Assembly: GCA_046713235.1 (NCBI GenBank)
Contig: JBKKBZ010000125.1
Span: 6,573-70,572, forward strand
From: Actinomycetota bacterium
GTDB taxonomy: Bacteria > Actinomycetota > AC-67
Length of the DNA stretch: 64,000 nucleotides
Reading direction: 5' to 3'
Part shown: in pieces, positions 1 to 64,000 of the stretch
Position numbering within the stretch: the stretch's first letter is position 1
Layout of the letters: each line of letters opens with the position of its first letter
Translations under genes and position numbers: made by a program
The notes under the pieces: generated by a model
Databases searched by the model: none
The model's input: the letters and a program-made list of their open reading frames with translations, nothing else
Told to the model about the DNA's origin: nothing

Positions 1-1232
1 CGGCCGACCCCGCATTGTGGGAACGCGTTTCCCGGCTCGCCGGAGTGGAGATCCGGCTTGGAGACTCGGGGGTGTCGGCCATGGCGGGTGCGGATCTGGT
101 CGTGGTGAGTCCGGGAGTTCGTCCGGATTCGCTGGCGCTCAGCACGGCGCGCCGGGAAGGGATCCCGATCTGGAGCGAAATCGAGCTCGCCTACTCGATG
201 GACGCTCGTCCCGAGCGATACGTCGCGGTGACCGGAACTAACGGAAAGACCACGACGACCCAGATGATCACTGCCGCCCTTCGGGCCTCGGACATCGAGG
301 CGCGAGCAGCCGGAAACATCGGCGTGCCGTTGATCGATGCGGTTGCCGGAACGGCCAAGGTGCTCGTCGTCGAGCTGTCGAGCTTTCAGCTTCAGCACAT
401 CGCGAGATTTCGCGCGGCGGTTGCCGTCATCTTGAATCTTGCGGACGATCATCTCGACTGGCACGGTTCGCGGCAGGCGTATGCGGCGGCAAAGGCGCGG
501 GCGTTCGAGAACCAGCGGCCCGGCGACGTTGCCGTGCATCACGACGATGTGGCATGTGCGCGGGCCGCTTCCACGGGAGCGGGGCGTCGGTTGCCGTTTG
601 CGGCGGAGCACCTCCCGGCCGGCGGGGCTGGGGTCGACGATGGCTGGATCGTCGTGCCCCAAGGGAGAGTGCTACCGATCGAAGCCCTCGATTCCCTGGC
701 TCCTCCGGCACGTACGAATGCCGTCGCTGCGGCTGCAGCCGCCTGCGCGGTCGGCGCGGATCCTGAAGCCGTCGGACGCGCGCTTGCTGCCTTCCGGCTC
801 GCCCAACATCGACTGGAGACTGTGGCGGTCATCGACGGAGTGACCTACGTCAACGATTCGAAGGCGACGAATCCCCACGCCACTCTCGGGGCCCTGCAGG
901 GTAACTCCGGAGTTGTTCTCATCGCAGGAGGACGCGCCAAGGGCATCGACCTCGGTGTCCTCGCCGGCGCAGCATCGGCTTTGCGGGGGGTTGTGGCGAT
1001 CGGTGAAGTGGCTCTAGATATCCTCCAGGCGTTTCCCACCGTCCGGGGGGAGAGAGCCGATTCCATGGACGAGGCGGTGGGACGTGCCGCGGCGCTCGCC
1101 CGGCCGGGCGATACGGTTCTGCTATCTCCGGCGTGCGCATCCTTCGACATGTTCACCGACTACAAGTCCCGCGGCGAGGCATTCCGTGCCGCCGTCAAGC
1201 GCCTGGCGGGGGAGGGGGGGATCGGATCGTGA
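1..1232 (+). CDS. murD: UDP-N-acetylmuramoylalanine--D-glutamate ligase MurD (5'-truncated by window edge)
   Basis: ORF 15..1232 has the Mur ligase ATP-binding motif GTNGKTTTT and a C-terminal Mur ligase domain. It lies directly upstream of ftsW in the dcw order. The N-terminus lies outside the window. Confidence 0.85.
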   Translation, partial: ADPALWERVSRLAGVEIRLGDSGVSAMAGADLVVVSPGVRPDSLALSTARREGIPIWSEIELAYSMDARPERYVAVTGTNGKTTTTQMITAALRASDIEARAAGNIGVPLIDAVAGTAKVLVVELSSFQLQHIARFRAAVAVILNLADDHLDWHGSRQAYAAAKARAFENQRPGDVAVHHDDVACARAASTGAGRRLPFAAEHLPAGGAGVDDGWIVVPQGRVLPIEALDSLAPPARTNAVAAAAAACAVGADPEAVGRALAAFRLAQHRLETVAVIDGVTYVNDSKATNPHATLGALQGNSGVVLIAGGRAKGIDLGVLAGAASALRGVVAIGEVALDILQAFPTVRGERADSMDEAVGRAAALARPGDTVLLSPACASFDMFTDYKSRGEAFRAAVKRLAGEGGIGS

Positions 1233-2419
1233 CGGTCATCGGACTCGCAAGCCCCCGGCGATGGAGGCAGGCGCGTGGACGTACCGCCTTGTTCGTAGGG
1301 GAGAGTACCTCGTCCTATTACCTGCTGGCGACGTCGACGGGAATCTTGATCCTTCTGGGTCTCCTGATGATTCTTTCAGCGTCGTCGGTGGCCGCGTACG
1401 CCCAGTACGGAAGTTCGTTCCTCTTCTTCCGGCGTCAGGTGATGTGGATTCTGCTGGGGCTCGTGGTGATGGTGATCTTGTCGAGAGTCGACTATCACCG
1501 GCTCCGGCCTTTCGGGTGGATCCTGTCCGCCGCAGCTCTCATCGGCTTGGGAGCGGTGCTGCATCCGGCAATCGGAATCCGCGCCGGCGGATCAAGCCGC
1601 TGGCTGTCGCTCGGGCCGCTGAACATCCAGCCTTCCGAGCTGATGAAGCTCGCGGTCCTGATTCTGGCTGCTGATGTGATCGCGCGAAAGCAGGGACACC
1701 TCCATCGATTGCGCGATATCGTCCTTCCACTGGGTCTTGTGGTTGTCACGGCATGCACGCTCGTCATGCTCCAGCCGGATCTCGGAACCACGCTGTTGAT
1801 CTGCCTCATTGCGTTCGCCGTCGTGTTCGTGGGCGGGACGTCCCTTCCTCTCATCGGGGCCGTCGGGCTGGCCGGCGCCGCAGGTGCGGCGGGACTTGCT
1901 TTTGCTGAGGGATATCGCCGGGCGCGAATCTTTTCCTTCCTCGATCCATTTTCCGACCCGCTCAACAGCGGGTATCAAGCCGTGCAATCGATGATCGCTC
2001 TTGGTTCGGGAGGACTCTTCGGCGTGGGGCTCGGACAGAGCCGTCAGAAGTGGCTCTACGTGCCGAATGCCCACACCGACTTCATCTTTGCGATCCTGGG
2101 TGAGGAACTCGGCATAATCGGAACCTTTGCTGTAGTCGGGCTGTTCTTGCTCATCGGGTACACGGGCATCAAGGTCGCGGTGCGTGCCCCCGACGCGTTC
2201 GGCCGACTGCTTGCGGGCGGCGCGACGGCGTGGATCGTCGGGCAAGGGATTGTGAACATGGGAGCCGTCACGGGTCTGCTTCCCATCACAGGGGTTCCGC
2301 TTCCGTTCGTGTCCTTCGGTGGTTCGGCGATGGTGTTCACGCTTGCCGCCGTCGGCATCCTTTGCAACGTTGCGCGTCAGGAGCGATCCGGCGCCAGGAT
2401 CACCGAGGGGGAGGAGTAA
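1229..2419 (+). CDS. ftsW: Peptidoglycan glycosyltransferase/lipid II flippase FtsW (SEDS family)
   Basis: Polytopic membrane protein resembling FtsW/RodA. A GTG at 1229 overlaps the murD stop as GTGA. The ORF-track start at 1133 overlaps murD by 100 nt and is unlikely. Confidence 0.85.
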   Translation: MTVIGLASPRRWRQARGRTALFVGESTSSYYLLATSTGILILLGLLMILSASSVAAYAQYGSSFLFFRRQVMWILLGLVVMVILSRVDYHRLRPFGWILSAAALIGLGAVLHPAIGIRAGGSSRWLSLGPLNIQPSELMKLAVLILAADVIARKQGHLHRLRDIVLPLGLVVVTACTLVMLQPDLGTTLLICLIAFAVVFVGGTSLPLIGAVGLAGAAGAAGLAFAEGYRRARIFSFLDPFSDPLNSGYQAVQSMIALGSGGLFGVGLGQSRQKWLYVPNAHTDFIFAILGEELGIIGTFAVVGLFLLIGYTGIKVAVRAPDAFGRLLAGGATAWIVGQGIVNMGAVTGLLPITGVPLPFVSFGGSAMVFTLAAVGILCNVARQERSGARITEGEE

Positions 2420-3555
2420 CCATCACCACGGCTGTAGTCATCGCCGGGGGCGGAACCGCGGGACACGTGTTTCCGGGTCTAGCCCTCGCCGACGCACTCG
2501 CGGGAGCCCGACGCGACGCTGTGATTTCGTTCGTCGGCACTCGCCGGGGTATTGAGACCACTTGGGTTCCCGCCGCCGGCCATCGGCTCCACCTAATCAA
2601 CGTGCTTCCTTGGTCCCCAAGCCTCGGTGCCCGGCGTGCACTCGTCCCGCTCGCATTGGGACGCGCCGTTCTTCAATGCTTGAGGATCTTGAGATCGGAG
2701 ACCGCCGATGTCGTGGTGGGGATGGGTGGGTATGCCAGCTTGCCGGCCGTCGCCGCCGCCAGGCTTTCGGGGATCCCGTCCGTCGTTCACGAGCAAAACG
2801 CGGCAGCGGGATTGGCCAACGTCGTCGGTGCGAGGCTGACGGCAAACGTATCACTGGCGTTCCGGGAGGCGAGAGGCGCCTTTCCGAAGTCGGCTCGCGT
2901 GCGAGTGATCGGGAATCCCATACGCGATTCGGTCGCCACAGTCGACCGACATCGTTCGCGGGGCGAGGCCCGCGAAGCCCTGGGACTGGCCGCCGATCGA
3001 CCAACCCTCGTGGTGTTCGGTGGAAGTCTCGGCGCGGCGCGCCTCAACGCGGCGGCGATTGCGATCTCCCGGCAATGGAAGGAGAGAAACGATCGTCAAT
3101 TGCTGGTAATCGCGGGCCGAGGACACGAATCGACGGTGCGGGAAGCCGCGGGCGCGGAATCCGCTCGCGTTGTGGGATTCGTAGAGCGCATGGAGCTGGT
3201 GTACGCGGCCGCAGATCTCGTGCTGTGCCGGGCGGGTGCGCTGACGATCGCGGAGGTCTCGGCCGCAGGAGTGCCGTCGGTTCTCGTTCCCTATCCACAT
3301 GCGCGGCGCGACCACCAGGCAGCGAATGCCCGCGCACTTGCCGCAAAGGGCGGCGCTGTTGTCGTCGCCGATGCCGATGCGGAGCCCGAGCGTCTCGGCG
3401 TCCTGATCGACGAGCTTTTGGCCGACCGAAGCCGCCTTTCCGGCATCGGGACGGCGGCGCGCAACTTCGGGCGCCCGCACGCCGCCCGGGAGCTGGCCGC
3501 GTGGGTTCTGGATCTGGCCGGTCCTGCTCGTGCGCCCAAAGGTGACCGGAGATGA
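2416..3555 (+). CDS. murG: UDP-GlcNAc:undecaprenyl-PP-MurNAc-pentapeptide GlcNAc transferase MurG (start codon uncertain)
   Basis: N-terminal IAGGGTAGHVFPGLALADAL matches the MurG glycine-rich motif. The C-terminal GT28 domain is present. The true start is near 2416-2425; no canonical ATG/GTG/TTG immediately precedes the conserved N-terminus. Confidence 0.8.
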   Translation, partial: VTITTAVVIAGGGTAGHVFPGLALADALAGARRDAVISFVGTRRGIETTWVPAAGHRLHLINVLPWSPSLGARRALVPLALGRAVLQCLRILRSETADVVVGMGGYASLPAVAAARLSGIPSVVHEQNAAAGLANVVGARLTANVSLAFREARGAFPKSARVRVIGNPIRDSVATVDRHRSRGEAREALGLAADRPTLVVFGGSLGAARLNAAAIAISRQWKERNDRQLLVIAGRGHESTVREAAGAESARVVGFVERMELVYAAADLVLCRAGALTIAEVSAAGVPSVLVPYPHARRDHQAANARALAAKGGAVVVADADAEPERLGVLIDELLADRSRLSGIGTAARNFGRPHAARELAAWVLDLAGPARAPKGDRR

Positions 3556-4979
3556 GCTCGGCCGGTCCGCCCCGCGGCCTGGAACGGGTCCACTTCGTCG
3601 GCATCGGCGGCGCGGGAATGAGCGCGCTGGCCAAGGTTTTGATCGCGCGCGGCAGCCTCGTCGGCGGTTCGGACTTGAAGGATGGCCGGGCGCTCGACGC
3701 GCTTCGCGCACTAGGCGCGGACGTTCGGGTGGGCCATGCGTCGGAGAACGTGAGCGATGGTGCTACCGTCGTAGTGTCGTCTGCCATTCCTCCCGGCAAC
3801 CCCGAGTTGCGGGCGGCTACGGAGCGGGGACTCGTTGTGCTTCAGCGGGCGCAGGTCTTGGCCGTTCTCATGCGCGAGCGCAGAGGAATCGCGGTGGCCG
3901 GAACGCACGGGAAGACAACGACCACCTCGATGATCGCCGTCGTCCTTCAACGCGCAGGACTCGACCCCACGTTTCTGATCGGCGGGGATCTCAACGAGAC
4001 CGGAACCAACGCCCGGCACGGGGAGGGAATGTGGCTTCTTGCGGAGGCGGACGAGAGCGACGGATCGTTCTTATGGCTCGGCCCTGAGATCGCCGTTGTG
4101 ACGAACGTCGAGGCCGACCACCTCGACCACTACGCAGACGAGCAGGCGGTACGGGAAGCCTTCGCCGTGTTCCTCGAGAATGTTGATCCCGGCGGGGTGG
4201 CGGTCGTTTGTGCCGATGACGCCGGCGCGCGGGCTGCGGCGTTGGGGATTCGCGCACGCACGGTGACCTACGGGCTCTCAGACGGCCGCCTAACGGCGCG
4301 CGTCTCGCAGGCCGGTCCGGGCGGAACCGTCTCGGACGTTGCCTGGGACGGGCGTCCTCTCGGCCGGCTGCGGCTCTCGGTTCCCGGGGAGCACAACGTC
4401 CGCAATGCGCTTGCCGCGCTGGCCGTTGTGAGGGAGGTCGGGGTGGAATTCGACGTGGCGGCTGAGGCCCTTGCCTCGTTCACGGGCGTTCAGAGGAGGT
4501 TCCAGGTTCGCGGGGCAGCAGACGGCGTGATTCTTATCGACGACTATGCCCATCATCCGACCGAGATACGGGCGACTCTCGCATCCGCACGTGAGCGCGG
4601 GTGGCACCGGATCGTAGCCGTCTTCCAGCCTCATCGGTATTCGCGCACGCGGTATCTCGGGGCGGCGCTCGGATCGGCTCTCGCCGGCGCGGACGTCGCT
4701 GTGGTCACAGACGTCTACGGTGCCGGTGAGGATCCGGTACCCGGGATTACCGGGAAGGTGGTAGTCGACGGCCTCCTCGCCTCAGCGCCTCGTGCTCGAG
4801 CTGTGTATGTCCCCAAACGTGGAGACGTTGCGCAAGTCGTCGCTGCCGTCGCCGAGCCGGGGAACCTCGTGCTTACGATTGGTGCCGGCGATGTGACGAT
4901 GATGGCCGACGAAATTCTCATCGCACTCGCCTCACGTGAGGCCGATCGAACACTTGCGAGAGTTCGAGGTGCCTCATGA
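3552..4979 (+). CDS. murC: UDP-N-acetylmuramate--L-alanine ligase MurC
   Basis: Mur ligase motif GTHGKTTTTSMIAVVL; 475 aa. The ATG overlaps the murG stop as ATGA. Confidence 0.9.
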   Translation: MSSAGPPRGLERVHFVGIGGAGMSALAKVLIARGSLVGGSDLKDGRALDALRALGADVRVGHASENVSDGATVVVSSAIPPGNPELRAATERGLVVLQRAQVLAVLMRERRGIAVAGTHGKTTTTSMIAVVLQRAGLDPTFLIGGDLNETGTNARHGEGMWLLAEADESDGSFLWLGPEIAVVTNVEADHLDHYADEQAVREAFAVFLENVDPGGVAVVCADDAGARAAALGIRARTVTYGLSDGRLTARVSQAGPGGTVSDVAWDGRPLGRLRLSVPGEHNVRNALAALAVVREVGVEFDVAAEALASFTGVQRRFQVRGAADGVILIDDYAHHPTEIRATLASARERGWHRIVAVFQPHRYSRTRYLGAALGSALAGADVAVVTDVYGAGEDPVPGITGKVVVDGLLASAPRARAVYVPKRGDVAQVVAAVAEPGNLVLTIGAGDVTMMADEILIALASREADRTLARVRGAS

Positions 4980-5914
4980 CGTCGGTCGTTGAGCAGGCCT
5001 TCGACGCTCTTCAATCTGCCGCGCATGGACGGGTGGAGCGCTCTGCGTCGCTCGCCGGAATGACGTCTTACCGGCTCGGCGGTTCCGCGGCGATCTTTCT
5101 CGAGGCCGAATCCGAAGCCGATCTCCAGGCGCTTGCGCGCGTTGTGGGCCGGACCGGGCTGGATCTTCTGATCCTCGGCCGCGGGTCGAACCTGCTCGTC
5201 TCGGATTTGGGATTCGATGGGATCGCGGTCCGGCTCGGGTCGGGATTCCGCTGGTCCAGGATCGAAGGGACGCATCTCCGGGCCGGTGCGGCCGTCCCCT
5301 TGCCGTCACTCGCCGTGCTTGCGGCGGAGCGGGGCCTGGCCGGGTTTGAATTCGCCGTCGCGATCCCGGCGAGTCTCGGGGGCGCGGTGCGCATGAACGC
5401 CGGGGCGCACGGGCGCGAGACGGGAGAAGTGCTCGAGGAGGTCGGGGGCATTGTGATCCCGTCGGGGGAGGCCGTCTCGATTCGCCGGCCGACTCACACG
5501 TACCGAGCGACGGATCTGCCCCAGGGACTGGTCGTGACGCGCGCATCCCTGGCTCTTACTCCGGGGGATACGGACGCGATCTCGGCCCGGCTTCGGGAGG
5601 CGCGTGAATGGCGGCGCGCGCACCAGCCGCTCAATCTGCCGAATGCCGGCAGCGTTTTCAAGAACCCTGCAGGGGAGTCGGCCGGGCGTCTCATCGAGCG
5701 GATTTGCGGCCCGATGGTCGTCGGCCGGGCCCGGATCTCGGAAGTTCATGCGAACTTCATCGTCGCCGAGCGAGGTGCTCGCGCAGACGAGGTGTACACC
5801 CTCATCCGTCGCATTCAACGGTCTGTCGCCGAGAGCGCGGGTATCGCGCTGGAGCCCGAAGTCCGGCTCGTCGGTGCATTCGAGGAGGTGTCCGATGACT
5901 CCGCCGTACGCTGA
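4976..5914 (+). CDS. murB: UDP-N-acetylenolpyruvoylglucosamine reductase MurB
   Basis: FAD-binding PCMH-type domain (SYRLGG...) plus MurB C-terminal domain. Start overlaps the murC stop. Confidence 0.88.
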   Translation: MTSVVEQAFDALQSAAHGRVERSASLAGMTSYRLGGSAAIFLEAESEADLQALARVVGRTGLDLLILGRGSNLLVSDLGFDGIAVRLGSGFRWSRIEGTHLRAGAAVPLPSLAVLAAERGLAGFEFAVAIPASLGGAVRMNAGAHGRETGEVLEEVGGIVIPSGEAVSIRRPTHTYRATDLPQGLVVTRASLALTPGDTDAISARLREAREWRRAHQPLNLPNAGSVFKNPAGESAGRLIERICGPMVVGRARISEVHANFIVAERGARADEVYTLIRRIQRSVAESAGIALEPEVRLVGAFEEVSDDSAVR

Positions 5915-6674
5915 CGTCCTTCACCCCGCGAAGCTCGTTTCCCGCCGACGCGAAGTTCGACTGGCGCGGGTCCGCCGGGTCCGCCGTATGCTCTTGGCCG
6001 TCGCCGTGGCTCTGGGACTGTCGTATGGAGGGTGGGCGGTGGCGCACTCGTCTTTGTTTGCGCTCGACGCCATCCAGATGAAAGGCCTGACAAGGCTGAC
6101 GGATGGAGAAGTCTTGCGGGCAGCGGGGATTCACAAGGGTCAGAACGCATTTTCCGTCGACGAGGCCGCCGTGCGGCGGCGCATCGAGGCCCTGCCGCTG
6201 GTTGCCTCTGCCCGGGTGGAGCGTCACTACCCGGGGAAGCTCCAGATCATCGTGGTGGAGCGCGTGCCGGCTGCCGTGATCGAGATGCCGGGAGCTAGAT
6301 GGCTCGTGGACCGCGACGGCATCGCGCTCGGATTCGCCGGCCGAGAGGGACGTGGGCTTCCGATCATCCTGACGGGGCGCACCGCCTTGCACGCCGGAGC
6401 GACGTTCCCGAGTGCCGGCGTCATCGAGGCCCTCGCGATTTGGCGGGGCTTACCCCGAGAGTTGCAGGAGAAAGTGGAAGGGATCGAAGCCGATTCGCCA
6501 AACGAGGTGATTGTTCGGGTCGCCGGGGCGCGAGCGGTGTTCGGGACCGCCGATTATCTGGATCGTAAGATCGCGGCCCTTCTGGCGATTCTCGACCGGG
6601 CGAACCGCGAACGTTCCCGGTTGCTCATCGCAGACGTTCGGGCTCCTGAGCGTCCCGCAGCTCGATTCGCCTGA
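5895..6674 (+). CDS. ftsQ: Cell division protein FtsQ/DivIB (POTRA domain)
   Basis: ATG at 5895 preceded by the RBS GAGGAGG. N-terminal TM helix followed by a POTRA-like region. Sits between murB and ftsZ. Confidence 0.8.
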   Translation: MTPPYADVLHPAKLVSRRREVRLARVRRVRRMLLAVAVALGLSYGGWAVAHSSLFALDAIQMKGLTRLTDGEVLRAAGIHKGQNAFSVDEAAVRRRIEALPLVASARVERHYPGKLQIIVVERVPAAVIEMPGARWLVDRDGIALGFAGREGRGLPIILTGRTALHAGATFPSAGVIEALAIWRGLPRELQEKVEGIEADSPNEVIVRVAGARAVFGTADYLDRKIAALLAILDRANRERSRLLIADVRAPERPAARFA

Positions 6675-7065
6675 CACCGAGGATCCATTCTGCAGGTTCT
6701 TCCGCTGCCGGACCCTCAACCAGCGAATGGTCATTTCATTCGTCTAGGGCTTGACTCTAGGGTGATGGTCTTTGTATCGTCTGAAGCGTCAGGTGAGGTT
6801 TATATAACATTGAACCTAAAGTAGAGATTCAGGAACAGAGCTGACCTGCGGAAACAAGCCCTTCGCTTTCCCAGCGCGTTCCCTTCCCCAGCGCGCATGG
6901 ACCCGAACTTGAGGGTCCGTGAGCGTGACGCGCACGAAGTCGCGTGCAGGCCGGAGCCTCGGCATGCTCGTGGCCGGAGAGATATTTCGACCGAACGGAC
7001 GGGAAGGACGCGACCGGATTGATCCGGTATGACGCCTGGGTGAAGAGCCAAGGAGGGGGCAACTG
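6675..7065 (+). promoter_or_regulatory. ftsQ-ftsZ intergenic region with AT-rich promoter cluster (ftsZ promoters/5' UTR)
   Basis: A 391-bp non-coding stretch. Bases 6730-6830 are markedly AT-rich in a 70% GC genome (TTGACT at 6751; TATATAACAT at 6801). The ftsZ RBS AAGGAGGGGG lies at 7049-7058. Confidence 0.5.
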
Positions 7066-8148
7066 ATGGCAACAACGCCTCAGAACTATCTCGCGGTGAT
7101 CAAGGTCGTCGGTATCGGCGGCGGCGGGGTCAACGCGGTAAACCGAATGATCGAAGAGGGCCTCAAAGGGGTCGAGTTCATCGCGATCAATACCGACGCA
7201 CAAGCTCTACTCATGTCGGACGCGGACCTCAAGCTCGATATCGGCCGGGAGATCACCCGAGGCCTTGGGGCCGGCTCCGATCCCGAGATGGGGCGGCGGG
7301 CGGTTGAGGATGCGCGCGACACGATCGAGGAGGTCCTGAAGGGTGCCGACATGGTGTTCGTCACCGCCGGCGAGGGCGGGGGAACAGGAACCGGCGGGGC
7401 CCCCATAGTCTCCGAGATCGCCAAGACGATCGGAGCGCTCACAATAGGTGTCGTCACCAGGCCGTTCTCCTTTGAGCGCAAGGTTCGGGCCGAGCAGGCC
7501 GATCGCGGGATTCAAGAGCTGAAGAACAAGGTCGACACGCTCATCATCATCCCGAACGACCGGCTTCTGGATGTCGCCGACGAGAACACCACGGTCCTCG
7601 ACGCGTTCAAGATGGCGGACATGGTGCTCCTCCAAGGCGTGCAGGGCATCACCGATCTCATCACGACGCCGGGCCTGATCAACTTGGACTTCGCCGACGT
7701 GAAGGCGATTCTGACCGACGCCGGCTCGGCCCTCATGGGCGTCGGCCACTCGCGCGGCGACAACCGAGCCGTGGAAGCAGCGCGCGCGGCGATCTCCAGC
7801 CCGCTGCTGGAGTCCAGCATCGACGGTGCTCGTGGCATTCTGCTGAACATCACCGGCGGAAGTGAGCTCACGCTCTACGAGGTGAACGAGTCTGCACGGA
7901 TCATCAGCGACCACGCTCACCCCGAAGCAAACGTCATCTTCGGTGCCGCAATCGACGACTCTCTGGGCGACGAAGTTCGCGTCACCGTCGTCGCGGCCGG
8001 ATTCGATCGCTGGGCGCGGCGAGAGGCAGGTCTCGCTCTGGAGGAAGAGGAGGACGAGCTGCTCGAAGAGGCCAAGCCTGCCCGTCGGACCCTGGTGTTC
8101 GACTCCGAGGACGAGCTCGAGGATATTCCTTCGTTCCTCCGGCGGTAA
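7066..8148 (+). CDS. ftsZ: Cell division GTPase FtsZ
   Basis: Contains the tubulin signature GGGTGTG and the N-terminal [15 protein letters not shown]. Has the acidic C-terminal tail and conserved C-terminal peptide. Preceded by an RBS. Confidence 0.97.
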
Positions 8149-8171
8149 CCGAACCGGCAAGTCGGTTTGCT

Positions 8172-8969
8172 GTGTTCGTCTGGCGGGGACTCCCGGGGCG
8201 CGCAGGGATGCGCCCCGGGGCCGTGCTCGCCGTTCCGGCCCTGGAGGCGGCGGGGATCCGGGCCGTCTTCACGACGCGCAGCGGCGGGGCCGGCGAGGGC
8301 GCGCTCGCCTCGCTCAACCTTGCTCATACCGCGGGAGAGGTCCCGGACCGCGTCTATTTGAATCGCCGGCGCGTCCTGGACGCGGTGGGCGCTCCCCTCT
8401 CCGCGTGGACGAGCGGCCGGCAGATTCACGGAGCCGAGGTCGGCGAAGCGATCGAATCCGACCGCGGGGCGGGTCTCGAAGGGCCAGAGACGTCGATTCC
8501 TGGGGTCGATGCGCTATGGACGGCGAAGCCGGGAATCGCCCTTGCCGTCCTTGTCGCCGACTGCCTTCCCATTCTGCTCGCCGAGCCTGATCGACGCCGG
8601 GTTGCAACGATCCATGCCGGCTGGCGCGGACTTTCTGCTGGGATCGTGGGTCGGACGGTCGACGCCCTTGGTTCGGATGCGTCGGCGCTCCTCGCCTACG
8701 TCGGCCCGGCGATCGGCCCGTGTTGTTACGAGGTGGGGGAGGAGGTCGCCGTTGCCGTCGAAGAGGCGGTGGGGGATTCCCGATCGGTGCGGCGCGAAGA
8801 TGGACGGATTTGGGTCGATCTTTGGTCCGCGGCGGCCGCGGCGCTTCGGCTGGCAGGCGTGAGGCAGCTGCGTTTTGCAGGCTTGTGCACGCGCTCCGAG
8901 CCACACCGTTTCTTCTCCCACCGTGGTGGATCGACTGGGCGCCAGGGTCTCGTGGCGATGATGTCGTGA
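8172..8969 (+). CDS. pgeF: YfiH/PgeF family (laccase-domain/DUF152) purine nucleoside phosphorylase-like protein
   Basis: Family-typical length (265 aa) and composition. Conserved actinobacterial/Gram-positive position immediately after ftsZ (ylmD). Confidence 0.7.
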   Translation: MFVWRGLPGRAGMRPGAVLAVPALEAAGIRAVFTTRSGGAGEGALASLNLAHTAGEVPDRVYLNRRRVLDAVGAPLSAWTSGRQIHGAEVGEAIESDRGAGLEGPETSIPGVDALWTAKPGIALAVLVADCLPILLAEPDRRRVATIHAGWRGLSAGIVGRTVDALGSDASALLAYVGPAIGPCCYEVGEEVAVAVEEAVGDSRSVRREDGRIWVDLWSAAAAALRLAGVRQLRFAGLCTRSEPHRFFSHRGGSTGRQGLVAMMS

Positions 8970-9679
8970 GCGCGGGCGACATCGCATCTGCCGTGGCGGC
9001 GGTGCGCGCACGCATCGTGCAGGCTTGCGTTCGAGCGGGTCGCGCCCCCGATGCGGTCCGTCTGGTTGTGGCCACGAAAACGGTACCACCGGCCGGCGTG
9101 CTGGCAGCGATCCGAGGGGGAGCCGACACGGTTGGGGAAAACGTCATCCAAGAGATGACCGCCAAACAGGACGCACTCGCCGGAGAGCCCGACGCGTCCG
9201 GGACGCGCTGGGACTTCATCGGCACCCTTCAGCGAAACAAGGTTAAGCAGGTCGTCGGACGGGTGGCTATGGTGCATGGGGTGGACTCGGTCCGCCTGGC
9301 AGAGGCGATGAGCGCGCGCGCGTCGGCTGCGGGATTGGTGCAGGAGGTGCTCATCGAGGTCAACGTCTCGGGAGAGGCTACCAAGCACGGTTTCCCCGTC
9401 GCCGGGTTGCCCGGCGCGGTCACGGAGATCGGCGACCTCTCGGGAGTGGTCGTCCGCGGGGCCATGACCGTCGCGCCGGCGCGAGACCCAGAGCAGGCGC
9501 GCCGCTGTTTCGCCTCTCTGGCGCAGATCATCCGGGAGGACTGGTGGCCCGCCGGCGCCGGGGAGTTGTCGATGGGGATGAGTGACGACTTCGAGCTCGC
9601 AATTGAGGAAGGCGCCACGATGGTGCGTGTGGGCAGCGCGATCTTTGGCGCCCATTCCGGCCTGGGTCTGGGAGCGTAG
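8966..9679 (+). CDS. yggS: YggS/YlmE family pyridoxal-phosphate homeostasis protein
   Basis: A GTG at 8966 overlaps the pgeF stop as GTGA. The C-terminal 238 aa match the alanine-racemase-fold YggS family (VATKTV... lysine region). Confidence 0.8.
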   Translation: MSAGDIASAVAAVRARIVQACVRAGRAPDAVRLVVATKTVPPAGVLAAIRGGADTVGENVIQEMTAKQDALAGEPDASGTRWDFIGTLQRNKVKQVVGRVAMVHGVDSVRLAEAMSARASAAGLVQEVLIEVNVSGEATKHGFPVAGLPGAVTEIGDLSGVVVRGAMTVAPARDPEQARRCFASLAQIIREDWWPAGAGELSMGMSDDFELAIEEGATMVRVGSAIFGAHSGLGLGA

Positions 9680-9764
9680 CGTGCCGCTTCCCGGGACGAG
9701 GTTCGCCCCCAGCGCCGCTTCCGTGCCATAGGCTAGAGAACACGAGGGGAGGACGGAGGTACCG

Positions 9765-10232
9765 ATGGCCACAGCCTGGAAGAAGACGCTCGTGTATCTC
9801 GGGCTCATGGAAGAGGATGACGAGTTCGAGGAGCTTCCCCGGTACGAGCAAACGCGCCGTGACGAGACGCCACCGGTTGTTCGCACGGTTCGCCCCGAGT
9901 CGAACCACCCTGCCGGCCGCGGAGTCGTCCGGCAGATGCCGGGCACCGCCGGCCCGCGACAGGTTCACGTCGTGGAGCCGCGGATCTACGATGACGCCCA
10001 GCAGTTCGCAGACCGGTTCAAGAGCGGAGTGCCGGTCATCCTCAATCTTCGCATGACGGAGCCGAAGCACGCGCCGAAGATTCTCCACTTCGCGTCGGGC
10101 CTGGTGTACGGACTGAACGGACGCATGCAGCGCGTAGCCGACTCTGTGTTCCTCATCACACCGTTCAATGTCGAAGTGTCGAGCGAGGAGAAACAGCGCC
10201 TGGCGGAAAACGGCTGGTTCGACGAGCTCTGA
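9765..10232 (+). CDS. sepF: Cell division protein SepF
   Basis: 155 aa with an acidic linker. The C-terminal SepF core (PVILNLRMTEPKHAPKILHFASGLVYGLNG...ITPFNVEV) is present. Preceded by a strong RBS. Confidence 0.9.
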   Translation: MATAWKKTLVYLGLMEEDDEFEELPRYEQTRRDETPPVVRTVRPESNHPAGRGVVRQMPGTAGPRQVHVVEPRIYDDAQQFADRFKSGVPVILNLRMTEPKHAPKILHFASGLVYGLNGRMQRVADSVFLITPFNVEVSSEEKQRLAENGWFDEL

Positions 10233-10247
10233 TTTCGGAGGCGCAAC

Positions 10248-10505
10248 ATCAAAGACCTTCTCTGCCTGCTCATCCTCGTCTATTACTGGATCCTTATCGC
10301 GCGAGCCATCCTCTCGTTCATTCCCAACCCTCCCGACGCTCTGAGGCCCCTTTACCGGATCATCTTCGACGTGACGGAGCCGGTCCTTAGGCTGGTCCGC
10401 CCACTGCTGCCCCCGGTCCGGATGGGGGCTATGGCCATGGATCTTTCGCCGCTCCTCGTGTTCTTTGTTTTGATCATCCTCCAGAGCGTGGTCTGCGGCC
10501 GATGA
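10248..10505 (+). CDS. yggT: YggT/YlmG family small membrane protein (no canonical start codon in frame; not called in ORF track)
   Basis: The frame directly after the sepF stop translates to ...IKDLLCLLILVYYWILIARAILSFIPNPPDALRPLYRIIFDVTEPVLRLVRPLLPPVRMGAMAMDLSPLLVFFVLIILQSVVCGR*. This is the typical YggT N-terminus and has two TM helices. The only in-frame candidate starts are ATC (10248) and CTG (10266). Confidence 0.6.
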   Translation: MKDLLCLLILVYYWILIARAILSFIPNPPDALRPLYRIIFDVTEPVLRLVRPLLPPVRMGAMAMDLSPLLVFFVLIILQSVVCGR

Positions 10506-10552
10506 CCTCCGGCCTACTCCACCCATCGGCGGTCACGGTTTAGACTCACCCT

Positions 10553-11185
10553 GTGACGATGACGCCGCACGACATCCTCGGGCGGGAGTTCCGCGAGGCT
10601 TTTCGCGGCTACAACGAGGACGACGTCGATGATTTTCTCGAGGCGGTCGCCGACGAGTATGGGAACCTCTACCAAGAAGTCCAGCGGCTTCGCGTCCAGG
10701 TGGCCTCCCTTCAGCGAGAGCTAGACGAGGTCCGTGGTTCGGCCGTCGCCGATGCCAAGGAGCAAGTGCAGGGAGAAGCCAAAGACGAGATGCGCCGCGC
10801 CCTCGTAGCGGCGCAAAGGGCCGCTGAAACCGCGCTCGCGGAATCTCGTGAGCGGGCGGCCTTGATCGTTTCGGAGGCCGAGGCACGCGCCGGAGAGATC
10901 GACGCCCAGGCGTCGGCTAGGGCGCGGGAGCTGGATCCCGACGCCGCGAAGGCGGCCGACGCGCTCAGGCAGCTCGTGGAAGAACGGCGACGTCAGGAAG
11001 AGGATATCCGCACGAGGATCCGGCTCATGCTCGAAGAGCAGATTCGCCTGCTGGATCAGGTAGAAGCGCAAACCCGGCATGTCTCGATGGTCGAGCGGAT
11101 GTCTCGCGAGCTTTCATCGAGCGGGGCCCCGGGCGATCCTAACGAGGTGGACGGCACCCGCTTCTGGGCCGAGCCAACCGCGTGA
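10553..11185 (+). CDS. divIVA: DivIVA domain cell-pole/division protein
   Basis: N-terminal DivIVA signature (TPHDILGREFREAFRGYNEDDVDDFLE) followed by a long coiled-coil region. Confidence 0.9.
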   Translation: MTMTPHDILGREFREAFRGYNEDDVDDFLEAVADEYGNLYQEVQRLRVQVASLQRELDEVRGSAVADAKEQVQGEAKDEMRRALVAAQRAAETALAESRERAALIVSEAEARAGEIDAQASARARELDPDAAKAADALRQLVEERRRQEEDIRTRIRLMLEEQIRLLDQVEAQTRHVSMVERMSRELSSSGAPGDPNEVDGTRFWAEPTA

Positions 11186-11284
11186 TTCGTCTCACGCACC
11201 CCGCTTTCCGTGCCTGCTTGGCTGCCCCCGCGGGCAGGCGCTAGACTGCGCCCCCGTCGGTTCCCGGAAGGAGGCTCGTCGCCC

Positions 11285-11929
11285 GTGATTGCGCTCAGCG
11301 CCTTGCTCGTCGCAGTGGCCTTTGTCACGCTGATCATCGGGGTTTTCCAGTCGGGTCTTTCCATGATCTGGGTGTCGATCGCCTCGAGCGTGGCCGCCGC
11401 AGTCACACTTGCCCTCGGGGTGGTGCGAAGCCGTCCAAAGGCCATCGCCGTGGGTGGTCCGGACCCGCTCGGTTCTTGGACCGGGACCGCGACCCCAGTT
11501 CTGGATGAGCCCGAGACCGCGAGGGTCTGGGAGCCCGAGCCGGCCCCGGCCCCACAGGAATTCGAAGACGAGTCCATCACGCGGGTGCTCGACCTCAGCC
11601 CGGAAGAGGAGCCGGAACTCCCTCCGATCATGACGCTGCCCCGCCGCGCCGTGCGATCGCCGAAGACCGCGGTCAAGAAAACCCCTGCTAAGAAGTCCGC
11701 CGCCGGGGCACCGGGCAAGAAGGCGACCGCGACCAAGGCCGCCGCGAAGACCGCGACCAAGGCCGCCGCGAAGACCGCAGTCAACAAGACTCCTGCGAAG
11801 AAGCCCGCCGCCGGGACACCGGCCAAGAAGGCGACCGCCAAGAGCGCAGCCAAGAAGACGCCGGCAAAGAAGTCGGCCGCACGCCGGACCTCAGCGCCCC
11901 AAACGGAGACTGCCGAACCCTTCGAGTAG
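11285..11929 (+). CDS. Membrane protein with two N-terminal TM helices and a lysine/alanine/proline-rich histone H1/HU-tail-like C-terminus
   Basis: A GTG at 11285 is preceded by the RBS GGAAGGAGG (11267-11275). Two hydrophobic helices are followed by a PE-rich linker. The C-terminus carries tandem PAKK/AAKTA(T)K repeats. The ORF-track ATG at 11210 is an alternative start. Confidence 0.55.
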   Translation: MIALSALLVAVAFVTLIIGVFQSGLSMIWVSIASSVAAAVTLALGVVRSRPKAIAVGGPDPLGSWTGTATPVLDEPETARVWEPEPAPAPQEFEDESITRVLDLSPEEEPELPPIMTLPRRAVRSPKTAVKKTPAKKSAAGAPGKKATATKAAAKTATKAAAKTAVNKTPAKKPAAGTPAKKATAKSAAKKTPAKKSAARRTSAPQTETAEPFE

Positions 11930-11937
11930 GCGCCCGG

Positions 11938-12948
11938 CTACACGGCGAAGCGGAACTCGACCACGTCTCCTTCGCGCATCACGTAGTCCTTGCCCTCTTG
12001 CCGCGCGATACCTTGCGCACGCGCCTGAGGCCATCCGCCGACTGCCAGGAGTGCGTCGTAGGAAATCACCTCGGCGCGAATGAAGCCGCGCTGGATGTCG
12101 GAGTGGATCGCTCCGGCGGCCTCGGGAGCCGTCGCGCCGGCGGGAATCTCCCAACCGCGGGCTTCCTTTTCTCCGGCGGTCAGAAAGGTGATGAGATCGA
12201 GCCGGTCGAAGACGGCTCGGATCACGCTCGTCAATGCCCGCTCGGAAAGGCCGTAGGAGCTGAGGAGCTCGGCGGCTTCATCCGGCACCATGCCCGCTAC
12301 TTCGGACTCGAGCAATGAGGCCACCGGCGTCGCCCCGGGCGGAATATCGACATGCCGCTCGGGGTCCACGGTCGCCACGAGGACAACGGGTTTCAGCGTG
12401 AGCGGTGACAGCGCGGCCAGCGCCTTGATCTCGGCGGCCTCCCAGGCCGCCTCGCGAAGCGGAGTTCCGGATTCGAGCACCGCCTTGGCCTTCTCGACGG
12501 CGGCAAGCTCCTGAACCGCGCCGGCGTCGCCGGCGCGTGCCGCCTTGCTTCCCCGCAGAACCTTGGCTTCGAACACGGCAAGATCCGCGAGCGTCAGCTC
12601 GAGCGACAGATCGGAGAGATCTGCGACAGGATCGGCATCTTCCCCGAAGGCACGGATTACCAACACCAGCGCGTCCGCCTCGCGCAGATGGCCGATGAGC
12701 TCGGCGGCCAGGGATCCTTGCCCGCGCGCGCCGCGGCGAACCAGCCCGGTGGTTTCGAGGAAGCGGAGCTGCGCATAGACGAGCTTCTTGGAAGAATGCA
12801 GACGGCCGAGCTCGTCGATCCGAGGATCCGGCACCGGCACCACGGCCTGATGAGTGCGTGACGCCGGCCCAGCCTGGATCGCCGTGAGCGCAGTGAAAAC
12901 TGTGGACGTTCCGGCTTGGGGGAGACCGACCAGCCCGACCGACTTCAC
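11938..12948 (-). CDS. YchF/OLA1-like P-loop NTPase paralog with degenerate G motifs (TGS domain retained)
   Basis: The C-terminus (AIHSDIQRGFIRAEVISYD...GKDYVMREGDVVEFRFAV) matches the YchF TGS domain. The N-terminal G1 motif reads GLPQAGTST where the canonical motif is GLPNVGKST (Walker A Lys to Thr). The G3 DxAG is replaced by ETTG, and NVNE by TVDPE. Confidence 0.65.
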   Translation of the reverse strand: MKSVGLVGLPQAGTSTVFTALTAIQAGPASRTHQAVVPVPDPRIDELGRLHSSKKLVYAQLRFLETTGLVRRGARGQGSLAAELIGHLREADALVLVIRAFGEDADPVADLSDLSLELTLADLAVFEAKVLRGSKAARAGDAGAVQELAAVEKAKAVLESGTPLREAAWEAAEIKALAALSPLTLKPVVLVATVDPERHVDIPPGATPVASLLESEVAGMVPDEAAELLSSYGLSERALTSVIRAVFDRLDLITFLTAGEKEARGWEIPAGATAPEAAGAIHSDIQRGFIRAEVISYDALLAVGGWPQARAQGIARQEGKDYVMREGDVVEFRFAV

Positions 12949-12964
12949 GGGAGCACGATTGGTC

Positions 12965-15907
12965 TCATGCGCGTCGCAACGTCACGACGAGTCGCCCGCC
13001 GTGGATCGTGACGTCGGAAGATCCCAACGGATTCTCGACGGCGCTTTGCGTGAATGATTCGGCGAGCACCTCACCGCAGATCCACTCGCGGTGCGGCGTC
13101 AGCGATTCCCACAGCTCATCCGGTCCGTCGATCCCGAGCGCGATGCGATCGCTGACGTTCAAGCCCGAGCGTTTCCGGAGGTTCTGCACGGCGCGCACGA
13201 TCTCACGGGCTCCGCCCTCGGCCCTGAGCTCCGGCGTCAGCTCGGTGTCGAGCCAGACCGTAAGGGAGCCTTCGGTCGCCGAGGCGCCGCCGGTTGGCTC
13301 GGGCCGGCCCTCGCCGTGCTGGGTCAATACGGCCTTGACATTCAGCTCGTCCGCGACGAGGGCGAGAAGATCCCGACTCAGCTGTGTTGCTTCATCGCCG
13401 GTGATGAATGCGGCCCTCAGCGGCTGGCGAACCTTGAGCTTGGAGTCGGTACGCACTTGCAGGCCAAGCGTGACTGCCCGGCGGACCACCGCCATACCCT
13501 CGCGCAGAACGTCGTCGATCAGCGAGGCATCTGCCTCCGGCCAATCGGCGAGGTGAACGCTGTCGGGTGCGTCGGGGTCGATGCTGCGCACGAGGTTGTC
13601 CCACAGCTCGTCGGCGAGGAACGGCGTGTAGGGCGCCAGCAGAAGTGCAAGCGTCCGCAGGCATTCATGCAGCGTTGCGTGCGCCGCCCCCTTGTCCTCG
13701 TCTTCCGCTTCTTTCCAGAAGCGCCGCCGCGACCGCCGGACATACCAGTTCGACAAGTCGTCGACGAACTGCGTGACGCGCCGCCCCCCGGCTGTGGCAT
13801 CGAAGGCTTCCATCGCATCCGTCACGTATTTCACCGTGTCGTGTAGCTCTGCGAGGATCCACCGGTCGAGATGGGGCCGTTTGGCTGCCGGAGTCTGCAC
13901 GGATCGCGGGTCGAGACCGTCGGTGTTGGCGTAGAGCACGTAGAACGAGTACACGTTCCAGAGCATCCGGAGGAAGCCGCGCACGACGTCGTCGATCGCC
14001 TCGGCGTAAACTCTGCGGCTCGACCACGGTGAGCCGACGGTGAAGAGGTACCAGCGCAGCGCATCGGCGCCTTGCTTATCGAGCACTTCCCACGGATTCA
14101 GGACGTTCCCGATCGACTTCGACATCTTGCGGCCGTCTTTGTCGACGATGTGTCCGAGGCAGACGACACGCCGGTACGGCGATTCCCCCTTTAACAAAGT
14201 TGCGATGGCCAGCAGCGAGTAGAACCATCCTCTTGTCTGGTCGATTGCCTCGCAGATGTAGTCGGCTGGGAAACGCTTCTCGAACAGGTCGGCGTTGTCG
14301 AACGGATGGTGCCACTGGGCGAACGGCATCGCCCCCGAGTCAAACCATGCGTCGATAACCTCACGCACGCGCTGCATCGTGGCTCCGCACTCTGGACAGG
14401 TCCAGGTCACCTCGTCGATCGCGGGACGATGCAGATCCAAGCCGGGCAGCTCGTCACCCACTCGTTCTCGGAGGTCGGCTACGCTTCCGACGCACTCCAG
14501 GTGGCCGTTCGCGCATCTCCAGATAGGCAAGGGTGTACCCCAATACCGGTTACGCGAGAGCGACCAATCGATGTTGTTCGCCAGCCAGTCGCCGAATCGG
14601 CCGTGCTTGATGTGCTCCGGGTGCCACACGACGCGCTCGTTCGCGGCGAGGAGGTCCTCTTTGCGTGCAGTGGTCCGGATGTACCAGGACGTCCGCGCGA
14701 AGTAGAGGAGCGGGGTGGTGCACCGCCAGCACAGCGGATAGGAGTGCTCGTAGGACTCGGCGCGGAACAGAACGCCGCGCTCGCGCAAGTCGTCGATGAT
14801 CCTAGGATCGGCAGCTTTGGCGTCTTGTCCGGCGAACGGCACTGCCTCCGGACGAAATCGCCCTTCCTCGTCGACCATGTGGATGACCGGCAGGCCGTGG
14901 CGACGTCCGACCTCGAGGTCTTCCGCACCGTAGGCCGGCGCGATGTGCACGATGCCGGTGCCGTCTTCCGTAGTCACGAACTCGGCGGAGACCACGAACC
15001 ACGCGTGCTCGTCCGGGTCGGCGAATTTGTAGGGCGGGTGGTAGGGGCGCCCCTCGAGGGATCCGGCGTCGAGATACTCTGCGATCCGAGCGCCGGGCCC
15101 GAGAACCCGGTGTACGAGCGGTTCGGCGAGCACCAGCCGCTCGCCGTCGTGCTCGGCGACGACGTACTGGATCTCCGGATGGATCGCTGCGGCGGCGTTA
15201 GAGAGGAGCGTCCAAGGAGTCGTGGTCCAGACGAGCAGTGACGTTCTTTCCTCGTCGGCCAGCGGGAACCGCACGAACACGCTGGGATCGACGACCGTCG
15301 CATAGCCTTGAGCGACTTCGTGATCCGAAAGCGGCGTTCCGCAGCGCGGGCAATACGGCACGACCTTGAAGTCCTCGAAGAGCAGCCCGGCGTCGTAGAT
15401 GGTCTTGAGCGACCACCACACAGATTCGACGTAGTCATTGGTCATCGTCCTGTAGGGGTCGCTCATATCGACCCAGTACGCGATTCGCTCGGTCAGCCGC
15501 TCCCAGTCGCCGACGTATCGCATGACGCTCTCGCGACACTTTGCGTTGAACTCGGCGATGCCGTAGGCCTCGATCTCTTTCTTGGAGGACAGCCCCAGCT
15601 CGCGCTCGATCTCGAGCTCAACCGGAAGACCGTGGCAATCCCAGCCCGCTTTCCTGGGTACGTACTCTCCCCGCATCGTGCGGTACCGAGGGTAGATGTC
15701 CTTGAACACGCGAGCGAGGACGTGGTGAACGCCCGGCTTCCCGTTCGCCGTGGGCGGCCCTTCGTACATCACGAACTCCTGAGCCCCTTCCCGCTGCTTG
15801 AGCGATCGTTCGAAGATCTCTTCGCGACGCCACCGCTCGAGAACGTTGTGCTCCAGAGCGGGGAAATCGATCCGACTGGGAACGTCGCGGAACCGGGGAG
15901 CGCTCAT
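12965..15907 (-). CDS. ileS: Isoleucine--tRNA ligase IleS
   Basis: 980 aa with a HIGH-region equivalent near the N-terminus (PPTANGKPGVHH), the KMSKS motif and a CP1 editing domain. The C-terminus resembles actinobacterial/eukaryote-like IleS. Confidence 0.95.
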   Translation of the reverse strand: MSAPRFRDVPSRIDFPALEHNVLERWRREEIFERSLKQREGAQEFVMYEGPPTANGKPGVHHVLARVFKDIYPRYRTMRGEYVPRKAGWDCHGLPVELEIERELGLSSKKEIEAYGIAEFNAKCRESVMRYVGDWERLTERIAYWVDMSDPYRTMTNDYVESVWWSLKTIYDAGLLFEDFKVVPYCPRCGTPLSDHEVAQGYATVVDPSVFVRFPLADEERTSLLVWTTTPWTLLSNAAAAIHPEIQYVVAEHDGERLVLAEPLVHRVLGPGARIAEYLDAGSLEGRPYHPPYKFADPDEHAWFVVSAEFVTTEDGTGIVHIAPAYGAEDLEVGRRHGLPVIHMVDEEGRFRPEAVPFAGQDAKAADPRIIDDLRERGVLFRAESYEHSYPLCWRCTTPLLYFARTSWYIRTTARKEDLLAANERVVWHPEHIKHGRFGDWLANNIDWSLSRNRYWGTPLPIWRCANGHLECVGSVADLRERVGDELPGLDLHRPAIDEVTWTCPECGATMQRVREVIDAWFDSGAMPFAQWHHPFDNADLFEKRFPADYICEAIDQTRGWFYSLLAIATLLKGESPYRRVVCLGHIVDKDGRKMSKSIGNVLNPWEVLDKQGADALRWYLFTVGSPWSSRRVYAEAIDDVVRGFLRMLWNVYSFYVLYANTDGLDPRSVQTPAAKRPHLDRWILAELHDTVKYVTDAMEAFDATAGGRRVTQFVDDLSNWYVRRSRRRFWKEAEDEDKGAAHATLHECLRTLALLLAPYTPFLADELWDNLVRSIDPDAPDSVHLADWPEADASLIDDVLREGMAVVRRAVTLGLQVRTDSKLKVRQPLRAAFITGDEATQLSRDLLALVADELNVKAVLTQHGEGRPEPTGGASATEGSLTVWLDTELTPELRAEGGAREIVRAVQNLRKRSGLNVSDRIALGIDGPDELWESLTPHREWICGEVLAESFTQSAVENPLGSSDVTIHGGRLVVTLRRA

Positions 15908-16140
15908 GACGGGGCATGATACCGACGATGGGTCGGGATCCCACCGGCATTGTCGTTGCGACCCGGAAGGGCGCCGGGGTGCGCACGGTCATGACCGGCC
16001 TCACCCCATCTGACCTGCGAAAACGCGCGCACAACGCTCTCCGGTGAGCGGCCTCTGCCTCGGTTGACGCTCCCAGGGGCCGGTGGTAGTCTGCGCCATC
16101 CTCGTCGGCCCCGACGAGGCCGCACCGCCTGAGAGGGATC
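15908..16140 (-). promoter_or_regulatory. About 230-nt 5' leader of ileS (candidate T-box-type regulatory leader; unverified)
   Basis: Long untranslated region upstream of an aminoacyl-tRNA synthetase gene. Contains a GCCGGUGGGAUCCCGAC segment with weak similarity to the T-box core GGGUGGUACCGCG. No clean canonical T-box could be aligned by eye. Confidence 0.3.
16064..16092 (+). promoter_or_regulatory. Candidate sigma70-type promoter for the dksA-like-lspA-rluD operon
   Basis: TTGACG (16064-16069), a 17-nt spacer and TAGTCT (16087-16092), about 50 nt upstream of the 16144 start. Confidence 0.4.
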
Positions 16141-16143
16141 GCC

Positions 16144-16773
16144 GTGGCGAGCGCCGCCAAGAAACCCGTTGGGAAGAAGGTTGCGAAGCCTGCCGCGCCC
16201 AAGGCGGCTGGGAAGAAGGCCGTCCCGGCACGAACGGCGCCGAAGGCAGCAGCTGCCAAACCGGCGCGGAAGAAGGTCGGCAAGGAGGGGCCGGAGAAAG
16301 CCTCGGCTGCCCCAGGCGCGACCAAGGCACAGCGGGCCGCTCCGGCCGTATCTCCGGCAAAGACCCCTGCTGCCGTCAAGCCGAAGCCGCGCAAGCCGCC
16401 CTTCACCCCGAAAGAGCTCGCGGCGATTCGCGAGAACCTCATCGCTCACCGGGCACAATTGCAGCGGGAGGCTGACGAACTCAACGCCGGTAGCTTTGAT
16501 GCCACGCAGTCCGAGATTTCGGGCGAGGTCGCGTTCGACGAGGAATATGCGGACGCCGGTACCTTCACGTTCGAACGGGAGCGCGATCTTTCCCTCGGCA
16601 ACAACATCCGCGATCTCGTCGACCGCATCGACCTTGCGCTTGTGAAGATCCAGCGCGGCACCTACGGCGTTTGTGAGCGCTGCGGCGAGCCGATCACAAA
16701 GGAGCGCCTGGTGGCGCTCCCGTACTCTGTGCTGTGCGTGAAGTGCAAGCAGATCGAAGAGCGGCTGGCATAG
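16144..16773 (+). CDS. DksA/TraR-family C4 zinc-finger protein with lysine/alanine-rich N-terminal tail
   Basis: The C-terminus carries CERCGEPI...(17 aa)...CVKC, matching the DksA/TraR CxxC-N17-CxxC finger, plus a coiled-coil. The N-terminal ~110 aa are AKK/PAK repeats. The position upstream of lspA matches streptomycete synteny. Confidence 0.8.
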   Translation: MASAAKKPVGKKVAKPAAPKAAGKKAVPARTAPKAAAAKPARKKVGKEGPEKASAAPGATKAQRAAPAVSPAKTPAAVKPKPRKPPFTPKELAAIRENLIAHRAQLQREADELNAGSFDATQSEISGEVAFDEEYADAGTFTFERERDLSLGNNIRDLVDRIDLALVKIQRGTYGVCERCGEPITKERLVALPYSVLCVKCKQIEERLA

Positions 16774-17306
16774 CCGGCCGGCTCTCAGCGCGCCTGATCC
16801 TCGCGGCGTCGGCCGTCGTGGTGGCGCTGGACCAGGCCACAAAGGTGCTGGCCTTGCGTACCTTGTCGCCCGGCGAATCGCGTCCCGTGATCGATGGTGT
16901 GTTGCATTGGACGCTTCATCGGAACCCGGGAGCCGCATTCGGCTTGCTTCCAGGCTTCCCGGTTGTGTTCACGTTTCTCGCGGCCGTGATTGCCGGAGTC
17001 ATTGTGGCAACGGCATGGAGACCCCGGCCCCTTTCTTCGACCCTTGCGCTCGGACTCGTCCTCGGTGGTGCGATCGGAAATCTCATCGACCGGCTGGTTC
17101 GTGATCCGGGACCGTTCCGGGGACACGTGGTCGATTTCGTCGACTTCCGGGTGTGGCCGGCGTTCAACATTGCCGACGCGGCGGTCGTCTGCGGCGCGAT
17201 CTTGCTCGCGCTGGTCGGATTGCGGACGCCGGCCGCTCGGCCCGAGCCGCGACCGCTCGACCTGGGGTCGAACGAAGAATCGGCCGGCAACGAGCCGCTC
17301 CGATGA
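16734..17306 (+). CDS. lspA: Lipoprotein signal peptidase II LspA
   Basis: LspA motifs are present (DQATK, NPGAAFG, FVDF..WPAFNIAD) with four TM helices. The start may lie 40-60 nt downstream of 16734, because the ORF overlaps the preceding gene by 40 nt. Confidence 0.85.
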   Translation: MREVQADRRAAGIAGRLSARLILAASAVVVALDQATKVLALRTLSPGESRPVIDGVLHWTLHRNPGAAFGLLPGFPVVFTFLAAVIAGVIVATAWRPRPLSSTLALGLVLGGAIGNLIDRLVRDPGPFRGHVVDFVDFRVWPAFNIADAAVVCGAILLALVGLRTPAARPEPRPLDLGSNEESAGNEPLR

Positions 17307-18238
17307 GCTCGGCGACGTTCGTCGCCGGCCCGGAGGATGCCGGCGGACGCCTCGACGCGATCGCTGCAGCGCACACAGGGCTCTCGCGGGCTTCGATCGC
17401 CACCCTGATCGGTGACGGCGGGGTGCTCGTCGATGGTATCCGGCGTCCCCGTTCGTTCCGGCTTACCGCGGGAGAGCACGTCGACGTCCAAGTGCCCGAG
17501 CAGGCGCCGGAGGGGCCGGCGCCGGAATCCGGCATCGAGGTGCCGGTGCGATTCGAGGATGAGTGGCTGATGGTCGTGGCAAAGCCCGCCGGGCTGGTCG
17601 TGCACCCGGCGCCGGGACATGCCGGCGGAACCATGGTCAATGCCCTGCTCGGGCGCGATGGGCCTCCCGCCGGGGGTGACGCCCTCAGGCCGGGGATCGT
17701 GCACCGGCTCGATGCGGGGACGAGCGGGCTCATGGTCGTTGCCAAGGACGTCGCTGCCTATGGGCGCCTGGTGGACATGATGCGCGACCACGAGGTGGAG
17801 CGCCGCTATCTGGCACTCGTGGAAGATGTGGTCGCCGTCGACGAGGGAACCGTCGATGCGCCCATCGGCCGATCGCTCCGCAATCGAAAGAAGATGGACA
17901 TCGTTGCCGGCGGACGGGATGCGGTGACCGACTTCAGCGTCCGCGAGCGTCTCAACGTGGCCACGCTCATCGATGCGTGGCCGCGAACGGGGCGCACCCA
18001 TCAGATCCGGGTGCACATGGCGGCGGCCGGTCACGCCGTTGTCGGCGACGAGGTATACGGCAAGGACCGCAAGGTCGGTCGCGCCCTGGGGCTCGCCCGG
18101 CCCTTTCTGCACTCGGCCGGGTTAAGCTTCATCCATCCGATGACCGCGGCTCCCGTCGCGCTCGGGGAACCTCTTCCGTCCGATCTGCAATCGGTCCTCG
18201 ACGATTTGAGGCGGCGCTCCGGGGACTCCAGAGGATGA
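17303..18238 (+). CDS. rluD: RluA-family pseudouridine synthase (RluD-like) with S4 domain
   Basis: An ATG at 17303 overlaps the lspA stop as ATGA. The catalytic motif HRLDAGTSGLMVVAKD is present, and the N-terminus is an S4-like RNA-binding region. Confidence 0.85.
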   Translation: MSSATFVAGPEDAGGRLDAIAAAHTGLSRASIATLIGDGGVLVDGIRRPRSFRLTAGEHVDVQVPEQAPEGPAPESGIEVPVRFEDEWLMVVAKPAGLVVHPAPGHAGGTMVNALLGRDGPPAGGDALRPGIVHRLDAGTSGLMVVAKDVAAYGRLVDMMRDHEVERRYLALVEDVVAVDEGTVDAPIGRSLRNRKKMDIVAGGRDAVTDFSVRERLNVATLIDAWPRTGRTHQIRVHMAAAGHAVVGDEVYGKDRKVGRALGLARPFLHSAGLSFIHPMTAAPVALGEPLPSDLQSVLDDLRRRSGDSRG

Positions 18239-18251
18239 CCGTGCCGGATGA

Positions 18252-19373
18252 TCAGCTAGGGTCGGTAAGTTCCAGGGCCGTCACGGTGCGCTCCGAGCGC
18301 GCGGCGCGCAACGCCGCTCGAACGTCATCGGGCAGGCCGTTCGCGAGAAGCGCGTCGAGTGCCGAGGCGTCGTAGAGCGGCTCCCGTCGTTCGGCGAGCG
18401 TGATCGCGGCGTCCTCGGTGTGAAGCCGCGACCAACCCGTGGCCTCCAAGTGCTTCATGATCGTGGGTTCCAGCTCTTCCAGCCTGACGGCATCGGCACG
18501 CGTTCGCTGTGCGAGGGTGATCCATTCCCGTATCGCCGCGGCGACCTCAGCCGGATCCGGCTGCTGCTCGCGCGCCGCCGCGTGGCCGAAGAGCGGGCAG
18601 CGTGCTTGATAGTCGCACCAGTTGCAGAGGCGGTTCTCGCGCGGCGGAAAAGTCTTCGCCTTGATTGCGGCGGCCACACCCGCGATTCGGGCGCGGGTGT
18701 CCTCGGCGTCTTCCGCGGTCCGCGACACCGTAACGGCCTGGCCGGGCAAGAGGTAGTACAGCGTGAGGCGCGACGGGGTGATGCCCCAGACCTCCTGTGC
18801 GGCGAGGTAGTAGATGGATAGCTGGAGGTCCCGTTCGACGATCCGCCGCGGCGGAAGCCGTCGGTTGGTCTTGTAATCGATGATCTCATAGGAACCATCG
18901 GGATGCCGGTCCATTCGGTCGATGATGCCGGTGAGGGCGACGCCTTCAACGTCGATCGCGAAGCGCTGCTCGAGCGCCGCCGGAAGCCGGAAGCTGCCGG
19001 CATGAGTGCGGTGGAATTGGGCGAGCACCTGCCGACCGTGATCGAGGTATTGCCCCTCCTCGCGTGCGTCGGCATAAGGGGCGGACTCCCAGGCGTCCTC
19101 GAGAAAGCCGAGCAACTGCCCGAGGGTAGGCGCGACGGGCACGGGCTGGTGGTAGAAGCGCCTCAACGCCTCGTGCAGACTCTCGCCGAAGGCCAGCGCC
19201 GGGGTCCGGGCGCCCGGCTCGCGGTCGACGTAACGGAACTTGTACTGGAGCGGGCAAAGCTCGTATGTCGAGATCGCGGAGTAGGACAAACGGATCGGCC
19301 GTTCCTCGGGCTCGCTCTCCACAACGGGGGGCGCGGCCGAGGCCACGGTCAGGTCGAGGGTCAATTCCTGCAT
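18252..19373 (-). CDS. PD-(D/E)XK nuclease family protein with Cas4/AddB-like Fe-S cysteine cluster
   Basis: An ATG at 19373 precedes the conserved N-terminus (ISTYELCPLQYKF). The nuclease core reads GIIDRMD...YEIIDYKT. The C-terminus has CNWCDYQARC, giving four Cys in total, typical of Cas4/RecB-like nucleases. The upstream 96 codons of the ORF-track call are probably untranslated. Confidence 0.7.
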   Translation of the reverse strand: MQELTLDLTVASAAPPVVESEPEERPIRLSYSAISTYELCPLQYKFRYVDREPGARTPALAFGESLHEALRRFYHQPVPVAPTLGQLLGFLEDAWESAPYADAREEGQYLDHGRQVLAQFHRTHAGSFRLPAALEQRFAIDVEGVALTGIIDRMDRHPDGSYEIIDYKTNRRLPPRRIVERDLQLSIYYLAAQEVWGITPSRLTLYYLLPGQAVTVSRTAEDAEDTRARIAGVAAAIKAKTFPPRENRLCNWCDYQARCPLFGHAAAREQQPDPAEVAAAIREWITLAQRTRADAVRLEELEPTIMKHLEATGWSRLHTEDAAITLAERREPLYDASALDALLANGLPDDVRAALRAARSERTVTALELTDPS

Positions 19374-19492
19374 GCACGGCGAGGATAACACCGGCGAGGG
19401 ACGAGTTACACCCCTGTGATTCCACTCTCGACCGTCTCGACCGTCTCGACCGGGTTTCCCGGTCTTGCCCGGGCGTCCGCCGGGCGGTATAA

Positions 19493-19512
19493 GAATCACA
19501 GCGGTGTGATTC
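19493..19512. promoter_or_regulatory. Perfect palindrome GAATCACA-gcgg-TGTGATTC (candidate operator) overlapping the predicted dnaE promoter
   Basis: 8-bp inverted repeat arms with a 4-bp spacer. It lies immediately downstream of a TTGCCC-N17-TATAAG promoter-like element (19465-19493) and 48 nt upstream of the dnaE GTG. An additional TGTGATTCC half-site sits at 19415-19423 near the divergent nuclease gene. Confidence 0.45.
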
Positions 19513-19560
19513 CGCCTGCCTTCCCCTTTTTCGAGCGGCCGGCCGGGAGGCGTCTGCGCA

Positions 19561-22500
19561 GTGAACAGCTTCGTGCATCTGCACAACCATTCGGAGTATT
19601 CCCTGCTGGATGGGGCGGCCCGGATCGACGAGCTCTTCGCCGAGGCCGCCAGGATGGACATGCCGGCACTGGCGCTGACCGACCACGGCGTGATGTACGG
19701 GGCCGTCGACTTCTATAGGGCAGGGAAACGGCACGGCGTCAAGCCCATCCTCGGAGCCGAGTTCTACGTTGCGACCCGGAGCCGCTTCCAGAAGGAGGCC
19801 CGGGAGAAGGACTCCAATCATCACCTTACGATCGTCGCCGAGAACCAGCAGGGCTACGAGAACCTGCTCCTTCTGGTGACGGCGGGGTGGCTGGAGGGCT
19901 ATTACTACCGCCCGCGCGTCGACCGAGAAATCCTGGCCGAGCTTGCCGGCGGGCTCATCGCGACGAGCGGCTGCCTCGGTGGCGAGATCTGCACGGCGCT
20001 TTCCCAGGGGCGCGTGGGGGACGCGGAAGCGGCCGCCGGGAGCTACCGAGACATTTTCGGCCCCGATGGGTTCTTCATCGAGCTTCAGGACCACGGCTTG
20101 CCGGAACAGCGCAAGGTAAATCCCATGCTCCTCGAGCTTGCGAAAAAGCTTGGACTGCGAACGGTGGCCACGAACGACCTCCACTACACGAAGCGGGAAG
20201 ACGCGGCAGCCCACGACGTCCTGTTGTGCCTTCAAACCGGCAAGACGATGAACGATCCCGGGCGCTTCAAGTTCGACGCTGAGGAGTTCTATCTCAAGAG
20301 CCCGCAAGAGATGCGGGAGCTCTTTGCAGAAGTCCCGTCGGCATGCGACGTTACGCTGGAGATCGCCGAGCGATGCAACGTGGAGCTGGAATTCGGAAAC
20401 CTTCATTTGCCGCCCTTCACTCCGCCGACCGGCGAAACGCAAGAAGCGTATTTGCGTCGTCTCGTGGACCAGGGGGCGCATGACCGCTATGGAGATCCGT
20501 TCGCTCCGGAGGTGCGTGAGCGCATCGAGCACGAGCTGTCGATCATCCTTCCCATGGGATTCGCCGGCTATTTCTTGATCGTGGCCGACCTCATCGCGTT
20601 TGCGAGGAGCAAAGGGATTCGCGTCGGCCCGGGCCGGGGAAGTGCAGCCGGCTCAGTCGTTTCCTATTGCTTGCGAATCACCGATCTCGATCCGCTGAAG
20701 TACGGACTCATCTTTGAAAGATTTCTCAACCCCGAGCGTCGCCAGATGCCCGACATCGACATGGATTTCGATGAGCGGCGCCGGAGCGAGGTGATCCGGT
20801 ACGTCACCGACAAGTACGGCGAGGATCGCGTCGCACAGATCGTCACCTTTGCCACCATCAAGGGGAAGCAGGCCATCCGCGACGCAGCTCGCGTCCTGGA
20901 CCTCCCCTACGGAGTCGGGGACCGGTTGGCCAAGATGTACCCGCCTTCGATCCTCGGCAAGGACGCTCCGCTGGCGGCTTGTTTCGATCGTGGCGTGGGC
21001 TGGCCGGACCCCGGTCGCAACGACGCCTTTCCGAATTCCTCGGATCTCCGCAAGTCGTATGAGGAGGACGAGATCAGCCGGCGCGTGATCGACATAGCGC
21101 GCTCTCTGGAAGGCCTGCGCCGCCAGTATTCCGTCCATGCCGCAGGCGTTGTCATCGGCTCTGAACCGCTCGCGCGTTTTACACCGCTCCAGCGCACCGA
21201 CGACGATCAGGGCGGCATCGTCACGCAATACGAGATGCACGCGGTGGAGGATCTCGGTCTGCTGAAGATGGACTTCCTCGGTCTCCGCAATCTAACGGTG
21301 ATCGAGGACACGCTCGCCAACCTCCGGCGGACGAAAGGCATCGAGCTCGACATCGACAATCCACCCCTCGACGACAGAACCACCTATGCAATGCTGTCGG
21401 CGGGGGACACGATGGCCGTTTTCCAACTCGAGTCCCCCGGGATGCGGGAGCTGTGCAAGCGCCTTCGACCCGACCGTTTCGAGGACGTCATGGCTCTCGT
21501 AGCCCTCTACCGACCGGGACCGCTCGGCGAGAAAATGCATATCGAGTACGCAGATCGCAAGCACGGAGTGAAGCGTGTTGACTACGCGCATCCCGATCTA
21601 AAGCCGATCCTCGATCGGACGTACGGGATCATTTGCTACCAGGAGCAGTGCCTGGAGATCGCGGTTCGGATGGCCGGCTACACGATGGGCGAAGCCGACA
21701 CCCTCCGAAAGGGGATCGGCAAGAAGATTCCGGAAGTCATGCGCGCACAGCGCGAGAAGTTCGTCGAGGGGTGCGTCGAAAAAGCGTATTCGCGTGAGCT
21801 CGGCCAGAAGCTCTGGGAGATGATCGAACACTTTGCCGGCTACGGATTCAACGCTTCGCACGCGTGCGGATACGGATTCATCGCCTATCAAACCGCCTAT
21901 CTAAAGGCCCATCACCCGGTCGAGTACATGGCGGCGCTGCTCACCAGCGTTCGAGACAAGCAGGACCGTGCAGCGCTTTATCTCGCCGAGTGCCGGACGT
22001 TGGGAATCACCGTCAATCCTCCGGATGTGAATCGCTCCGACGCCGACTTCACGCCGACTCGTGAGGGCGAGATCAGGTTCGGCTTGGCGGCAATACGGAA
22101 CGTGGGATCAAACGTCGTCCAGGCGATCGTGCGCGCACGCGCCGACCGGCCCTTTACGTCCTTCACCGACTTCGCTCATCGCGTCGACCCCGTCGTCCTG
22201 AATCGACGGGTGGTGGAGGCGCTGGCGAAGTCCGGCGCCTTCGATTCTCTAGGGGTAACGCGATCCCAACTGCTTGCGGTGAGTCCGGACAAGGGTGTGG
22301 TCCTGCGCGATTCGGTAGCTCGCACCATCGATGCGACAATCGCGCAGCGAAAGAACGAAGAGGCGGGGCAGTTCTCGCTCTTCGGAGGAGAGCAATCGCA
22401 GCAGATGGCCGAGTTGCCGGCGGCCGATCAGGAGCTTCCCCAAAGTGTACGTCTGATCGCCGAGAAAGAGATGCTCGGGCTCTATGTTTCCGATCATCCG

Positions 22501-23070
22501 CTGCTCGGGGTCGAGGCGGCGCTGCGAGCGTCCACCGATCTGCGCATCGCCGATGCTCCCGCCGTCGCTCCGGGGGTCACGAAAACGGCCGCGGGAATCA
22601 TCAGCGGCCTCCTTCGCCGATTCACCAAGAAAGGCGACGCCATGGCCACGTTCGTCCTCGAAGATCTCGAGGGTGCGATCGAGGTGGTCGTGTTTCCCTC
22701 GGTTTACGCAAAGGTGCAGGAGGTTTTGGCGAACGACGCGATCGTATGCGTGAAGGGCAAGGTTGAAGTGCGCGGTGAAGGGGATCCGCCGAAGATCATG
22801 GCACAGGAGGTGTGGGTCCCCGATTTCGAGGGGGGTAGCGACCCCCTCATCCTCAAGGTTGAGGCCGGCACGTGCACGCCCGGCCTCGTCGACCGGCTCA
22901 AGGATGTCCTCACGTCTCATCCCGGCCCGACCCAGGTGCATGTTCACCTGCATAGCGAGGCGGGAGTAAAGGTTCTTCGCCTCCCCGGGCAGTTCGGCGT
23001 CGAGCGACGCAACGGCCTCTACGGGGAGTTGAAATCCTTGCTCGGCTCCGGGGCGACGATAGAGCGGTAG
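19561..23070 (+). CDS. dnaE: DNA polymerase III alpha subunit DnaE (PHP + Pol IIIalpha + OB)
   Basis: GTG start. N-terminal PHP domain (HLHNHSEYSLLDGA), polymerase core and fingers. 1169 aa. Confidence 0.95.
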   Translation: MNSFVHLHNHSEYSLLDGAARIDELFAEAARMDMPALALTDHGVMYGAVDFYRAGKRHGVKPILGAEFYVATRSRFQKEAREKDSNHHLTIVAENQQGYENLLLLVTAGWLEGYYYRPRVDREILAELAGGLIATSGCLGGEICTALSQGRVGDAEAAAGSYRDIFGPDGFFIELQDHGLPEQRKVNPMLLELAKKLGLRTVATNDLHYTKREDAAAHDVLLCLQTGKTMNDPGRFKFDAEEFYLKSPQEMRELFAEVPSACDVTLEIAERCNVELEFGNLHLPPFTPPTGETQEAYLRRLVDQGAHDRYGDPFAPEVRERIEHELSIILPMGFAGYFLIVADLIAFARSKGIRVGPGRGSAAGSVVSYCLRITDLDPLKYGLIFERFLNPERRQMPDIDMDFDERRRSEVIRYVTDKYGEDRVAQIVTFATIKGKQAIRDAARVLDLPYGVGDRLAKMYPPSILGKDAPLAACFDRGVGWPDPGRNDAFPNSSDLRKSYEEDEISRRVIDIARSLEGLRRQYSVHAAGVVIGSEPLARFTPLQRTDDDQGGIVTQYEMHAVEDLGLLKMDFLGLRNLTVIEDTLANLRRTKGIELDIDNPPLDDRTTYAMLSAGDTMAVFQLESPGMRELCKRLRPDRFEDVMALVALYRPGPLGEKMHIEYADRKHGVKRVDYAHPDLKPILDRTYGIICYQEQCLEIAVRMAGYTMGEADTLRKGIGKKIPEVMRAQREKFVEGCVEKAYSRELGQKLWEMIEHFAGYGFNASHACGYGFIAYQTAYLKAHHPVEYMAALLTSVRDKQDRAALYLAECRTLGITVNPPDVNRSDADFTPTREGEIRFGLAAIRNVGSNVVQAIVRARADRPFTSFTDFAHRVDPVVLNRRVVEALAKSGAFDSLGVTRSQLLAVSPDKGVVLRDSVARTIDATIAQRKNEEAGQFSLFGGEQSQQMAELPAADQELPQSVRLIAEKEMLGLYVSDHPLLGVEAALRASTDLRIADAPAVAPGVTKTAAGIISGLLRRFTKKGDAMATFVLEDLEGAIEVVVFPSVYAKVQEVLANDAIVCVKGKVEVRGEGDPPKIMAQEVWVPDFEGGSDPLILKVEAGTCTPGLVDRLKDVLTSHPGPTQVHVHLHSEAGVKVLRLPGQFGVERRNGLYGELKSLLGSGATIER

Positions 23071-23115
23071 GCTAGGCGTGGTTGTGAGCCGACGGTTTCG
23101 GCCGGGGAGGTCCGG

Positions 23116-23646
23116 TTGGACGATCAACGTGAGGTCTTTCGGGAGCGAGTAGCGCGGCTGACACCACAGGAGTGGCGGGTTCTCGCTCTTGTGATCGAGG
23201 GACACTCGACGCAGTCTGCGTGTGAGTCCATCGGTATCGCGCCGGGCACCTTCGAGAGCCACAAGCAGGCGATCCGCCGCAAGCTCGGCGTCCCCCGCGG
23301 CCGCCGCCTCGAGCCCTATCTCAAGGAGTTCGCCGGCGACCTGCCGATCAAGACTGTACCTCGACCGGGGGAGGCGGTCGCGACCACGGCGCCCACCGGC
23401 GAAGACTTTTCCGACCGCCGCATTCGGTGGCTGCTTCGTGTCACAATTGATGAGGTGACCGAAGTCGCCCGCAACGCCGAGATGCGCGCTCAGATCCTGG
23501 GCCAGACGGTCCGCCGGATTCCATCGGCCGACGTCGCCGAGGCCGACCGTGAGGTCGAAGACCTTCAGTTTCTCGCCGGCGAGCTTCGGCTCACGGCAGA
23601 CCGCCTGCTGAAGACGATCCGCGAGCGCAACCTCCCCGGGACGTAA
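23116..23646 (+). CDS. Small LuxR/GerE-type HTH transcriptional regulator with uncharacterised C-terminal domain
   Basis: TTG start with the RBS GGGGAGG. The N-terminus LTPQEWRVLALVIEGHSTQSACESIGIAPGTFESHKQAIRRKLGV fits the LuxR-family HTH. The C-terminal ~100 aa are of unknown type. Confidence 0.6.
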   Translation: MDDQREVFRERVARLTPQEWRVLALVIEGHSTQSACESIGIAPGTFESHKQAIRRKLGVPRGRRLEPYLKEFAGDLPIKTVPRPGEAVATTAPTGEDFSDRRIRWLLRVTIDEVTEVARNAEMRAQILGQTVRRIPSADVAEADREVEDLQFLAGELRLTADRLLKTIRERNLPGT

Positions 23647-23693
23647 TCGAAACCCGGAACCCGCCCTCCAAGTCCGGCGCTAGAATCCCGCGG

Positions 23694-24980
23694 ATGCTGA
23701 CCCTTATCGACCTTCGCGGTTTTACGGGAGACCCCCTGGATCGTCTGCCGCGTCCCCGGCGCGCGCTCCGGGAGGAGCGTGAGGCTGTGCAATCGATTGT
23801 TTCAGAGGTGCGCGAAGGAGGTGACGCGGCCGTCCGCAGGCTGACGGAGAAGTTCGACGGAGTTTCCCTACGAGATCTCCGCGTGCCGGAACGAATGCTC
23901 GAGAAGGCCTGGAACGCGTGCGACCCGCTGTTGCGCGAAGCGCTGTCGACCGCCATCGAGCGCATCGCCGCGTACCACCGCGCGCAGGCCGGGCAACGAC
24001 CGGAACCGTGGGCCATCGGGACGGAGCGTGCATCGGTCGGCGAGGACGTGCAGCCTCTCCTGCGAGTCGGTTGTTACGTGCCGGGAGGCCGCGCCGCGTA
24101 CCCATCGTCGGTGCTCATGACGACGATCCCGGCACAGGAAGCCGGCGTGGAGGAGATCGCACTGTGTGTACCTCCTGGTCCAGACGGGAAGCCCCATGCC
24201 ACAACGATGGCCGCGGCCTGGGGGGTGGGCATCAACGAGGTGTACGCCGTCGGAGGCGCGCAGGCGATCGCTGCCTTGGCCTACGGAACGGAGTCGGTGC
24301 GCCGTGTGGAGAAGATCGTGGGCCCGGGTTCCCTCTGGGTCACTCTCGCGAAGCACGAGGTTGCGATGGACGTCGGGGTTGATGGCTTTGCCGGGCCCAC
24401 CGAGATCGTCATCGTGGCGGCCGAAGATGCGAACCCGCTGTATGTCGCCGCCGATCTCATCGCCCAAGCGGAGCACGATCCTCTCGCGACTTGCATGCTG
24501 ATTACCTGGTCGCCCTCTCTCGTCGACGAGGTCAACAGCATTCTGGGGACGGAGGTTCCCGCGGCCTCCCGGCGCGAGACGATCGAAAGCGCGCTTCGCA
24601 ATCAGGGGTATGCGGTGCTCGTCGACGATCTCGAGCATGCAGCCGCCGCGGCCAATGCCTTCGCGCCCGAGCACCTCGAGCTGCTCGTCCCCGACGCAAG
24701 GCAGGCACTTCCGCAGCCGCCGAAGGCGGGCGCCGTGTTCTTCGGCGAGTACTCGCCGGTGGCACTCGGCGACTACTTGGCGGGGACCAACCACGTGTTG
24801 CCGACGGGGGGAACCGCGAGATTCGCCTCTCCACTGCGCGTTTCCGACTTCCTTCGGTGGACGGCGCTGGTTGTGTTTGAGCGAGACGGGCTTGCCGAGC
24901 TGGCACCGGCTCTCAGGGCGATCGCGCGTGAGGAGGGTCTGCCGGCCCACGCTCGCGCGGTGGATGTGCGGCTGACGTGA
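23694..24980 (+). CDS. hisD: Histidinol dehydrogenase HisD
   Basis: 428 aa carrying the HisD family signature regions, including the conserved AQAEHDP segment. First gene of the his block. Confidence 0.9.
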   Translation: MLTLIDLRGFTGDPLDRLPRPRRALREEREAVQSIVSEVREGGDAAVRRLTEKFDGVSLRDLRVPERMLEKAWNACDPLLREALSTAIERIAAYHRAQAGQRPEPWAIGTERASVGEDVQPLLRVGCYVPGGRAAYPSSVLMTTIPAQEAGVEEIALCVPPGPDGKPHATTMAAAWGVGINEVYAVGGAQAIAALAYGTESVRRVEKIVGPGSLWVTLAKHEVAMDVGVDGFAGPTEIVIVAAEDANPLYVAADLIAQAEHDPLATCMLITWSPSLVDEVNSILGTEVPAASRRETIESALRNQGYAVLVDDLEHAAAAANAFAPEHLELLVPDARQALPQPPKAGAVFFGEYSPVALGDYLAGTNHVLPTGGTARFASPLRVSDFLRWTALVVFERDGLAELAPALRAIAREEGLPAHARAVDVRLT

Positions 24981-26044
24981 CCAACCGACCGGTTGAGATT
25001 CGCGACGATCTCAAGTCGCTTCCTCCTTATCGCGCGCCGCAAGCGGACGCCCCGGTGCGTCTCAACACCAACGAGAGCCCGTGGGCACCTCCGGACGGGG
25101 TTGTCGGCGAGTTGCGCGAACGGTTGCTGAGCTTGCCGCTGAACCGGTACCCGGATCGGGACGCCACAGCATTGCGCACGGCCATCGGCGCACGTCATTC
25201 GTGGCCGGCGGCGGGGGTTTGGGCGGCCAACGGATCGAATGAGGTTATCCAAACCCTTCTCCTGGCATTTGGAGGCCCCGGTCGCAAGATCCTCGTGTTC
25301 GAGCCCACCTACGCGATGCATGCGCACATCGCGCACGTGACCGGCACCGAGGTCGCGGCAACCGATCTGCCTGAACCCTGGGTGCTCGATCCTCAGGTCG
25401 TGGCCGAGGAGGTCGTCCGGGTAGATCCCGCGGTGACGTTCGTGTGTTCGCCGAACAATCCCACCGGGAACGCGCAGCCGGTCGAGGCGGTTACGGCAGC
25501 GCTCGACGCCGGACGGGGTCTCGTGTGCGTCGACGAGGCCTACGGTGAGTTCGGGGCCTCCTCGGCGGCTGTGGTGCTCGGCCGCGCCGAGCGCCTGGCC
25601 GTGGTTCGATCCTTTTCCAAATCCTGGAGGCTCGCCGGCGCACGCCTCGGCTACCTGCTCGCTCATCCGTGGCTGGTCGAAGCACTGCAGGTTGTTCGGC
25701 TCCCTTATCACTTGTCGGCGCTGACGCAGACGGCCGGTGAGGTGGCGCTGCGTCATGCTTCGGCGACTCTGGTGGCGATCGAGGAGATCGTTGCAGAGCG
25801 CGATCGCCTAACGAAGGAGTTGGAGCGCGTCCCGGGTATTCAGGTGTTTCCCTCTGCCGCCAACTTCCTGCTCTTTCGCACCGACCGCAACGGAACGGCG
25901 TTGTGGCGAGATCTCGCAGAGCGAGGAGTGCTGGTTCGGGACTTCTCCGACCGTCTGCCCGGCTGTCTGCGCGTGACGGTAGGAAGCGCCGATCAGAACG
26001 CGACGTTCGTTGAGACCCTGAGGAGGATTCTGGGTGCCGGCTAA
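24977..26044 (+). CDS. hisC: Histidinol-phosphate aminotransferase HisC
   Basis: Class II aminotransferase with a PLP-lysine region (SFSKSWRLAGARLGY). Start overlaps the hisD stop. Confidence 0.88.
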   Translation: MTNRPVEIRDDLKSLPPYRAPQADAPVRLNTNESPWAPPDGVVGELRERLLSLPLNRYPDRDATALRTAIGARHSWPAAGVWAANGSNEVIQTLLLAFGGPGRKILVFEPTYAMHAHIAHVTGTEVAATDLPEPWVLDPQVVAEEVVRVDPAVTFVCSPNNPTGNAQPVEAVTAALDAGRGLVCVDEAYGEFGASSAAVVLGRAERLAVVRSFSKSWRLAGARLGYLLAHPWLVEALQVVRLPYHLSALTQTAGEVALRHASATLVAIEEIVAERDRLTKELERVPGIQVFPSAANFLLFRTDRNGTALWRDLAERGVLVRDFSDRLPGCLRVTVGSADQNATFVETLRRILGAG

Positions 26045-26738
26045 GAAGAAGGCGACCAAAAGGAGCTATGCAAGAAAAGGCCCGGCAAAGAGCAAGCCGG
26101 GTAAGAAGATTGCGTCAAAGACCGCGGTGGTTCCGCGTCGCTCGAAGCCGCCCGGTTCCCGGAGTGCCAGCGTGCGAAGGAAGACGACCGAGGTTGAGGT
26201 GTCGGTCACGCTCTCGCTCGACGGCAACGGGGTGGCGAAAGTCGACACCGGGATTCCGTTCTTCAATCACATGGTGGAACAGCTCGGAAAGCACGGTGGT
26301 TTCGACCTGGACGTGCGGGCTCGGGGCGACCTGGAGGTGGACGCCCACCACACAGTGGAGGACACGGGTCTTGCGGTCGGCGAGGCCTTCGCGGAGGCTC
26401 TAGGCGACAAGGCCGGCATTCGCCGGTTCGGCTGGGCCCTCGTGCCGCTGGACGAGGCGCTGGTGCAAGTGGCGCTCGATCTCTCGGCGCGTCCCTATCT
26501 CGACCACGACGCCGACACGATGGCTCGAACGATCGGGGCGTACGACACGCGACTTACGGAGGAGTTCGTTCGAGCCTTTTGCCAGGCGGCGGGGGCCACG
26601 ATTCACGTCCGCCTGCTCTCCGGGAGCAACCCTCACCACATCGTCGAGGCCGAATTCAAGGCGCTCGGACGAGCTCTCGGTGACGCAGCAGGGTCTGGAG
26701 GGCCCCGTGGAATTCCGTCCACCAAGGGCCGGCTGTGA
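26034..26738 (+). CDS. hisB: Imidazoleglycerol-phosphate dehydratase HisB with ~45-aa lysine/arginine-rich N-terminal extension
   Basis: The IGPD core begins at RRKTTEVEVSVTLSLDG...HH motifs. A GTG at 26034 is preceded by a strong RBS GAGGAGG (26017-26024) and overlaps the hisC stop, which supports the extended N-terminus MPAKKKATKRSYARKGPAKSKPGKK... Confidence 0.8.
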   Translation: MPAKKKATKRSYARKGPAKSKPGKKIASKTAVVPRRSKPPGSRSASVRRKTTEVEVSVTLSLDGNGVAKVDTGIPFFNHMVEQLGKHGGFDLDVRARGDLEVDAHHTVEDTGLAVGEAFAEALGDKAGIRRFGWALVPLDEALVQVALDLSARPYLDHDADTMARTIGAYDTRLTEEFVRAFCQAAGATIHVRLLSGSNPHHIVEAEFKALGRALGDAAGSGGPRGIPSTKGRL

Positions 26739-26763
26739 TGCGTCGCCGGATCGGGCGATTGAC

Positions 26764-27369
26764 GTGACCCGGATCGCGCTCCTCGATTACGGCATGGGCA
26801 ACTTGCGCAGCGTGGCAAAGGCGCTGGAGCGCGTCGGGGCTGAAGTCGATCTCGTCACGACGGTAGGAGGCGTCGCCGCGGACGGACTCGTCGTTCCGGG
26901 CCAGGGGGCGTTCGGAGCATGCCGGATCGGGCTCGACAACGCGGGCAGCGTGGCGCCTCTCCGCTCCTGGATCGAGGCCGGGCGGCCGTACCTCGGAATC
27001 TGCCTGGGGTTGCAGATTCTGTACGACCGTAGCGAGGAGTCTTCCCAGCAGGGGCTCGGCCTTTTCCGGGGAAACGTCGTGAGAATTCGCGGCGACGTGA
27101 AGGTGCCGCACATCGGGTGGAACCAGGTGCGATTCCGTCCCGGAATCAGTGTCTTCGAGGGGCTCCCCGACGGTACGTATTTTTACTTCGACCACTCCTA
27201 CGTGCCCGAGGAGGGTGGGGAGTCGGCGGCATGGACGGAACACGGGCGGGAGATCTGCTGTGGGATCGCACGCGATGCCCTCGTGGCCGTGCAGTTTCAC
27301 CCGGAGAAGTCCGGGGACGCGGGTCTGAACCTGCTCTCGAACTTCGTCAAGGAGTGTGCGGTCGCATGA
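26764..27369 (+). CDS. hisH: Imidazole glycerol phosphate synthase glutaminase subunit HisH
   Basis: A GTG at 26764 gives the N-terminus (M)TRIALLDYGMGNLRSV typical of HisH. A class I GATase catalytic triad region is present. The ORF-track start at 26680 overlaps hisB. Confidence 0.85.
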   Translation: MTRIALLDYGMGNLRSVAKALERVGAEVDLVTTVGGVAADGLVVPGQGAFGACRIGLDNAGSVAPLRSWIEAGRPYLGICLGLQILYDRSEESSQQGLGLFRGNVVRIRGDVKVPHIGWNQVRFRPGISVFEGLPDGTYFYFDHSYVPEEGGESAAWTEHGREICCGIARDALVAVQFHPEKSGDAGLNLLSNFVKECAVA

Positions 27370-28085
27370 TCCTTGTGCCCGCAGTCGACATCCGCGGTGG
27401 TGCATGCGTGCGGCTGGCGCAGGGGGACTTCGATCGCGAGACCGTCTATGACGCGGACCCCATCGCCGTCGCCCAACGCTTCGCCGAGGCGGGAGCCGAA
27501 TGGCTCCACGTTGTCGACCTCGATGCCGCACTCGAGGGAGTGCCGCGCAACCGCGACATCGTCGCCCGGGTCATTGCTGCCGTCGGGATTCCCGTTCAGG
27601 CCTCGGGAGGAATCCGGGACCTGGCTGCAGTCGAATCGCTGCTGCGAGCGGGAGCGTCGCGGGTCGTGCTCGGCACTGCGGCACTGCGGGATCTCGATCT
27701 CGCCTCGCAAGCGGTGGACATACACGGGGACGCGATCGCGATCGGGCTCGACGTACGTGGGGAGCGGCTGCAGGCTCGGGGATGGACCGAGGACGCCGGG
27801 AATCTCTGGGAAACGCTGGACCGGCTGTCGGCCGCGGGTGTCCGACGCTTCGTCGTCACCGACGTCGAGCGCGACGGCATGCTCCGCGGGCCGAACACGC
27901 AATTGCTGCGAGCAGTGATCGCGCGCACTTCGGCTTCCGTTCTCGCGAGCGGGGGTGTAGCGAGCCTGGAAGATTTGAGTGCGGTCGCGGCAACAGGCGC
28001 GGAGGGAGTCGTGGTCGGTCGCGCGATCTACACCGGAGCGTTCCGGCTGGAGGATGCGATCGAGGCATCGCGGGACGGACGCTGA
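27366..28085 (+). CDS. hisA: 1-(5-phosphoribosyl)-5-[(5-phosphoribosylamino)methylideneamino]imidazole-4-carboxamide isomerase HisA (likely PriA-type)
   Basis: An ATG at 27366 overlaps the hisH stop as ATGA. The N-terminus [17 protein letters not shown] is typical of HisA/PriA. Confidence 0.85.
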
Positions 28086-28843
28086 TGCTCGCACGGCGAA
28101 TCGTTCCTTGCCTCGATGTCGATGCGGGCAAAGTCGTGAAAGGCATCAGGTTCGTCGAGCTTCGTCACGCGGGGGATCCCGTGGAGATGGCCGCCGTCTA
28201 CGACCGCGAGGGGGCGGATGAGATCGTCTTTCTCGACATCGCCGCGTCGGCGGAGGGACGCAACACGATGATGGACGTGGTCTCCCGGACGGCCGAGGAG
28301 GTGTTCATTCCAATGACGGTCGGTGGAGGCGTTCGCACCCCGGACGACGTTAGAAAACTGCTGCGTGCCGGGGCCGACAAGGTTTCGCTGAACACCGCGG
28401 CGGTGCGAGATCCGGAGATGCTCCGGCGCACGGCCGACCGTTTCGGATCCCAATGTGTCGTCGTGGCTATTGATGCACGGCGGTGCAACGGTGGGTGGGA
28501 GGTGGTCGTCGAGGGCGGCCGAATCCCGACGGGACTCGATGCGCTGAGCTGGGCGGTGCATGCGACGGGAGATCTCGGCGCAGGAGAGATCCTCCTCACC
28601 AGCATGGACCGGGACGGCACGAAGGACGGCTACGATCTAGAATTGACCCGGGCCGTGGCGAGCGCCGTCGGCGTTCCGGTCATTGCGAGCGGGGGCGCCG
28701 GGACCAAGCAACACTTTGCCGAGGCGCTCACCACCGGGGAGGCCGACGCGGCCCTTGCCGCGAGCGTGTTTCATTTCGGCGAGATTCGCATTTCCGAAGT
28801 AAAGAGCCATTGCGCGGCCGAGGGGGTGCCGGTTCGGCTATGA
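28085..28843 (+). CDS. hisF: Imidazole glycerol phosphate synthase cyclase subunit HisF
   Basis: An ATG at 28085 overlaps the hisA stop as TGATG. The N-terminus [20 protein letters not shown] is canonical HisF. Confidence 0.9.
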
Positions 28844-29607
28844 CCCTCGACCCCTATCTTGCGTTCGTCGGCTTCTATAACGACTGGTCGGCACAGATGG
28901 AGGGCGACGTCGATTTCTACGTCCGCCGCGCGAGAGAAGCGGCGCCCGGACCGATCGTCGAGCTGGGTGTCGGGACCGGCCGCATCGCCATCCCGATTGC
29001 GCAGGCCGGGATCGATGTGCTCGGGGTGGACGTTTCCGAGCCGATGATGACCGAGGGCCGTCGGCGCGCGGATGCAGCCGGTGTCGGCGACGGCATCCGC
29101 TTCGTGCCGGGGGACATGCGGGATTTCGTGAGCGATCCGCCGGTTTCCCTGGTGACCATCCCGTTCCGATCCTTTCTCCACCTCACGACAACGGAGGATC
29201 AGCTTCGTACACTCGAAAGCATCCGCGAGTCGCTGGTTCGAGATGGACGGATCGTGTTGAACGTCTTCATCCCGGATCCACACGTGATTTCCGCTCAGAA
29301 CGGGCGCCGCAACTTTCTCAGCGAGTTCATCGACGAGAAGGGCCGCCGTTGCGAGTTGTACTCGCTCCCGGTGTACGAAACCGCGACGCAGCGCATCCAT
29401 ATGCAGGCGATCTGCGAGGCGTACGATGGCGACCGGCACGTGGAGAGCGCGGAGGCCGCCCTCGAGCTTCGCATGGTCTACCGGTTCGAGATGGAACACC
29501 TGCTTGTGCGAGCCGGGTTCGAGGTCGAAGCGCTTTACGGCTGGTTCGACGAGCGGCCGGTCACGGAGGAGTCGCGTGAGATGATCTGGGTAGCGAGGAA
29601 GACGTGA
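28840..29607 (+). CDS. Class I SAM-dependent methyltransferase embedded in his operon
   Basis: An ATG at 28840 overlaps the hisF stop as ATGA. SAM-binding motif I ([15 protein letters not shown]) and motif post-I ([11 protein letters not shown]) are present. Confidence 0.7.
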
Positions 29608-29936
29608 ACGTCGGCGAGCTTACCTACGGCGACGGCGGGTTGATCCCGGCCGTCGTTCAGCAGAACGACAGCGGGGAGGTCCTCATGGTCGCCTGGATGG
29701 ACGCCGAGGCGGTGCGGCGGACCTTGGCCGACGGAACGACGTGGTTCTGGAGCCGTTCCCGCAAGGAGTACTGGAACAAGGGGGCGACCTCGGGCAACCT
29801 GCAGCGAGTGATCGAAGTCCGCGCCGACTGCGACGCCGATACCTTGCTCGTGCTGGTAGACGCCGCCGGTCCCGCGTGTCATACGGGCGCTCGCTCCTGT
29901 TTCTTCAATGCGCTGGAGGACGGCCGTGCCGGCTGA
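29604..29936 (+). CDS. hisI: Phosphoribosyl-AMP cyclohydrolase HisI
   Basis: 110 aa with conserved HisI motifs ([17 protein letters not shown]; CD..D...C). Confidence 0.9.
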
Positions 29937-31416
29937 GTACGCGCCGTCACGCGAAGAGTTTGTTCGCCTTGCCCGCGACCACACGCTGGTGCCGGTCTGG
30001 CGCGAGATCCTGGGGGACCTCGAGACACCGGTCGGAGCCTACCGCAAGCTCGGCGGTGGTCCGGGGACGTTCCTGCTGGAGTCTGTGGAGCACGGCGAGC
30101 GCTGGGGCCGCTATTCGTTCATCGGCGTCGATCCGTTCCTCGAGATGCGCAGTCGCGCCGGCGCTGTCGAATTCATCGGCGATCCTCCGGCCGGCGTGTC
30201 GGAGGCGACCGATCCGCTCGACGCCCTGGAGCGCACACTCGGCGCCTACCGCGCTCCGGCCGTCCCCGGCCTGCCGCCGCTTCATGGTGGAGCCGTTGGA
30301 TATCTTGGCTACGACCTCGCGGGATACGTTGAGCGATTGCCGCACGCGAAGCCGGACGACCTCGGCCTGCCCGAGCTGTGGCTGCTCTTCACGGGACGCC
30401 TCCTAGTCTTCGACCACTTGCGGCAACGCTTGTCGGTTATCTCGAACGTGGTGATCGGTGACGATCCGGCGCGGCAATACGACGAGGCGATAGAGGCCGG
30501 AGAGGCGCTTGTGGCTAAGTTGTCGTCGCCGTCGGAAGGTTCACGCCCGATCACCTTGTCCACCGACCGGGAACCCACCGGCGTCCGGTCGTCGATGACT
30601 CCCGGGGAGTTCATAAACGCGGTCGAACGGGCAAAGGAGCACATCGCCGCCGGAGACATCTTTCAAGTTGTGCCTTCCCAGCGGTTCGAAGTGGAATGCA
30701 CGGCCGAGCCGTTCGATGTCTACCGCGTCCTCAGGCTCGTCAATCCAAGTCCCTACATGACCTTTCTGAGCTTCGAGGGTCTGTCGGTCGTCTGCTCGTC
30801 GCCGGAGCCGCTATTGAAGGTGGTGGGAGACGAGGTGATCTCTCGTCCGATTGCCGGAACGCGGCCGAGGGGGGCGACGCCCGAGGAAGACGCCAAGCTC
30901 GCCGACGAGCTGTTGAACGACGAAAAGGAGCGTGCCGAACACGTCATGTTGGTGGACCTAGCACGCAACGACCTCGGAAGGGTGTGCGAGCCGGGAACGG
31001 TGCGGATCAGCGAGCTCATGACCGTGGAGCGGTACTCGCATGTGATGCATATCGTGTCGGAGGTCCGGGGGCGACTCAGCGCCGGACGCACGGCGTTCGA
31101 CGCGCTCAAGGCTGCCTTCCCTGCCGGCACTGTTTCCGGCGCGCCCAAGATTCGCGCAATGGAAATCATCGAAGACCTCGAACCGGTGCGGCGAGGCCCG
31201 TACGCCGGCGGGATCGGCTACTTCGATTTCTCTGGGAACTTCGATGCCTGCATCACGCTGCGGACGGCGCTGATCGCGGACGGTACCGCGTACGTCCAGG
31301 CCGGTGCCGGAGTGGTCGCCGATTCCGTTCCGGAGCGCGAGGAAGCCGAAACACGCAACAAAGCCCGTGCGTTGCTCACTGCTATCGCGGGGGCCGAGGA
31401 GTTGAGCCGGGCGTGA
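29926..31416 (+). CDS. trpE: Anthranilate synthase component I TrpE
   Basis: A GTG at 29926 is preceded by the RBS GGAGGA and overlaps the hisI stop. The chorismate-binding domain carries the TrpE signature motifs. Confidence 0.88.
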
Positions 31417-31459
31417 GATTCCCTCTGCGCCGTGGTTCAGAGGAGTCCGGGCCCTCGGC

Positions 31460-32416
31460 ATGAGGAGCCGCCGGCGCGGCTGCGTCGCCTTTGTGCTTCT
31501 GGTTTCCCTTGCCTGCACACGAGCGCCGGTCCGGCCGGATGCGGTCCCGAGTGCGACACCGGCCTCCCCATCCCCGAGCCCTGTTTCGTCGCCGTCGCCG
31601 CGGCCGGCCGTCTACGAGGCCGAACGGGCTCTCGAACACATTCGGATCCTCGCCCAAGAGATCGGCGTGCGCGAGGTCTCGAAGCCCGGATACCGCCGGG
31701 CTGCGGACTATGTTGCCGAGCAGTTCGGCGCCACCGGATACCGGGTCGTTCGCCAGACGGTGGCGATCCCGGCCGGCTCCAGCGAGGGGGTTCCGGTTCC
31801 GGCGACGAAGGCCGACAACGTGCTTGCGTACCCGCAGAATTTCGACCCAAGCCGGCCCCACCTAGTCGCCGGAGCCCATCTCGACACCGTCGCGGTCTCG
31901 CCGGGAGCCAACGACAACGGGACGGGTGTGGCCACGATTCTCGAGCTGGCTCGTCTTGCGTCGCTGGAGTCCACCCGGCTTCCGGTGGTTTGGGTGGCCC
32001 TTGCCGGAGAGGAACGTCGCTTCCGGCCCGACGGGGCACTGTTCGGGGCCAGGCACTATCTCAATTCGTTGTCGGCTCCGGAGCGCGCCTCGCTGCGCGG
32101 CATGTTCAATGTGGACATGGTCGGCAACGGACCGATCGTGCTCGTGTGTTCGAGAGGCACCGGGAAGCGGGGTTTCCTCGACCACACGATCGCCTCGGCA
32201 CGCAGGCTCAAGGTGCCCGTCCGCGAGCAGGTGGTGACCCGGTTCTTCAGTGATTCCGGCCCATTCGAAGGCGCCGGAGTGCCCGTCTCGTGGCTGTGGG
32301 CCGGGGAGCATCCGAGCGTGCACACTCCTCAGGATGTCCTCGGGGTGATCCGTATCGCCGACCTGGAGCGGTTCGGCCGTGTCGGCTGGGAGGCGCTACG
32401 CACCTTCCGCGGGTAG
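31460..32416 (+). CDS. M28-family zinc peptidase lipoprotein
   Basis: Signal peptide with a lipobox (LLVSLAC). M28 motifs are present (GAHLDTV, NDNGTGVA, the glutamate region EERRF, DMVG). Pro/Ser-rich linker after the lipobox. Confidence 0.7.
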   Translation: MRSRRRGCVAFVLLVSLACTRAPVRPDAVPSATPASPSPSPVSSPSPRPAVYEAERALEHIRILAQEIGVREVSKPGYRRAADYVAEQFGATGYRVVRQTVAIPAGSSEGVPVPATKADNVLAYPQNFDPSRPHLVAGAHLDTVAVSPGANDNGTGVATILELARLASLESTRLPVVWVALAGEERRFRPDGALFGARHYLNSLSAPERASLRGMFNVDMVGNGPIVLVCSRGTGKRGFLDHTIASARRLKVPVREQVVTRFFSDSGPFEGAGVPVSWLWAGEHPSVHTPQDVLGVIRIADLERFGRVGWEALRTFRG

Positions 32417-33236
32417 CGTTTGGCGATCGCGCTATCATCGTCCTGTCTTGGCTAGTTCCTTTCTCGAGCGCGTCGTCGCCGCACGCCGGGACGACGCCGA
32501 ACGACGCCGTATGGGCGGCGCGCTGGAGCTTGCGCGCGAAGCTGCCGCTGCAGCAGGAGAACCACGCGACTTCGCCGGGGTGATCGGTCGTCCCGGGATC
32601 TCTCTCATTGCCGAGATCAAGCGCGCCTCCCCGTCGGCGGGAGACATCGCCTCGGATGCGCGGCCTGCCCTGCTCGCGAAGTCGTATGAGTTGGGCGGTG
32701 CCTCGGCCCTCAGCGTGCTCACCGAGCCGGAGCATTTTCACGGATCGCTAGAGGACCTGCGCGCCGCGCGCGAAGCGGTCAGGATTCCGGCTCTCCGCAA
32801 GGATTTCCTCTGCGACCCCCTCCATCTGTGGGAGGCTCGGGCGGCCGGCGCCGACGCTGTGCTGCTCATCGTCGCCGCCCTTTCGATGGCCGAGCTCGAT
32901 GCGCTTCTCGACGTTGCAACGTCGATCGGGTTGGGCGTGCTCGTCGAGGCCCATACCGAGGAAGAGGTGGACCGGGCGTTAGAGGTGAATGCCGGAGTCA
33001 TCGGGATCAACACACGAAACCTCGCGACGTTGGAGGTGGATCCCAACGTGGCGCGTCGTCTGCGGCCACGTCTTCCCGAGGGGGTCCTTGCGGTTGCCGA
33101 GAGTGGGGTGTCGACGCGACAGGACGTTCGAGCACTGGAAGCGCTGGGGTTCGATGCGGTGCTCGTGGGCGAGTCACTGATGCGCTCGGACGATCCCCGA
33201 GCCAAGGTGCGCGAGCTTCTCGGGGATCGAGACTAG
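32379..33236 (+). CDS. trpC: Indole-3-glycerol phosphate synthase TrpC (start possibly TTG at 32448)
   Basis: The IGPS core is present (IAEIKRASPSAGDI...). The ORF-track ATG overlaps the upstream gene by 38 nt. A TTG at 32448 gives a shorter, plausible N-terminus. Confidence 0.82.
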   Translation: MSAGRRYAPSAGSVWRSRYHRPVLASSFLERVVAARRDDAERRRMGGALELAREAAAAAGEPRDFAGVIGRPGISLIAEIKRASPSAGDIASDARPALLAKSYELGGASALSVLTEPEHFHGSLEDLRAAREAVRIPALRKDFLCDPLHLWEARAAGADAVLLIVAALSMAELDALLDVATSIGLGVLVEAHTEEEVDRALEVNAGVIGINTRNLATLEVDPNVARRLRPRLPEGVLAVAESGVSTRQDVRALEALGFDAVLVGESLMRSDDPRAKVRELLGDRD

Positions 33237-34969
33237 TGGGCTCTACGGCGGAATGGGTCAGGGCGGCGGCGGCAGACGATGTGCCCGACGGCGGTGCGAA
33301 GCTCTTCCGGTACCTCGACAAGCGGATCGCGCTTTTCAAGACGCCTCGGGGAATTTTCGCGACCGACAACCGCTGCCCGCACGAGGGCTATGCGCTTGTG
33401 CAAGGTACGGTGAAAGACGGGGTCCTCACCTGCGCATGGCACAACTGGAAGTTCGAGCTGGCCGGCGGCTCCTGCATTTTCGGAGGAGAAAACGTCAGGA
33501 CCTATCCGGTCGAGTTGCGGGGCGGTGATATTTGGGTGGACATCGCCGACCCGCCGGCCGAAGAGATCCAGCCGGCGCTTTTCGCGAGCCTCCTGGAGGC
33601 GATGGGTGAGGTCGATATCGGCCGGCTCGCGCGCGACACCATGCGGCTGCAGAGAATCGGCACTCCGATTGCAGAGGTCGTGCGCCAAGGGGTTCATTTC
33701 GGCGCGCCGCGCCTCGAGTATGGGTGGAACCATTCGCTGGCCACGCTTGCAGACTGTCTCAATATCGCCGCGATGCTCGGCGGGCCGCTCGATTCGCTGC
33801 CGGTAGTCCAAGGCCTCTCGGTCGTCTCCGAGACCGAGGTTCGCCGTCCGCCGCGTCCGCGTCCCGACCCCGTCGACCCGGTCGCAACCTACGGTTCGAC
33901 GGATGATGCTCTGCGTGCGTATCCGGGGCTGGTCGATGACGAGCGCGCGGATGAAGCCGAGGCGCTGCTTCGCGGGCTCATCCTTGCGGGGGTAGAGGCG
34001 GAGCGCATCAGGCATGCGCTCCTGTCGGCCATCACCGACCATTTCCTGTCTTACGGCCACCCCATCATCTATTGCCAGAAAGCGTTTGAGCTCCTCGATC
34101 GAATCGGGTGGGAGGAGGCGGATACGGTTCTGGGTCCGCTGGTCCCCAACATGACCTTGGCGACGCGGTACGACGTCCTGCCGTACATGGCCCGCTTTCT
34201 TCGGGAATGGCGCTCGGCAAAGCCGGATCTCACCGCACTTCTGAAGCGTGGGCAGGAGTCTGCATTCGATGTGCCGGGCTTCCGGCGGGCCCTGCTGGAT
34301 GGAAGCCCCGAAGAGGCGTTCGCGTCTCTTCACGGCGCACTGGAGGCCGGAGTCCCGGTGCCGCAGATCATCGATGCAACGTCACAAGCGGCTGCCGAGC
34401 GGTTCGCACGTTTCGACATCGATCTCGATGTCGACGACACCAACGAATGGGGGTGGCTGGACGTCACCCACACGCTCACCTATACAGACGCATTGAGGTG
34501 GGCCTGGTCGTCGGATCCCTCTCCGGAAGTCCTTCGGGGACTGTTCCACGCCGCATGGTTCGTCCAGTGGACGGGCCGGCTCGATGCGCGCGATGCCACG
34601 CGCGGACCGAAGCCGTTCGAGAACTCGGACGCCTCGCAGATTCTCGCGGCGGTAAGGTCCCGCGATCCCGATAAGGCCGTGGCGGTGGTACGAGGGTTCT
34701 TGGGGCCTAGGGACGACCTGGAGCGTGCGATGGCTCAGGCGGCCGCGGAAGATCAGCACACGGCGCCGATCATGGTCGCGCACAGTGTGAAGACCTCTCG
34801 CGCGGCGATTGTTGAGTCCCGCGCGCTGGGCGACGGAGCCGAAGGGCGAGAACCGATTGCCGCCGCGGCACGGTTTCTCGCCTCGCCGAAACGGGAGCGC
34901 TTCGTGTACAACGCGACCCTCGAAGCGATCGCATTCGTCCAAGGTCGTGCAAAGGGCGACGATCGGTAG
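33236..34969 (+). CDS. Rieske [2Fe-2S] domain protein fused to a ~450-aa uncharacterised C-terminal domain
   Basis: A GTG at 33236 overlaps the trpC stop as TAGTG. The N-terminal ~100 aa contain CPHEG...(17 aa)...CAWHNWKF, a Rieske ferredoxin-type CxH/CxxH signature. The rest shows no recognisable motif. Confidence 0.6.
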   Translation: MGSTAEWVRAAAADDVPDGGAKLFRYLDKRIALFKTPRGIFATDNRCPHEGYALVQGTVKDGVLTCAWHNWKFELAGGSCIFGGENVRTYPVELRGGDIWVDIADPPAEEIQPALFASLLEAMGEVDIGRLARDTMRLQRIGTPIAEVVRQGVHFGAPRLEYGWNHSLATLADCLNIAAMLGGPLDSLPVVQGLSVVSETEVRRPPRPRPDPVDPVATYGSTDDALRAYPGLVDDERADEAEALLRGLILAGVEAERIRHALLSAITDHFLSYGHPIIYCQKAFELLDRIGWEEADTVLGPLVPNMTLATRYDVLPYMARFLREWRSAKPDLTALLKRGQESAFDVPGFRRALLDGSPEEAFASLHGALEAGVPVPQIIDATSQAAAERFARFDIDLDVDDTNEWGWLDVTHTLTYTDALRWAWSSDPSPEVLRGLFHAAWFVQWTGRLDARDATRGPKPFENSDASQILAAVRSRDPDKAVAVVRGFLGPRDDLERAMAQAAAEDQHTAPIMVAHSVKTSRAAIVESRALGDGAEGREPIAAAARFLASPKRERFVYNATLEAIAFVQGRAKGDDR

Positions 34970-35011
34970 CCGACCGGTGACGGCCGGGGTCGCGACCGCT
35001 ACAGTGGTTCA

Positions 35012-35452
35012 ATGAAGCGGCCGGGCAATCGCTGGCAAGAGGTGCTGGACGAAATCGTGGCCGGGACGGCCGAGCCCCCGCCGTGCGTGGTGACGCTTCG
35101 GCTGCCCTCGATCGACGGGTGGGAGCCGGGTCGCGTGTGGGGAAGCTGGAAGGTCGATCCCGACATGTTCCATGGGGGAGGGGCGTTGTTCGGCGGATAC
35201 CTCGCCGCGCTGGCCGATTCGGCCGTCGGCTTGGCGATGCTCTCGACGCTGGACAATGACGAGCTCTTCACCACCTCCGACCTACGGTTGTCGTTCTTCC
35301 GTCCGGTGCTAGACGGAACGATCGAGTTCGTGGCGGAGGTTCTTCACCGTGGCCGCCGGCAGGCGCACGTCGAGGTGATCTTTCTGAACGACAAGGACAA
35401 GGTCATCGGCAAGGCGACGGCAACGCAGGTCATCACGCCGATCGGCGGTTGA
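35012..35452 (+). CDS. PaaI/hotdog-fold acyl-CoA thioesterase family protein
   Basis: 146 aa with the hotdog motif HGGALFGGYLAALADSAVG. Confidence 0.6.
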   Translation: MKRPGNRWQEVLDEIVAGTAEPPPCVVTLRLPSIDGWEPGRVWGSWKVDPDMFHGGGALFGGYLAALADSAVGLAMLSTLDNDELFTTSDLRLSFFRPVLDGTIEFVAEVLHRGRRQAHVEVIFLNDKDKVIGKATATQVITPIGG

Positions 35453-35526
35453 AGCAGAAGGCCCTTTCCCTCGGCGGCGTGTGCATTCCGCCACTCCGGT
35501 AGCGCGGCGCCGATAGACTCCTCAGC

Positions 35527-36726
35527 GTGAATACACCCTCCCTCGAACCCGATGCCGGGGGCCATTTCGGTCGCTTCGGCGGGCGGTTCGTGCCGGAAGC
35601 CCTCATGGCGGCGCTGACCGAGCTCGAGGAGGCCTTTACGGCGTCGCGGTCCGACCGGGAGTTCCTCGACGAGCTCGACGGACTTCGCCGGTCGTATGCC
35701 GGCCGCCCGACCCCGTTGTGGTATGCGCGCAACCTCAGCGAGCGGCTCGGTGGACCGCGGATCTATCTGAAGCGCGAAGATCTCGCACATACCGGAGCAC
35801 ACAAGATCAACAACACGCTCGGTCAGTGCCTTCTCGCGAGTCGCATGGGGAAGAAGCGGATCATCGCGGAGACCGGCGCGGGGCAGCACGGCGTAGCGAC
35901 CGCCACCGCGGCGGCCCTCTTCGGACAAGAGTGCGTCGTGTACATGGGGGAGGAGGACACCCGCCGCCAGGCGCTCAACGTCTTTCGCATGGAACAGCTC
36001 GGCGCCACGGTCGTTCCGGTCGCGGCCGGGTCGCGCACGCTCAAGGATGCCATCAACGAAGCGCTCCGGGACTGGGTGACCAACGTCGAGTCCACCCACT
36101 ACGTCATCGGCTCCGTCGTCGGTCCGCATCCCTTCCCGCTGCTGGTGCGCGAGTTCCAAAAGATCATCGGCGAAGAGGCTCGCGCGCAGATCGAACACGC
36201 CGAAGGCAGGCTGCCCGACACAGTCGTGGCTTGTGTGGGCGGAGGCTCAAACGCGATCGGGATCTTCCACGGCTTTCTCGGGTCGCCGGGCGTGAAGCTC
36301 GTCGGGGTGGAAGCGGCGGGCCGCGGGCTAAGCTCGGGGGAACACTCCGCGACCATCTCGGGCGGCGAGCCGGGCGTCCTGCACGGTGCGCTGTCGATGC
36401 TGCTCCAAGACGCCGACGGCCAGGTGCGGCCCACTCATTCGATCTCGGCAGGCTTGGATTACCCGGGTGTCGGGCCGGAGCACGCGCACCTCAACGAGAT
36501 CGGGATGGCGACGTACTACACGGCCACCGATGAAGAGGCCTTGGAAGCCTTCGGTCTCCTCGCGCGCACCGAGGGCATCCTCCCTGCGCTGGAACCCGCA
36601 CATGCGCTCGCTTGGGTCGCCCGCAACAGCGACACCGCCGGGGAGGTCGTCGTGGTGAATCTCTCCGGGCGCGGGGATAAGGACGTGGAACAGATCCGGC
36701 GGCATGTCGGCGGCAATGACTTCTGA
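35527..36726 (+). CDS. trpB: Tryptophan synthase beta chain TrpB
   Basis: GTG start. [14 protein letters not shown] at the N-terminus and the PLP-lysine region [11 protein letters not shown]. Confidence 0.93.
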
Positions 36727-37528
36727 GAGCAAGCCGCTTGAGCGGCTCGATGCCGCGTTCCGGCGCGGCCGCGAGACCCACCGCGCCTTGCTGATGCCGT
36801 ATCTGGTCGTGGGTTACCCGGACGACGAAACCTTCGTGCGCATCGCCGCCGCCTGTGCGGCGGAAGCCGACGTCCTAGAGCTCGGGATCCCGTTCTCGGA
36901 CCCGATCATGGACGGACCGGTGATCCAGCGCGCAACGACGAGTGTCTTGGACCGAGGGCTACCGATCGACAAGGCGCTGGGCCTCATCGAGCGCGCGGTC
37001 TCGTCGTCGGGCCTTCCGTCGGTTGTGATGACCTACTACAACATCATCTTTCGTCGCGGTCTCGAGACATTCGCGAAAGAATTGGCCCGCGCAGGAGTAA
37101 CGGGGGCGATTGTGCCGGACCTCCCCGTTGAGGAATCGGCCGGCTGGTGTGAGGCCTGTGCCGGAGCCGGAATCGCGCCGGTGATGATCGCCGCGCCGAC
37201 GTCGACGGCGCCGCGACTTCGCGCGCTGGCGGCGGCCGGCAAGGGGTTCGTGTATGCGGCGTCGACGCTGGGCGTGACGGGAGTCAGGGAGTCGCTGTCG
37301 GAGCGCGCAAGGGAGCTGGTGGCCTCGCTGCGAGCGGTGACCAATACCCCCATAGCCGTCGGCATCGGTGTCTCCACGCCGGCTCACGTAGTGGAGGTTG
37401 CGACCTATGCCGACGGGGTCATAGTCGGCAGCGCCGTCGTCAAGGCGATAGAGGAGAGCACCGACCCGGTACACGCCGTCGGTGAGCTTGTTCGGCGACT
37501 CGCTTTGACGACGAACAAGCCGGATTGA
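36704..37528 (+). CDS. trpA: Tryptophan synthase alpha chain TrpA
   Basis: Overlaps the trpB end. TIM-barrel TrpA motifs are present ([11 protein letters not shown]; [14 protein letters not shown]). Confidence 0.9.
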
Positions 37529-37547
37529 GGTTATTCTTTTGCCTTCG

Positions 37548-37632
37548 GCCGGGGTGGCGGAATGGGATACGCGATGGATTCAAAATCCATTGGGGGCAAC
37601 CTCGTGAGGGTTCGAGTCCCTCCCCCGGCACC
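37548..37632 (+). tRNA. tRNA-Leu (anticodon CAA), class II with long variable arm
   Basis: Manually folded. The acceptor GCCGGGG pairs with CCCCGGC. The anticodon stem ATGGA/TCCAT has loop TTCAAAA. Variable arm GGGG-GCAA-CCTC. T-arm GAGGG-TTCGAGT-CCCTC. Discriminator A followed by CC. Confidence 0.8.
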
Positions 37633-37647
37633 GAGAAGGGAGCACTG

Positions 37648-38631
37648 ATGCGCGCGGTTCTCTGCAAGGAACACGGCTCGCCGGAATCCCTCGTTGTGGA
37701 GGACGTCCCTTCACCGTCGCCCGGACCGAACGGCGTCGTGGTCGAGGTTCGCGCATGCGGCGTGAACTTCCCCGACACGCTGATCATCCAAGGGAAATAC
37801 CAGTTCCAGCCCGACCTTCCCTTCTCACCTGGAGGCGAGGTTGCCGGTGTGGTCAAGGAAGCCGGGGAGATGGTCCACGGCTTCAAGCCCGGCGACCCCG
37901 TGATCGCTTTCACCGGCTGGGGTGGCTTCGCCGAGGAGGTGCTCACCGACCCGTCGCATCTGATGCCGATGCCGGACGGCATGGATTTTGCGACCGCCGC
38001 ATCCTTCGTAATGACCTACGGGACGTCGATGCACGCGCTCGCCGACCGCGCCGACCTGCAACCGGGTGAGACCCTGCTCGTGCTCGGCGCAGCCGGAGGG
38101 GTCGGCCTAGCGGCCGTGGAGATCGGCAAGGCGATGGGGGCACGGGTGATCGCCGCCGCCTCGGACGACGGCAAGCTCGAGTTCTGCCGCGCCCACGGCG
38201 CCGACGCGACGGTGAACTACGAAACCGAGGACCTCAAGCAAAGGGTCAAAGACATGACCGCCGGAGACGGCGCGGACGTGGTGTACGACCCGGTTGGCGG
38301 GCCCTACAGCGAGCCGGCCCTCCGCGCGACCGCGTGGGCGGGGCGCTATCTGGTTGTGGGCTTCGCCTCGGGCGAGATCCCGCGCATCCCGCTGAACCTC
38401 ACGCTGCTGAAAGGGTGCTCCGTCGTCGGTGTGTTCTACGGAGCATTTGCTGCGCGGGACCCGGCGCGCAACGGCGCGAACCTCAAGCGGCTGGTCGGCT
38501 GGTTTTCCGACGCCACCCTCAAGCCACACATCGACGCCACCTATCCGCTCGAGCGCGCAGCCGAAGCGCTCAACGAGGTTCTCGCGCGGCGCGTCCGCGG
38601 GAAGGTCGTGCTGGTCACCGATCCTCGCTGA
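37648..38631 (+). CDS. NADPH:quinone oxidoreductase / zinc-binding alcohol dehydrogenase (MDR) family protein
   Basis: An ATG at 37648 is preceded by the RBS GAAGGGA. GroES-like N-terminus and a Rossmann motif (LVLGAAGGVGLAAVEIGKAMGA). The ORF-track start at 37525 runs through the tRNA and is rejected. Confidence 0.8.
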   Translation: MRAVLCKEHGSPESLVVEDVPSPSPGPNGVVVEVRACGVNFPDTLIIQGKYQFQPDLPFSPGGEVAGVVKEAGEMVHGFKPGDPVIAFTGWGGFAEEVLTDPSHLMPMPDGMDFATAASFVMTYGTSMHALADRADLQPGETLLVLGAAGGVGLAAVEIGKAMGARVIAAASDDGKLEFCRAHGADATVNYETEDLKQRVKDMTAGDGADVVYDPVGGPYSEPALRATAWAGRYLVVGFASGEIPRIPLNLTLLKGCSVVGVFYGAFAARDPARNGANLKRLVGWFSDATLKPHIDATYPLERAAEALNEVLARRVRGKVVLVTDPR

Positions 38632-39196
38632 GTCCGCCGTCAACAGGCAGGTCCTGCTCGTCTACCGTGACGTCGATCGGCGCCGGCTGCTCTGAGTCTC
38701 TCGGCCGGCCGAAGATCCACAGCATCCCTCCGGTTACGAGCAAGGCGACGGCCGGAATGCCGTACGGACGCATGATTCCCGCGGCGTCGAGATTGCGTTC
38801 CCGATCCAAACACTCAAGGCGGCCGGCCTCGTCTGGGCCCTTCGAAGGGAACCGTTTCTCACAGCGGACCTCGGCGAACACGGCCGGACTCCGGGCGTGC
38901 TGATACACCAATCCCAAGCCGTACAGGAGGGGAAAGATGGCGGCAACCGCGAATCCGAGGCCGACGATCCGCCTCGCCGTCCATCGCTTTCGCCGGTACA
39001 CAACTGGATCGTAGCCTGGTACGGGTTCATCGATGATCGTCCGGAACACCCGATACCCACCCGGCCAGACGTCTTGACCTGTTCCGACATGTACGATATA
39101 TTGAACGGCAGGGCTTGGTTTGGTATCTCGACAAGCAATGGGGGGACCAATGAGGGATAAGCGACACCGGCTGACATCGACTGTGCTCCTTCTCAC
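38615..39196 (-). CDS. Hypothetical membrane protein (two predicted TM helices); start uncertain
   Basis: ORF with two hydrophobic segments. Its 5' end overlaps the divergent 39150 gene, so the real start may be internal. Local GC looks lower than the flanks. Confidence 0.3.
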   Translation of the reverse strand: MRRSTVDVSRCRLSLIGPPIACRDTKPSPAVQYIVHVGTGQDVWPGGYRVFRTIIDEPVPGYDPVVYRRKRWTARRIVGLGFAVAAIFPLLYGLGLVYQHARSPAVFAEVRCEKRFPSKGPDEAGRLECLDRERNLDAAGIMRPYGIPAVALLVTGGMLWIFGRPRDSEQPAPIDVTVDEQDLPVDGGLSEDR

Positions 39197-39575
39197 CTTG
39201 CTCGCGACCGCGTTCGTCGTGTTTCAGGCGGCGGGGGGCAATCGGGCCGAGGCTGGGAACGGCTGCGCCAGGCTCTCGTTGAATATCGACCCGCTGGTGG
39301 CACATCCGGGAGACCGGGTGAACATCACCACGGGAGCGTTGAACTGCGGGAGTCAGATCCTGAAGCTGAAGATTCAAACGAAGGTCACCCCTCCGGCGCC
39401 GTGCCGGATCTCGACCTCGAACTCCCGGTTCATGCTCAAGCCGCAGCAGCTCGGCCACTTTAAGATTCAGTTCAAGCCCAAGTGCAAGGGTCAGCACATC
39501 GTCCATTCAGCCGCACAGGATGAGGACACGCTCGACCTTCTGGGAGAAATACAAGGCACTTTCGACGTCGTCTGA
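39150..39575 (+). CDS. Small secreted hypothetical protein (signal peptide, two Cys pairs)
   Basis: An ATG at 39150 is preceded by a GGGGGGA RBS. The N-terminus MRDKRHRLTSTVLLLTLLATAFVVFQAAGG is signal-peptide-like. The mature ~110 aa are beta-rich and lysine-rich with four Cys. The gene is followed by a perfect hairpin. Confidence 0.5.
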   Translation: MRDKRHRLTSTVLLLTLLATAFVVFQAAGGNRAEAGNGCARLSLNIDPLVAHPGDRVNITTGALNCGSQILKLKIQTKVTPPAPCRISTSNSRFMLKPQQLGHFKIQFKPKCKGQHIVHSAAQDEDTLDLLGEIQGTFDVV

Positions 39576-39600
39576 ACCATCCACGCTAGGCCAAGCCCAT

Positions 39601-39629
39601 CACAGACCCGCCCTAGAGGCGGGTCTGTG
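39601..39629 (+). terminator. Intrinsic-terminator-like hairpin: 12-bp perfect stem CACAGACCCGCC/GGCGGGTCTGTG with 5-nt loop
   Basis: The perfect inverted repeat lies 26 nt after the stop of the 39150 ORF. It is followed by GCTTTGCTG. Confidence 0.55.
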
Positions 39630-39695
39630 GCTTTGCTGATCCCGAGCCGCCCGTCGCGCTAGACAAACCTGCCCCGTCGCCCACACACTTCCGTC

Positions 39696-42600
39696 GTGAT
39701 CTGCGAAAGCTGCGGCCGCCCAAACGACGACGACGCCCGGTTCTGCAGCGGGTGCGGCAACCGGCTGGAGCCGGCCGTCTCGGCGCCGGCGCATCCACCG
39801 GGCGAGCTGCGATCCGGCGATCCCCGCCAGATCGCCGGCGGCCGCTACGAAGTCGTGTCCTTCCTGGGAGAAGGCGGCCGCAAGCGCGTCTACCGCGCGA
39901 GCGACATCCGGCTGGACAGGGACGTGGCCGTGGCGATTGTGAAGATGGAGGGCCTCGACGAGCAGGCCCGTCTCCGCGTCGAGCGGGAAGCCCGGGCAAT
40001 GGGCCGCCTCGGCGACCATCCGAACATCGTTACCGTGCACGACATCGGCGATGAAGACGGCCGGCCTTACATCGTCAGCCAGTTCATGGCCGGAGGGTCG
40101 GTCGCCGAGCTGCTCGACCGTTCGGCCGACCGGCGTCTTTCGGTGCCCGAGGCCGGGCGAATTGCACGGGATCTGTGTCTTGCCCTGGAGCACGCGCACG
40201 CACGCGGAGTGGTCCACCGCGACGTGAAACCGGCCAACGTCTGGCTGACCGACGACGGTGCCGTAAAGCTCGGGGACTTCGGTCTGGCTTCGGCGGCCGA
40301 GCAATCGAAGATCACCATCGAAGGCATGATGCTGGGCACGGTCTCCTACATGTCCCCGGAACAGGCTCTCGGCCGGCCGGCCGACGCACGGAGCGACGTT
40401 TACTCTCTGGGAGCCGTTCTCTACGAGATGCTTTGCGGCCGTCCGCCGTTCCTCGGCGACGACGTCGTATCGATCATCTCTCAGCACCTGAACACCGTGC
40501 CCGTCGCCCCCACGTGGCACAACCCCGACGTACCGGCGGCCCTAGAGGAGCTTGTTCTTCGCATGCTGGCCAAGGCACCCGACGACAGACCGGAGTCGGC
40601 CACGAAGGTGCGCGAAGCGCTAGACATCATCTCCGCCGCGACCACGGAGACGCGGATCGACCTCGGCGAAGCCAATCCGCTAGACCGGCTGGCCGGGGGC
40701 ATTTTTGTCGGGCGGGAGCGCGAGATGGAGGAGCTTCGCGCGAGCGTGGACTCTGCGCAGGGCGGTCACGGACGGCTGGTCCTGCTGGTCGGGGAGCCCG
40801 GGATCGGAAAGACGCGAACCGCCGACGAGGTGGCCACCTACGCGCGGCTCCGGGGCATGCAGATCCTCGTCGGACGTTGCTACGAAGGCGAGGGCGCGCC
40901 CGCCTTCTGGCCCTGGGTTCAGGTGATCCGCTCGTACGTCATGGAGCGCGACCCGGCCCTTCTCGCGGGGGAGATGGGGACGGGGGCGGCCGACATCGCC
41001 CAGGTCGTGTCGGAGATTCGCGAACGGCTCCCGGATCTGCCTCCTCCCTTGCAGATGGAGCCGGAACAGGCACGCTTCCGGCTATTCGATTCGGTGACGA
41101 CCTTCCTCAAGAACGCCTCTCGCGGAAGACCGCTGATGCTCGTCCTCGACGACCTTCACTGGGCGGACAAGCCTTCGCTCCTGCTGTTGCAGTTTCTCAC
41201 GCGAGAGCTGCGCACGACGCGCATTCTCGTCATCGGCACCTACCGCGACGTCGAGCTGGGGCGTCACCATCCGCTTGCCCGAACGATCGCCGACCTTGCT
41301 CGCGAGCACGTTGCGGAGCGCGTTTCGCTGAGCGGGCTCGGCTACGACGACGTAGCCCGCTACATCGAGATGACGGCCGGAATCACGCCTCCCAAGTCGC
41401 TGGTGACCGCGGTGCATCGCGAGACGGAGGGCAACCCGTTCTTTCTCGCCGAGGTCGTCAGGCTGCTGGCAAGCGAGGGCCGTCTTCAGCGACCGGACCA
41501 GATCGCGACGTGGAGCGTTACGATTCCTCAAGGCGTCCGGGAAGTCGTCGGTCGCCGGCTCGACCATCTCTCGCCCGAGTGCAACGAGGTCCTCACGGTG
41601 GCTTCTGTGGTTGGGCGAGACTTCACGCTTGCGGTTCTCGAGCGATTGCTCGAGAAGCCGGCGGATCGGCTCCTGGAGCTTCTCGACGAGGCGGTGCAGG
41701 CCCGGCTGGTCACGGAGACCCCCGGCATCGGCGGGGCACGATACCGGTTCGCTCACGCCCTTGTTCGAGAAACGCTGTACGAGGAGCTCAGCGCGGCCAG
41801 GCGACTGCGGCTGCACCGAACAATCGGCGAGGTTCTGGAGGTGCTGTACGCCGAAAATCTCGAGAGGCATCTCGACGAGCTTGCCTATCACTTTTTCGAG
41901 GCCGGCTACGCTGGTGAGGCCGACAAGTCCATCGATTACCTCGTGCGCGCAGGACGCCACTCGGTAGAGCTTCTAGCCTACGAGGAGGCGGCCGGACACT
42001 TCGACCGAGCGCTGCAAGCGCTCGAGCTTTATGAGCAGGTAGACCAGGAGCGGCGCTGTGAGCTCCTGCTGGCCCTCGGGGACGCTCAATGGCGTTCCGG
42101 CGAGATCGTCAAGGCCCGTGCCTCGTGTCAGACGGCGGCATCGATCGCCCGCCCCCTGGGTCGTACCGACCTGATCGCGCGCGCGGCGCTTGGATTCGCC
42201 ATCGGGATGGAGTTCGGACGGGTCGACGAGGAGGCTGTGGCGCTGCTCGACGAGGCTCATCACGCGCTCCAAGACGAGGAATCGACGCTCGCGGTACGGG
42301 TCGCGTCGGCGCTGGCTCGTGCCCTCTTCTTCGAGGAATCGCTGGAGCGGCCGACTGCGCTGGCCCGGCGGGCCGTCGACATCGCGCGGGGCGTCGGCGA
42401 CCCGCTGACGCTTGCCTCAGCCCTCGACACGCTCACCTACCTGGAATGGGGTCCCGACAGCATCGAAGACCGGCTCGTTCGTTCGGTCGAGATGTTGCAT
42501 CTCGCCGAACAGGCCGGCAGCAAAGAGCTGATGCTCGAGGCATACATGGCGCGGATGATCGCCGCGCTGGAGATTGGAGACGTCCAGACCGTCGACCGGT

Positions 42601-44012
42601 CGATCGCGGCCTACTCGGGCATCGCCGAAGAGCTTCGACGGCCCCTCTATCTGCTGTATGCGCTGTCTCGCCGGGCCATGCGCGCCCTGATGTCGGGGCG
42701 GTTCGACGAAGCATTCGATCTCTCCCGGCAGGCTCGCGATCTCGGGAACCGGGCCGGCGAGCCGGATGCCGAGCTCGTGTTCGGGTCGCAATCGTTTTTT
42801 CTCGGCGGCGAACGAGGGGACCGCGAGCTTGTCAAGGAGGCGACCGACGGCTGGGAGGAGTACCTAGGGCGAGTGTCCAAGACGAATCGCATCGCCCACA
42901 CCTGGCTCTGGCTCGGCAAAGTGATGCTGGATGAGGTCGAGTTCGTTCGCGAGCGGTACGAGGCCACGCCGGATGCGGATATCTTCGAATCTCGCCGGGA
43001 CCTTCAGTGGATGGGGGCGATGACGGCGGTCGCGGTGGTCGCGACGGTGCTCGGTGACGCGCGGAGGGCGTCGCTGCTCTACGATCTGCTGCTTCCCTAC
43101 GAGTCGCGGGTGGCCGTCGCCGGTGGTGCGGTGATCTGTCTCGGACCCGTCGCGATGTACCTGGGCGCGCTGGCGCTGACGACGGGCAAGCTCGATGAGT
43201 CCATCCGTCACCTCGAGGCCTCCGAGAAGCTGGCTCAATCCATGCAATCGACGCCGTTCGTCGCGCGAACGCGTCTCTATCTCGCCCGGTCGCTGCTCGC
43301 TCGAGATGCCGGCGAGGACCGGCAGCGGTCGCTGGAGGTCCTCTCGCGGTGTTTGGCCTCGGCGCGAGAGATGGGGATGAGCCGGCTGCTCGAGCAGGCA
43401 CTGGCGGTGCGCCTGGAGGCGCAGGGCCTGTCGTCCACCGACGTCTTGAGTTCGATCGATTCGGTGGCCTCGGCCGTGGAGCGAGAGCGGCCGGATCTCA
43501 GCATCGGCGGCGACGGCACCGTCACGATTCTTTTCACCGATATCGAGAACTCGACCCAACTTACGGAGCAGGTCGGCGACGAGCCCTGGTTACACATGCT
43601 GCGAACCCACAATGGGATCGTTCGCGAGCAGGTTCGTGCTTATCTGGGGAACGAGGTGAAGTCCCTGGGCGACGGGTTCATGATCACATTCTCGGAGCCC
43701 CGGCGCGCGCTGGAATGCGCGGTGGCCGTCCAGCGGCGGCTTTCCGCTCACGGCCGCGAGCATCCGGACGAGGCCATCCGGGTCAGGATCGGGTTGCATA
43801 CCGGTGAAGCAATCGCCGTCGAGGGAGACTTCTACGGCAAGCACGTCAATCTCGCTGCGCGCGTTGCCGGTGCTGCGAACGGGGGCGAGATCCTCATCAC
43901 CGCAGAGACATGGTCGCGACTCGGCGACGAGTTCGAGATCGAGAGCGAACGAACGGTTACCCTCAAGGGCATTACCGGTGAACAGCAGGTTGTCGCCGTC
44001 GCATGGGATTGA
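39696..44012 (+). CDS. Multidomain signalling protein: zinc-ribbon + Ser/Thr protein kinase + STAND/AAA NTPase + TPR repeats + C-terminal class III adenylyl/guanylyl cyclase
   Basis: GTG start. The N-terminus is CESCGRPN...CSGCGN. Kinase motifs are present (VAIVK, HRDVKPAN, DFG, SPE). The ATPase has Walker A GEPGIGKT and Walker B LMLVLDDLHWAD, followed by ~600 aa of TPR/alpha-solenoid. The cyclase domain carries FTDIENST...GDGFMITF...HVNLAARV. Confidence 0.85.
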   Translation: MICESCGRPNDDDARFCSGCGNRLEPAVSAPAHPPGELRSGDPRQIAGGRYEVVSFLGEGGRKRVYRASDIRLDRDVAVAIVKMEGLDEQARLRVEREARAMGRLGDHPNIVTVHDIGDEDGRPYIVSQFMAGGSVAELLDRSADRRLSVPEAGRIARDLCLALEHAHARGVVHRDVKPANVWLTDDGAVKLGDFGLASAAEQSKITIEGMMLGTVSYMSPEQALGRPADARSDVYSLGAVLYEMLCGRPPFLGDDVVSIISQHLNTVPVAPTWHNPDVPAALEELVLRMLAKAPDDRPESATKVREALDIISAATTETRIDLGEANPLDRLAGGIFVGREREMEELRASVDSAQGGHGRLVLLVGEPGIGKTRTADEVATYARLRGMQILVGRCYEGEGAPAFWPWVQVIRSYVMERDPALLAGEMGTGAADIAQVVSEIRERLPDLPPPLQMEPEQARFRLFDSVTTFLKNASRGRPLMLVLDDLHWADKPSLLLLQFLTRELRTTRILVIGTYRDVELGRHHPLARTIADLAREHVAERVSLSGLGYDDVARYIEMTAGITPPKSLVTAVHRETEGNPFFLAEVVRLLASEGRLQRPDQIATWSVTIPQGVREVVGRRLDHLSPECNEVLTVASVVGRDFTLAVLERLLEKPADRLLELLDEAVQARLVTETPGIGGARYRFAHALVRETLYEELSAARRLRLHRTIGEVLEVLYAENLERHLDELAYHFFEAGYAGEADKSIDYLVRAGRHSVELLAYEEAAGHFDRALQALELYEQVDQERRCELLLALGDAQWRSGEIVKARASCQTAASIARPLGRTDLIARAALGFAIGMEFGRVDEEAVALLDEAHHALQDEESTLAVRVASALARALFFEESLERPTALARRAVDIARGVGDPLTLASALDTLTYLEWGPDSIEDRLVRSVEMLHLAEQAGSKELMLEAYMARMIAALEIGDVQTVDRSIAAYSGIAEELRRPLYLLYALSRRAMRALMSGRFDEAFDLSRQARDLGNRAGEPDAELVFGSQSFFLGGERGDRELVKEATDGWEEYLGRVSKTNRIAHTWLWLGKVMLDEVEFVRERYEATPDADIFESRRDLQWMGAMTAVAVVATVLGDARRASLLYDLLLPYESRVAVAGGAVICLGPVAMYLGALALTTGKLDESIRHLEASEKLAQSMQSTPFVARTRLYLARSLLARDAGEDRQRSLEVLSRCLASAREMGMSRLLEQALAVRLEAQGLSSTDVLSSIDSVASAVERERPDLSIGGDGTVTILFTDIENSTQLTEQVGDEPWLHMLRTHNGIVREQVRAYLGNEVKSLGDGFMITFSEPRRALECAVAVQRRLSAHGREHPDEAIRVRIGLHTGEAIAVEGDFYGKHVNLAARVAGAANGGEILITAETWSRLGDEFEIESERTVTLKGITGEQQVVAVAWD

Positions 44013-44067
44013 GGGGCCCCCGGCCGAGGGTTAGGATTCGTCGCCGAGGGGCCGGCGAGGAGGTTGG

Positions 44068-44349
44068 GTGAAGGTTCGTCAAAGGCTGGCTGCTCTCAGC
44101 GGAGAGATTGCCGGGGCGCAGACGAACGCTCGCATTCTCGAAGAGCAGCTTGCCTACCTCGACGAGCTGGCAGAGGACGCGCGGATTCGCGCCCTGGTCT
44201 CGGAGACTCCGCTGGCCCACCGGGAGCACCGGGAGGCCCAAGACGACGCCGACCGCGCGCGCCGTTCGCTCGGCGACGCGCAGGAGCGCGTCGCCGAGCT
44301 CCGGACAGAACAGGATCGTCTGCTCGAGCGCCTTCTCGAATCGGGCTGA
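44068..44349 (+). CDS. Small coiled-coil hypothetical protein
   Basis: 93 aa, heptad-rich and acidic/Arg-rich. GTG start with the RBS GGAGG. Confidence 0.4.
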   Translation: MKVRQRLAALSGEIAGAQTNARILEEQLAYLDELAEDARIRALVSETPLAHREHREAQDDADRARRSLGDAQERVAELRTEQDRLLERLLESG

Positions 44350-44382
44350 AGACAGGGAGCCACGCCGCTAGACTGCCGGGCA

Positions 44383-44967
44383 ATGAGTCATCGCCCCAGG
44401 GTCCTCGTGGCAGAGGACGAGACGATCATCCGCATGGATCTGCGTGAGATGCTCGAGGAAGAGGGATACGAGGTGCTCGAGGCGACCGACGGCGAGGCCG
44501 CCGTTCGCATCGCTCGGGAAGAGCGGCCGGACTTGGTGATCCTAGACATCAAGATGCCCTTGGTCGACGGGCTGTCGGCCGCAGGGGCCATCACCGCCGA
44601 ACGCATCGCGCCGGTGCTCATCCTCACGGCCTACTCTCAGCGGGATCTGGTCGAGCGCGCGTCCGAAGCCGGGGCGATGGGATACCTAGTCAAGCCGTTC
44701 CAGAAACATGACCTCCTGCCGGCGATCGAGATCGTGAAGGGTCGTTATCTGCAGCTCGCGGCCCTCGAAGAGGAGGTCGGCGATCTTACGGAACGGCTCG
44801 AATCGCGGAAGACCATCGACCGGGCAAAGGGGCTCCTGATGGACCGGTATGCCCTCTCTGAGGGCGATGCCTATCGATTCCTGCAGCGTGCCGCCATGGA
44901 ACGCCGGCTCGACATGCGGGATGTGGCGGAGGCCGTCATTCGAGGGACGTTCGAGGCCACGCCTTGA
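44383..44967 (+). CDS. ANTAR-domain response regulator (PdtaR/AmiR-like): REC + ANTAR
   Basis: REC domain with the phospho-acceptor region (LVILDIKMP) and K (YLVKP). The C-terminal ANTAR coiled-coil plus helix reads RKTIDRAKGLLMDRYALSEGDAYRFLQRAAMERRLDMRDVAEAV. Confidence 0.85.
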   Translation: MSHRPRVLVAEDETIIRMDLREMLEEEGYEVLEATDGEAAVRIAREERPDLVILDIKMPLVDGLSAAGAITAERIAPVLILTAYSQRDLVERASEAGAMGYLVKPFQKHDLLPAIEIVKGRYLQLAALEEEVGDLTERLESRKTIDRAKGLLMDRYALSEGDAYRFLQRAAMERRLDMRDVAEAVIRGTFEATP

Positions 44968-45116
44968 CTCTACCCGGGCGAACAATCCACATTTGCCCCT
45001 TGGGTCTGGCCGCGCTCCCGGCGATTTACGATATTCCGTTGTAGCCTGGTTGCGGCCCGGCGGAGGTCGCCGCGAAGCTGGAAAACGACCGCGAAGCGTG
45101 TGGTGAAGGAGGCAGG

Positions 45117-46301
45117 ATGAGATCGAAGAGGTTGGTGGTGCTGTCGTTGCTGGTGATTCTCGCCATGGTCGGCGCAGCTTGCGGCGGCGACGACTCGAGC
45201 CAAGGTGGCAAGAAGACCCTCAAGCTCGTGTACATGGGGGCCTTGACCGGGAGTCTTTCGCAACTGGTGCTGCCCGGCCTGAATGCATCGAAGCTGGCGG
45301 TCGAGGAGCTAAACGCCAAGGGCGATCTGCCGATCAGGCTCGAGGTCGAGGAACAGGACACACAGGCGGACAAGAACAAGGCCGCGACGATTGCCCAGGG
45401 GCTGAAGGACCGAAACGATGTCCTGGCCGTTCTCGGACCGGCGTTCAGCGGCGAATCACAAACGACCGGGAACGTGCTGGACCCGGCCGGGATCCTTCGG
45501 GTCACCGGTTCGGCGACGAACCCACCGCTTGCGAAGAACAACTGGAAGTATTGGTTCCGTACCCTCGGTAACGACGACACGCAGGGTGGGGCTACCGACG
45601 ATGCCATCATCAAATATCTGAAGAAGACGAAGGTTTTCGTCGGTCACGACAAGACCCAGTACGGAGAAGGACTGGCAACAATCGTCCGCGATGCGGTGAA
45701 GGGAAGCGGCGGTCAGATCGTCGGGTTCGAAGCGTCAGACCCAGGAAAGAAGGACTACAGCGCGTTGACGAGCAAGGTCGTCGTCTCCAATCCCGATGTG
45801 TTCTTCTGGGGAGGCTACTCGCCTGAGGCGATCCTCATCGTCAAGAGCCTGCGAGACAAGGGATACAAGGGCATCTTCATGGGGGCCGACGGGAGCAAGG
45901 ACGATTCATTCCTTCAGAAAGCAGGCGCCGCAGCCGAGGGCGCGTACCTGACGTGTCCGTGCGACGACCCCGCGACGTCGACCGACGAGACGGTGAAGAA
46001 GTTCGTCACGGCGTTCAAGGCAAAGTACAACAAGGATCCCGGCATTTACGCGGGTGAGTACTTCGACTCGGTCAATCTGATCGGTGACGCGGTGAAGCGC
46101 GTCGGAAGCTACGACGGCAACATCAAGAAGTTCCGCGACGCCGTCCGCGACGCGATCAAGTCCACGAACTACAAGGGCGTGACCAAGCAGTTCGCGTTCC
46201 AGCCGGATGGAGAGTTGAACGCTACGGTGATCGAGACGTTCCTGTTCCAGGTGAAAGATGGCAAGTACGTCAGGCTCGGCAAGGTGAGCGAGCTGAGCTG
46301 A
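45117..46301 (+). CDS. Branched-chain amino acid ABC transporter substrate-binding lipoprotein (LivK/LivJ family)
   Basis: Signal peptide plus lipobox (VGAACGG). Periplasmic binding protein type I fold. Confidence 0.85.
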   Translation: MRSKRLVVLSLLVILAMVGAACGGDDSSQGGKKTLKLVYMGALTGSLSQLVLPGLNASKLAVEELNAKGDLPIRLEVEEQDTQADKNKAATIAQGLKDRNDVLAVLGPAFSGESQTTGNVLDPAGILRVTGSATNPPLAKNNWKYWFRTLGNDDTQGGATDDAIIKYLKKTKVFVGHDKTQYGEGLATIVRDAVKGSGGQIVGFEASDPGKKDYSALTSKVVVSNPDVFFWGGYSPEAILIVKSLRDKGYKGIFMGADGSKDDSFLQKAGAAAEGAYLTCPCDDPATSTDETVKKFVTAFKAKYNKDPGIYAGEYFDSVNLIGDAVKRVGSYDGNIKKFRDAVRDAIKSTNYKGVTKQFAFQPDGELNATVIETFLFQVKDGKYVRLGKVSELS

Positions 46302-46416
46302 TAGATTCGGATGGGAGCCGGATGGGGGCGAGGAAACTCGCCCCCATCGCAATGAAGAAGCCCGCAGGACGAGAGCGGACGTAAGGCGCAGGCGGTAGAG
46401 GGGGTAGGGAACCGGC

Positions 46417-47382
46417 GTGCCCGAGTGCTTGCAAACGGGGTTCTGGCCCCACACTTTCGACGGCCTGACCCTGGGTTCGATCTACGCGATGATCGCGCTC
46501 GGGTACACGATGGTGTACGGGGTCCTGCAGCTCATCAACTTTGCCCACTCCGAAGTCTTCATGATCGGATCCTTTCTCGGTCTGTACTTCACGCGGTTCG
46601 CCGTTGAGAGCCTCGGCGTCCCCGAGCCTGCCGCCGGCCTGACGCTCGTAGCCGTCATTTTCGGCGCTCTCGTCGTGTCGATGGTCGGGTCCGGGCTGGT
46701 TGCAGTGGGCCTGGAGCGCGTCGCCTACCGGCCGTTGCGAAAGCGCGGCGCTCCGCGCCTCGCGTTTCTCATCACGGCGATCGGCGCTTCGCTGTTTCTG
46801 TCGAATCTCTTCCTCGTGCGCCTGCCGTTTCTCGGCTGGACGCTCGGTGGACCCGAACAGATCACCTATCCAGAGATCCTCGAACGACAGGTTCTGCTCA
46901 CGGCCTTCGGCTACGGGATCTCGAACAAGCAGGTGCTGATCGTGGTCACGATGATCGTCATGTACATAATCCTCGATCGATTTGTGACGCGGACGCGGCT
47001 CGGCAAGGGAATCCGGGCGGTCGCACAGGATCCGGAGACGGCACAGCTCATGGGGGTAGACCTGAACCGAGTCATCACGATCACGTTCCTGACGGGCGGC
47101 CTAATGGCCGGCGCGGCGGGCTTGCTGTATGGGTTGTTCTTCGGTCAGTCGCAGTTCGACATAGGTTTCATCCCGGGGATCAAGGCGTTCACCGCAGCCG
47201 TTCTCGGGGGCATTGGAAACATCCACGGTGCCTTGCTCGGCGGGTTGCTCCTCGGGTTGTTCGAGAACCTGGGCGTCACATGCATTGGGACTCACTGGCA
47301 GGACGTCATCGCCTTTCTCATCTTGGTTGCCGTGCTCATGTTCCGGCCCAGCGGAATCCTCGGAGAGCAGGTGCGCGCATGA
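46417..47382 (+). CDS. livH: Branched-chain amino acid ABC transporter permease LivH
   Basis: Polytopic membrane protein of the LivH family. Confidence 0.85.
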   Translation: MPECLQTGFWPHTFDGLTLGSIYAMIALGYTMVYGVLQLINFAHSEVFMIGSFLGLYFTRFAVESLGVPEPAAGLTLVAVIFGALVVSMVGSGLVAVGLERVAYRPLRKRGAPRLAFLITAIGASLFLSNLFLVRLPFLGWTLGGPEQITYPEILERQVLLTAFGYGISNKQVLIVVTMIVMYIILDRFVTRTRLGKGIRAVAQDPETAQLMGVDLNRVITITFLTGGLMAGAAGLLYGLFFGQSQFDIGFIPGIKAFTAAVLGGIGNIHGALLGGLLLGLFENLGVTCIGTHWQDVIAFLILVAVLMFRPSGILGEQVRA

Positions 47383-48492
47383 TCGACCGCGCGCGACTCG
47401 CCCTGACCAAGCCGGCGTGGCGGTGGGCTGCCATCGCCGTCGCGATCGCAGCCGCCATCGCCCTGCCGTTGCCGCTCGACTCCTTTTGGCAGAACCTGCT
47501 GGTCGACACCCTCCTGTTCGTGCTCCTCGCGCTCGGACTCAACGTCGTTGTCGGGTTCGCCGGTTTGCTCGACCTCGGGTTCGTCGCCTTCTACGCCATC
47601 GGGCACTACGCCTACGCCATTCCCACCGCCGGAGAGTTCTCGAAGGCACTGATCCTGCGAGGGGGGCGCAACGTCCCGCCGCCGCCGATGTGGGAGAACT
47701 GGATGTGGCTCTTGTTCTTCGGGGCCATCGCTGCCGCGATGCTCACCGGTGTCGTGCTAGGAGGCCCCACGTTGCGGCTGCGGGGGGATTACCTAGCCAT
47801 CGTTACACTTGGATTCGGTGAGATCGTGCGTCTCGCCGCGCGGAACTTCGACACGGTCACCCTGGGTTCGCGTGGGATCGTGCAGGTACCGCACCCCGAG
47901 ATCGACGTCGGACCGCTGAATTACCGTTTCGGGATCGATTGGCAGGGGTACTACTACCTTCTGCTTCTGCTGACCATCGTCATGATCGTGGCAGTCGTCC
48001 GTCTGAACCACTCCCGCATCGGCCGTGCCTGGCACGCCATCCGTGAGGACGAGCTCGCCGCATCCACGATGGGCGTGCCTACGGTACGGATGAAACTATG
48101 GGCGTTCGCCATCGGTGCGTCTACGGCCGGCGTCGCGGGCGCGGTTCAGGCGAGCCGGATCGCGTTCGTGAGCCCCGATGAGTTCACCTTGCTTATCTCG
48201 ATCTTCATCCTGTCTATGGTGGTGCTGGGAGGCATGGGCAGCATCGCAGGTTCGATCGTCGGAGCGGCCGTCATCACCATGGCGCCGGAGTACATCCGGA
48301 CCCGAAGCCAGGAGTTCCAGAGCTATCGCTTCCTCCTTTTCGGAGCGGTTCTCGTTCTGATGATGATCTACCGGCCGCAGGGCCTGATCCCCAGCCGGCG
48401 CCGGGCCATCGAACTCAAGGGGGAGGCCCGGGAGGGCACCGTGTACGAAGCGCAGGTGGCGCCTCAGACGACGACGACTGAAGGAGGGTCGG

Positions 48493-48515
<23 letters not shown>
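47379..48515 (+). CDS. livM: Branched-chain amino acid ABC transporter permease LivM
   Basis: An ATG at 47379 overlaps the livH stop as ATGA. LivM-family membrane protein. Confidence 0.85.
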
Positions 48516-49274
<759 letters not shown>

Positions 49275-49275
<1 letters not shown>

Positions 49276-49997
49276 TGGCGCTCCTAGAGCTTCGCGAAGT
49301 GCGGGTTCGCTACGGCGCCATCGAGGCCGTGAAGGGAATCTCCATCGCGGTGGACCAAGGAGAGATCGTCACCCTGATCGGAGGAAACGGCGCCGGGAAG
49401 ACCACCACGCTCAAGACGATTTCCGGCGTGCTCCGCGCCGTGTCCGGTGAGATCAGCTTTCGCAGGGAGCGGATCGATCGCCGCCCGGCTCACGAGATCG
49501 TGGAAAGGGGAATCTCTCAGGCGCCGGAGGGGCGGCGCATCTTCCCCCGCATGTCCGTCCGGGACAACCTGGATATGGGCGGCTACGTCCGGCGGGACAC
49601 CGCTGCTCTCGGGAAAGACCTCGAGCGCGTGTTCGGCCTGTTTCCGATTCTCAAGGAACGCCTGCACCAGCCGGGCGGGACGCTCTCGGGAGGGGAGCAG
49701 CAGATGCTGGCCATCGGACGGGCGCTCATGGCGAGGCCCGAGCTACTGCTGCTCGACGAGCCGTCGATGGGGCTCGCGCCCATGTTCGTCGACCGGATCT
49801 TCGAGATAATCAAGGAAATCAACAGTCAGGGGACGACGATCCTGCTCATCGAGCAGAATGCCCAGATGGCGCTGCAGAGCGCAGCGCGCGGTTACGTGAT
49901 CGAATCGGGCGAGATCGTCTTGGAGGACCGTGCGTCAAGCCTGCTCACCGACGAGAGAGTCCGTCGCGCATATCTCGGCGAGACCGAGGGAGGTTGA
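49275..49997 (+). CDS. livF: Branched-chain amino acid ABC transporter ATP-binding protein LivF
   Basis: A GTG overlaps the livG stop as TAGTG. Walker A GGNGAGKTT, ABC signature LSGGEQQM, Walker B LLLLDEPS. Confidence 0.9.
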
Positions 49998-49999
49998 TC

Positions 50000-50869
50000 A
50001 TGAAGGAGCGAATCGTACGGCGCCTGGTAGCGGTGATCGCGGCGGGAGTGCTTGCCACGGCGGTTGGGTGCGGAACCACCGACCGCATCGAATCTACCCC
50101 CGATAAAAAACCGGCGTTCAGTACGGTCAAGTCCGGAGTCCTCACGATCGGTTCGGACATCCCCTATCCGCCCTTCGAGTTCAAGGACAAGGGTGGGAAG
50201 CTGGTCGGATTCGACGTCGAGCTCTTCGACGCGGTGGCCACCGATCTCGGGTACAAGACCGAGTGGGTCGACGTTGTCTACGACACGATCTTCACGACGC
50301 TGGCGAGCGGTCGCTTCGATGTGGTCGTGTCCTCGGTGACGGCCTACGCACCCGCAGGGTCGCCGGCGTCAAAGGACGTCGAGGATCGGAGGAAGATCGT
50401 TGCGTTCTCCAAGGCTTACTATTCCTCTCTCCAATCGCTGGCCGTCAACAAGAAGAGGAGTCCCAATCTGACGTCCACCGAAGGACTGAAGCGTGGGGAC
50501 CGCGTCGGGGTGCAGTCCGGTACGACGGGGGAGTCGTGGGCCAAGCAGAACCTCGAATCGAGCGGCGTCGTGCTCGTAAAGTTCCCGAAGGCGCCGGCCA
50601 TGTTCCAGTCGCTCGAGGCCGGTCAGCTCGTGGGGATCGTCAACGATCTCCCAGTCTCCCTGGATGCGATCAAGAGCAAGCCGGACCTCGGGGTGGTCCA
50701 GCAGATCGAAACCGGTGAGCAGTACGGTGTGGCCATTCGCAAGGAAAACCCAAACCTCGTGACGGCCGTCGACCGCGTGCTGGACAAGTTGTTCGGGAAC
50801 GGAACTTACGCGCGGATATTCAAGAAGTACTTCCCCGACCAGAAGCTTCCGTCGTACGCGAAGGTGTAG
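50000..50869 (+). CDS. Polar amino acid ABC transporter substrate-binding lipoprotein (family 3 SBP)
   Basis: An ATG at 50000 lies 7 nt after the RBS GAGGGAGG. The ORF-track TTG at 49994 has no spacing to the RBS. Lipobox AVGCG. Type II PBP fold. Confidence 0.8.
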   Translation: MKERIVRRLVAVIAAGVLATAVGCGTTDRIESTPDKKPAFSTVKSGVLTIGSDIPYPPFEFKDKGGKLVGFDVELFDAVATDLGYKTEWVDVVYDTIFTTLASGRFDVVVSSVTAYAPAGSPASKDVEDRRKIVAFSKAYYSSLQSLAVNKKRSPNLTSTEGLKRGDRVGVQSGTTGESWAKQNLESSGVVLVKFPKAPAMFQSLEAGQLVGIVNDLPVSLDAIKSKPDLGVVQQIETGEQYGVAIRKENPNLVTAVDRVLDKLFGNGTYARIFKKYFPDQKLPSYAKV

Positions 50870-50902
50870 CGTCTCCACGGGCCTCGTGGCCGGTGTGGGG
50901 AG

Positions 50903-51982
50903 GTGGCCAACGTGACCCTTGAAGCCGCGCCGGTGCGTGGTCTCACGCGCCTGCGACGAGAGAGCACGCCGCTCGCGCTATCCACGGCCGCGGCCGGGGG
51001 ACTCGGCCTCGCGATGGTCCTCCTCGGCCCCGCCGTGACCTTGACGGCAGGCGGGTTGACCCCCGTGGCCTCGATTGTCGAGGGCCTCCGGTCTACAGGT
51101 TTCCGCGCTGTGATCTTCGCCGGGATGGCCGTCGGGGGAGTTGGGGTCGCGCTCGGTGCTGCCATCTACCGGGCAATGCCGACGAAGCTGGCTCGGGAAG
51201 AGTCCGTCGCCGGCGCGGTGCTCGGTGCGCAGGCGGCTGCGGTGGGAGCGCTCCTCCTGCTCTTCGTAACCCGCGGCGACGTAGAGGTATTCGCTCGCAA
51301 CTTTCTCGACTTCGACGCAGTGGGGCCGCAGATCTCAGCGTTTCTGAACGGGGCCAAGAACACGGTGTTCCTCGCGGTGACGGGGGAGGCCGTCGGCGCC
51401 GTTCTCGGGCTCGCTTTGGCAATCTTCGCGATCTCCAAGCGGGCCGTGGTTCGTGCCCCGGCGCGCGTGTACATCAACTTCTTTCGAGGGACGCCGCTGC
51501 TCTGGCAACTCTCGTTCGGCTACTTCGCTCTCCTGGCGATCAAGGTTGAGCTGTCGACCTACACGGTCGCCATTCTCGTCTTCGGCTTGAACACGGCCGC
51601 CTACGCCGCAGAGGTGTTTCGGGCCGGCATCCAGTCCATCGAACGAGGGCAGCTCGAGGCCGCCAGGAGCCTCGGCATGTCGTATGCGCAGGCGATGAGG
51701 TACACGGTCGTGCCTCAGGCGTTCCGTCGAGTAATCCCCCCGCTACTGAACGAGTTCGTGATCCTCATCAAGGACACTTCGCTGGTGATCTTTCTGGGCC
51801 TCACCGATGCACAACGAGAACTCATGTCCGTCGGGCAGCAGGGGTACGCGAACAGCTTCAACGCGACGTTCTTCGTGGCCACGGCGCTCGGGTACCTTGC
51901 GGTGAGCCTGCCGCTGATCCGGCTGGTGAACGTTGTGGAGCGGCGGCTCCGCAGCGGGCTCGTGGGTGTGACTGCCGCGTGA
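50903..51982 (+). CDS. Polar amino acid ABC transporter permease with ~140-aa N-terminal membrane extension
   Basis: The C-terminal half carries the His/Gln/Arg/opine permease signature ([29 protein letters not shown]). The N-terminal extension has two or three extra TM helices. Confidence 0.8.
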
Positions 51983-52716
51983 CCCAGGATCCGCTCGTTC
52001 GTCTCGAGGGTGTCCATAAGTGGTTTGGAAGCCTGCACGTGCTCCGGGGCGTCGATCTCTCGGTGGCCTCGGCCGAGGTCGTCTGCGTCATCGGACCGTC
52101 CGGATCGGGCAAGTCCACACTCCTGAGATGTGTGAACATGCTCGAAGAGCCGGCGTCCGGCAGGGTGATGTTCGACGGGATGGATCTCACCGACATCCGG
52201 ACGGATCTCAACAGCGCCAGAACGAGCATCGGCATCGTGTTCCAAGCCTTCAACCTCTTCCCGCACATGACCGTGGAGCGGAATCTCACCATCGCCCTGG
52301 AAGTCGTGCTCGGACTCCGCGCCGGCGAGGCTCGCGAGCGCGCGCTGGCCGAGCTGCGGCACGTCGGTCTCCAGACGAAAACCGGCGCTTATCCCGGACA
52401 CCTGTCGGGGGGCGAGCAGCAGCGTGTGGCCATCGCTCGCGCACTGGCCATGCGACCGAAGCTAATGCTGTTTGACGAGGTCACCTCGGCACTCGACCCC
52501 GAGCTCGTGACCGAGGTGCTCGATGTGATGAAGCGCCTCGCCTCGGAGGGAATGACGATGATCGTTGTGACCCATGAGATGGGATTCGCGCGCGAAGTTG
52601 CCGATCGGGTGGTCTTCATGGACGACGGGATTGTTCTTGAAGAGGGTACGCCCGGTCAGGTGCTGGGCGAGCCTCGGCACGAGCGAACGCGCTCCTTCAT
52701 CGCCAGGGTCCTCTAG
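51979..52716 (+). CDS. Polar amino acid ABC transporter ATP-binding protein (GlnQ-like)
   Basis: Walker [13 protein letters not shown] signature LSGGEQQRV, Walker [15 protein letters not shown]. Confidence 0.9.
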
Positions 52717-52951
52717 AAAGCGCGGGAGAAAAGCAAGAGCCCGTCGTCACCGTCGAAACCACTCGCGCCTTCCCCAAACGCAAGCGACTCGCCGGGACTT
52801 CGGGCTCTGCCGATCGAACGTCTGACCGTTCGACCTGCGGGACGTTAGCAATCGCCCGAGTGGGCGTCAACTGGCGTGCGACGACGCGCGCGCTTGTCGA
52901 CACCCCTTTCTGCCGCTGTGTCAAGTTGGCGTCACATGTTGCCCACCGCAC

Positions 52952-53677
52952 GTGACGATCGACGACATAGGGGTGCGCCATCAAGGGCTATACTCGCGCC
53001 TTGTGGGAGGAAAGACGGCGGACGCGCACGGCGCGGAAGAATATCTCGAGGCGATTTACGAGCTGGCCGAGGAAGGCGTGCGCGTCGCGCAGGCACGGAT
53101 CGCCGAGCGATTGGGAGTTTCTCGCCCGGCGGTCTCCGAACAGATCAAGCGCCTCGGCCGGCTGAAGCTGGTCGGCGTGGATTCCGATCGAACCATCACG
53201 CTGACCACGGAGGGACATCGCGTTGCCGAGGAGGCGGTCCGCCGCCACCGAATGACGGAGCGTTTCCTCACCGATGTTCTGAAGCTTCCCTGGCATCTGG
53301 CTCACGAGGAAGCCAATCGCTTCCAGACGGGGATCACCGATGAGATCGAGCGGCGAATGCTCGAGATGCTCGGAGGCCCGGCGACGTGCCCTCACGGCAA
53401 TCCTATTCCCGGAACCGGCGCAGAGTTCCGTACGGATCTGAGTCCGCTCAATGAGATCCAAGCCGGAGACGAAGTCGTGCTCGAGCGGCTTCTCGAGGAC
53501 GTGGAGCTGCACACGGAGGTCTTGCGGTACTTCGAGGAACACGGTCTGATGCCGGGTGCCCGCCTGCGGGTCATCGAGATCGCTGCCGATGGAACGCGAA
53601 CGGTACGTGTGGGGCGCCGGGAAGCCACCCTGACCGCCGATCTCGCCGACAATCTGTGGGTTCGTCCGGCCGGGTAG
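52952..53677 (+). CDS. DtxR/IdeR/MntR-family metal-dependent transcriptional regulator with C-terminal SH3-like/FeoA domain (start uncertain)
   Basis: The DtxR HTH region reads EEYLEAIYELAEEGVRVAQARIAERLGVSRPAVSEQIKRL. Metal-site residues are in a dimerisation domain. The C-terminal ~70 aa are FeoA-like. Canonical DtxR proteins start nearer EEYLEAIYEL, so ~25 N-terminal codons may be extra. Confidence 0.75.
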   Translation: MTIDDIGVRHQGLYSRLVGGKTADAHGAEEYLEAIYELAEEGVRVAQARIAERLGVSRPAVSEQIKRLGRLKLVGVDSDRTITLTTEGHRVAEEAVRRHRMTERFLTDVLKLPWHLAHEEANRFQTGITDEIERRMLEMLGGPATCPHGNPIPGTGAEFRTDLSPLNEIQAGDEVVLERLLEDVELHTEVLRYFEEHGLMPGARLRVIEIAADGTRTVRVGRREATLTADLADNLWVRPAG

Positions 53678-56322
53678 ACCCGTCGAGCGACGTGGCCCGA
53701 GCGATCGAAGCCGAGCGCCCGCAGGTGTTGTTGCTGGACGGCCATTCTCTGGCCTACCGGGCGTTCTTTGCCCTGCCGCCGGATCTTGCAACCAAGACCG
53801 GTCAGGTGACCAACGCCGTTTACGGCTTCACCTCGATGCTGATCAAGCTTCTAAGTGATCAGAAGACGGATCGCATCGCCGTGGCCTTCGACGTCGGCCG
53901 ACCGACTGTGCGCCTGGCGGAGTTTGCCGAATACAAAGCGGGTAGACGGGAAACACCCGACGACTTCCGGTCCCAACTTCCCATTCTTCAGGAAGTCCTC
54001 TCCGCACTGGCAATCCCTGTCTTGACTGTGCCCGAACACGAAGCGGACGACGTGCTCGCTACCCTTGCGCGGCAGGTCTGTGAAGCCGGCATGCAGGCGA
54101 TGATCGTCACGGCCGACCGGGACTTTCTTCAGATGGTCCGGCCCGGGATTTCCGTGCTCTCGACGCGCCAGGGCATCAGCGACATGAAGCTCTACGACGC
54201 AGCCGCAGTCGAGGAACGATTCGGCTTGCCGCCGGAGAAGTACGTCGATCTCGTGTCCCTGAGGGGCGACCCTTCAGACAACCTCCCGGGGATTCCCGGA
54301 GTCGGCGACAAGACGGCAGCGGAGCTGGTACGCCGGTTCGGTTCCGTCGAGGCCATGTATGAGGATCTCGACGCACTGCCGGCGCGCGCGCGCCGTCTCC
54401 GGGACAACATTGAGAACGCCCGGGAGAACGTGTTGCGAAACAAGCGGCTTGCCCGGCTCGTGGACGATCTCCCGCTTGATATCGGACTCGAGGATGTGCG
54501 TATGGGGGACTGGGATCTCGAGAGGATTCGCACGCTGTTTCTTTCTCTTGAGTTCCGCACCCTTCTGGAGCGTTTGCCGGAGGTTCGGGCCGGGCCGGTG
54601 CCGGACGCCGCCCCGGCGGTGCTTGTGCGGACGGTCGGGGAAGGTCTCGATGAAGTCCGAGGCCTGATTGGAGCGGGCGGGCGACTCGCGGTCGCCGGCC
54701 CGGAGCCCGACGGCGGGGCGGCACTCGCTGCAGGGGGTGAAGAGGCACTCTGGGTCGAGAATTTCTCCGCTGTGTCGCCGCTGCTGGCCGCTGCCTCGGC
54801 ACGTATCGTCGCCCACGGCGCCAAGCAATTGGTTCGCGTCCTCGGCGGGCACGGGGGAGCGGCAAGCGTGGTGTTCGACACCGAGATCGCGGCCTACCTT
54901 CTCGACCCAGCTGCCGGCACGTACGATCTCGAAGGTTTGTCGCACCGCTATCTCGGGCGTGATCTTCCCGTCCCGAAGCCGGGCGACGGCGCCCAGCTCT
55001 CCCTGGAGGTTGGGGAAAGCGCACGCTCGGAATCAGCCGGCGCGCGCGCGGCGGCGCTTCTGCCGCTGGCCGAGAGGATGGAGGCCGAGCTTGAGCGGCT
55101 CGGCATGCTGGCGCTCTATCGGGATGTCGAGCTTCCCCTCGTGTCCGTGCTGGCTCGCATGGAGTCGGCCGGGGTTGCCATAGATGAGGAGCTGCTGCGA
55201 TCCCGTTCCGCCGAGCTCGGGGTCGAGATCGCGTCGCTGGAAGAGGAGTGTTATCGGCAGGCGGGCGGGCCGTTCAACCTGAACTCGCCGCCGCAACTTC
55301 GCGAGGTGCTGTTCGAACGGCTGGGATTGACTCCCGGACGGCGAACGAAAACCGGCTTCTCCACCGATGCGCAGGCGCTGGAATCCCTGCGCGACGCCCA
55401 CCCCATCGTGGAGTCGCTTTTGCGCTATCGGGAGCTGTCGAAGCTCAAATCGACGTATCTCGACGCATTGCCTCGCTTGATCGATGCCGCGACCGGACGG
55501 CTGCATCCGGTGATCCATCAAACGGTGGCGACGACCGGCCGGCTGTCGACGAGCGATCCCAACATCCAGAACATCCCCGTTCGGACCGAGCTGGGACGCA
55601 TGATCAGGCGCGCGTTCATCGCGCCATCCGGCCGAGTACTGCTCGTCGCCGACTACTCGCAAATCGAGCTTCGGGTCCTTGCCCACGTAACGAAGGATCC
55701 CGGCCTCGTCGAGGCATTCGAGCGAGGCGACGACATCCACGCGGCAACGGCGTCCAAGGTGTGGGGATTCCCGGTCGAGGATGTGCCGCGCGATCTTCGT
55801 AGCCGCGCAAAGATGATCAACTACGGTTTGTCCTACGGGATGAGCCCGTTCGGCCTCGCCCAGCGCCTCGGCATTCCCTCGGATGAGGCGGCCGCGTTCA
55901 TCACCGCGTATTTCGGGGGATTTCCTCTCGTGCGCGAGTTCATGGAGCGTGTGGTGCGGGAGGCATATCGCGACGGCTACACGGTGACGCTTCTGGGGCG
56001 GCGGCGCTACCTTCCGGAGCTCGAGAGCACCAACCCCCGTATTCGATCCCTCGGCGAGCGTCAGGCACTGAATGCGCCGATCCAAGGATCGGCGGCCGAC
56101 ATCATCAAGCTGGCAATGCTTGCCGCCGACCGCGAACTCGATCCCGCCGACGCCCGGATGGTCCTGTCCATCCACGATGAGCTCGTGTTCGAGGTCCCGA
56201 TTCATCGCCTGACCGACACCTTGGAACGGGTCCGCTCGTTGATGGAGCAGGTCTTTCCCCTGGATGTTCCGCTGGTTGTGGATCTGTCGTCGGGGAACAA
56301 CTGGGCCGATGCCAAGGGCTGA
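53656..56322 (+). CDS. polA: DNA polymerase I PolA (5'-3' exonuclease + 3'-5' exo-like + polymerase)
   Basis: The 5' nuclease N-terminus reads LLLDGHSLAYRAFFAL. Pol A motifs A, B and C are present in the C-terminus (DYSQIELR; RRxAKxxNYG; SIHDE). 888 aa. Confidence 0.93.
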   Translation: MGSSGRVDPSSDVARAIEAERPQVLLLDGHSLAYRAFFALPPDLATKTGQVTNAVYGFTSMLIKLLSDQKTDRIAVAFDVGRPTVRLAEFAEYKAGRRETPDDFRSQLPILQEVLSALAIPVLTVPEHEADDVLATLARQVCEAGMQAMIVTADRDFLQMVRPGISVLSTRQGISDMKLYDAAAVEERFGLPPEKYVDLVSLRGDPSDNLPGIPGVGDKTAAELVRRFGSVEAMYEDLDALPARARRLRDNIENARENVLRNKRLARLVDDLPLDIGLEDVRMGDWDLERIRTLFLSLEFRTLLERLPEVRAGPVPDAAPAVLVRTVGEGLDEVRGLIGAGGRLAVAGPEPDGGAALAAGGEEALWVENFSAVSPLLAAASARIVAHGAKQLVRVLGGHGGAASVVFDTEIAAYLLDPAAGTYDLEGLSHRYLGRDLPVPKPGDGAQLSLEVGESARSESAGARAAALLPLAERMEAELERLGMLALYRDVELPLVSVLARMESAGVAIDEELLRSRSAELGVEIASLEEECYRQAGGPFNLNSPPQLREVLFERLGLTPGRRTKTGFSTDAQALESLRDAHPIVESLLRYRELSKLKSTYLDALPRLIDAATGRLHPVIHQTVATTGRLSTSDPNIQNIPVRTELGRMIRRAFIAPSGRVLLVADYSQIELRVLAHVTKDPGLVEAFERGDDIHAATASKVWGFPVEDVPRDLRSRAKMINYGLSYGMSPFGLAQRLGIPSDEAAAFITAYFGGFPLVREFMERVVREAYRDGYTVTLLGRRRYLPELESTNPRIRSLGERQALNAPIQGSAADIIKLAMLAADRELDPADARMVLSIHDELVFEVPIHRLTDTLERVRSLMEQVFPLDVPLVVDLSSGNNWADAKG

Positions 56323-56369
56323 AACGGACGGCCCTAAAGCGGACCAGCGACTCTTTCGGACGGACCGGA

Positions 56370-58397
56370 ATGGCCCGAAGGAAGGATCGCTTGCGGCTCG
56401 AAAGGGTGGCAGCATCAGAAACAGCGCGATCCCGACCGAGACGGGCGCGGCCGTCGAAGGAGGAGATCGTGCAGGGCGGAGTCCAATCACTCGGGCAAGT
56501 TGAAGTCCTCACCCTCGCGCAAGCCGACGTTCTCGGCGTGCGAGAGCGCAGTCGCAAGAAACGACTGACCGTCCTTTTTGTCTTTCTCGGCCTCCCGACA
56601 TTCTTCCTTTGGTACCGGCTGGCGGACGGCCGTCCGTTCAATCTCTTCCAGCTCCCGAATTTCGGGAGCGACTGGATCATGTGGGCGCCGGCCCTCTTGC
56701 TCATGCTCGTGCTCGTCGGAGCGCTCGTGGGGCCGGTCCTCGGAAACGGCCGGTCTCCCCACGTGACGATGCGCCCGGAACAGATCGAAATCGGATTCGA
56801 GGATGTCAAGGGTCTGGACGGCATCGTCGACGAGGTGGTTCGAACGCTCAATGTCTTCCTTGGGTATGCGACGTTCCGTAAGGAGCTCGGAGGCAACCCG
56901 CGGCGGGGGCTTCTCTTCGAGGGACCCCCGGGAACCGGAAAGACCCATCTCGCCAAAGCGATGGCGCGCCACGCGGGCGTCCCGTTCCTCTACGTGTCGG
57001 GCCCGGCGTTCCAGTCGATGTGGTACGGGATGACGGCGCGAAAGATCCGCGCGTACTTCAAGGCCCTCCGCAAGACGGCCCGGAGGGAAGGCGGCGCCAT
57101 CGGGTTCATCGAGGAGATCGACGCCTTCGCAACCAGGCGCGGCGGCATGGAATCCTCCACTCCGTCGATGATCGCAGCGGCTGCCGCGGACGGGCGCTCC
57201 ACCGACGCGACCATGGCGTCGGGCACGGGCGGCACGGTAAACGAGCTGCTGATCCAGATGCAGTCGTTCGACACACCGCCGGGACTTCAGCGGTTTTTCG
57301 ATCGCCTCAAGGATCTGGTCAATAGTTTCCTTCCGCTTTCCCGGCAGCTGAAGAAAAAGCCTGCGCCGTACCACAACGTCTTGCTGATCGCGGCAACGAA
57401 CCGCGGCGACGTGCTCGACCCGGCCCTCCTGCGACCGGGGCGTTTCGATCGCCGGCTCTATTTCGACCTTCCCTCGCACGCCGGCCGGCGGGACCTGATC
57501 GACTACTTCCTTCACAAGAAGGCCCACGACCCGGGTCTCGATGGCGACCACCGGAGAGGGGAGCTGGCGGCGATGACATTCGGTTACACGCCGGTGATGG
57601 TCGAGCACTTGCTAGACGAGGCGCTCATCGTCGCTCTCCGCAACGGCCGCTCGGCGATGTCTTGGGAAGACGTGAATCGCGCCAAGCTCGTCGAGGAGAT
57701 CGGCATGCCGCACCCCGTCTCGTACACCCGGGACGAGCGCCGCCAGATCGCCACGCACGAGGCCGGTCACGCCGTGGTGGCGTACCTGGTGGGGGAGGGC
57801 CGGAAGCTCGACGTGCTCTCGATCATCAAGCGCCGGGATGCCCTGGGGCTCCTCGGCCATTCAGAGACCGAGGAGCGCTTCAGCCGGACGCGACTCGAGA
57901 TCGAGGCGCTGCTAACGATCTCACTCGCCGGCATGGCCGCCGAGGAGATCTTCGAGGGAGATGCCGGAACCGGGCCGGCCGGCGACTTGGCAACAGCGAC
58001 GAGAATCGCAGCGGAAATGGTTGGAGGGCTCGGGATGGCCGGGTCGCTGGTTTCGTTCCGGGCAGTGCCGGACGGGGTATTCGAACCCGATCTGGTGGGA
58101 AGGGTCCTGCAACACCAGGATGCGCGCCGGAAGGTGGAGCTGATTCTCCGGCGCGAGAAAGCAAGGGCACGGGCCCTGCTGGGGCGGAACCGAGGCCTCG
58201 TGCTTGCGTTGCGGGACGCCCTGCTCGACCGGGAGGAACTCATTGGCGACGAGATCACCGACGTTCTCGAGAAGGTGGGAGGATCGGCCGCGCAGCGGCG
58301 AGCGCGGACCGGGCGGCGGCGCTCTTCGGCCGGGTCTCGTGGGACTTCCACACGCGCAGCGTCCACCGCTCCGCTGAGGGGCCGCGGCGTCCGTTGA
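56370..58397 (+). CDS. FtsH-like membrane AAA+ ATPase / HEXXH zinc metalloprotease (divergent paralog)
   Basis: Two TM helices, then an AAA domain with Walker A GPPGTGKTH, Walker B IGFIEEID and SRH (TNRGDVLDPALLRPGRFDR). The zinc motif is HEAGHAV. There is an unusual ~70-aa insertion between Walker B and SRH. The C-terminus is Arg/Ser-rich. Confidence 0.7.
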   Translation: MARRKDRLRLERVAASETARSRPRRARPSKEEIVQGGVQSLGQVEVLTLAQADVLGVRERSRKKRLTVLFVFLGLPTFFLWYRLADGRPFNLFQLPNFGSDWIMWAPALLLMLVLVGALVGPVLGNGRSPHVTMRPEQIEIGFEDVKGLDGIVDEVVRTLNVFLGYATFRKELGGNPRRGLLFEGPPGTGKTHLAKAMARHAGVPFLYVSGPAFQSMWYGMTARKIRAYFKALRKTARREGGAIGFIEEIDAFATRRGGMESSTPSMIAAAAADGRSTDATMASGTGGTVNELLIQMQSFDTPPGLQRFFDRLKDLVNSFLPLSRQLKKKPAPYHNVLLIAATNRGDVLDPALLRPGRFDRRLYFDLPSHAGRRDLIDYFLHKKAHDPGLDGDHRRGELAAMTFGYTPVMVEHLLDEALIVALRNGRSAMSWEDVNRAKLVEEIGMPHPVSYTRDERRQIATHEAGHAVVAYLVGEGRKLDVLSIIKRRDALGLLGHSETEERFSRTRLEIEALLTISLAGMAAEEIFEGDAGTGPAGDLATATRIAAEMVGGLGMAGSLVSFRAVPDGVFEPDLVGRVLQHQDARRKVELILRREKARARALLGRNRGLVLALRDALLDREELIGDEITDVLEKVGGSAAQRRARTGRRRSSAGSRGTSTRAASTAPLRGRGVR

Positions 58398-58537
58398 CAC
58401 CTGTTCGCAAGCGAACGTAGACTGCCCGCGCCTGTACGGGCAGGGCTGCCGCTGTCGGCGCCTCGAAGTTGAGGCTGTGATTGGCGGCCCGAAACTACGC
58501 CCATCGGGTAATCTCGTAATCGGAGGCGGGCCCAAGG

Positions 58538-59905
58538 GTGGCCAATTTCCTCCGGAAAGGACTGAAACGGGGAGTGCTGGAGAGCGAAAGGGCGCCGAGT
58601 GAGGGCGTAACCCACAACGACGTCGGCGACATGGATGCGCTGGCGGCGGCATACGAAGAGAGCATCAAACACTTCGACGAAGGCGACATCGTCTCCGGCA
58701 AGGTGGTCAAGGTCGACAAGGACGAAGTCCTTCTCGACATCGGATACAAGTCTGAGGGCGTCATTCCCGCCCGCGAGCTCACGATAAAGCAGGACGCCGA
58801 CCCACGTGAGGTCGTCAAGGTGGGCGACGAGATCGAGGCACTCGTCACCCAGAAGGAGGACAAGGAAGGCCGTCTCATCCTGTCCAAGAAGAAGGCGCAG
58901 TACGAGCGCGCCTGGGGGCAGATCGAAAAGGTCATGAACGAGGACGGCGTGGTCGAGGGAACCGTCATCGAAGTGGTCAAGGGCGGCCTGATTCTCGACA
59001 TCGGACTGCGCGGATTCCTCCCGGCCTCGCTCGTGGAAATGCGCCGCGTCCGCGATCTTCATCCCTACGTGGGCCGAAAGCTCGAGGCGAAGATCATCGA
59101 GCTCGATCGGAACCGGAACAACGTCGTGCTTTCGCGGCGCAAGCATCTCGAGGAGGCGCAATCGGAAGGGCGCAAGAAGTTCCTCGAAGACCTGGAAAAG
59201 GGCGAGGTGCGTAAGGGAACCATCTCGTCGATCGTCAACTTCGGAGCGTTCGTCGACCTCGGTGGTGTGGACGGGCTCGTGCACGTAAGCGAACTTTCCT
59301 GGAAGCACGTCGAGCATCCAAGCGAAGTCGTTCAGGTCGGCCAAGAAGTCGAGGTCGAGGTTCTCGACGTCGATCTCGAGCGCGACCGGATCTCTCTGTC
59401 CCTAAAGAAGACTCAGGAAGATCCGTGGCGGCAGTTCGCTCGGCTTCATCAATCGGGTGAGGTCATCGAGGGCGAGGTCACCAAGCTCGTTCCCTTCGGA
59501 GCCTTCGTGCGCGTGGCAGACGGTATCGAGGGACTGGTGCACATCTCCGAGCTCGCGCACCGCCATGTCGAGACGGCAGAGCAGGTCGTCAAGATCGGCG
59601 ACAAGGTGCAGGTGAAGATCATTGAGATCGATACCGAGCGCCGCCGGATTTCTCTGTCCATCCGACAGGCGACCGAGCCGGTGCCGGAGGAGGACGAGAT
59701 CACGCCCGAGCCTGAAGAAGCCGAGGAAGCTAAGGAAGAGGCGGCGGAGCCCGGACGGGATGTGCTCGAAGCGGCTATGGCCCCCGAGGTCGAGGCCGAG
59801 CGTGCGCCCGAAGAACCGGCCGACCCGCGCCAGACCCAGCCTCTCGGCGAGGAGACGATCGAGGCCATCGTGGCCGATCTGAAGCGCCGCGCCGGGCAGG
59901 AGTAA
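58538..59905 (+). CDS. rpsA: 30S ribosomal protein S1 (four S1 domains)
   Basis: Repeated S1 motifs are present (GDIVSGKVVKVD; GTVIEVVKGGLILDIG; GTISSIVNFGAFVDLG; GEVTKLVPFGAFVRV). The acidic C-terminus is retained. The start may lie a few codons downstream of 58538. Confidence 0.9.
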   Translation: MANFLRKGLKRGVLESERAPSEGVTHNDVGDMDALAAAYEESIKHFDEGDIVSGKVVKVDKDEVLLDIGYKSEGVIPARELTIKQDADPREVVKVGDEIEALVTQKEDKEGRLILSKKKAQYERAWGQIEKVMNEDGVVEGTVIEVVKGGLILDIGLRGFLPASLVEMRRVRDLHPYVGRKLEAKIIELDRNRNNVVLSRRKHLEEAQSEGRKKFLEDLEKGEVRKGTISSIVNFGAFVDLGGVDGLVHVSELSWKHVEHPSEVVQVGQEVEVEVLDVDLERDRISLSLKKTQEDPWRQFARLHQSGEVIEGEVTKLVPFGAFVRVADGIEGLVHISELAHRHVETAEQVVKIGDKVQVKIIEIDTERRRISLSIRQATEPVPEEDEITPEPEEAEEAKEEAAEPGRDVLEAAMAPEVEAERAPEEPADPRQTQPLGEETIEAIVADLKRRAGQE

Positions 59906-59922
59906 CCTCCAGCGCCCTTGCC

Positions 59923-60522
59923 GTGCTCCTCATCGGACTGACCGGCGGGATCGCAAGCGGAAAGAGCACCGTGGCACGTCTGCTCGCCGAACACGGAGCA
60001 GTCGTCGTCGACGCCGATGTGATCGCACGTGAGGTGGTGGCACCGGGAACCCCGGGACATCGCGCGATCCTGGAACGCTTTGGTCGGGACATTCTCGCGC
60101 CGGATGGTGCAATCGACCGGCCGGCGCTGGCGCGTCTTGCTTTCGCCGATGCGGCTGCGTTGGCCGATCTGAACGCCATCACCCACCCTGACGTGATGCG
60201 AGTCATTGCCGAACAAGTCGCTGCATACCGCGACACCGATCTGGTTGTGGTGGTTGAGGTTCCCCTGCTGGTCGAAACCGGGCTGGCGGGTGCCTTCGAC
60301 GAGGTGGTTGTCGTCGAGGCGTCGCCGGAGACCCAGCTTGCCCGTTTGGCGTGCGATCGGGCCATGACCGCAGAGCAGGCAAGCGAGCGCATCGCCGCCC
60401 AGGCGACGGCGGATCAACGCCGGGCGGTCGCCGCGACCATTCTTCACAACGATGGTTCCTTGGGTGAACTGGAGCGCGCCGTCGACGAGCTGTGGAACAG
60501 GTTCGTCGACGGAGCGCGATGA
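59923..60522 (+). CDS. coaE: Dephospho-CoA kinase CoaE (stand-alone, no UPF0157 extension)
   Basis: P-loop GLTGGIASGKST. 199 aa. Position after rpsA is conserved. Confidence 0.88.
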   Translation: MLLIGLTGGIASGKSTVARLLAEHGAVVVDADVIAREVVAPGTPGHRAILERFGRDILAPDGAIDRPALARLAFADAAALADLNAITHPDVMRVIAEQVAAYRDTDLVVVVEVPLLVETGLAGAFDEVVVVEASPETQLARLACDRAMTAEQASERIAAQATADQRRAVAATILHNDGSLGELERAVDELWNRFVDGAR

Positions 60523-60678
60523 ATTCGGTACCGACTCGTGACCATTTTCTTGAGCTTCGCTCGACTTTCGCCTTAAACCTTCAGCCGGGAAACAGGAGTC
60601 CTCGCGCAGCCGGAGAACACCTTCAGTCGTTGAATCAAGCAGCACCCGGCCGCCCGGCCGGGAGAGGGAAGGGGAACT

Positions 60679-61758
60679 TTGAGGCGGAACTGGCTGTCGG
60701 TCGCCCACGTCGGCGTAGTGGTGGGAATCCTCAATTTGGCAATTGCCGCCTCTGCCGTCCATGTGCTGGCTTCCCGTGCGAGCGTCGTGGCCGGGCGAGC
60801 TCCGGCGGCCGGCACGAGCGTGGCCAGGGAGGCGGCGGGCCCCGAGCGACCGCGCCGGACTCCGCCCGCCCCGGTCGCAGCTTCGCCGAAGGCCGAACGC
60901 TCGCCCCCGGCCGAGGCAAGCGCCCCCGGCCTTCCCATCGCCGGCAAGGGCATGTGGATCTGGCTGTTCGACCAGGTCGCCGGGGGCGATCCGCGGCTGA
61001 TCGCGATTCATGCCAGGCGTCTCGGATTGACGCACCTCTACGTTCGCTCCAGCTCCTCGGACAGCGGCCTTAAGTGGCTTCGAGACATCGACCGCATCCT
61101 TCCCGATGCCCACGCCGCCGGACTTCGAGTCATCGCGTGGGACTTCACGACCCTGGACGACCCGGAGGCGGACGTTCGGCGTCTGGTCGCCGTTCTCGAC
61201 CACGTTGCTCCGGGCGGCCACAAGGTCGACGGCATCGCCGTGGATCTCGAGACGCCGGCCGAAGGCGTGACCCTGACGCCCGAACGTGCGCACCGGATGT
61301 CGTCGCGTCTTCGTGAGCTCCGGCCCGGACGGTTCCGGGTCCTGGTGCCTCCGCGTCCTTCGGAGCACACAAAGCGCATCTACCCCTACGACATCATCAA
61401 GCACTACGACGCCGTGGCGCCGATGGTGTACTGGCTGAACCGCGAGCCGGTGAGCGACGTGCGCGGTGCCATCGCGTATCTGAAGCCGTTCGGCAAGCCC
61501 ATCGCTCCTATCGGCCAGGCCTACGACGGCGCCGCTGAGGGAGGGACCCCCGGACCCCCTTCCGGCCGCTTGCTGAAAGCTTTTGCCGACGAGGCCATCC
61601 GGGGCGGCGCCATCGGACTTTCCTTCTGGTCATGGCAGCATGCGACCGGCGACCAGTTCCGAGCGATAGGCGGGATCCGGTTCCCAGGGGGCCGCCTCCC
61701 CGCCAAGCCGGTGAGGCCGGCCCGGGGCCCCGCCTCCAGCAAGAACGAGCCGGAGTGA
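60679..61758 (+). CDS. Hypothetical membrane-anchored protein with putative TIM-barrel glycoside-hydrolase-like domain
   Basis: N-terminal TM segment and a Pro/Ala-rich linker. The C-terminal domain has alternating beta-strand-like hydrophobic/acidic patterns (GMWIW...LYVR...VIAWDF...VDGIAVDLE). Assignment is tentative. Confidence 0.35.
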   Translation: MRRNWLSVAHVGVVVGILNLAIAASAVHVLASRASVVAGRAPAAGTSVAREAAGPERPRRTPPAPVAASPKAERSPPAEASAPGLPIAGKGMWIWLFDQVAGGDPRLIAIHARRLGLTHLYVRSSSSDSGLKWLRDIDRILPDAHAAGLRVIAWDFTTLDDPEADVRRLVAVLDHVAPGGHKVDGIAVDLETPAEGVTLTPERAHRMSSRLRELRPGRFRVLVPPRPSEHTKRIYPYDIIKHYDAVAPMVYWLNREPVSDVRGAIAYLKPFGKPIAPIGQAYDGAAEGGTPGPPSGRLLKAFADEAIRGGAIGLSFWSWQHATGDQFRAIGGIRFPGGRLPAKPVRPARGPASSKNEPE

Positions 61759-61776
61759 GTCCCGGGCGCCGGTAAA

Positions 61777-62508
61777 ATGCGCCCGATGATCGGCACCGAA
61801 TCACCACCGCGGGGGTTGAAGATCGACGCCGTGATCTTCGATGCCGGGGAGACGTTGGTGCACCCGCACCCCTCGTTCCCGGAGCTGCTCGCCCGGTTCA
61901 TCAACGACCGCGGGCACTCGGTCGGGGTGGCCGACGTCCTCGTGGCCGAGGCGGCGCTGGCGGAGGCGCTCTCTCGTTGGCAGGGATCGGCGCGGGGGTG
62001 GTCGACGACGCCGGAAGCCTCGCGCGAGTTCTGGGCGGGGCTATATCGCGAACTCTTGCGGCACCTCGATATCGACGACCCGGATTTGCCGGACCGGCTC
62101 TATGAACGGTTCACGCTGCCCGAGAATTACGCGCTGTTCGAGGATGCGCTCCCGGCGCTGACCGAGCTTCGCTCGCGCGGCTATCGGCTCGGTGTGGTGT
62201 CGAACTGGCAGGCCTGGCTCGAGGGCTTGTTAACGTCGCTCGAAGTCATGCCGATGCTCGACGCGCTCGTCGTCAGTGGAATCGAGGGAGTCGAGAAACC
62301 CGATCCGCGGATCTTCCAGATCGCGCTGGAGCGCATCGGCGTGCCGGCCGAGCGCACATGCTACGTCGGGGACAGCCCGGCGTTCGATGTCGAAGCAGCG
62401 CGCGCCGTAGGTATGCAAGCCTTGCTGATCGACCGACGGGGCCGCCACGATCCCTCGGTCTGGCCTGTGATTGGGTCCTTGACCGAGATCCCGGGGGTGA
62501 TCGCGTGA
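61777..62508 (+). CDS. HAD-superfamily hydrolase (subfamily IA)
   Basis: Motif I DAVIFDAGETL, motif II VVSN, motif III/IV YVGDSPAFDVEAARAVGM. Confidence 0.8.
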   Translation: MRPMIGTESPPRGLKIDAVIFDAGETLVHPHPSFPELLARFINDRGHSVGVADVLVAEAALAEALSRWQGSARGWSTTPEASREFWAGLYRELLRHLDIDDPDLPDRLYERFTLPENYALFEDALPALTELRSRGYRLGVVSNWQAWLEGLLTSLEVMPMLDALVVSGIEGVEKPDPRIFQIALERIGVPAERTCYVGDSPAFDVEAARAVGMQALLIDRRGRHDPSVWPVIGSLTEIPGVIA

Positions 62509-62876
62509 CCGAACAGCGCCTTTTCACCGTCGACGAGGCCAACAGCCTCATCGCAGACCTTGGGCCTCTTCTTGAACGGCTGAAGGCGGCCCAGGCGACC
62601 GTCGGCGCACATCAAGAGGAACTCGGAGGTAGGGCCGGCGGAAATGGGGGTGGTCCCGAAGGCGTGGAGTTTCTCCGTGCTATGAGCGAAGCCGGGGCGA
62701 TCCTCGGAGAGCTCGAGCAAGCCGGCGTCGTCGTTCGCGATCCGGGCAGCGGGCTCATCGATTTTCCATCCGAGCGCGAAGGGCTACAGGTGTATCTGTG
62801 CTGGCGCTTGGGGGAGGACCGCGTCGGCTGGTGGCATCCCACGACGGCCGGCTTTGCGGATCGGCGTCCGCTATAG
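62505..62876 (+). CDS. DUF2203-like small conserved protein
   Basis: A GTG at 62505 overlaps the HAD stop as GTGA. 123 aa (TEQRLFTVDEANSLIADLGPLLERL...). Matches a family often found beside HAD/MFS genes in actinobacteria. Confidence 0.5.
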   Translation: MTEQRLFTVDEANSLIADLGPLLERLKAAQATVGAHQEELGGRAGGNGGGPEGVEFLRAMSEAGAILGELEQAGVVVRDPGSGLIDFPSEREGLQVYLCWRLGEDRVGWWHPTTAGFADRRPL

Positions 62877-62882
62877 GGCACC

Positions 62883-64000
62883 GTGATCCCACCCGACTCC
62901 CTTTTCCGCAACCCGGACTTTCGAAGGATCTGGGCCGCCGAGGTCATCTCGGACGCAGGTTCCTTCGTCACCTTCATCGCGCTGGCCGTATACGTTCACG
63001 AACTCACCGGTGAGACTTTCGCCGTCGGCCTGGCTTTGGCGCTGCGAGGGATTCCGTGGGTGACCATCGGGCCACTGGCCGGAGTGATCGTGGATCGCAT
63101 CGATCGCCGGCTCGTCATGATCGTGTGCGATCTGGCACGGGCGCTGCTGGTCGGATTGCTGCCCTTCACGACGGAGGCCTGGCAGGCCTACACGATCTCG
63201 TTCGCGTCCGGCTGTTTCTCGCCGGCGTTTCGCCCGGCTCGGCTGGCGCTCCTGCCGCTGGTTGCGCCCGGCCCTTCCTATCTCCGCGCCGTTGCCGTGT
63301 CGGAGGTGTCGCATCAGGTTCTTCACACCTTGGGCCCTGCGCTCGGCGGCGCGGTGGTTCTTGCCGTCGGGACCAGGCAAGCATTCGTGCTCGATGCCGC
63401 AACGTTTCTTGTTTCGGCGGCGCTGATTCTCGGCGTGCGCGCACGCGGAGAGGCTCGCGGCCGGCCGCGCTCGGTGCGGGATGTCCTCGTCGAGCTAGAA
63501 GAAGGCATGCGCTTTCTCGGCAAGGACCGGCTGCTCCGTACCCTGGTGGCGGCGCGGGCGCTTGATCTGTTGACTCTGGGCGACGGAGCGGTGGCGCTTC
63601 TGCTGATCTACGTCTCGTCGCTAGGGCGGGGATCTGGATCCTTTGGGCTGGCGCTCGCCGCGGCAGGCTTGGGGGCCGTTGTGGGGACGGTGATTCTAGG
63701 CAGGCGCCGGCCGGGAACGCCTCGCCGCTACGCGCTGGTCGCCGTTGCCGCGGGATCGGCGATCCATCTCTTGTTCTTGCAGAGACCACCTTATTTGTGG
63801 CTGCTGGTTGTGCTCGCGATTGGAGCCATCCCGGTCGCCGCGCTCACCCTCTACGTCAGCATGTTTATTGCCGAACGCGTCCCCGATTCAGCGCGCGGGC
63901 GGGTGTTTGCTCTCACCGGCGCGATCTTCGAAGCAGGCGATGTGCTGGGGAGTCTTCTGTTCGCCGCGCTCGGAGCGCGTATCGGGCCTGCGCCTGCACT
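62883..64000 (+). CDS. MFS transporter (3'-truncated by window edge; not in ORF track)
   Basis: A GTG at 62883 is followed by more than 370 codons without a stop. It encodes about 10 TM helices with MFS motif A (GPLAGVIVDRIDRR). Confidence 0.7.
   Translation, partial: MIPPDSLFRNPDFRRIWAAEVISDAGSFVTFIALAVYVHELTGETFAVGLALALRGIPWVTIGPLAGVIVDRIDRRLVMIVCDLARALLVGLLPFTTEAWQAYTISFASGCFSPAFRPARLALLPLVAPGPSYLRAVAVSEVSHQVLHTLGPALGGAVVLAVGTRQAFVLDAATFLVSAALILGVRARGEARGRPRSVRDVLVELEEGMRFLGKDRLLRTLVAARALDLLTLGDGAVALLLIYVSSLGRGSGSFGLALAAAGLGAVVGTVILGRRRPGTPRRYALVAVAAGSAIHLLFLQRPPYLWLLVVLAIGAIPVAALTLYVSMFIAERVPDSARGRVFALTGAIFEAGDVLGSLLFAALGARIGPAPA

What the first reader, a model, noticed from the sequence alone, without database searches (positions are those of the whole stretch)
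11938..12948. YchF-like protein with degenerate Walker A/G3/G4 motifs (probable pseudo-NTPase)
The protein retains YchF fold hallmarks, including the C-terminal TGS domain ending GDVVEFRFAV. The G1 motif GxxGxPNVGKST is GLVGLPQAGTST, so the catalytic lysine is lost. G3 DIAG becomes ETTG, and the specificity motif NVNE becomes TVDPE. This is not a random frameshift: the whole frame is intact. It suggests a conserved non-catalytic paralog, or an NTPase using a different binding mode.
Basis: seen in the sequence. Interest (0 to 1): 0.5.

Follow-up and report, generated by a model that had tools for sequence, protein, structure and literature searches.

The report
Catalytically dead YchF ATPase relative
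This gene encodes an intact, conserved relative of the near-universal ribosome-associated ATPase YchF that has lost every residue needed to bind and split ATP, so a whole group of uncultured actinobacteria appears to use YchF as a nucleotide-independent protein.

Summary
ORF 11938-12948 (-) encodes a 336-aa three-domain YchF/OLA1 homologue (PDB 1jal E=3e-62; AF2 pLDDT 89.6; TM 0.90 to E. coli YchF on the 50S). The P-loop Lys is Thr, G3 Asp is Glu and G4 NxxE is TVDPE. Switch I/G2 and the catalytic His114 loop are deleted.

It is not a pseudogene. All 120 best database homologues (55-73% id, uncultured Actinomycetota) lack the P-loop Lys and carry both deletions. They diverge no faster than MurB/MurC/IleS, with crude dN/dS 0.2-0.4, like canonical ychF. 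The clade is monophyletic (100/100). Its sister clade keeps Lys/Arg in 118/118 and the G3 Asp.

An independent Lys loss occurred in Acidimicrobiia at the ancestral ychF locus.

The gene usually follows ileS. One related genome has it after accA instead.

The TGS domain, switch II and the basic helical tip (the 23S H62 contact in E. coli) stay conserved.

Best reading: a class-i-like pseudo-NTPase that keeps a ribosome-binding role.

Whether a canonical ychF exists elsewhere in the genome could not be tested, so 'paralog' is unproven. Novelty: a new variant of a known kind, of moderate interest.

The parts
11938..12948 (-). ychF-like gene (336 aa + stop), a predicted pseudo-NTPase of the YchF/OLA1 family
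12901..12927 (-). Degenerate P-loop/G1, residues 8-16 GLPQAGTST. The Walker A Lys is replaced by Thr14. The Ser/Thr at positions 15-16 is kept.
   Evidence: (0 of 120 clade members have K/R here)
12844..12870 (-). Remnant of switch I/G2, residues 27-35 GPASRTHQA. Six residues are deleted relative to E. coli F32-I37, including the Mg-binding Thr36 and Cys35.
   Evidence: (deleted in 120/120)
12739..12762 (-). Degenerate G3, residues 63-70 FLETTGLV (E. coli FVDIAGLV; Asp72->Glu65). It is followed by the conserved switch II segment GLVRRGARGQGSL (12709-12747).
   Evidence: (E in 112, D in 7 of 120)
12628..12651 (-). Site of the 9-residue deletion that removes the catalytic His114 loop (residues 100-107 AFGEDADP)
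   Evidence: deleted 120/120; His114 role: PMC11814078 section 6
12397..12630 (-). Helical (coiled-coil) insertion domain, residues 107-184. The tip is RGSKAARAGDAGAV (12514-12555). The equivalents of E. coli K149 and K152 are kept (K135, R138). The K159 equivalent is Val145 in this protein but K/R in 117/120 relatives.
   Evidence: H62 contact residues from PMC11814078
12358..12375 (-). Degenerate G4, residues 192-197 ATVDPE (E. coli ANVNED). The Asn and Glu of NxxE are lost here but kept in most of the clade.
   Evidence: N in 106, E in 101 of 120
11947..12195 (-). C-terminal TGS-like domain (PF06071 YchF-GTPase_C), residues 252-334. It is the most conserved part of the protein.
   Evidence: lowest dN/dS
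12965..15907 (-). ileS (980 aa), directly upstream on the same strand. The 16-nt spacer (12949-12964) has no promoter-like or terminator-like site, so this is a probable bicistronic ileS-ychF-like operon, divergent from a dksA-like gene at 16144.
   Evidence: The same ileS->ychF-like order is seen in L001, L086, L168, L171 and L173.

Best explanation
The gene encodes a conserved, catalytically dead member of the YchF/OLA1 family, a 'pseudo-ATPase' most like a class i pseudoGTPase.

Shown:
- The full three-domain YchF fold is retained: G-like domain, helical insertion and TGS domain.
- The P-loop Lys, switch I (with the Mg-binding Thr), the G3 Asp, the catalytic His114 loop and, in this protein, the NxxE specificity motif are all gone.
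- The same state is fixed in a monophyletic clade of an uncultured Actinomycetota lineage.
- That clade evolves under purifying selection at the pace of ordinary housekeeping genes.

Inferred:
- The protein no longer binds or hydrolyses ATP/GTP.
- It acts through the surfaces that stayed conserved: the TGS domain, the switch II segment, the VPxPDxR hairpin and the basic tip of the helical domain. In E. coli YchF that tip clamps 23S rRNA helix H62 beside uL14/bL19.
- Most likely it is a nucleotide-independent, constitutively 'on' (or constitutively 'off') ribosomal-subunit-binding or translation-modulating factor. It is co-expressed with isoleucyl-tRNA synthetase.
- It probably descends from the lineage's own ychF rather than being an ancient second copy.
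For: Family and fold:
- PDB YchF hits of 3e-62 to 5e-36.
- PF06071 at 1e-32.
- AF2 model with pLDDT 89.6 and pTM 0.87.
- Foldseek TM 0.90 to 8kie_y, E. coli YchF(H114A) on the 50S.

Loss of catalytic and binding residues across 120/120 homologues.

Monophyly and contrast with the sister clade:
- The clade is monophyletic in 100/100 bootstraps.
- The sister 'K-short' clade keeps K/R in 118/118 and the G3 Asp in 118/118. The loss is therefore a discrete shift, not general sloppiness.

Selection:
- All homologues are intact.
- NG86 dN/dS is 0.21-0.41 (TGS 0.10-0.39), against 0.33-0.46 for canonical Actinomycetia ychF by the same crude method.
- Identity to the window protein is 57-68%, against MurC 61-66%, MurB 54-70% and IleS 65-73% in the same genome pairs.

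Retention after relocation: GCA_054638955.1 lacks the gene after ileS (L169; no remnant) but has it after accA (L166).

Conserved ribosome-contact tip: the K149 equivalent is K/R in 120/120, K152 in 117/120 and K159 in 117/120. The contact residues are from PMC11814078.

Precedent: hydrolysis-dead YchF(H114A) stays bound to the 50S.

Independent parallel: Lys-less, switch-I-less YchF in Acidimicrobiia at the orthologous ychF-DUF192-rsmI-metG locus. It groups with K-bearing L022 in 93/100 bootstraps and with the window clade in 0/100.
Against: - There is no biochemical test, so loss of nucleotide binding is inferred from sequence only.
- The P-loop backbone (GxPxxG) and the Ser/Thr after the lost Lys remain conserved, and most clade members keep NxxE. 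Some phosphate or nucleotide contact cannot be excluded.
- E. coli YchF binds ribosomes in its ATP-analogue-bound state. An empty G domain might therefore bind poorly.
- The window protein itself has Val at the K159-equivalent tip position.
- Synteny is not uniformly translation-related: one subclade follows accA.
- dS is near saturation, so dN/dS values are rough.
- It is unknown whether a canonical ychF co-exists in the genome.
Confidence: 0.6

Rival explanations
1. It is a non-catalytic paralogue. The genome also has a canonical, K-bearing ychF elsewhere. The dead copy modulates or competes with it, for example by occupying the same ribosomal site.
For: YchF is near-universal, so a canonical copy would be expected. 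The gene is not at either ancestral actinobacterial ychF locus (rmuC-lytB-xseAB, or rsmI-metG-ksgA-ispE-prs). Its presence after ileS is patchy among relatives (L169 and L172 lack it).
Against: Only one YchF homologue is present in the 64-kb window. The K-bearing sister form sits in the canonical ychF locus of Mycobacteriales-type MAGs. In GCA_054638955.1 the pattern is complementary, one copy relocated to accA, rather than additive. The Acidimicrobiia Lys-less forms replace the ortholog in situ. About 2.3 Mb of contigs carrying the Lys-less gene share no contig with any of the 118 listed K-short proteins. None of this excludes a canonical copy on unseen contigs.
Confidence: 0.3
2. It is still a nucleotide-binding protein (ATP, GTP or (p)ppGpp) with an altered binding mode. 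It would act as a non-hydrolysing sensor: a class ii/iii-type pseudoGTPase rather than an empty one.
For: The glycine-rich loop and the following Ser/Thr-Thr are conserved (S/T in 109/120, T in 112/120). NxxE is kept in about 85% of the clade. A conserved basic residue (R/K31, 117/120) lies in the switch I remnant. A plant YchF-ppGpp complex exists (7y9i).
Against: The Lys position is occupied by S, V, A, T, P or I among close relatives, and some members also lose the second P-loop Gly (GLPEAEPAT). Switch I with the Mg-binding Thr is deleted, and the G3 Asp is replaced. The window protein additionally lost NxxE. R/K31 is also present in K-bearing sisters, so it is not a compensating change.
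Confidence: 0.15
3. It is a decaying gene: a recent pseudogene, or an annotation or sequencing artefact.
For: Multiple catalytic motifs are lost. The protein scores below the TIGR00092 and MMR_HSR1 cut-offs.
Against: The reading frame is intact here and in at least 120 clusters down to 55% identity. dN/dS is well below 1. There are 60 invariant columns among 64 aligned members. The AF2 model is confident. Gene order is conserved, with 4-nt overlaps to the upstream gene in relatives.
Confidence: 0.02

Closest known systems
YchF / OLA1 (E. coli YchF, H. influenzae HI0393, T. thermophilus YchF, human OLA1; NCBIfam TIGR00092)
   Same: It has the same three-domain architecture and fold (TM 0.82-0.90) and 33-39% identity. 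The TGS domain, the switch II segment, the LTLKP and VPxPDxR motifs and the basic helical tip are conserved. Like pth-ychF in E. coli, the gene is linked to a translation gene (ileS).
   Different: It lacks the P-loop Lys, switch I/G2, the G3 Asp, the catalytic His114 loop, the redox Cys35 and (in this protein) the NxxE motif. It is about 27 residues shorter. It scores below the TIGR00092 equivalog cut-off.
E. coli YchF(H114A), the engineered hydrolysis-dead mutant (PDB 8kie/8w51; PMC11814078)
   Same: It cannot hydrolyse ATP. The mutant stays stably bound to the 50S at uL14/bL19/H62. This is the best available model for what a natural dead YchF could do.
   Different: H114A still binds ATP. 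The protein here has probably lost binding as well.
Class i pseudoGTPases (e.g. AAGAB psGD, p190RhoGAP pG1/pG2; PMC12490416, PMC5593906)
   Same: The G-domain fold is retained, the G motifs are degenerate and the protein is evolutionarily conserved. It presumably acts through protein or RNA interaction surfaces.
   Different: Those are eukaryotic small-GTPase-like domains. This is a bacterial TRAFAC/Obg-class, ribosome-associated factor. Absence of nucleotide binding has not been measured here.
'K-short' YchF-like clade of uncultured Actinomycetota (P0122/P0123 types; PGAP name 'DUF933 domain-containing protein')
   Same: It is the nearest relative (48-54% id). It shares the switch I and His114-loop deletions and the shorter length.
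   Different: It keeps the P-loop Lys/Arg (118/118) and the G3 Asp (118/118). The P0122 type lies in the canonical rmuC-lytB-xseAB ychF locus.
Ribosome anti-association factors RsfS / eIF6
   Same: If the inferred 50S binding at uL14/bL19 holds, it would work in the same way: nucleotide-independent occupation of an intersubunit bridge region (comparison drawn in PMC11814078).
   Different: They have unrelated folds. Nothing here tests anti-association activity.

Membership tests
YchF/OLA1 (TIGR00092 equivalog) | Three-domain architecture: G domain, helical insertion and C-terminal TGS-like domain (PF06071) | tested here: met
   PF06071 at 9.6e-33. AF2 plus Foldseek give TM 0.90 to 8kie_y over 362 columns.
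YchF/OLA1 (TIGR00092 equivalog) | Score at or above the curated NCBIfam cut-off | tested here: not met
   246.1 bits against a cut-off of 279.2. Pfam MMR_HSR1 scores 20.4 against 21.9.
YchF/OLA1 (TIGR00092 equivalog) | G1 / Walker A GxxxxGK[ST] | tested here: not met
   GLPQAGTST. Lys is replaced by Thr, and 0/120 clade members have K/R.
YchF/OLA1 (TIGR00092 equivalog) | G2 / switch I with the Mg-coordinating Thr (PFxTIxPN) | tested here: not met
   The 6-residue deletion is present in 120/120.
YchF/OLA1 (TIGR00092 equivalog) | G3 DxxG | tested here: not met
   ETTG here. Glu in 112 and Asp in 7 of 120.
YchF/OLA1 (TIGR00092 equivalog) | G4 NxxE (ATP-preference motif) | tested here: not met
   TVDPE in the window protein. 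N is kept in 106 and E in 101 of 120 relatives.
YchF/OLA1 (TIGR00092 equivalog) | Catalytic His114 loop | tested here: not met
   The 9-residue deletion is present in 120/120.
YchF/OLA1 (TIGR00092 equivalog) | ATP binding and ribosome-stimulated ATP hydrolysis | not testable with these tools
   This needs purified protein.
YchF/OLA1 (TIGR00092 equivalog) | Ribosome binding through the basic tip of the helical domain (K149/K152/K156/K159 in E. coli) | tested here: inconclusive
   The equivalents of K149 and K152 are kept (K135, R138). The K159 equivalent is Val here but K/R in 117/120. K156 is not kept. Binding itself is untested.
Class i pseudoGTPase / pseudo-NTPase | G-domain fold retained while the G motifs are degenerate | tested here: met
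Class i pseudoGTPase / pseudo-NTPase | Evolutionary conservation (purifying selection) of the inactive form | tested here: met
   At least 120 intact clusters. dN/dS is 0.2-0.4. Divergence is like MurB/MurC/IleS.
Class i pseudoGTPase / pseudo-NTPase | No nucleotide binding and no hydrolysis | not testable with these tools
   Inferred only from loss of Lys, switch I, Asp and His.

The most novel reading that the evidence does not exclude
In at least two separate Actinomycetota lineages (this uncultured clade and a group of Acidimicrobiia), the sole ortholog of the 'universally conserved ATPase' YchF has become a nucleotide-free pseudo-ATPase. It is nevertheless kept under selection. This would mean the core cellular role of YchF (ribosome or translation modulation) does not require ATP binding or hydrolysis.
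Probability: 0.35. Interest if true: 0.7.

Novelty: new variant of a known kind. Interest (0 to 1): 0.5.

Why it matters
YchF/OLA1 is one of the handful of P-loop NTPases found in nearly all cells, yet what its ATPase cycle is for remains unsettled. A naturally ATPase-less but selectively maintained YchF, arising twice, is a natural separation-of-function experiment. Its conserved surfaces mark what YchF does without nucleotide. These are the TGS domain, switch II and the H62-binding tip. The protein also gives a ready construct for testing ribosome binding and anti-association without ATP.

There is a practical side too. These proteins fall below the TIGR00092 cut-off. PGAP therefore labels them 'DUF933 domain-containing protein'. 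They may also be scored as a missing marker wherever YchF is used as a single-copy marker; that YchF is so used is my recollection, not something tested here.

Tried and rejected
1. Second canonical ychF in the same genome. Only the window could be searched, and it holds one homologue. The window's contig is not in the gene-position index.
It returned no clade member; the best hit was 51% identical.
3. The metagenome-contig scan with the protein hit the same limit. It gave one clade member (L086).
4. Matching contig lengths between the hit lists for Lys-less YchF, FtsZ and K-short YchF, as a look for co-occurrence. The only matches were the expected FtsZ/YchF-like neighbours. No K-short protein shared a contig with them. 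This is weak negative evidence only.
5. dN/dS is near saturation and compressed by high-GC codon bias. I used it only in comparison with canonical ychF treated identically.
6. Rfam scan of the window: no T-box or other leader at gathering score upstream of ileS, only tRNA-Leu. The promoter/terminator scan of 11100-13100 found nothing.
7. The context of P0123-type K-short genes (L036) was uninformative: MFS, DsrE, adenylate cyclase and an ABC transporter.
8. Literature. No paper holds both 'YchF' and 'pseudoGTPase'. The 'DUF933' papers are irrelevant.
9. I considered an ancient A/B paralogy inside the Lys-less clade (ileS-linked versus accA-linked). I rejected it as unnecessary: divergence matches that of the housekeeping neighbours, and GCA_054638955.1 shows a complementary pattern, not an additive one.
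10. The predicted model's coordinates are not exposed, so pocket geometry and possible self-occlusion could not be measured.

Full report
**1. What is there**

ORF 11938..12948 on the minus strand (GTG start, 336 codons, no internal stop) lies 16 nt downstream of a 980-aa ileS (12965..15907, same strand). It is convergent with a divIVA-proximal gene at the end of a dcw cluster: murC, murB, ftsQ, ftsZ, pgeF ... divIVA. No promoter-like or terminator-like site separates ileS from the ORF. The two genes are therefore probably co-transcribed, divergently from a dksA-like gene at 16144.

**2. Family and fold**

- Pfam finds YchF-GTPase_C (PF06071, 9.6e-33) and a weak TGS hit. The G-domain model MMR_HSR1 scores below its gathering score (20.4 < 21.9).
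- NCBIfam TIGR00092 (redox-regulated ATPase YchF) aligns end to end but scores 246.1, below the 279.2 cut-off.
- All seven solved YchF/OLA1 sequences match, at 3e-62 to 5e-36.
- An AlphaFold2 model built on 64 clade sequences is confident (pLDDT 89.6, pTM 0.87).
- The model superposes on E. coli YchF(H114A) bound to the 50S with TM 0.90. It superposes on T. thermophilus, rice, Arabidopsis, H. influenzae, yeast and human YchF/OLA1 with TM 0.82-0.90.

So it is a complete three-domain YchF-fold protein.

**3. The motifs**

- G1: GLPQAGTST against GLPNVGKST (Lys15->Thr).
- G3: FLETTG against FVDIAG (Asp72->Glu).
- G4: ATVDPE against ANVNED (the Asn and Glu of NxxE are lost).

- A 6-residue deletion removes switch I/G2, including the Mg-coordinating Thr36 and the redox Cys35.
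- A 9-residue deletion removes the loop carrying the catalytic His114.

The roles of His114, Ser16, Cys35 and NxxE are taken from PMC11814078 and PMC8779481.

**4. It is a conserved state, not decay**

- The 120 best hits among 5.8 billion proteins are 55-73% identical and full length. All come from metagenomes or 'Actinomycetota bacterium' MAGs, many named 'DUF933 domain-containing protein'.
- None of the 120 has Lys or Arg at the Walker A position (S 40, V 36, A 19, T 18, P 4, I 1).
- All 120 carry both deletions. 112 have Glu and 7 have Asp at the G3 position.
- In a 64-sequence alignment, 60 columns are invariant. They are concentrated in the TGS domain, the switch II segment (V70 R71 G73 R75 G78 L80), the VPxPDxR hairpin, ELxLADL and LTLKP.
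- Crude NG86 dN/dS among six members is 0.21-0.41 overall, 0.22-0.46 in the G domain and 0.10-0.39 in the TGS domain. dS is near saturation. Canonical Actinomycetia ychF treated identically gives 0.33-0.46, so there is no sign of relaxation.
- In the same genome pairs the protein is 57-68% identical, against MurC 61-66%, MurB 54-70% and IleS 65-73%.

**5. Where the clade sits**

- An exhaustive profile-free search of 1.84 billion 50%-identity representatives finds only two full-length Lys-less representatives of this clade.
- The next hits are a 'K-short' group (P0122, P0123, P0124, P0126; 44-52% id). This group shares the two deletions but keeps GK[ST].
- In bootstrapped NJ trees the Lys-less clade is monophyletic in 100/100 replicates. 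It groups with all K-short forms in 58/100.
- A profile search with K-short sequences returns 118 further members. 117 have Lys and 1 has Arg, and all keep the G3 Asp.
- Lys and Asp are thus strictly constrained in the sister clade and entirely free or absent in this one. That is the signature of a discrete functional shift.

**6. Orthology clues**

- Canonical Actinomycetia ychF (Streptomyces, Actinopolymorpha, Galactobacter) lies beside rmuC-lytB-xseA-xseB.
- The P0122-type K-short gene of Mycobacteriales/Frankiaceae-labelled MAGs lies in the same place. It is only about 41% identical to canonical YchF, while its neighbours are 57-79% identical.
- In Acidimicrobiia, two Lys-less and switch-I-less forms (GSPDSGHAQ and GFTGAGANR) occupy the same ychF-DUF192-rsmI-metG-tatD-ksgA-ispE-glmU-prs locus as K-bearing relatives.
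- Those two forms group with K-bearing L022 in 93/100 replicates and with the window clade in 0/100.
- Loss of the Walker Lys has therefore happened at least twice, in situ in one case.

**7. Synteny within the clade**

- Six loci from the three largest subgroups have ileS->ychF-like next to dcw/divIVA: the window, L168, L001, L086, L171 and L173. The genes often overlap by 4 nt.
- The 'GLPD..' subgroup follows accA (biotin carboxylase), again with a 4-nt overlap.
- Two relatives (FtsZ 88-89% identical to the window's) have dcw-divIVA-ileS without the gene and without any remnant (L169, L172).
- One of these genomes, GCA_054638955.1, carries the accA-linked copy on another contig.
- This complementary pattern fits one gene per genome that was relocated and kept.
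- FtsZ homologues down to 70% identity all come from unnamed 'Actinomycetota bacterium' MAGs, so the host is an uncultured lineage.

**8. Mechanism**

Shown: the fold, the lost residues, the conservation and the conserved surfaces.

Inferred: no nucleotide binding or hydrolysis.

- In E. coli, the helical-domain tip (K149, K152, K156, K159) binds 23S H62, and the domain docks on uL14/bL19.
- Hydrolysis-dead H114A stays on the 50S, and YchF promotes subunit splitting or anti-association (PMC11814078).
- In the clade, the K149, K152 and K159 equivalents are K/R in 120, 117 and 117 of 120 members. The window protein has Val at the last of these.
- I therefore propose a nucleotide-independent ribosomal-subunit-binding or translation-modulating factor co-expressed with IleRS.

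Caveats:
- E. coli YchF binds ribosomes in the ATP-analogue state.
- The P-loop backbone, the following Ser/Thr and (in most members) NxxE persist.
- accA linkage is not translation-related.

**9. What remains open**

- I could not test whether a canonical ychF co-exists. The window has one homologue. No whole-genome access exists.
I put it at about 0.3, against about 0.6 for a divergent descendant of the lineage's own ychF.
- No paper in the searchable library links YchF to pseudoGTPases.

**10. Verdict**

This is a real, conserved pseudo-NTPase variant of a well-known family, arising convergently in two actinobacterial lineages. It is a new variant of a known kind, of moderate interest (0.5).

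Noticed in passing
L005:10001-11029 (P0284) and L071:10001-11014: An independent second case. Acidimicrobiia YchF homologues lack the P-loop Lys (GSPDSGHAQ / GFTGAGANR), switch I and the His loop. They sit in the same ychF-DUF192-rsmI-metG-ksgA-ispE-glmU-prs locus as K-bearing relatives (L022, L054, L073). The 90% cluster of P0131/P0284 has 74 members.
   Followed up: partly
window 12965-15907 vs L001:6882-10004, L086, L171: The ileS upstream of the ychF-like gene comes in two forms at the same chromosomal position. One is 970-982 aa (window, L168, L169, L172, L173; 65-73% identical to each other). The other is 1038-1040 aa (L001, L086, L171). The two forms are only about 37-40% identical, although FtsZ is 83-85% identical. 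This suggests in-situ displacement of ileS by a distant homologue.
   Followed up: partly
L003:10001-11053, L006:8231-9283: Mycobacteriales/Frankiaceae-labelled MAGs carry a K-bearing but switch-I-less and His-loop-less YchF in the canonical bipA...ychF-rmuC-lytB-xseAB locus. It is only about 41% identical to canonical Actinomycetia YchF, while LytB, XseA and XseB are 57-76% identical. This points to strongly accelerated evolution, or replacement, of ychF in situ.
   Followed up: partly
proteins P0127-P0265: A large, widespread non-canonical YchF-like subfamily has a GxPxSGKT P-loop and no PFxTIxPN switch I motif. It accounts for 84 of the 153 sequences analysed (the nearest 50%-identity representatives plus added clade members). 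PGAP mostly labels these proteins DUF933-only. Its relationship to canonical YchF (paralog or ortholog) was not examined.
   Followed up: no
L007, L008, L009, L036 (P0123-type proteins): The P0123-type K-short proteins also lack about 10 residues of switch II (FVDVPG----------GL). They may therefore be impaired NTPases, even though they keep Lys and Asp.
   Followed up: no
window 11210-11929 (+): A 239-aa ORF lies between divIVA and the ychF-like gene. It has an N-terminal hydrophobic segment and a C-terminal Lys/Ala/Pro-rich histone-H1-like tail (AKKTPAKK repeats) and gives no Pfam hit. ORFs at the same position occur in relatives: 239 aa in L001, and 228 aa with a PF07382 HC2 hit in L171. 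No tblastn similarity to them was detected.
   Followed up: partly
L173:1-2040: In relative GCA_975198055.1 the dnaE next to this region encodes a 1615-aa product with intein (PF14890) and LAGLIDADG hits. The window's dnaE (19561-23070, 1169 aa) has no such insertion.
   Followed up: no
L173:9645-10004: In the largest subgroup (339-aa proteins), a 119-aa ORF with no Pfam hit is inserted between ileS and the ychF-like gene. It overlaps both by 4 nt.
   Followed up: no

Follow-up and report, generated by a model that had tools for sequence, protein, structure and literature searches.

STAND proteins that carry a single effector, such as MalT, PknK, the AfsR-type SARPs and the Rv0386-type cyclases, are regarded as proximity-activated switches. 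The ligand bound by MalT, for example, is maltotriose. Zaveri et al. 2021 reportedly treated Rv0386, Rv1358 and Rv2488c as STAND adenylyl cyclases; in each of these proteins an AAA_16 STAND module and helical repeats are joined to a class III cyclase, a type of enzyme whose active sites need a dimer interface to form. PknK (Rv3080c) of Mycobacterium tuberculosis is a soluble protein that combines an N-terminal Hanks kinase with an AAA_16-type STAND module and helical repeats, and it is classed as STAND in the literature (PMC9045387).

Here we compare with these systems a gene found in a 64,000-nucleotide stretch of DNA from an Actinomycetota bacterium, hereafter called the window. We consider, with a probability of roughly 0.6, that its product works in the cytoplasm as a MalT-type STAND signal transducer and has a kinase and a cyclase as its two enzymatic outputs. 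In the following sections, we describe the domains, the family and the proposed mechanism, and then the genomic neighbourhood.

Gene and domain organization

The gene and the parts of its product are as follows:

39696..44012 (+), complete kinase-STAND-cyclase gene, 1438 aa, GTG start
39702..39767 (+), zinc ribbon, a single CxxC...CxxC (aa 3-24; Pfam Zn_Ribbon_1, 26 bits against a cutoff of 25)
39840..40625 (+), Hanks-type Ser/Thr kinase domain, PknB/StkP-like (aa 49-310; Pkinase, 1e-46)
40704..41267 (+), STAND nucleotide-binding domain (aa 337-524; AAA_16, 5e-29, aa 337-513)
41268..41756 (+), STAND helical and winged-helix domains (aa 525-687; secondary structure of the model, residues 202-361, equal to aa 526-685)
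41757..43421 (+), sensor solenoid, an all-alpha superhelix like MalT domain III (aa 688-1242; AlphaFold model)
43422..43511 (+), linker with a conserved ERPDL motif (aa 1243-1272, ERPDL at aa 1264-1268; phmmer alignment to Ma1120)
43512..44009 (+), class III nucleotidyl cyclase catalytic domain (aa 1273-1438; Guanylate_cyc, 2.5e-22, aa 1274-1429)

From the N to the C terminus, the protein thus consists of a zinc ribbon, a Ser/Thr kinase, a STAND NTPase, a MalT-like solenoid and a class III cyclase. The first-pass annotation had described a single 1438-aa kinase/STAND/solenoid/cyclase frame, and this description holds: the ORF 39696..44012(+) contains 0 internal stops, and a Pfam search recovered Zn_Ribbon_1, Pkinase, AAA_16, a weak TPR_2 and Guanylate_cyc. 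The G+C contents of the three codon positions (0.73/0.46/0.80) match the pattern of the real genes of the window, and a public protein collection holds an identical 1438-aa protein (P0001). The kinase, STAND and cyclase motifs quoted in that annotation are all at the expected positions, and the enzymes look catalytically competent.

Zinc ribbon and kinase

The four zinc-ribbon cysteines (C3/C6/C17/C20) are all in place, although most homologues contain a DZR double ribbon rather than the single ribbon of the window protein. The kinase domain matches Pkinase (PF00069) over aa 51-301 with 159.9 bits against a cutoff of 31.7, and the structures of PknB and StkP match it with E-values of about 1e-56. 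The catalytic residues K83, E98, D176, N181 and D194 are all found, as are the motifs HRDVKPAN (174-181), DFG (194-196) and SPE (220-222), the last of which, S220-P-E, is the APE motif. H174, R175, D176, K178 and N181 are invariant among the full-length relatives, and at least 90% of these keep D194, S204 and T207, the last two of which are candidate sites in the activation loop. Lys63, which replaces the third glycine of the Gly-rich loop, is also conserved in the family. The profile match and the catalytic residues assign the domain to the Hanks-type Ser/Thr kinases, with phosphotransfer as its predicted activity.

STAND module and solenoid

The AlphaFold monomer model (pLDDT 87), which is silent on assembly, contains a recognizable NBD-HD-WHD series, the solenoid and the cyclase. 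The nucleotide-binding domain has an alpha/beta fold in the model, and a Foldseek search with the STAND part retrieved a STAND-TPR protein (6mfv), Avs3 and Apaf-1. Its motifs, namely Walker A (G366EPGIGKT373), Walker B (L482VLDD486) and the sensor-I Arg in T515YRD518, are invariant in the family; when 25-36 full-length relatives are compared, the catalytic residues of both the kinase and the STAND module are invariant or at least 90% conserved. The helical and winged-helix part contains a GxP-type motif (G579NPFF) and His687 in FAHAL, and G579, N580, P581 and H687 do not vary in the family. H687 lies at the position of the MHD His and, by analogy, would be the winged-helix-domain His that contacts ADP. 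The P-loop motifs and the tripartite NOD followed by a repeat sensor identify a STAND protein, for which ligand-triggered, nucleotide-dependent oligomerisation is predicted.

The solenoid had been estimated as about 600 aa of TPR-like repeats. In the AlphaFold model it is all-helical, and its length, about 555 aa, is close to this estimate; the only Pfam repeat match in the solenoid is a weak TPR_2 (aa 789-818). It is the least conserved and most variable region of the protein, as expected of a sensor.

Linker and cyclase

The closest solved structure to the cyclase domain is that of Ma1120, which is an active adenylyl cyclase. The alignment to full-length Ma1120 (4wp3) by phmmer begins inside the linker, which aligns with the N-terminal extension of that cyclase. 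By analogy with what is reported from structural work on Ma1120, the ERPDL segment may have an autoinhibitory role. All relatives compared have P1266 in the linker, and at least 90% have D1267 and L1268.

The cyclase contains the motifs FTDI (1280-1283), KSLGD (1322-1326) and DFYGKHVNLAAR (1378-1389), and in them all six canonical residues: D1282/D1326 for metal, K1322/D1378 for substrate and N1385/R1389 for the transition state. The spacing is canonical, with the Lys 4 residues before the second Asp, 7 from Asp to Asn, and 4 from Asn to Arg. These roles follow in part the numbering of Rv1625c. They were also assigned from the alignment to Ma1120 (K101, D157, A164, R168; PMC4215837). About half of the relatives have Ile at the position of N1385 and Asn two residues earlier. 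A profile score above the cutoff, a cyclase fold and the six residues place the domain in class III, and the ATP-type specificity residues K1322/D1378 make cAMP the predicted product.

Distribution of the family

Relatives are encoded by at least 577 stretches of species-representative genomes. The combination of domains had been thought unusual; on the contrary, the best 120 of 7711 database matches are all full-length, with the same Pfam set and 45-57% identity. Of the best 80 loci, 44 have the full-length architecture, and the full-length loci span Thermoleophilia/Solirubrobacterales, Chloroflexota, Binatia, Myxococcota, Acidimicrobiia, Acidobacteriota and two cultured mycobacteria; Mycobacterium gastri is among the at least 44 loci with the full architecture. 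The family is abundant in soil Actinomycetota, Chloroflexota, Binatia and Myxococcota, and is also present in cultured mycobacteria. Of the first-pass proviso that the architecture might be widespread and already characterised, only the first half came true, in that our literature search found no experimental characterisation of the kinase-STAND-cyclase family.

Some genomes hold several paralogues, and the family tree is out of step with taxonomy. Other proteins combine this STAND-plus-solenoid core with just a kinase (L027, L028, L064), with just a cyclase, or with OmpR-type wHTH or SARP heads. Since the core is reused with such varied heads, it behaves like a scaffold that activates any attached effector.

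In the neighbour-joining tree, the window protein is sister to the proteins of L082 and L083. In these two loci and in L081, the stop codon of the homologue adjoins or lies within a CRP-family gene, and in a mycobacterial/Conexibacteraceae clade a gene for an MFS-cNMP-binding-patatin protein and DegV genes are linked to it. In total, cNMP-receptor linkage is found in only about 7 of 49 full-length loci, and these cases are not independent of each other. When the 64-kb window was probed with CRP and cNMP-domain models, no cNMP-binding gene was found.

Proposed mechanism

In the resting state, the transducer would hold ADP in its NOD, where His687 of the winged-helix domain would touch the nucleotide. 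The solenoid would keep the protein closed and monomeric, and the cyclase domains would be held apart, possibly aided by the ERPDL linker as the equivalent of the Ma1120 N-terminal extension. A cytoplasmic ligand would then bind the variable solenoid, on the model of maltotriose and MalT, and exchange of ADP for ATP would be followed by oligomerisation. Because class III active sites form only at a dimer interface, joining the C-terminal cyclase domains in the oligomer would start cAMP synthesis. The N-terminal kinase domains would be joined as well, and would phosphorylate each other in the activation loop (S204/T207) and then their substrates. Proteins that bind cNMP would sense the cAMP; in the closest clade this would be the adjoining CRP-family regulator, and in the genome of the window the receptor would be encoded elsewhere. 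PknK, a kinase-STAND protein that self-associates and autophosphorylates, provides a precedent (PMC9045387).

The kinase may, however, be an input rather than an output. The cyclase would then be gated when the protein autophosphorylates or when the kinase modifies the linker or the STAND module in cis, with cAMP as the single output, or else the cyclase domain would act as a nucleotide-binding regulator of the kinase. PknK-type kinases do autophosphorylate (PMC9045387), and both enzymes are kept together, with invariant catalytic residues, in many full-length relatives; moreover, cyclase-only and kinase-only cores exist, so the pairing may add regulation instead of a second pathway. We nevertheless consider this alternative unlikely, though it survives better than the others: the two enzymes are at opposite ends of the 1438-aa protein with about 960 residues between them, an unsystematic look at the linkers picked out no conserved Ser/Thr cluster, and proximity-induced activation explains both activities without cross-talk.

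As an extension of the transducer with two enzymatic outputs, we tentatively suggest, while regarding it as doubtful, that the family is a single-protein coincidence device, in which one ligand-gated oligomer delivers phosphorylation and cAMP at one place and time and both outputs act on shared targets. One such target, as a substrate of the kinase, could be the cAMP receptor whose gene is adjacent, either a CRP-type regulator or the cNMP-patatin protein. The fatty-acid-binding partner DegV could supply the lipid signal in the mycobacterial clade. Such a device, if real, would link second-messenger and phospho-signalling on a MalT-type scaffold in a way not described before in bacteria. The family suits two questions, namely how oligomerisation activates a class III cyclase and whether phosphorylation and cAMP act jointly or hierarchically, and the clade-specific partners (CRP, DegV, MFS-cNMP-patatin) offer concrete hypotheses.

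Genomic neighbourhood

The features flanking the gene in the window are as follows:

39120-39575, small secreted ORF, upstream flank
39600..39630 (+), G+C-rich hairpin, perfect 13-bp, between the upstream small ORF and the gene (RNA fold of 39576-39695)
44068-44349, coiled-coil ORF, downstream flank
44383-44967, RR-ANTAR (PdtaR-like) gene, 370 bp past the gene

The hairpin is terminator-like without a T-tract, and a consensus terminator scan made no call at it; the transcription unit probably has its 5' limit here. The gene had been placed in a lower-GC patch, but its G+C content is 0.664 against a window mean of 0.6535, and lower values are confined to the 1 kb upstream (38632-39695, 0.6175).

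A self-contained module made up of the gene, the secreted ORF, the coiled-coil ORF and the RR-ANTAR gene had also been proposed. These neighbours exist, but they do not form a unit with the gene, in that none of them is conserved beside the homologues. In 3 related genomes, trpBA is followed by a small ORF, pdtaR and liv genes without a kinase-STAND-cyclase gene, and the coiled-coil ORF is a conserved companion of pdtaR. Since the related genomes keep the surrounding genes without it, the gene occupies a variable slot. It is an accessory signalling gene of the core chromosome, located between the trp and pdtaR-polA genes, and is not in an operon with pdtaR. The Pfam domains in the ten flanking proteins are Rieske, 4HBT, TrpB, TrpA, Zn-ADH, RR-ANTAR and Peripla_BP_6. 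The window itself is ordinary genome content with a single accessory signalling gene, and neither an operon nor an island.

The same comparison bears on whether the protein is a PknK-type transcription-linked growth regulator that phosphorylates response or transcription regulators, perhaps the adjacent PdtaR-like protein, with the cyclase as an accessory. The response regulators MtrA and PrrA are substrates of PknK, which reacts to starvation for carbon and nitrogen (PMC9045387), and the RR-ANTAR gene is indeed close by in the window. However, related genomes retain pdtaR with its small upstream ORF and lack the gene at that site, no RR-ANTAR gene was found beside the homologues (only weak receiver-domain matches in 5 of the best 80 loci), and the cyclase is conserved at the level expected for an active enzyme. 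We regard this role as improbable.

Slightly more improbable is the defence-type STAND that the first-pass annotation had thought possible, an Avs-like anti-phage or abortive-infection protein whose solenoid senses a phage protein and whose cyclase, with or without the kinase, is the effector (cf. Pycsar or kinase-based defence): the Avs3 and Apaf-1 matches, the strong matches of the PADLOC kinase models PD-T4-6, mad6 and PglW, and the paralogues and discordant tree noted above are in its favour, but the PADLOC matches are limited to the generic kinase domain (aa ~41-320) and leave the STAND module, solenoid and cyclase unmatched, full-length relatives are on 0 of 72,556 plasmids, the gene is in the core chromosome, the Solirubrobacterales copies have stable synteny with cydB and a universal-stress-protein-like gene, 45-57% full-length identity across phyla is slow evolution for an immune sensor, the cyclase is of ATP type, and the partners that are conserved, CRP regulators and DegV, are not toxins activated by cNMP. 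We therefore do not assign the protein to the Avs or Pycsar systems.

Comparison with known systems

PknK differs from the window protein in having no C-terminal cyclase, and the likeness between them is drawn from architecture. It presumably also lacks the N-terminal zinc ribbon. Proteins of the Rv0386 type have an N-terminal cyclase and a C-terminal LuxR-type HTH, whereas the window protein has an N-terminal kinase and a C-terminal cyclase (aa 1274-1429), and a Pfam scan of its 1438 aa gave no HTH match; it is not a member of that type. The substrate residues of Rv0386 are non-canonical (Gln/Asn), in contrast to the canonical Lys/Asp pair here.

The sole curated model that names a kinase, a cyclase and an ATPase/repeat part is TIGR03903, "TOMM system kinase/cyclase fusion protein". 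In that family, a cyclase-homology domain directly follows the kinase, whereas the cyclase of the window protein is C-terminal. The protein matches the model in three stretches with 293.9 bits, under the cutoff of 705.75, and Pfam detected no TOMM-type domains in the ten flanking proteins and hence no TOMM cyclodehydratase/precursor neighbourhood; we exclude it from this family.

Ma1120 from Mycobacterium avium (PDB 4wp3 among others) is a minimal class III adenylyl cyclase that stands alone and measures about 200 aa. Where the window protein has the canonical Asn1385 for the transition state, Ma1120 carries Ala (PMC4215837). In E. coli MalT, the paradigm of the bacterial STAND transcription activators, the effector is a C-terminal LuxR DNA-binding domain, in place of which we find a kinase and a cyclase; the sensors are only 11% identical, so the ligand cannot be inferred from MalT. 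Compared with the single-effector STAND proteins, the family sets two different signalling enzymes on one STAND switch.

Gene integrity and domain architecture

The gene under study occupies positions 39696..44012 on the forward strand as a single frame of 1438 codons, with a GTG start in the ORF list, and its translation contains no internal stop. From the sequence alone, the first-pass annotation had placed a kinase, a STAND NTPase and a cyclase in this one frame; Pfam recovered all of the claimed domains, and the motifs that had been quoted were all located where expected in the 1438-aa protein.

Domains of the 1438-aa protein found by Pfam
aa 3-24: Zn_Ribbon_1, above the curated cutoff
aa 51-301: Pkinase, 1e-46, above the curated cutoff
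aa 337-513: AAA_16, 5e-29, above the curated cutoff
between AAA_16 and Guanylate_cyc: TPR_2, weak, below the cutoff
aa 1274-1429: Guanylate_cyc, 2.5e-22, above the curated cutoff

The gene had also been assigned to a lower-GC patch. With a GC content of 0.664, the gene is above the mean of the window (0.6535; SD 0.011, same-size windows), which contradicts that assignment and rules out a low-GC patch or horizontal-transfer island for the gene itself; the sole lower stretch there is the 1 kb upstream of the gene (0.6175). By codon position its GC is 0.73/0.46/0.80, the same pattern as in trpA, trpB and the RR-ANTAR gene nearby.

Kinase, STAND module and solenoid

In the kinase domain, whose nearest solved structures are PknB and StkP (E about 1e-56), the β3 Lys (K83), the αC Glu (E98), HRD (174-176), N181, DFG (194-196) and SPE (220-222) are all present, each either invariant or conserved at 90% or more among full-length relatives. 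In the STAND module, Walker A (366-373), Walker B (482-486), sensor-I R517, the GxP-type G579NP and H687 of FAHAL are invariant among these relatives.

An AlphaFold model of residues 325-1438, based on a 36-sequence alignment (mean pLDDT 87), predicts an α/β nucleotide-binding domain (NBD), a helical domain, a winged helix, a solenoid, a short linker and an α/β cyclase, in this order. The STAND, solenoid and cyclase domains follow one another in the model, and the solenoid of about 600 aa proposed to follow the STAND module appears as an unbroken all-helical stretch at aa 688-1242. A sequence search of the STAND-plus-solenoid part against the PDB gave no match, but a fold search did find matches. 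We take the gene to stand near the 'SWACOS'/MalT clades, a placement based on general background and the fold matches rather than on a phylogeny.

The solenoid is the least conserved part within the kinase-cyclase family, with an identity to the window protein of 0.33-0.44; the other parts are more similar (NBD 0.73, kinase 0.66, cyclase 0.53). Such a distribution fits a sensor attached to a conserved switch.

Cyclase domain

The six catalytic residues of the cyclase have canonical spacing: the metal-binding D1282 and D1326, the substrate-specifying K1322 and D1378 (the ATP pair), and the transition-state N1385 and R1389. The match to Ma1120, which is an adenylyl cyclase of class III from Mycobacterium avium, runs on through a conserved ERPDL motif (aa 1264-1268) into the N-terminal extension of Ma1120.

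In the alignment of family members (A1), the transition-state site (aa 1381-1385, nt 43836-43850) alternates between G[KR]HVN, with the canonical Asn, and G[KR]NVI; in about half of the relatives, Ile takes the place of the Asn, which stands two residues before it instead. From the aligned sequences, the catalytic Asn seems to have shifted in a covarying manner. Ma1120, whose earlier-placed Asn resembles the G[KR]NVI pattern of the family members, has Ala at the transition-state Asn position, yet is an active adenylyl cyclase (PMC4215837), and therefore the variation at this position is no argument for inactivity.

Spread of the architecture

A database search gave 7711 proteins at E<=1e-10, of which the best 120 were inspected. 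Query coverage was 96-100% in all but one of these, at 45-57% identity; they shared the Pfam set of the window protein, most were 1390-1520 aa long, and their source names were 'class 3 adenylate cyclase' or 'protein kinase'. In a scan of one genome per species, relatives were encoded at 577 or more stretches, and the full-length architecture was present at 44 of the best 80 of these loci. The combination of kinase and cyclase on one STAND scaffold, first regarded as unusual, is therefore very common.

Full-length copies occur in Solirubrobacterales and other Thermoleophilia, Chloroflexota (including Dehalococcoidia), Binatia, Myxococcota and 'delta proteobacteria', Acidimicrobiia and Acidobacteriota. 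The two cultured hosts are Mycobacterium gastri DSM 43505 (1478 aa, architecture confirmed by Pfam) and Mycolicibacterium hodleri (1477 aa). Several genomes have more than one copy, and the neighbour-joining tree is at odds with taxonomy. None of the matches listed is closely related to the window protein; identity reaches about 55-56% at best.

One full-length copy lies on a contig of a 'Methanobacteriota archaeon' MAG (L044, JADFQH010000001.1). Since its sister in the neighbour-joining tree is a Chloroflexi copy (L043), it probably reflects either mis-binning of a bacterial contig or transfer between domains. Like the copy of M. gastri and most other relatives, it has a double zinc ribbon (Pfam DZR) ahead of its kinase; the window protein has a single ribbon (nt 39702-39767).

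Many loci match only residues ~330-1240, a core of STAND module and solenoid (38-59% identity) that is joined to varied partners.

Partners of the STAND-plus-solenoid core, with locus and basis of assignment
OmpR-type winged helix: L052 (Pfam), L068 (N-terminal sequence only)
SARP head (Trans_reg_C plus BTAD): L070 (Pfam)
C-terminal cyclase, nothing N-terminal: L054 (Pfam), L060 (sequence only)
kinase, no cyclase: L028 (Pfam), L027 and L064 (sequence only)
C-terminal extension without assigned family: L051 (Pfam)

The solenoid alone matched 2956 representative clusters at E<=1e-30 in a search of 1.84 billion proteins, and the matching proteins were mostly 1000-1250 aa long. A few of the matches are giants, mostly of 2000-3200 aa. 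Those numbered P0122-P0128, P0147, P0223 and P0260, at 1800-3260 aa, have two to four solenoid copies and may be tandem fusions of STAND units.

Neighbourhood of the gene in the window

The window contains murC, murB, ftsZ, sepF, a divIVA-like gene, ileS, dnaE, his genes and trpE/C/B/A, then the gene under study, and after it a PdtaR-like RR-ANTAR gene, a Liv-type ABC transporter, polA and an rpsA-like gene; some of these names were checked by Pfam and others come from N-terminal sequences. This gene order marks the window as core actinobacterial chromosome. The closest relatives of its IleS (65-73% identical) belong to Actinomycetota MAGs, followed by those of Thermoleophilia and Gaiellales (54-62%), and the window therefore comes from a lineage of Actinomycetota without cultured members.

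It had been suggested that the gene forms a self-contained signalling module with its neighbours. This is contradicted by a tblastn search with nine neighbours from the window as queries and 80 loci of homologues as targets, which found no recurrent partner and none of the neighbours beside the homologues. In three related MAGs (L086-L088), whose PdtaR is 76-79% identical, the order is trpB, trpA, a variable 4-5 kb, an ORF of 95-98 aa, pdtaR, Peripla_BP_6 and Liv ABC genes, and the kinase-STAND-cyclase gene is absent from this trpB-Liv interval in 3/3. The database copy of the PdtaR-like protein has another called start and is 186 aa long. The variable slot between trpA and the small ORF (37525-44012 in the window, 5300-9600 in L086-L088) holds, in the window, the kinase-STAND-cyclase gene together with a Zn-ADH and a 151-aa signal-peptide ORF; in the related MAGs its content is an ABC exporter plus an NHL/SGL protein, or a number of small enzymes.

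Small ORFs upstream of pdtaR
window 44068-44349 (+): 93-aa coiled-coil ORF
L086 9662-9958
L087 9661-9957
L088 9652-9939

The 93-aa ORF belongs with pdtaR, since it is 59-61% identical to the small ORFs beside pdtaR in the related MAGs. These coiled-coil ORFs of 93-98 aa, directly upstream of the RR-ANTAR gene, have no Pfam family and share an invariant RIRALVSETPLA core; the window ORF may be an undescribed PdtaR partner.

Other features of the window
39600-39630: hairpin with a perfect 13-bp G+C-rich stem, a 5-nt loop and no T-tract
32828-34969 (+): 713-aa ORF with a Rieske [2Fe-2S] domain at aa 142-237
39696-44967: cyclase-bearing gene beside the pdtaR-like gene

The hairpin is located within the 120 bp that separate the gene from the upstream signal-peptide ORF. 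A scan for consensus promoters and terminators gave nothing useful at the gene boundaries and did not call it. I-shaped terminators are common in Actinobacteria, and the hairpin resembles them. As called, the Rieske ORF overlaps, in another frame, the end of the trpC-like ORF (32379-33236), and the related MAGs have Ala_racemase_N/D-ser_dehydrat and FAD_binding_4/ALO genes in its place. In M. tuberculosis, pdtaR (Rv1626) adjoins the class III cyclase gene cya (Rv1625c), with cydABDC just upstream. The adjacency in the window is a positional echo of this, as is perhaps the upstream gene of Solirubrobacterales homologues, judged cydB-like from its sequence alone. The echo may be coincidence.

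Partners of the homologues elsewhere

Genomic context was examined at 49 of the at least 577 loci. De novo clustering of flanking ORFs found recurrent synteny only within Solirubrobacterales, where membrane protein, universal-stress-protein-like, CydB-like and Zn-peptidase-like genes flank the homologues. The clustering filters missed two further links, which came from annotated contigs (CRP) and from direct inspection of mycobacterial loci (DegV).

CRP-family genes, same strand as the homologue
L081 12428-13048: 75-bp gap
L082 12395-13048: abuts or overlaps the stop codon
L083 10461-11120: abuts or overlaps the stop codon

On these three annotated contigs, a CRP-family regulator (cNMP_binding plus HTH_Crp_2) lies directly downstream. 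The window protein is sister to those of L082 and L083 in the neighbour-joining tree; no CRP gene was found within the window.

DegV and MFS-cNMP-patatin regions
L023 (M. gastri): 3488-7789
L022 (an actinomycete): 1703-7889
L017 (Conexibacteraceae): 7117-7971, 12509-15355
L033 (M. hodleri): 7049-7969

In the mycobacterial/Conexibacteraceae clade formed by these four loci, the homologue is directly preceded by one to three DegV genes of the same strand. A gene for a 1090-aa protein with MFS, cNMP-binding and patatin phospholipase parts is linked at three of them, upstream in L022 and L023 but downstream in L017. Fatty acids are bound by DegV proteins, and the recurring trio of DegV, MFS-cNMP-patatin and kinase-STAND-cyclase genes suggests a lipid-cAMP circuit. 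A cNMP-binding match is also found just upstream in L032 (Chloroflexota). No CRP, DegV or cNMP-type partner was found at two other annotated loci or at most of the genome loci examined; the linkage is clade-specific. In every case the conserved partner is a cyclic-nucleotide receptor or a lipid-binding protein, never a toxin or defence gene.

Proposed mechanism

By its sequence, one chain carries all the parts for a MalT-type nucleotide switch, a predicted active kinase and a predicted active adenylyl cyclase. STAND biology is established for MalT, Apaf-1 and Avs, and class III cyclases are obligate dimers; on these precedents we infer the following activation scheme. A ligand would dock on the variable solenoid, upon which the ADP-locked state would be released, ATP bound and the protein oligomerised. 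The clustered C-terminal cyclase domains could then pair, forming active sites and starting cAMP synthesis, and the clustered N-terminal kinase domains could pair and phosphorylate each other's activation loops. The kinase may provide a second output, or it may regulate the cyclase. PknK, a mycobacterial protein of the kinase-STAND type, self-associates and autophosphorylates, and it also phosphorylates response regulators (PMC9045387).

The alternative of a defence-type STAND system, also raised in the first-pass annotation, finds no support: PADLOC models match the generic kinase domain only, PLSDB contains no full-length relative on plasmids, the context consists of housekeeping genes, and the cyclase is ATP-type and, in the fold search, resembles Ma1120 in structure more than it does the cUMP and cCMP synthases of Pycsar.

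Comparison with known systems

The first-pass annotation had allowed for an architecture both widespread and already characterised. Widespread it is; as to characterisation, no paper on a kinase-STAND-cyclase architecture in bacteria turned up in full-text searches, though it may still be mentioned in comparative-genomic surveys. It is a recombination of known modules, abundant in databases and apparently uncharacterised. For the window the gene is ordinary content, and the architecture should hold little surprise for a signalling specialist. The family is large and can be reached in cultured mycobacteria, which offers a direct handle on STAND oligomerisation driving a cyclase.

Membership in TIGR03903 (TOMM kinase/cyclase fusion), the sole curated 'kinase/cyclase fusion' family, is ruled out by score (293.9 bits versus a cutoff of 705.75) and by a different neighbourhood. 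STAND cyclases of the Rv0386 type differ in domain order and have an HTH, which the window protein lacks. Its working principle is likened to that of MalT and PknK, to which it adds an Ma1120-like cyclase.
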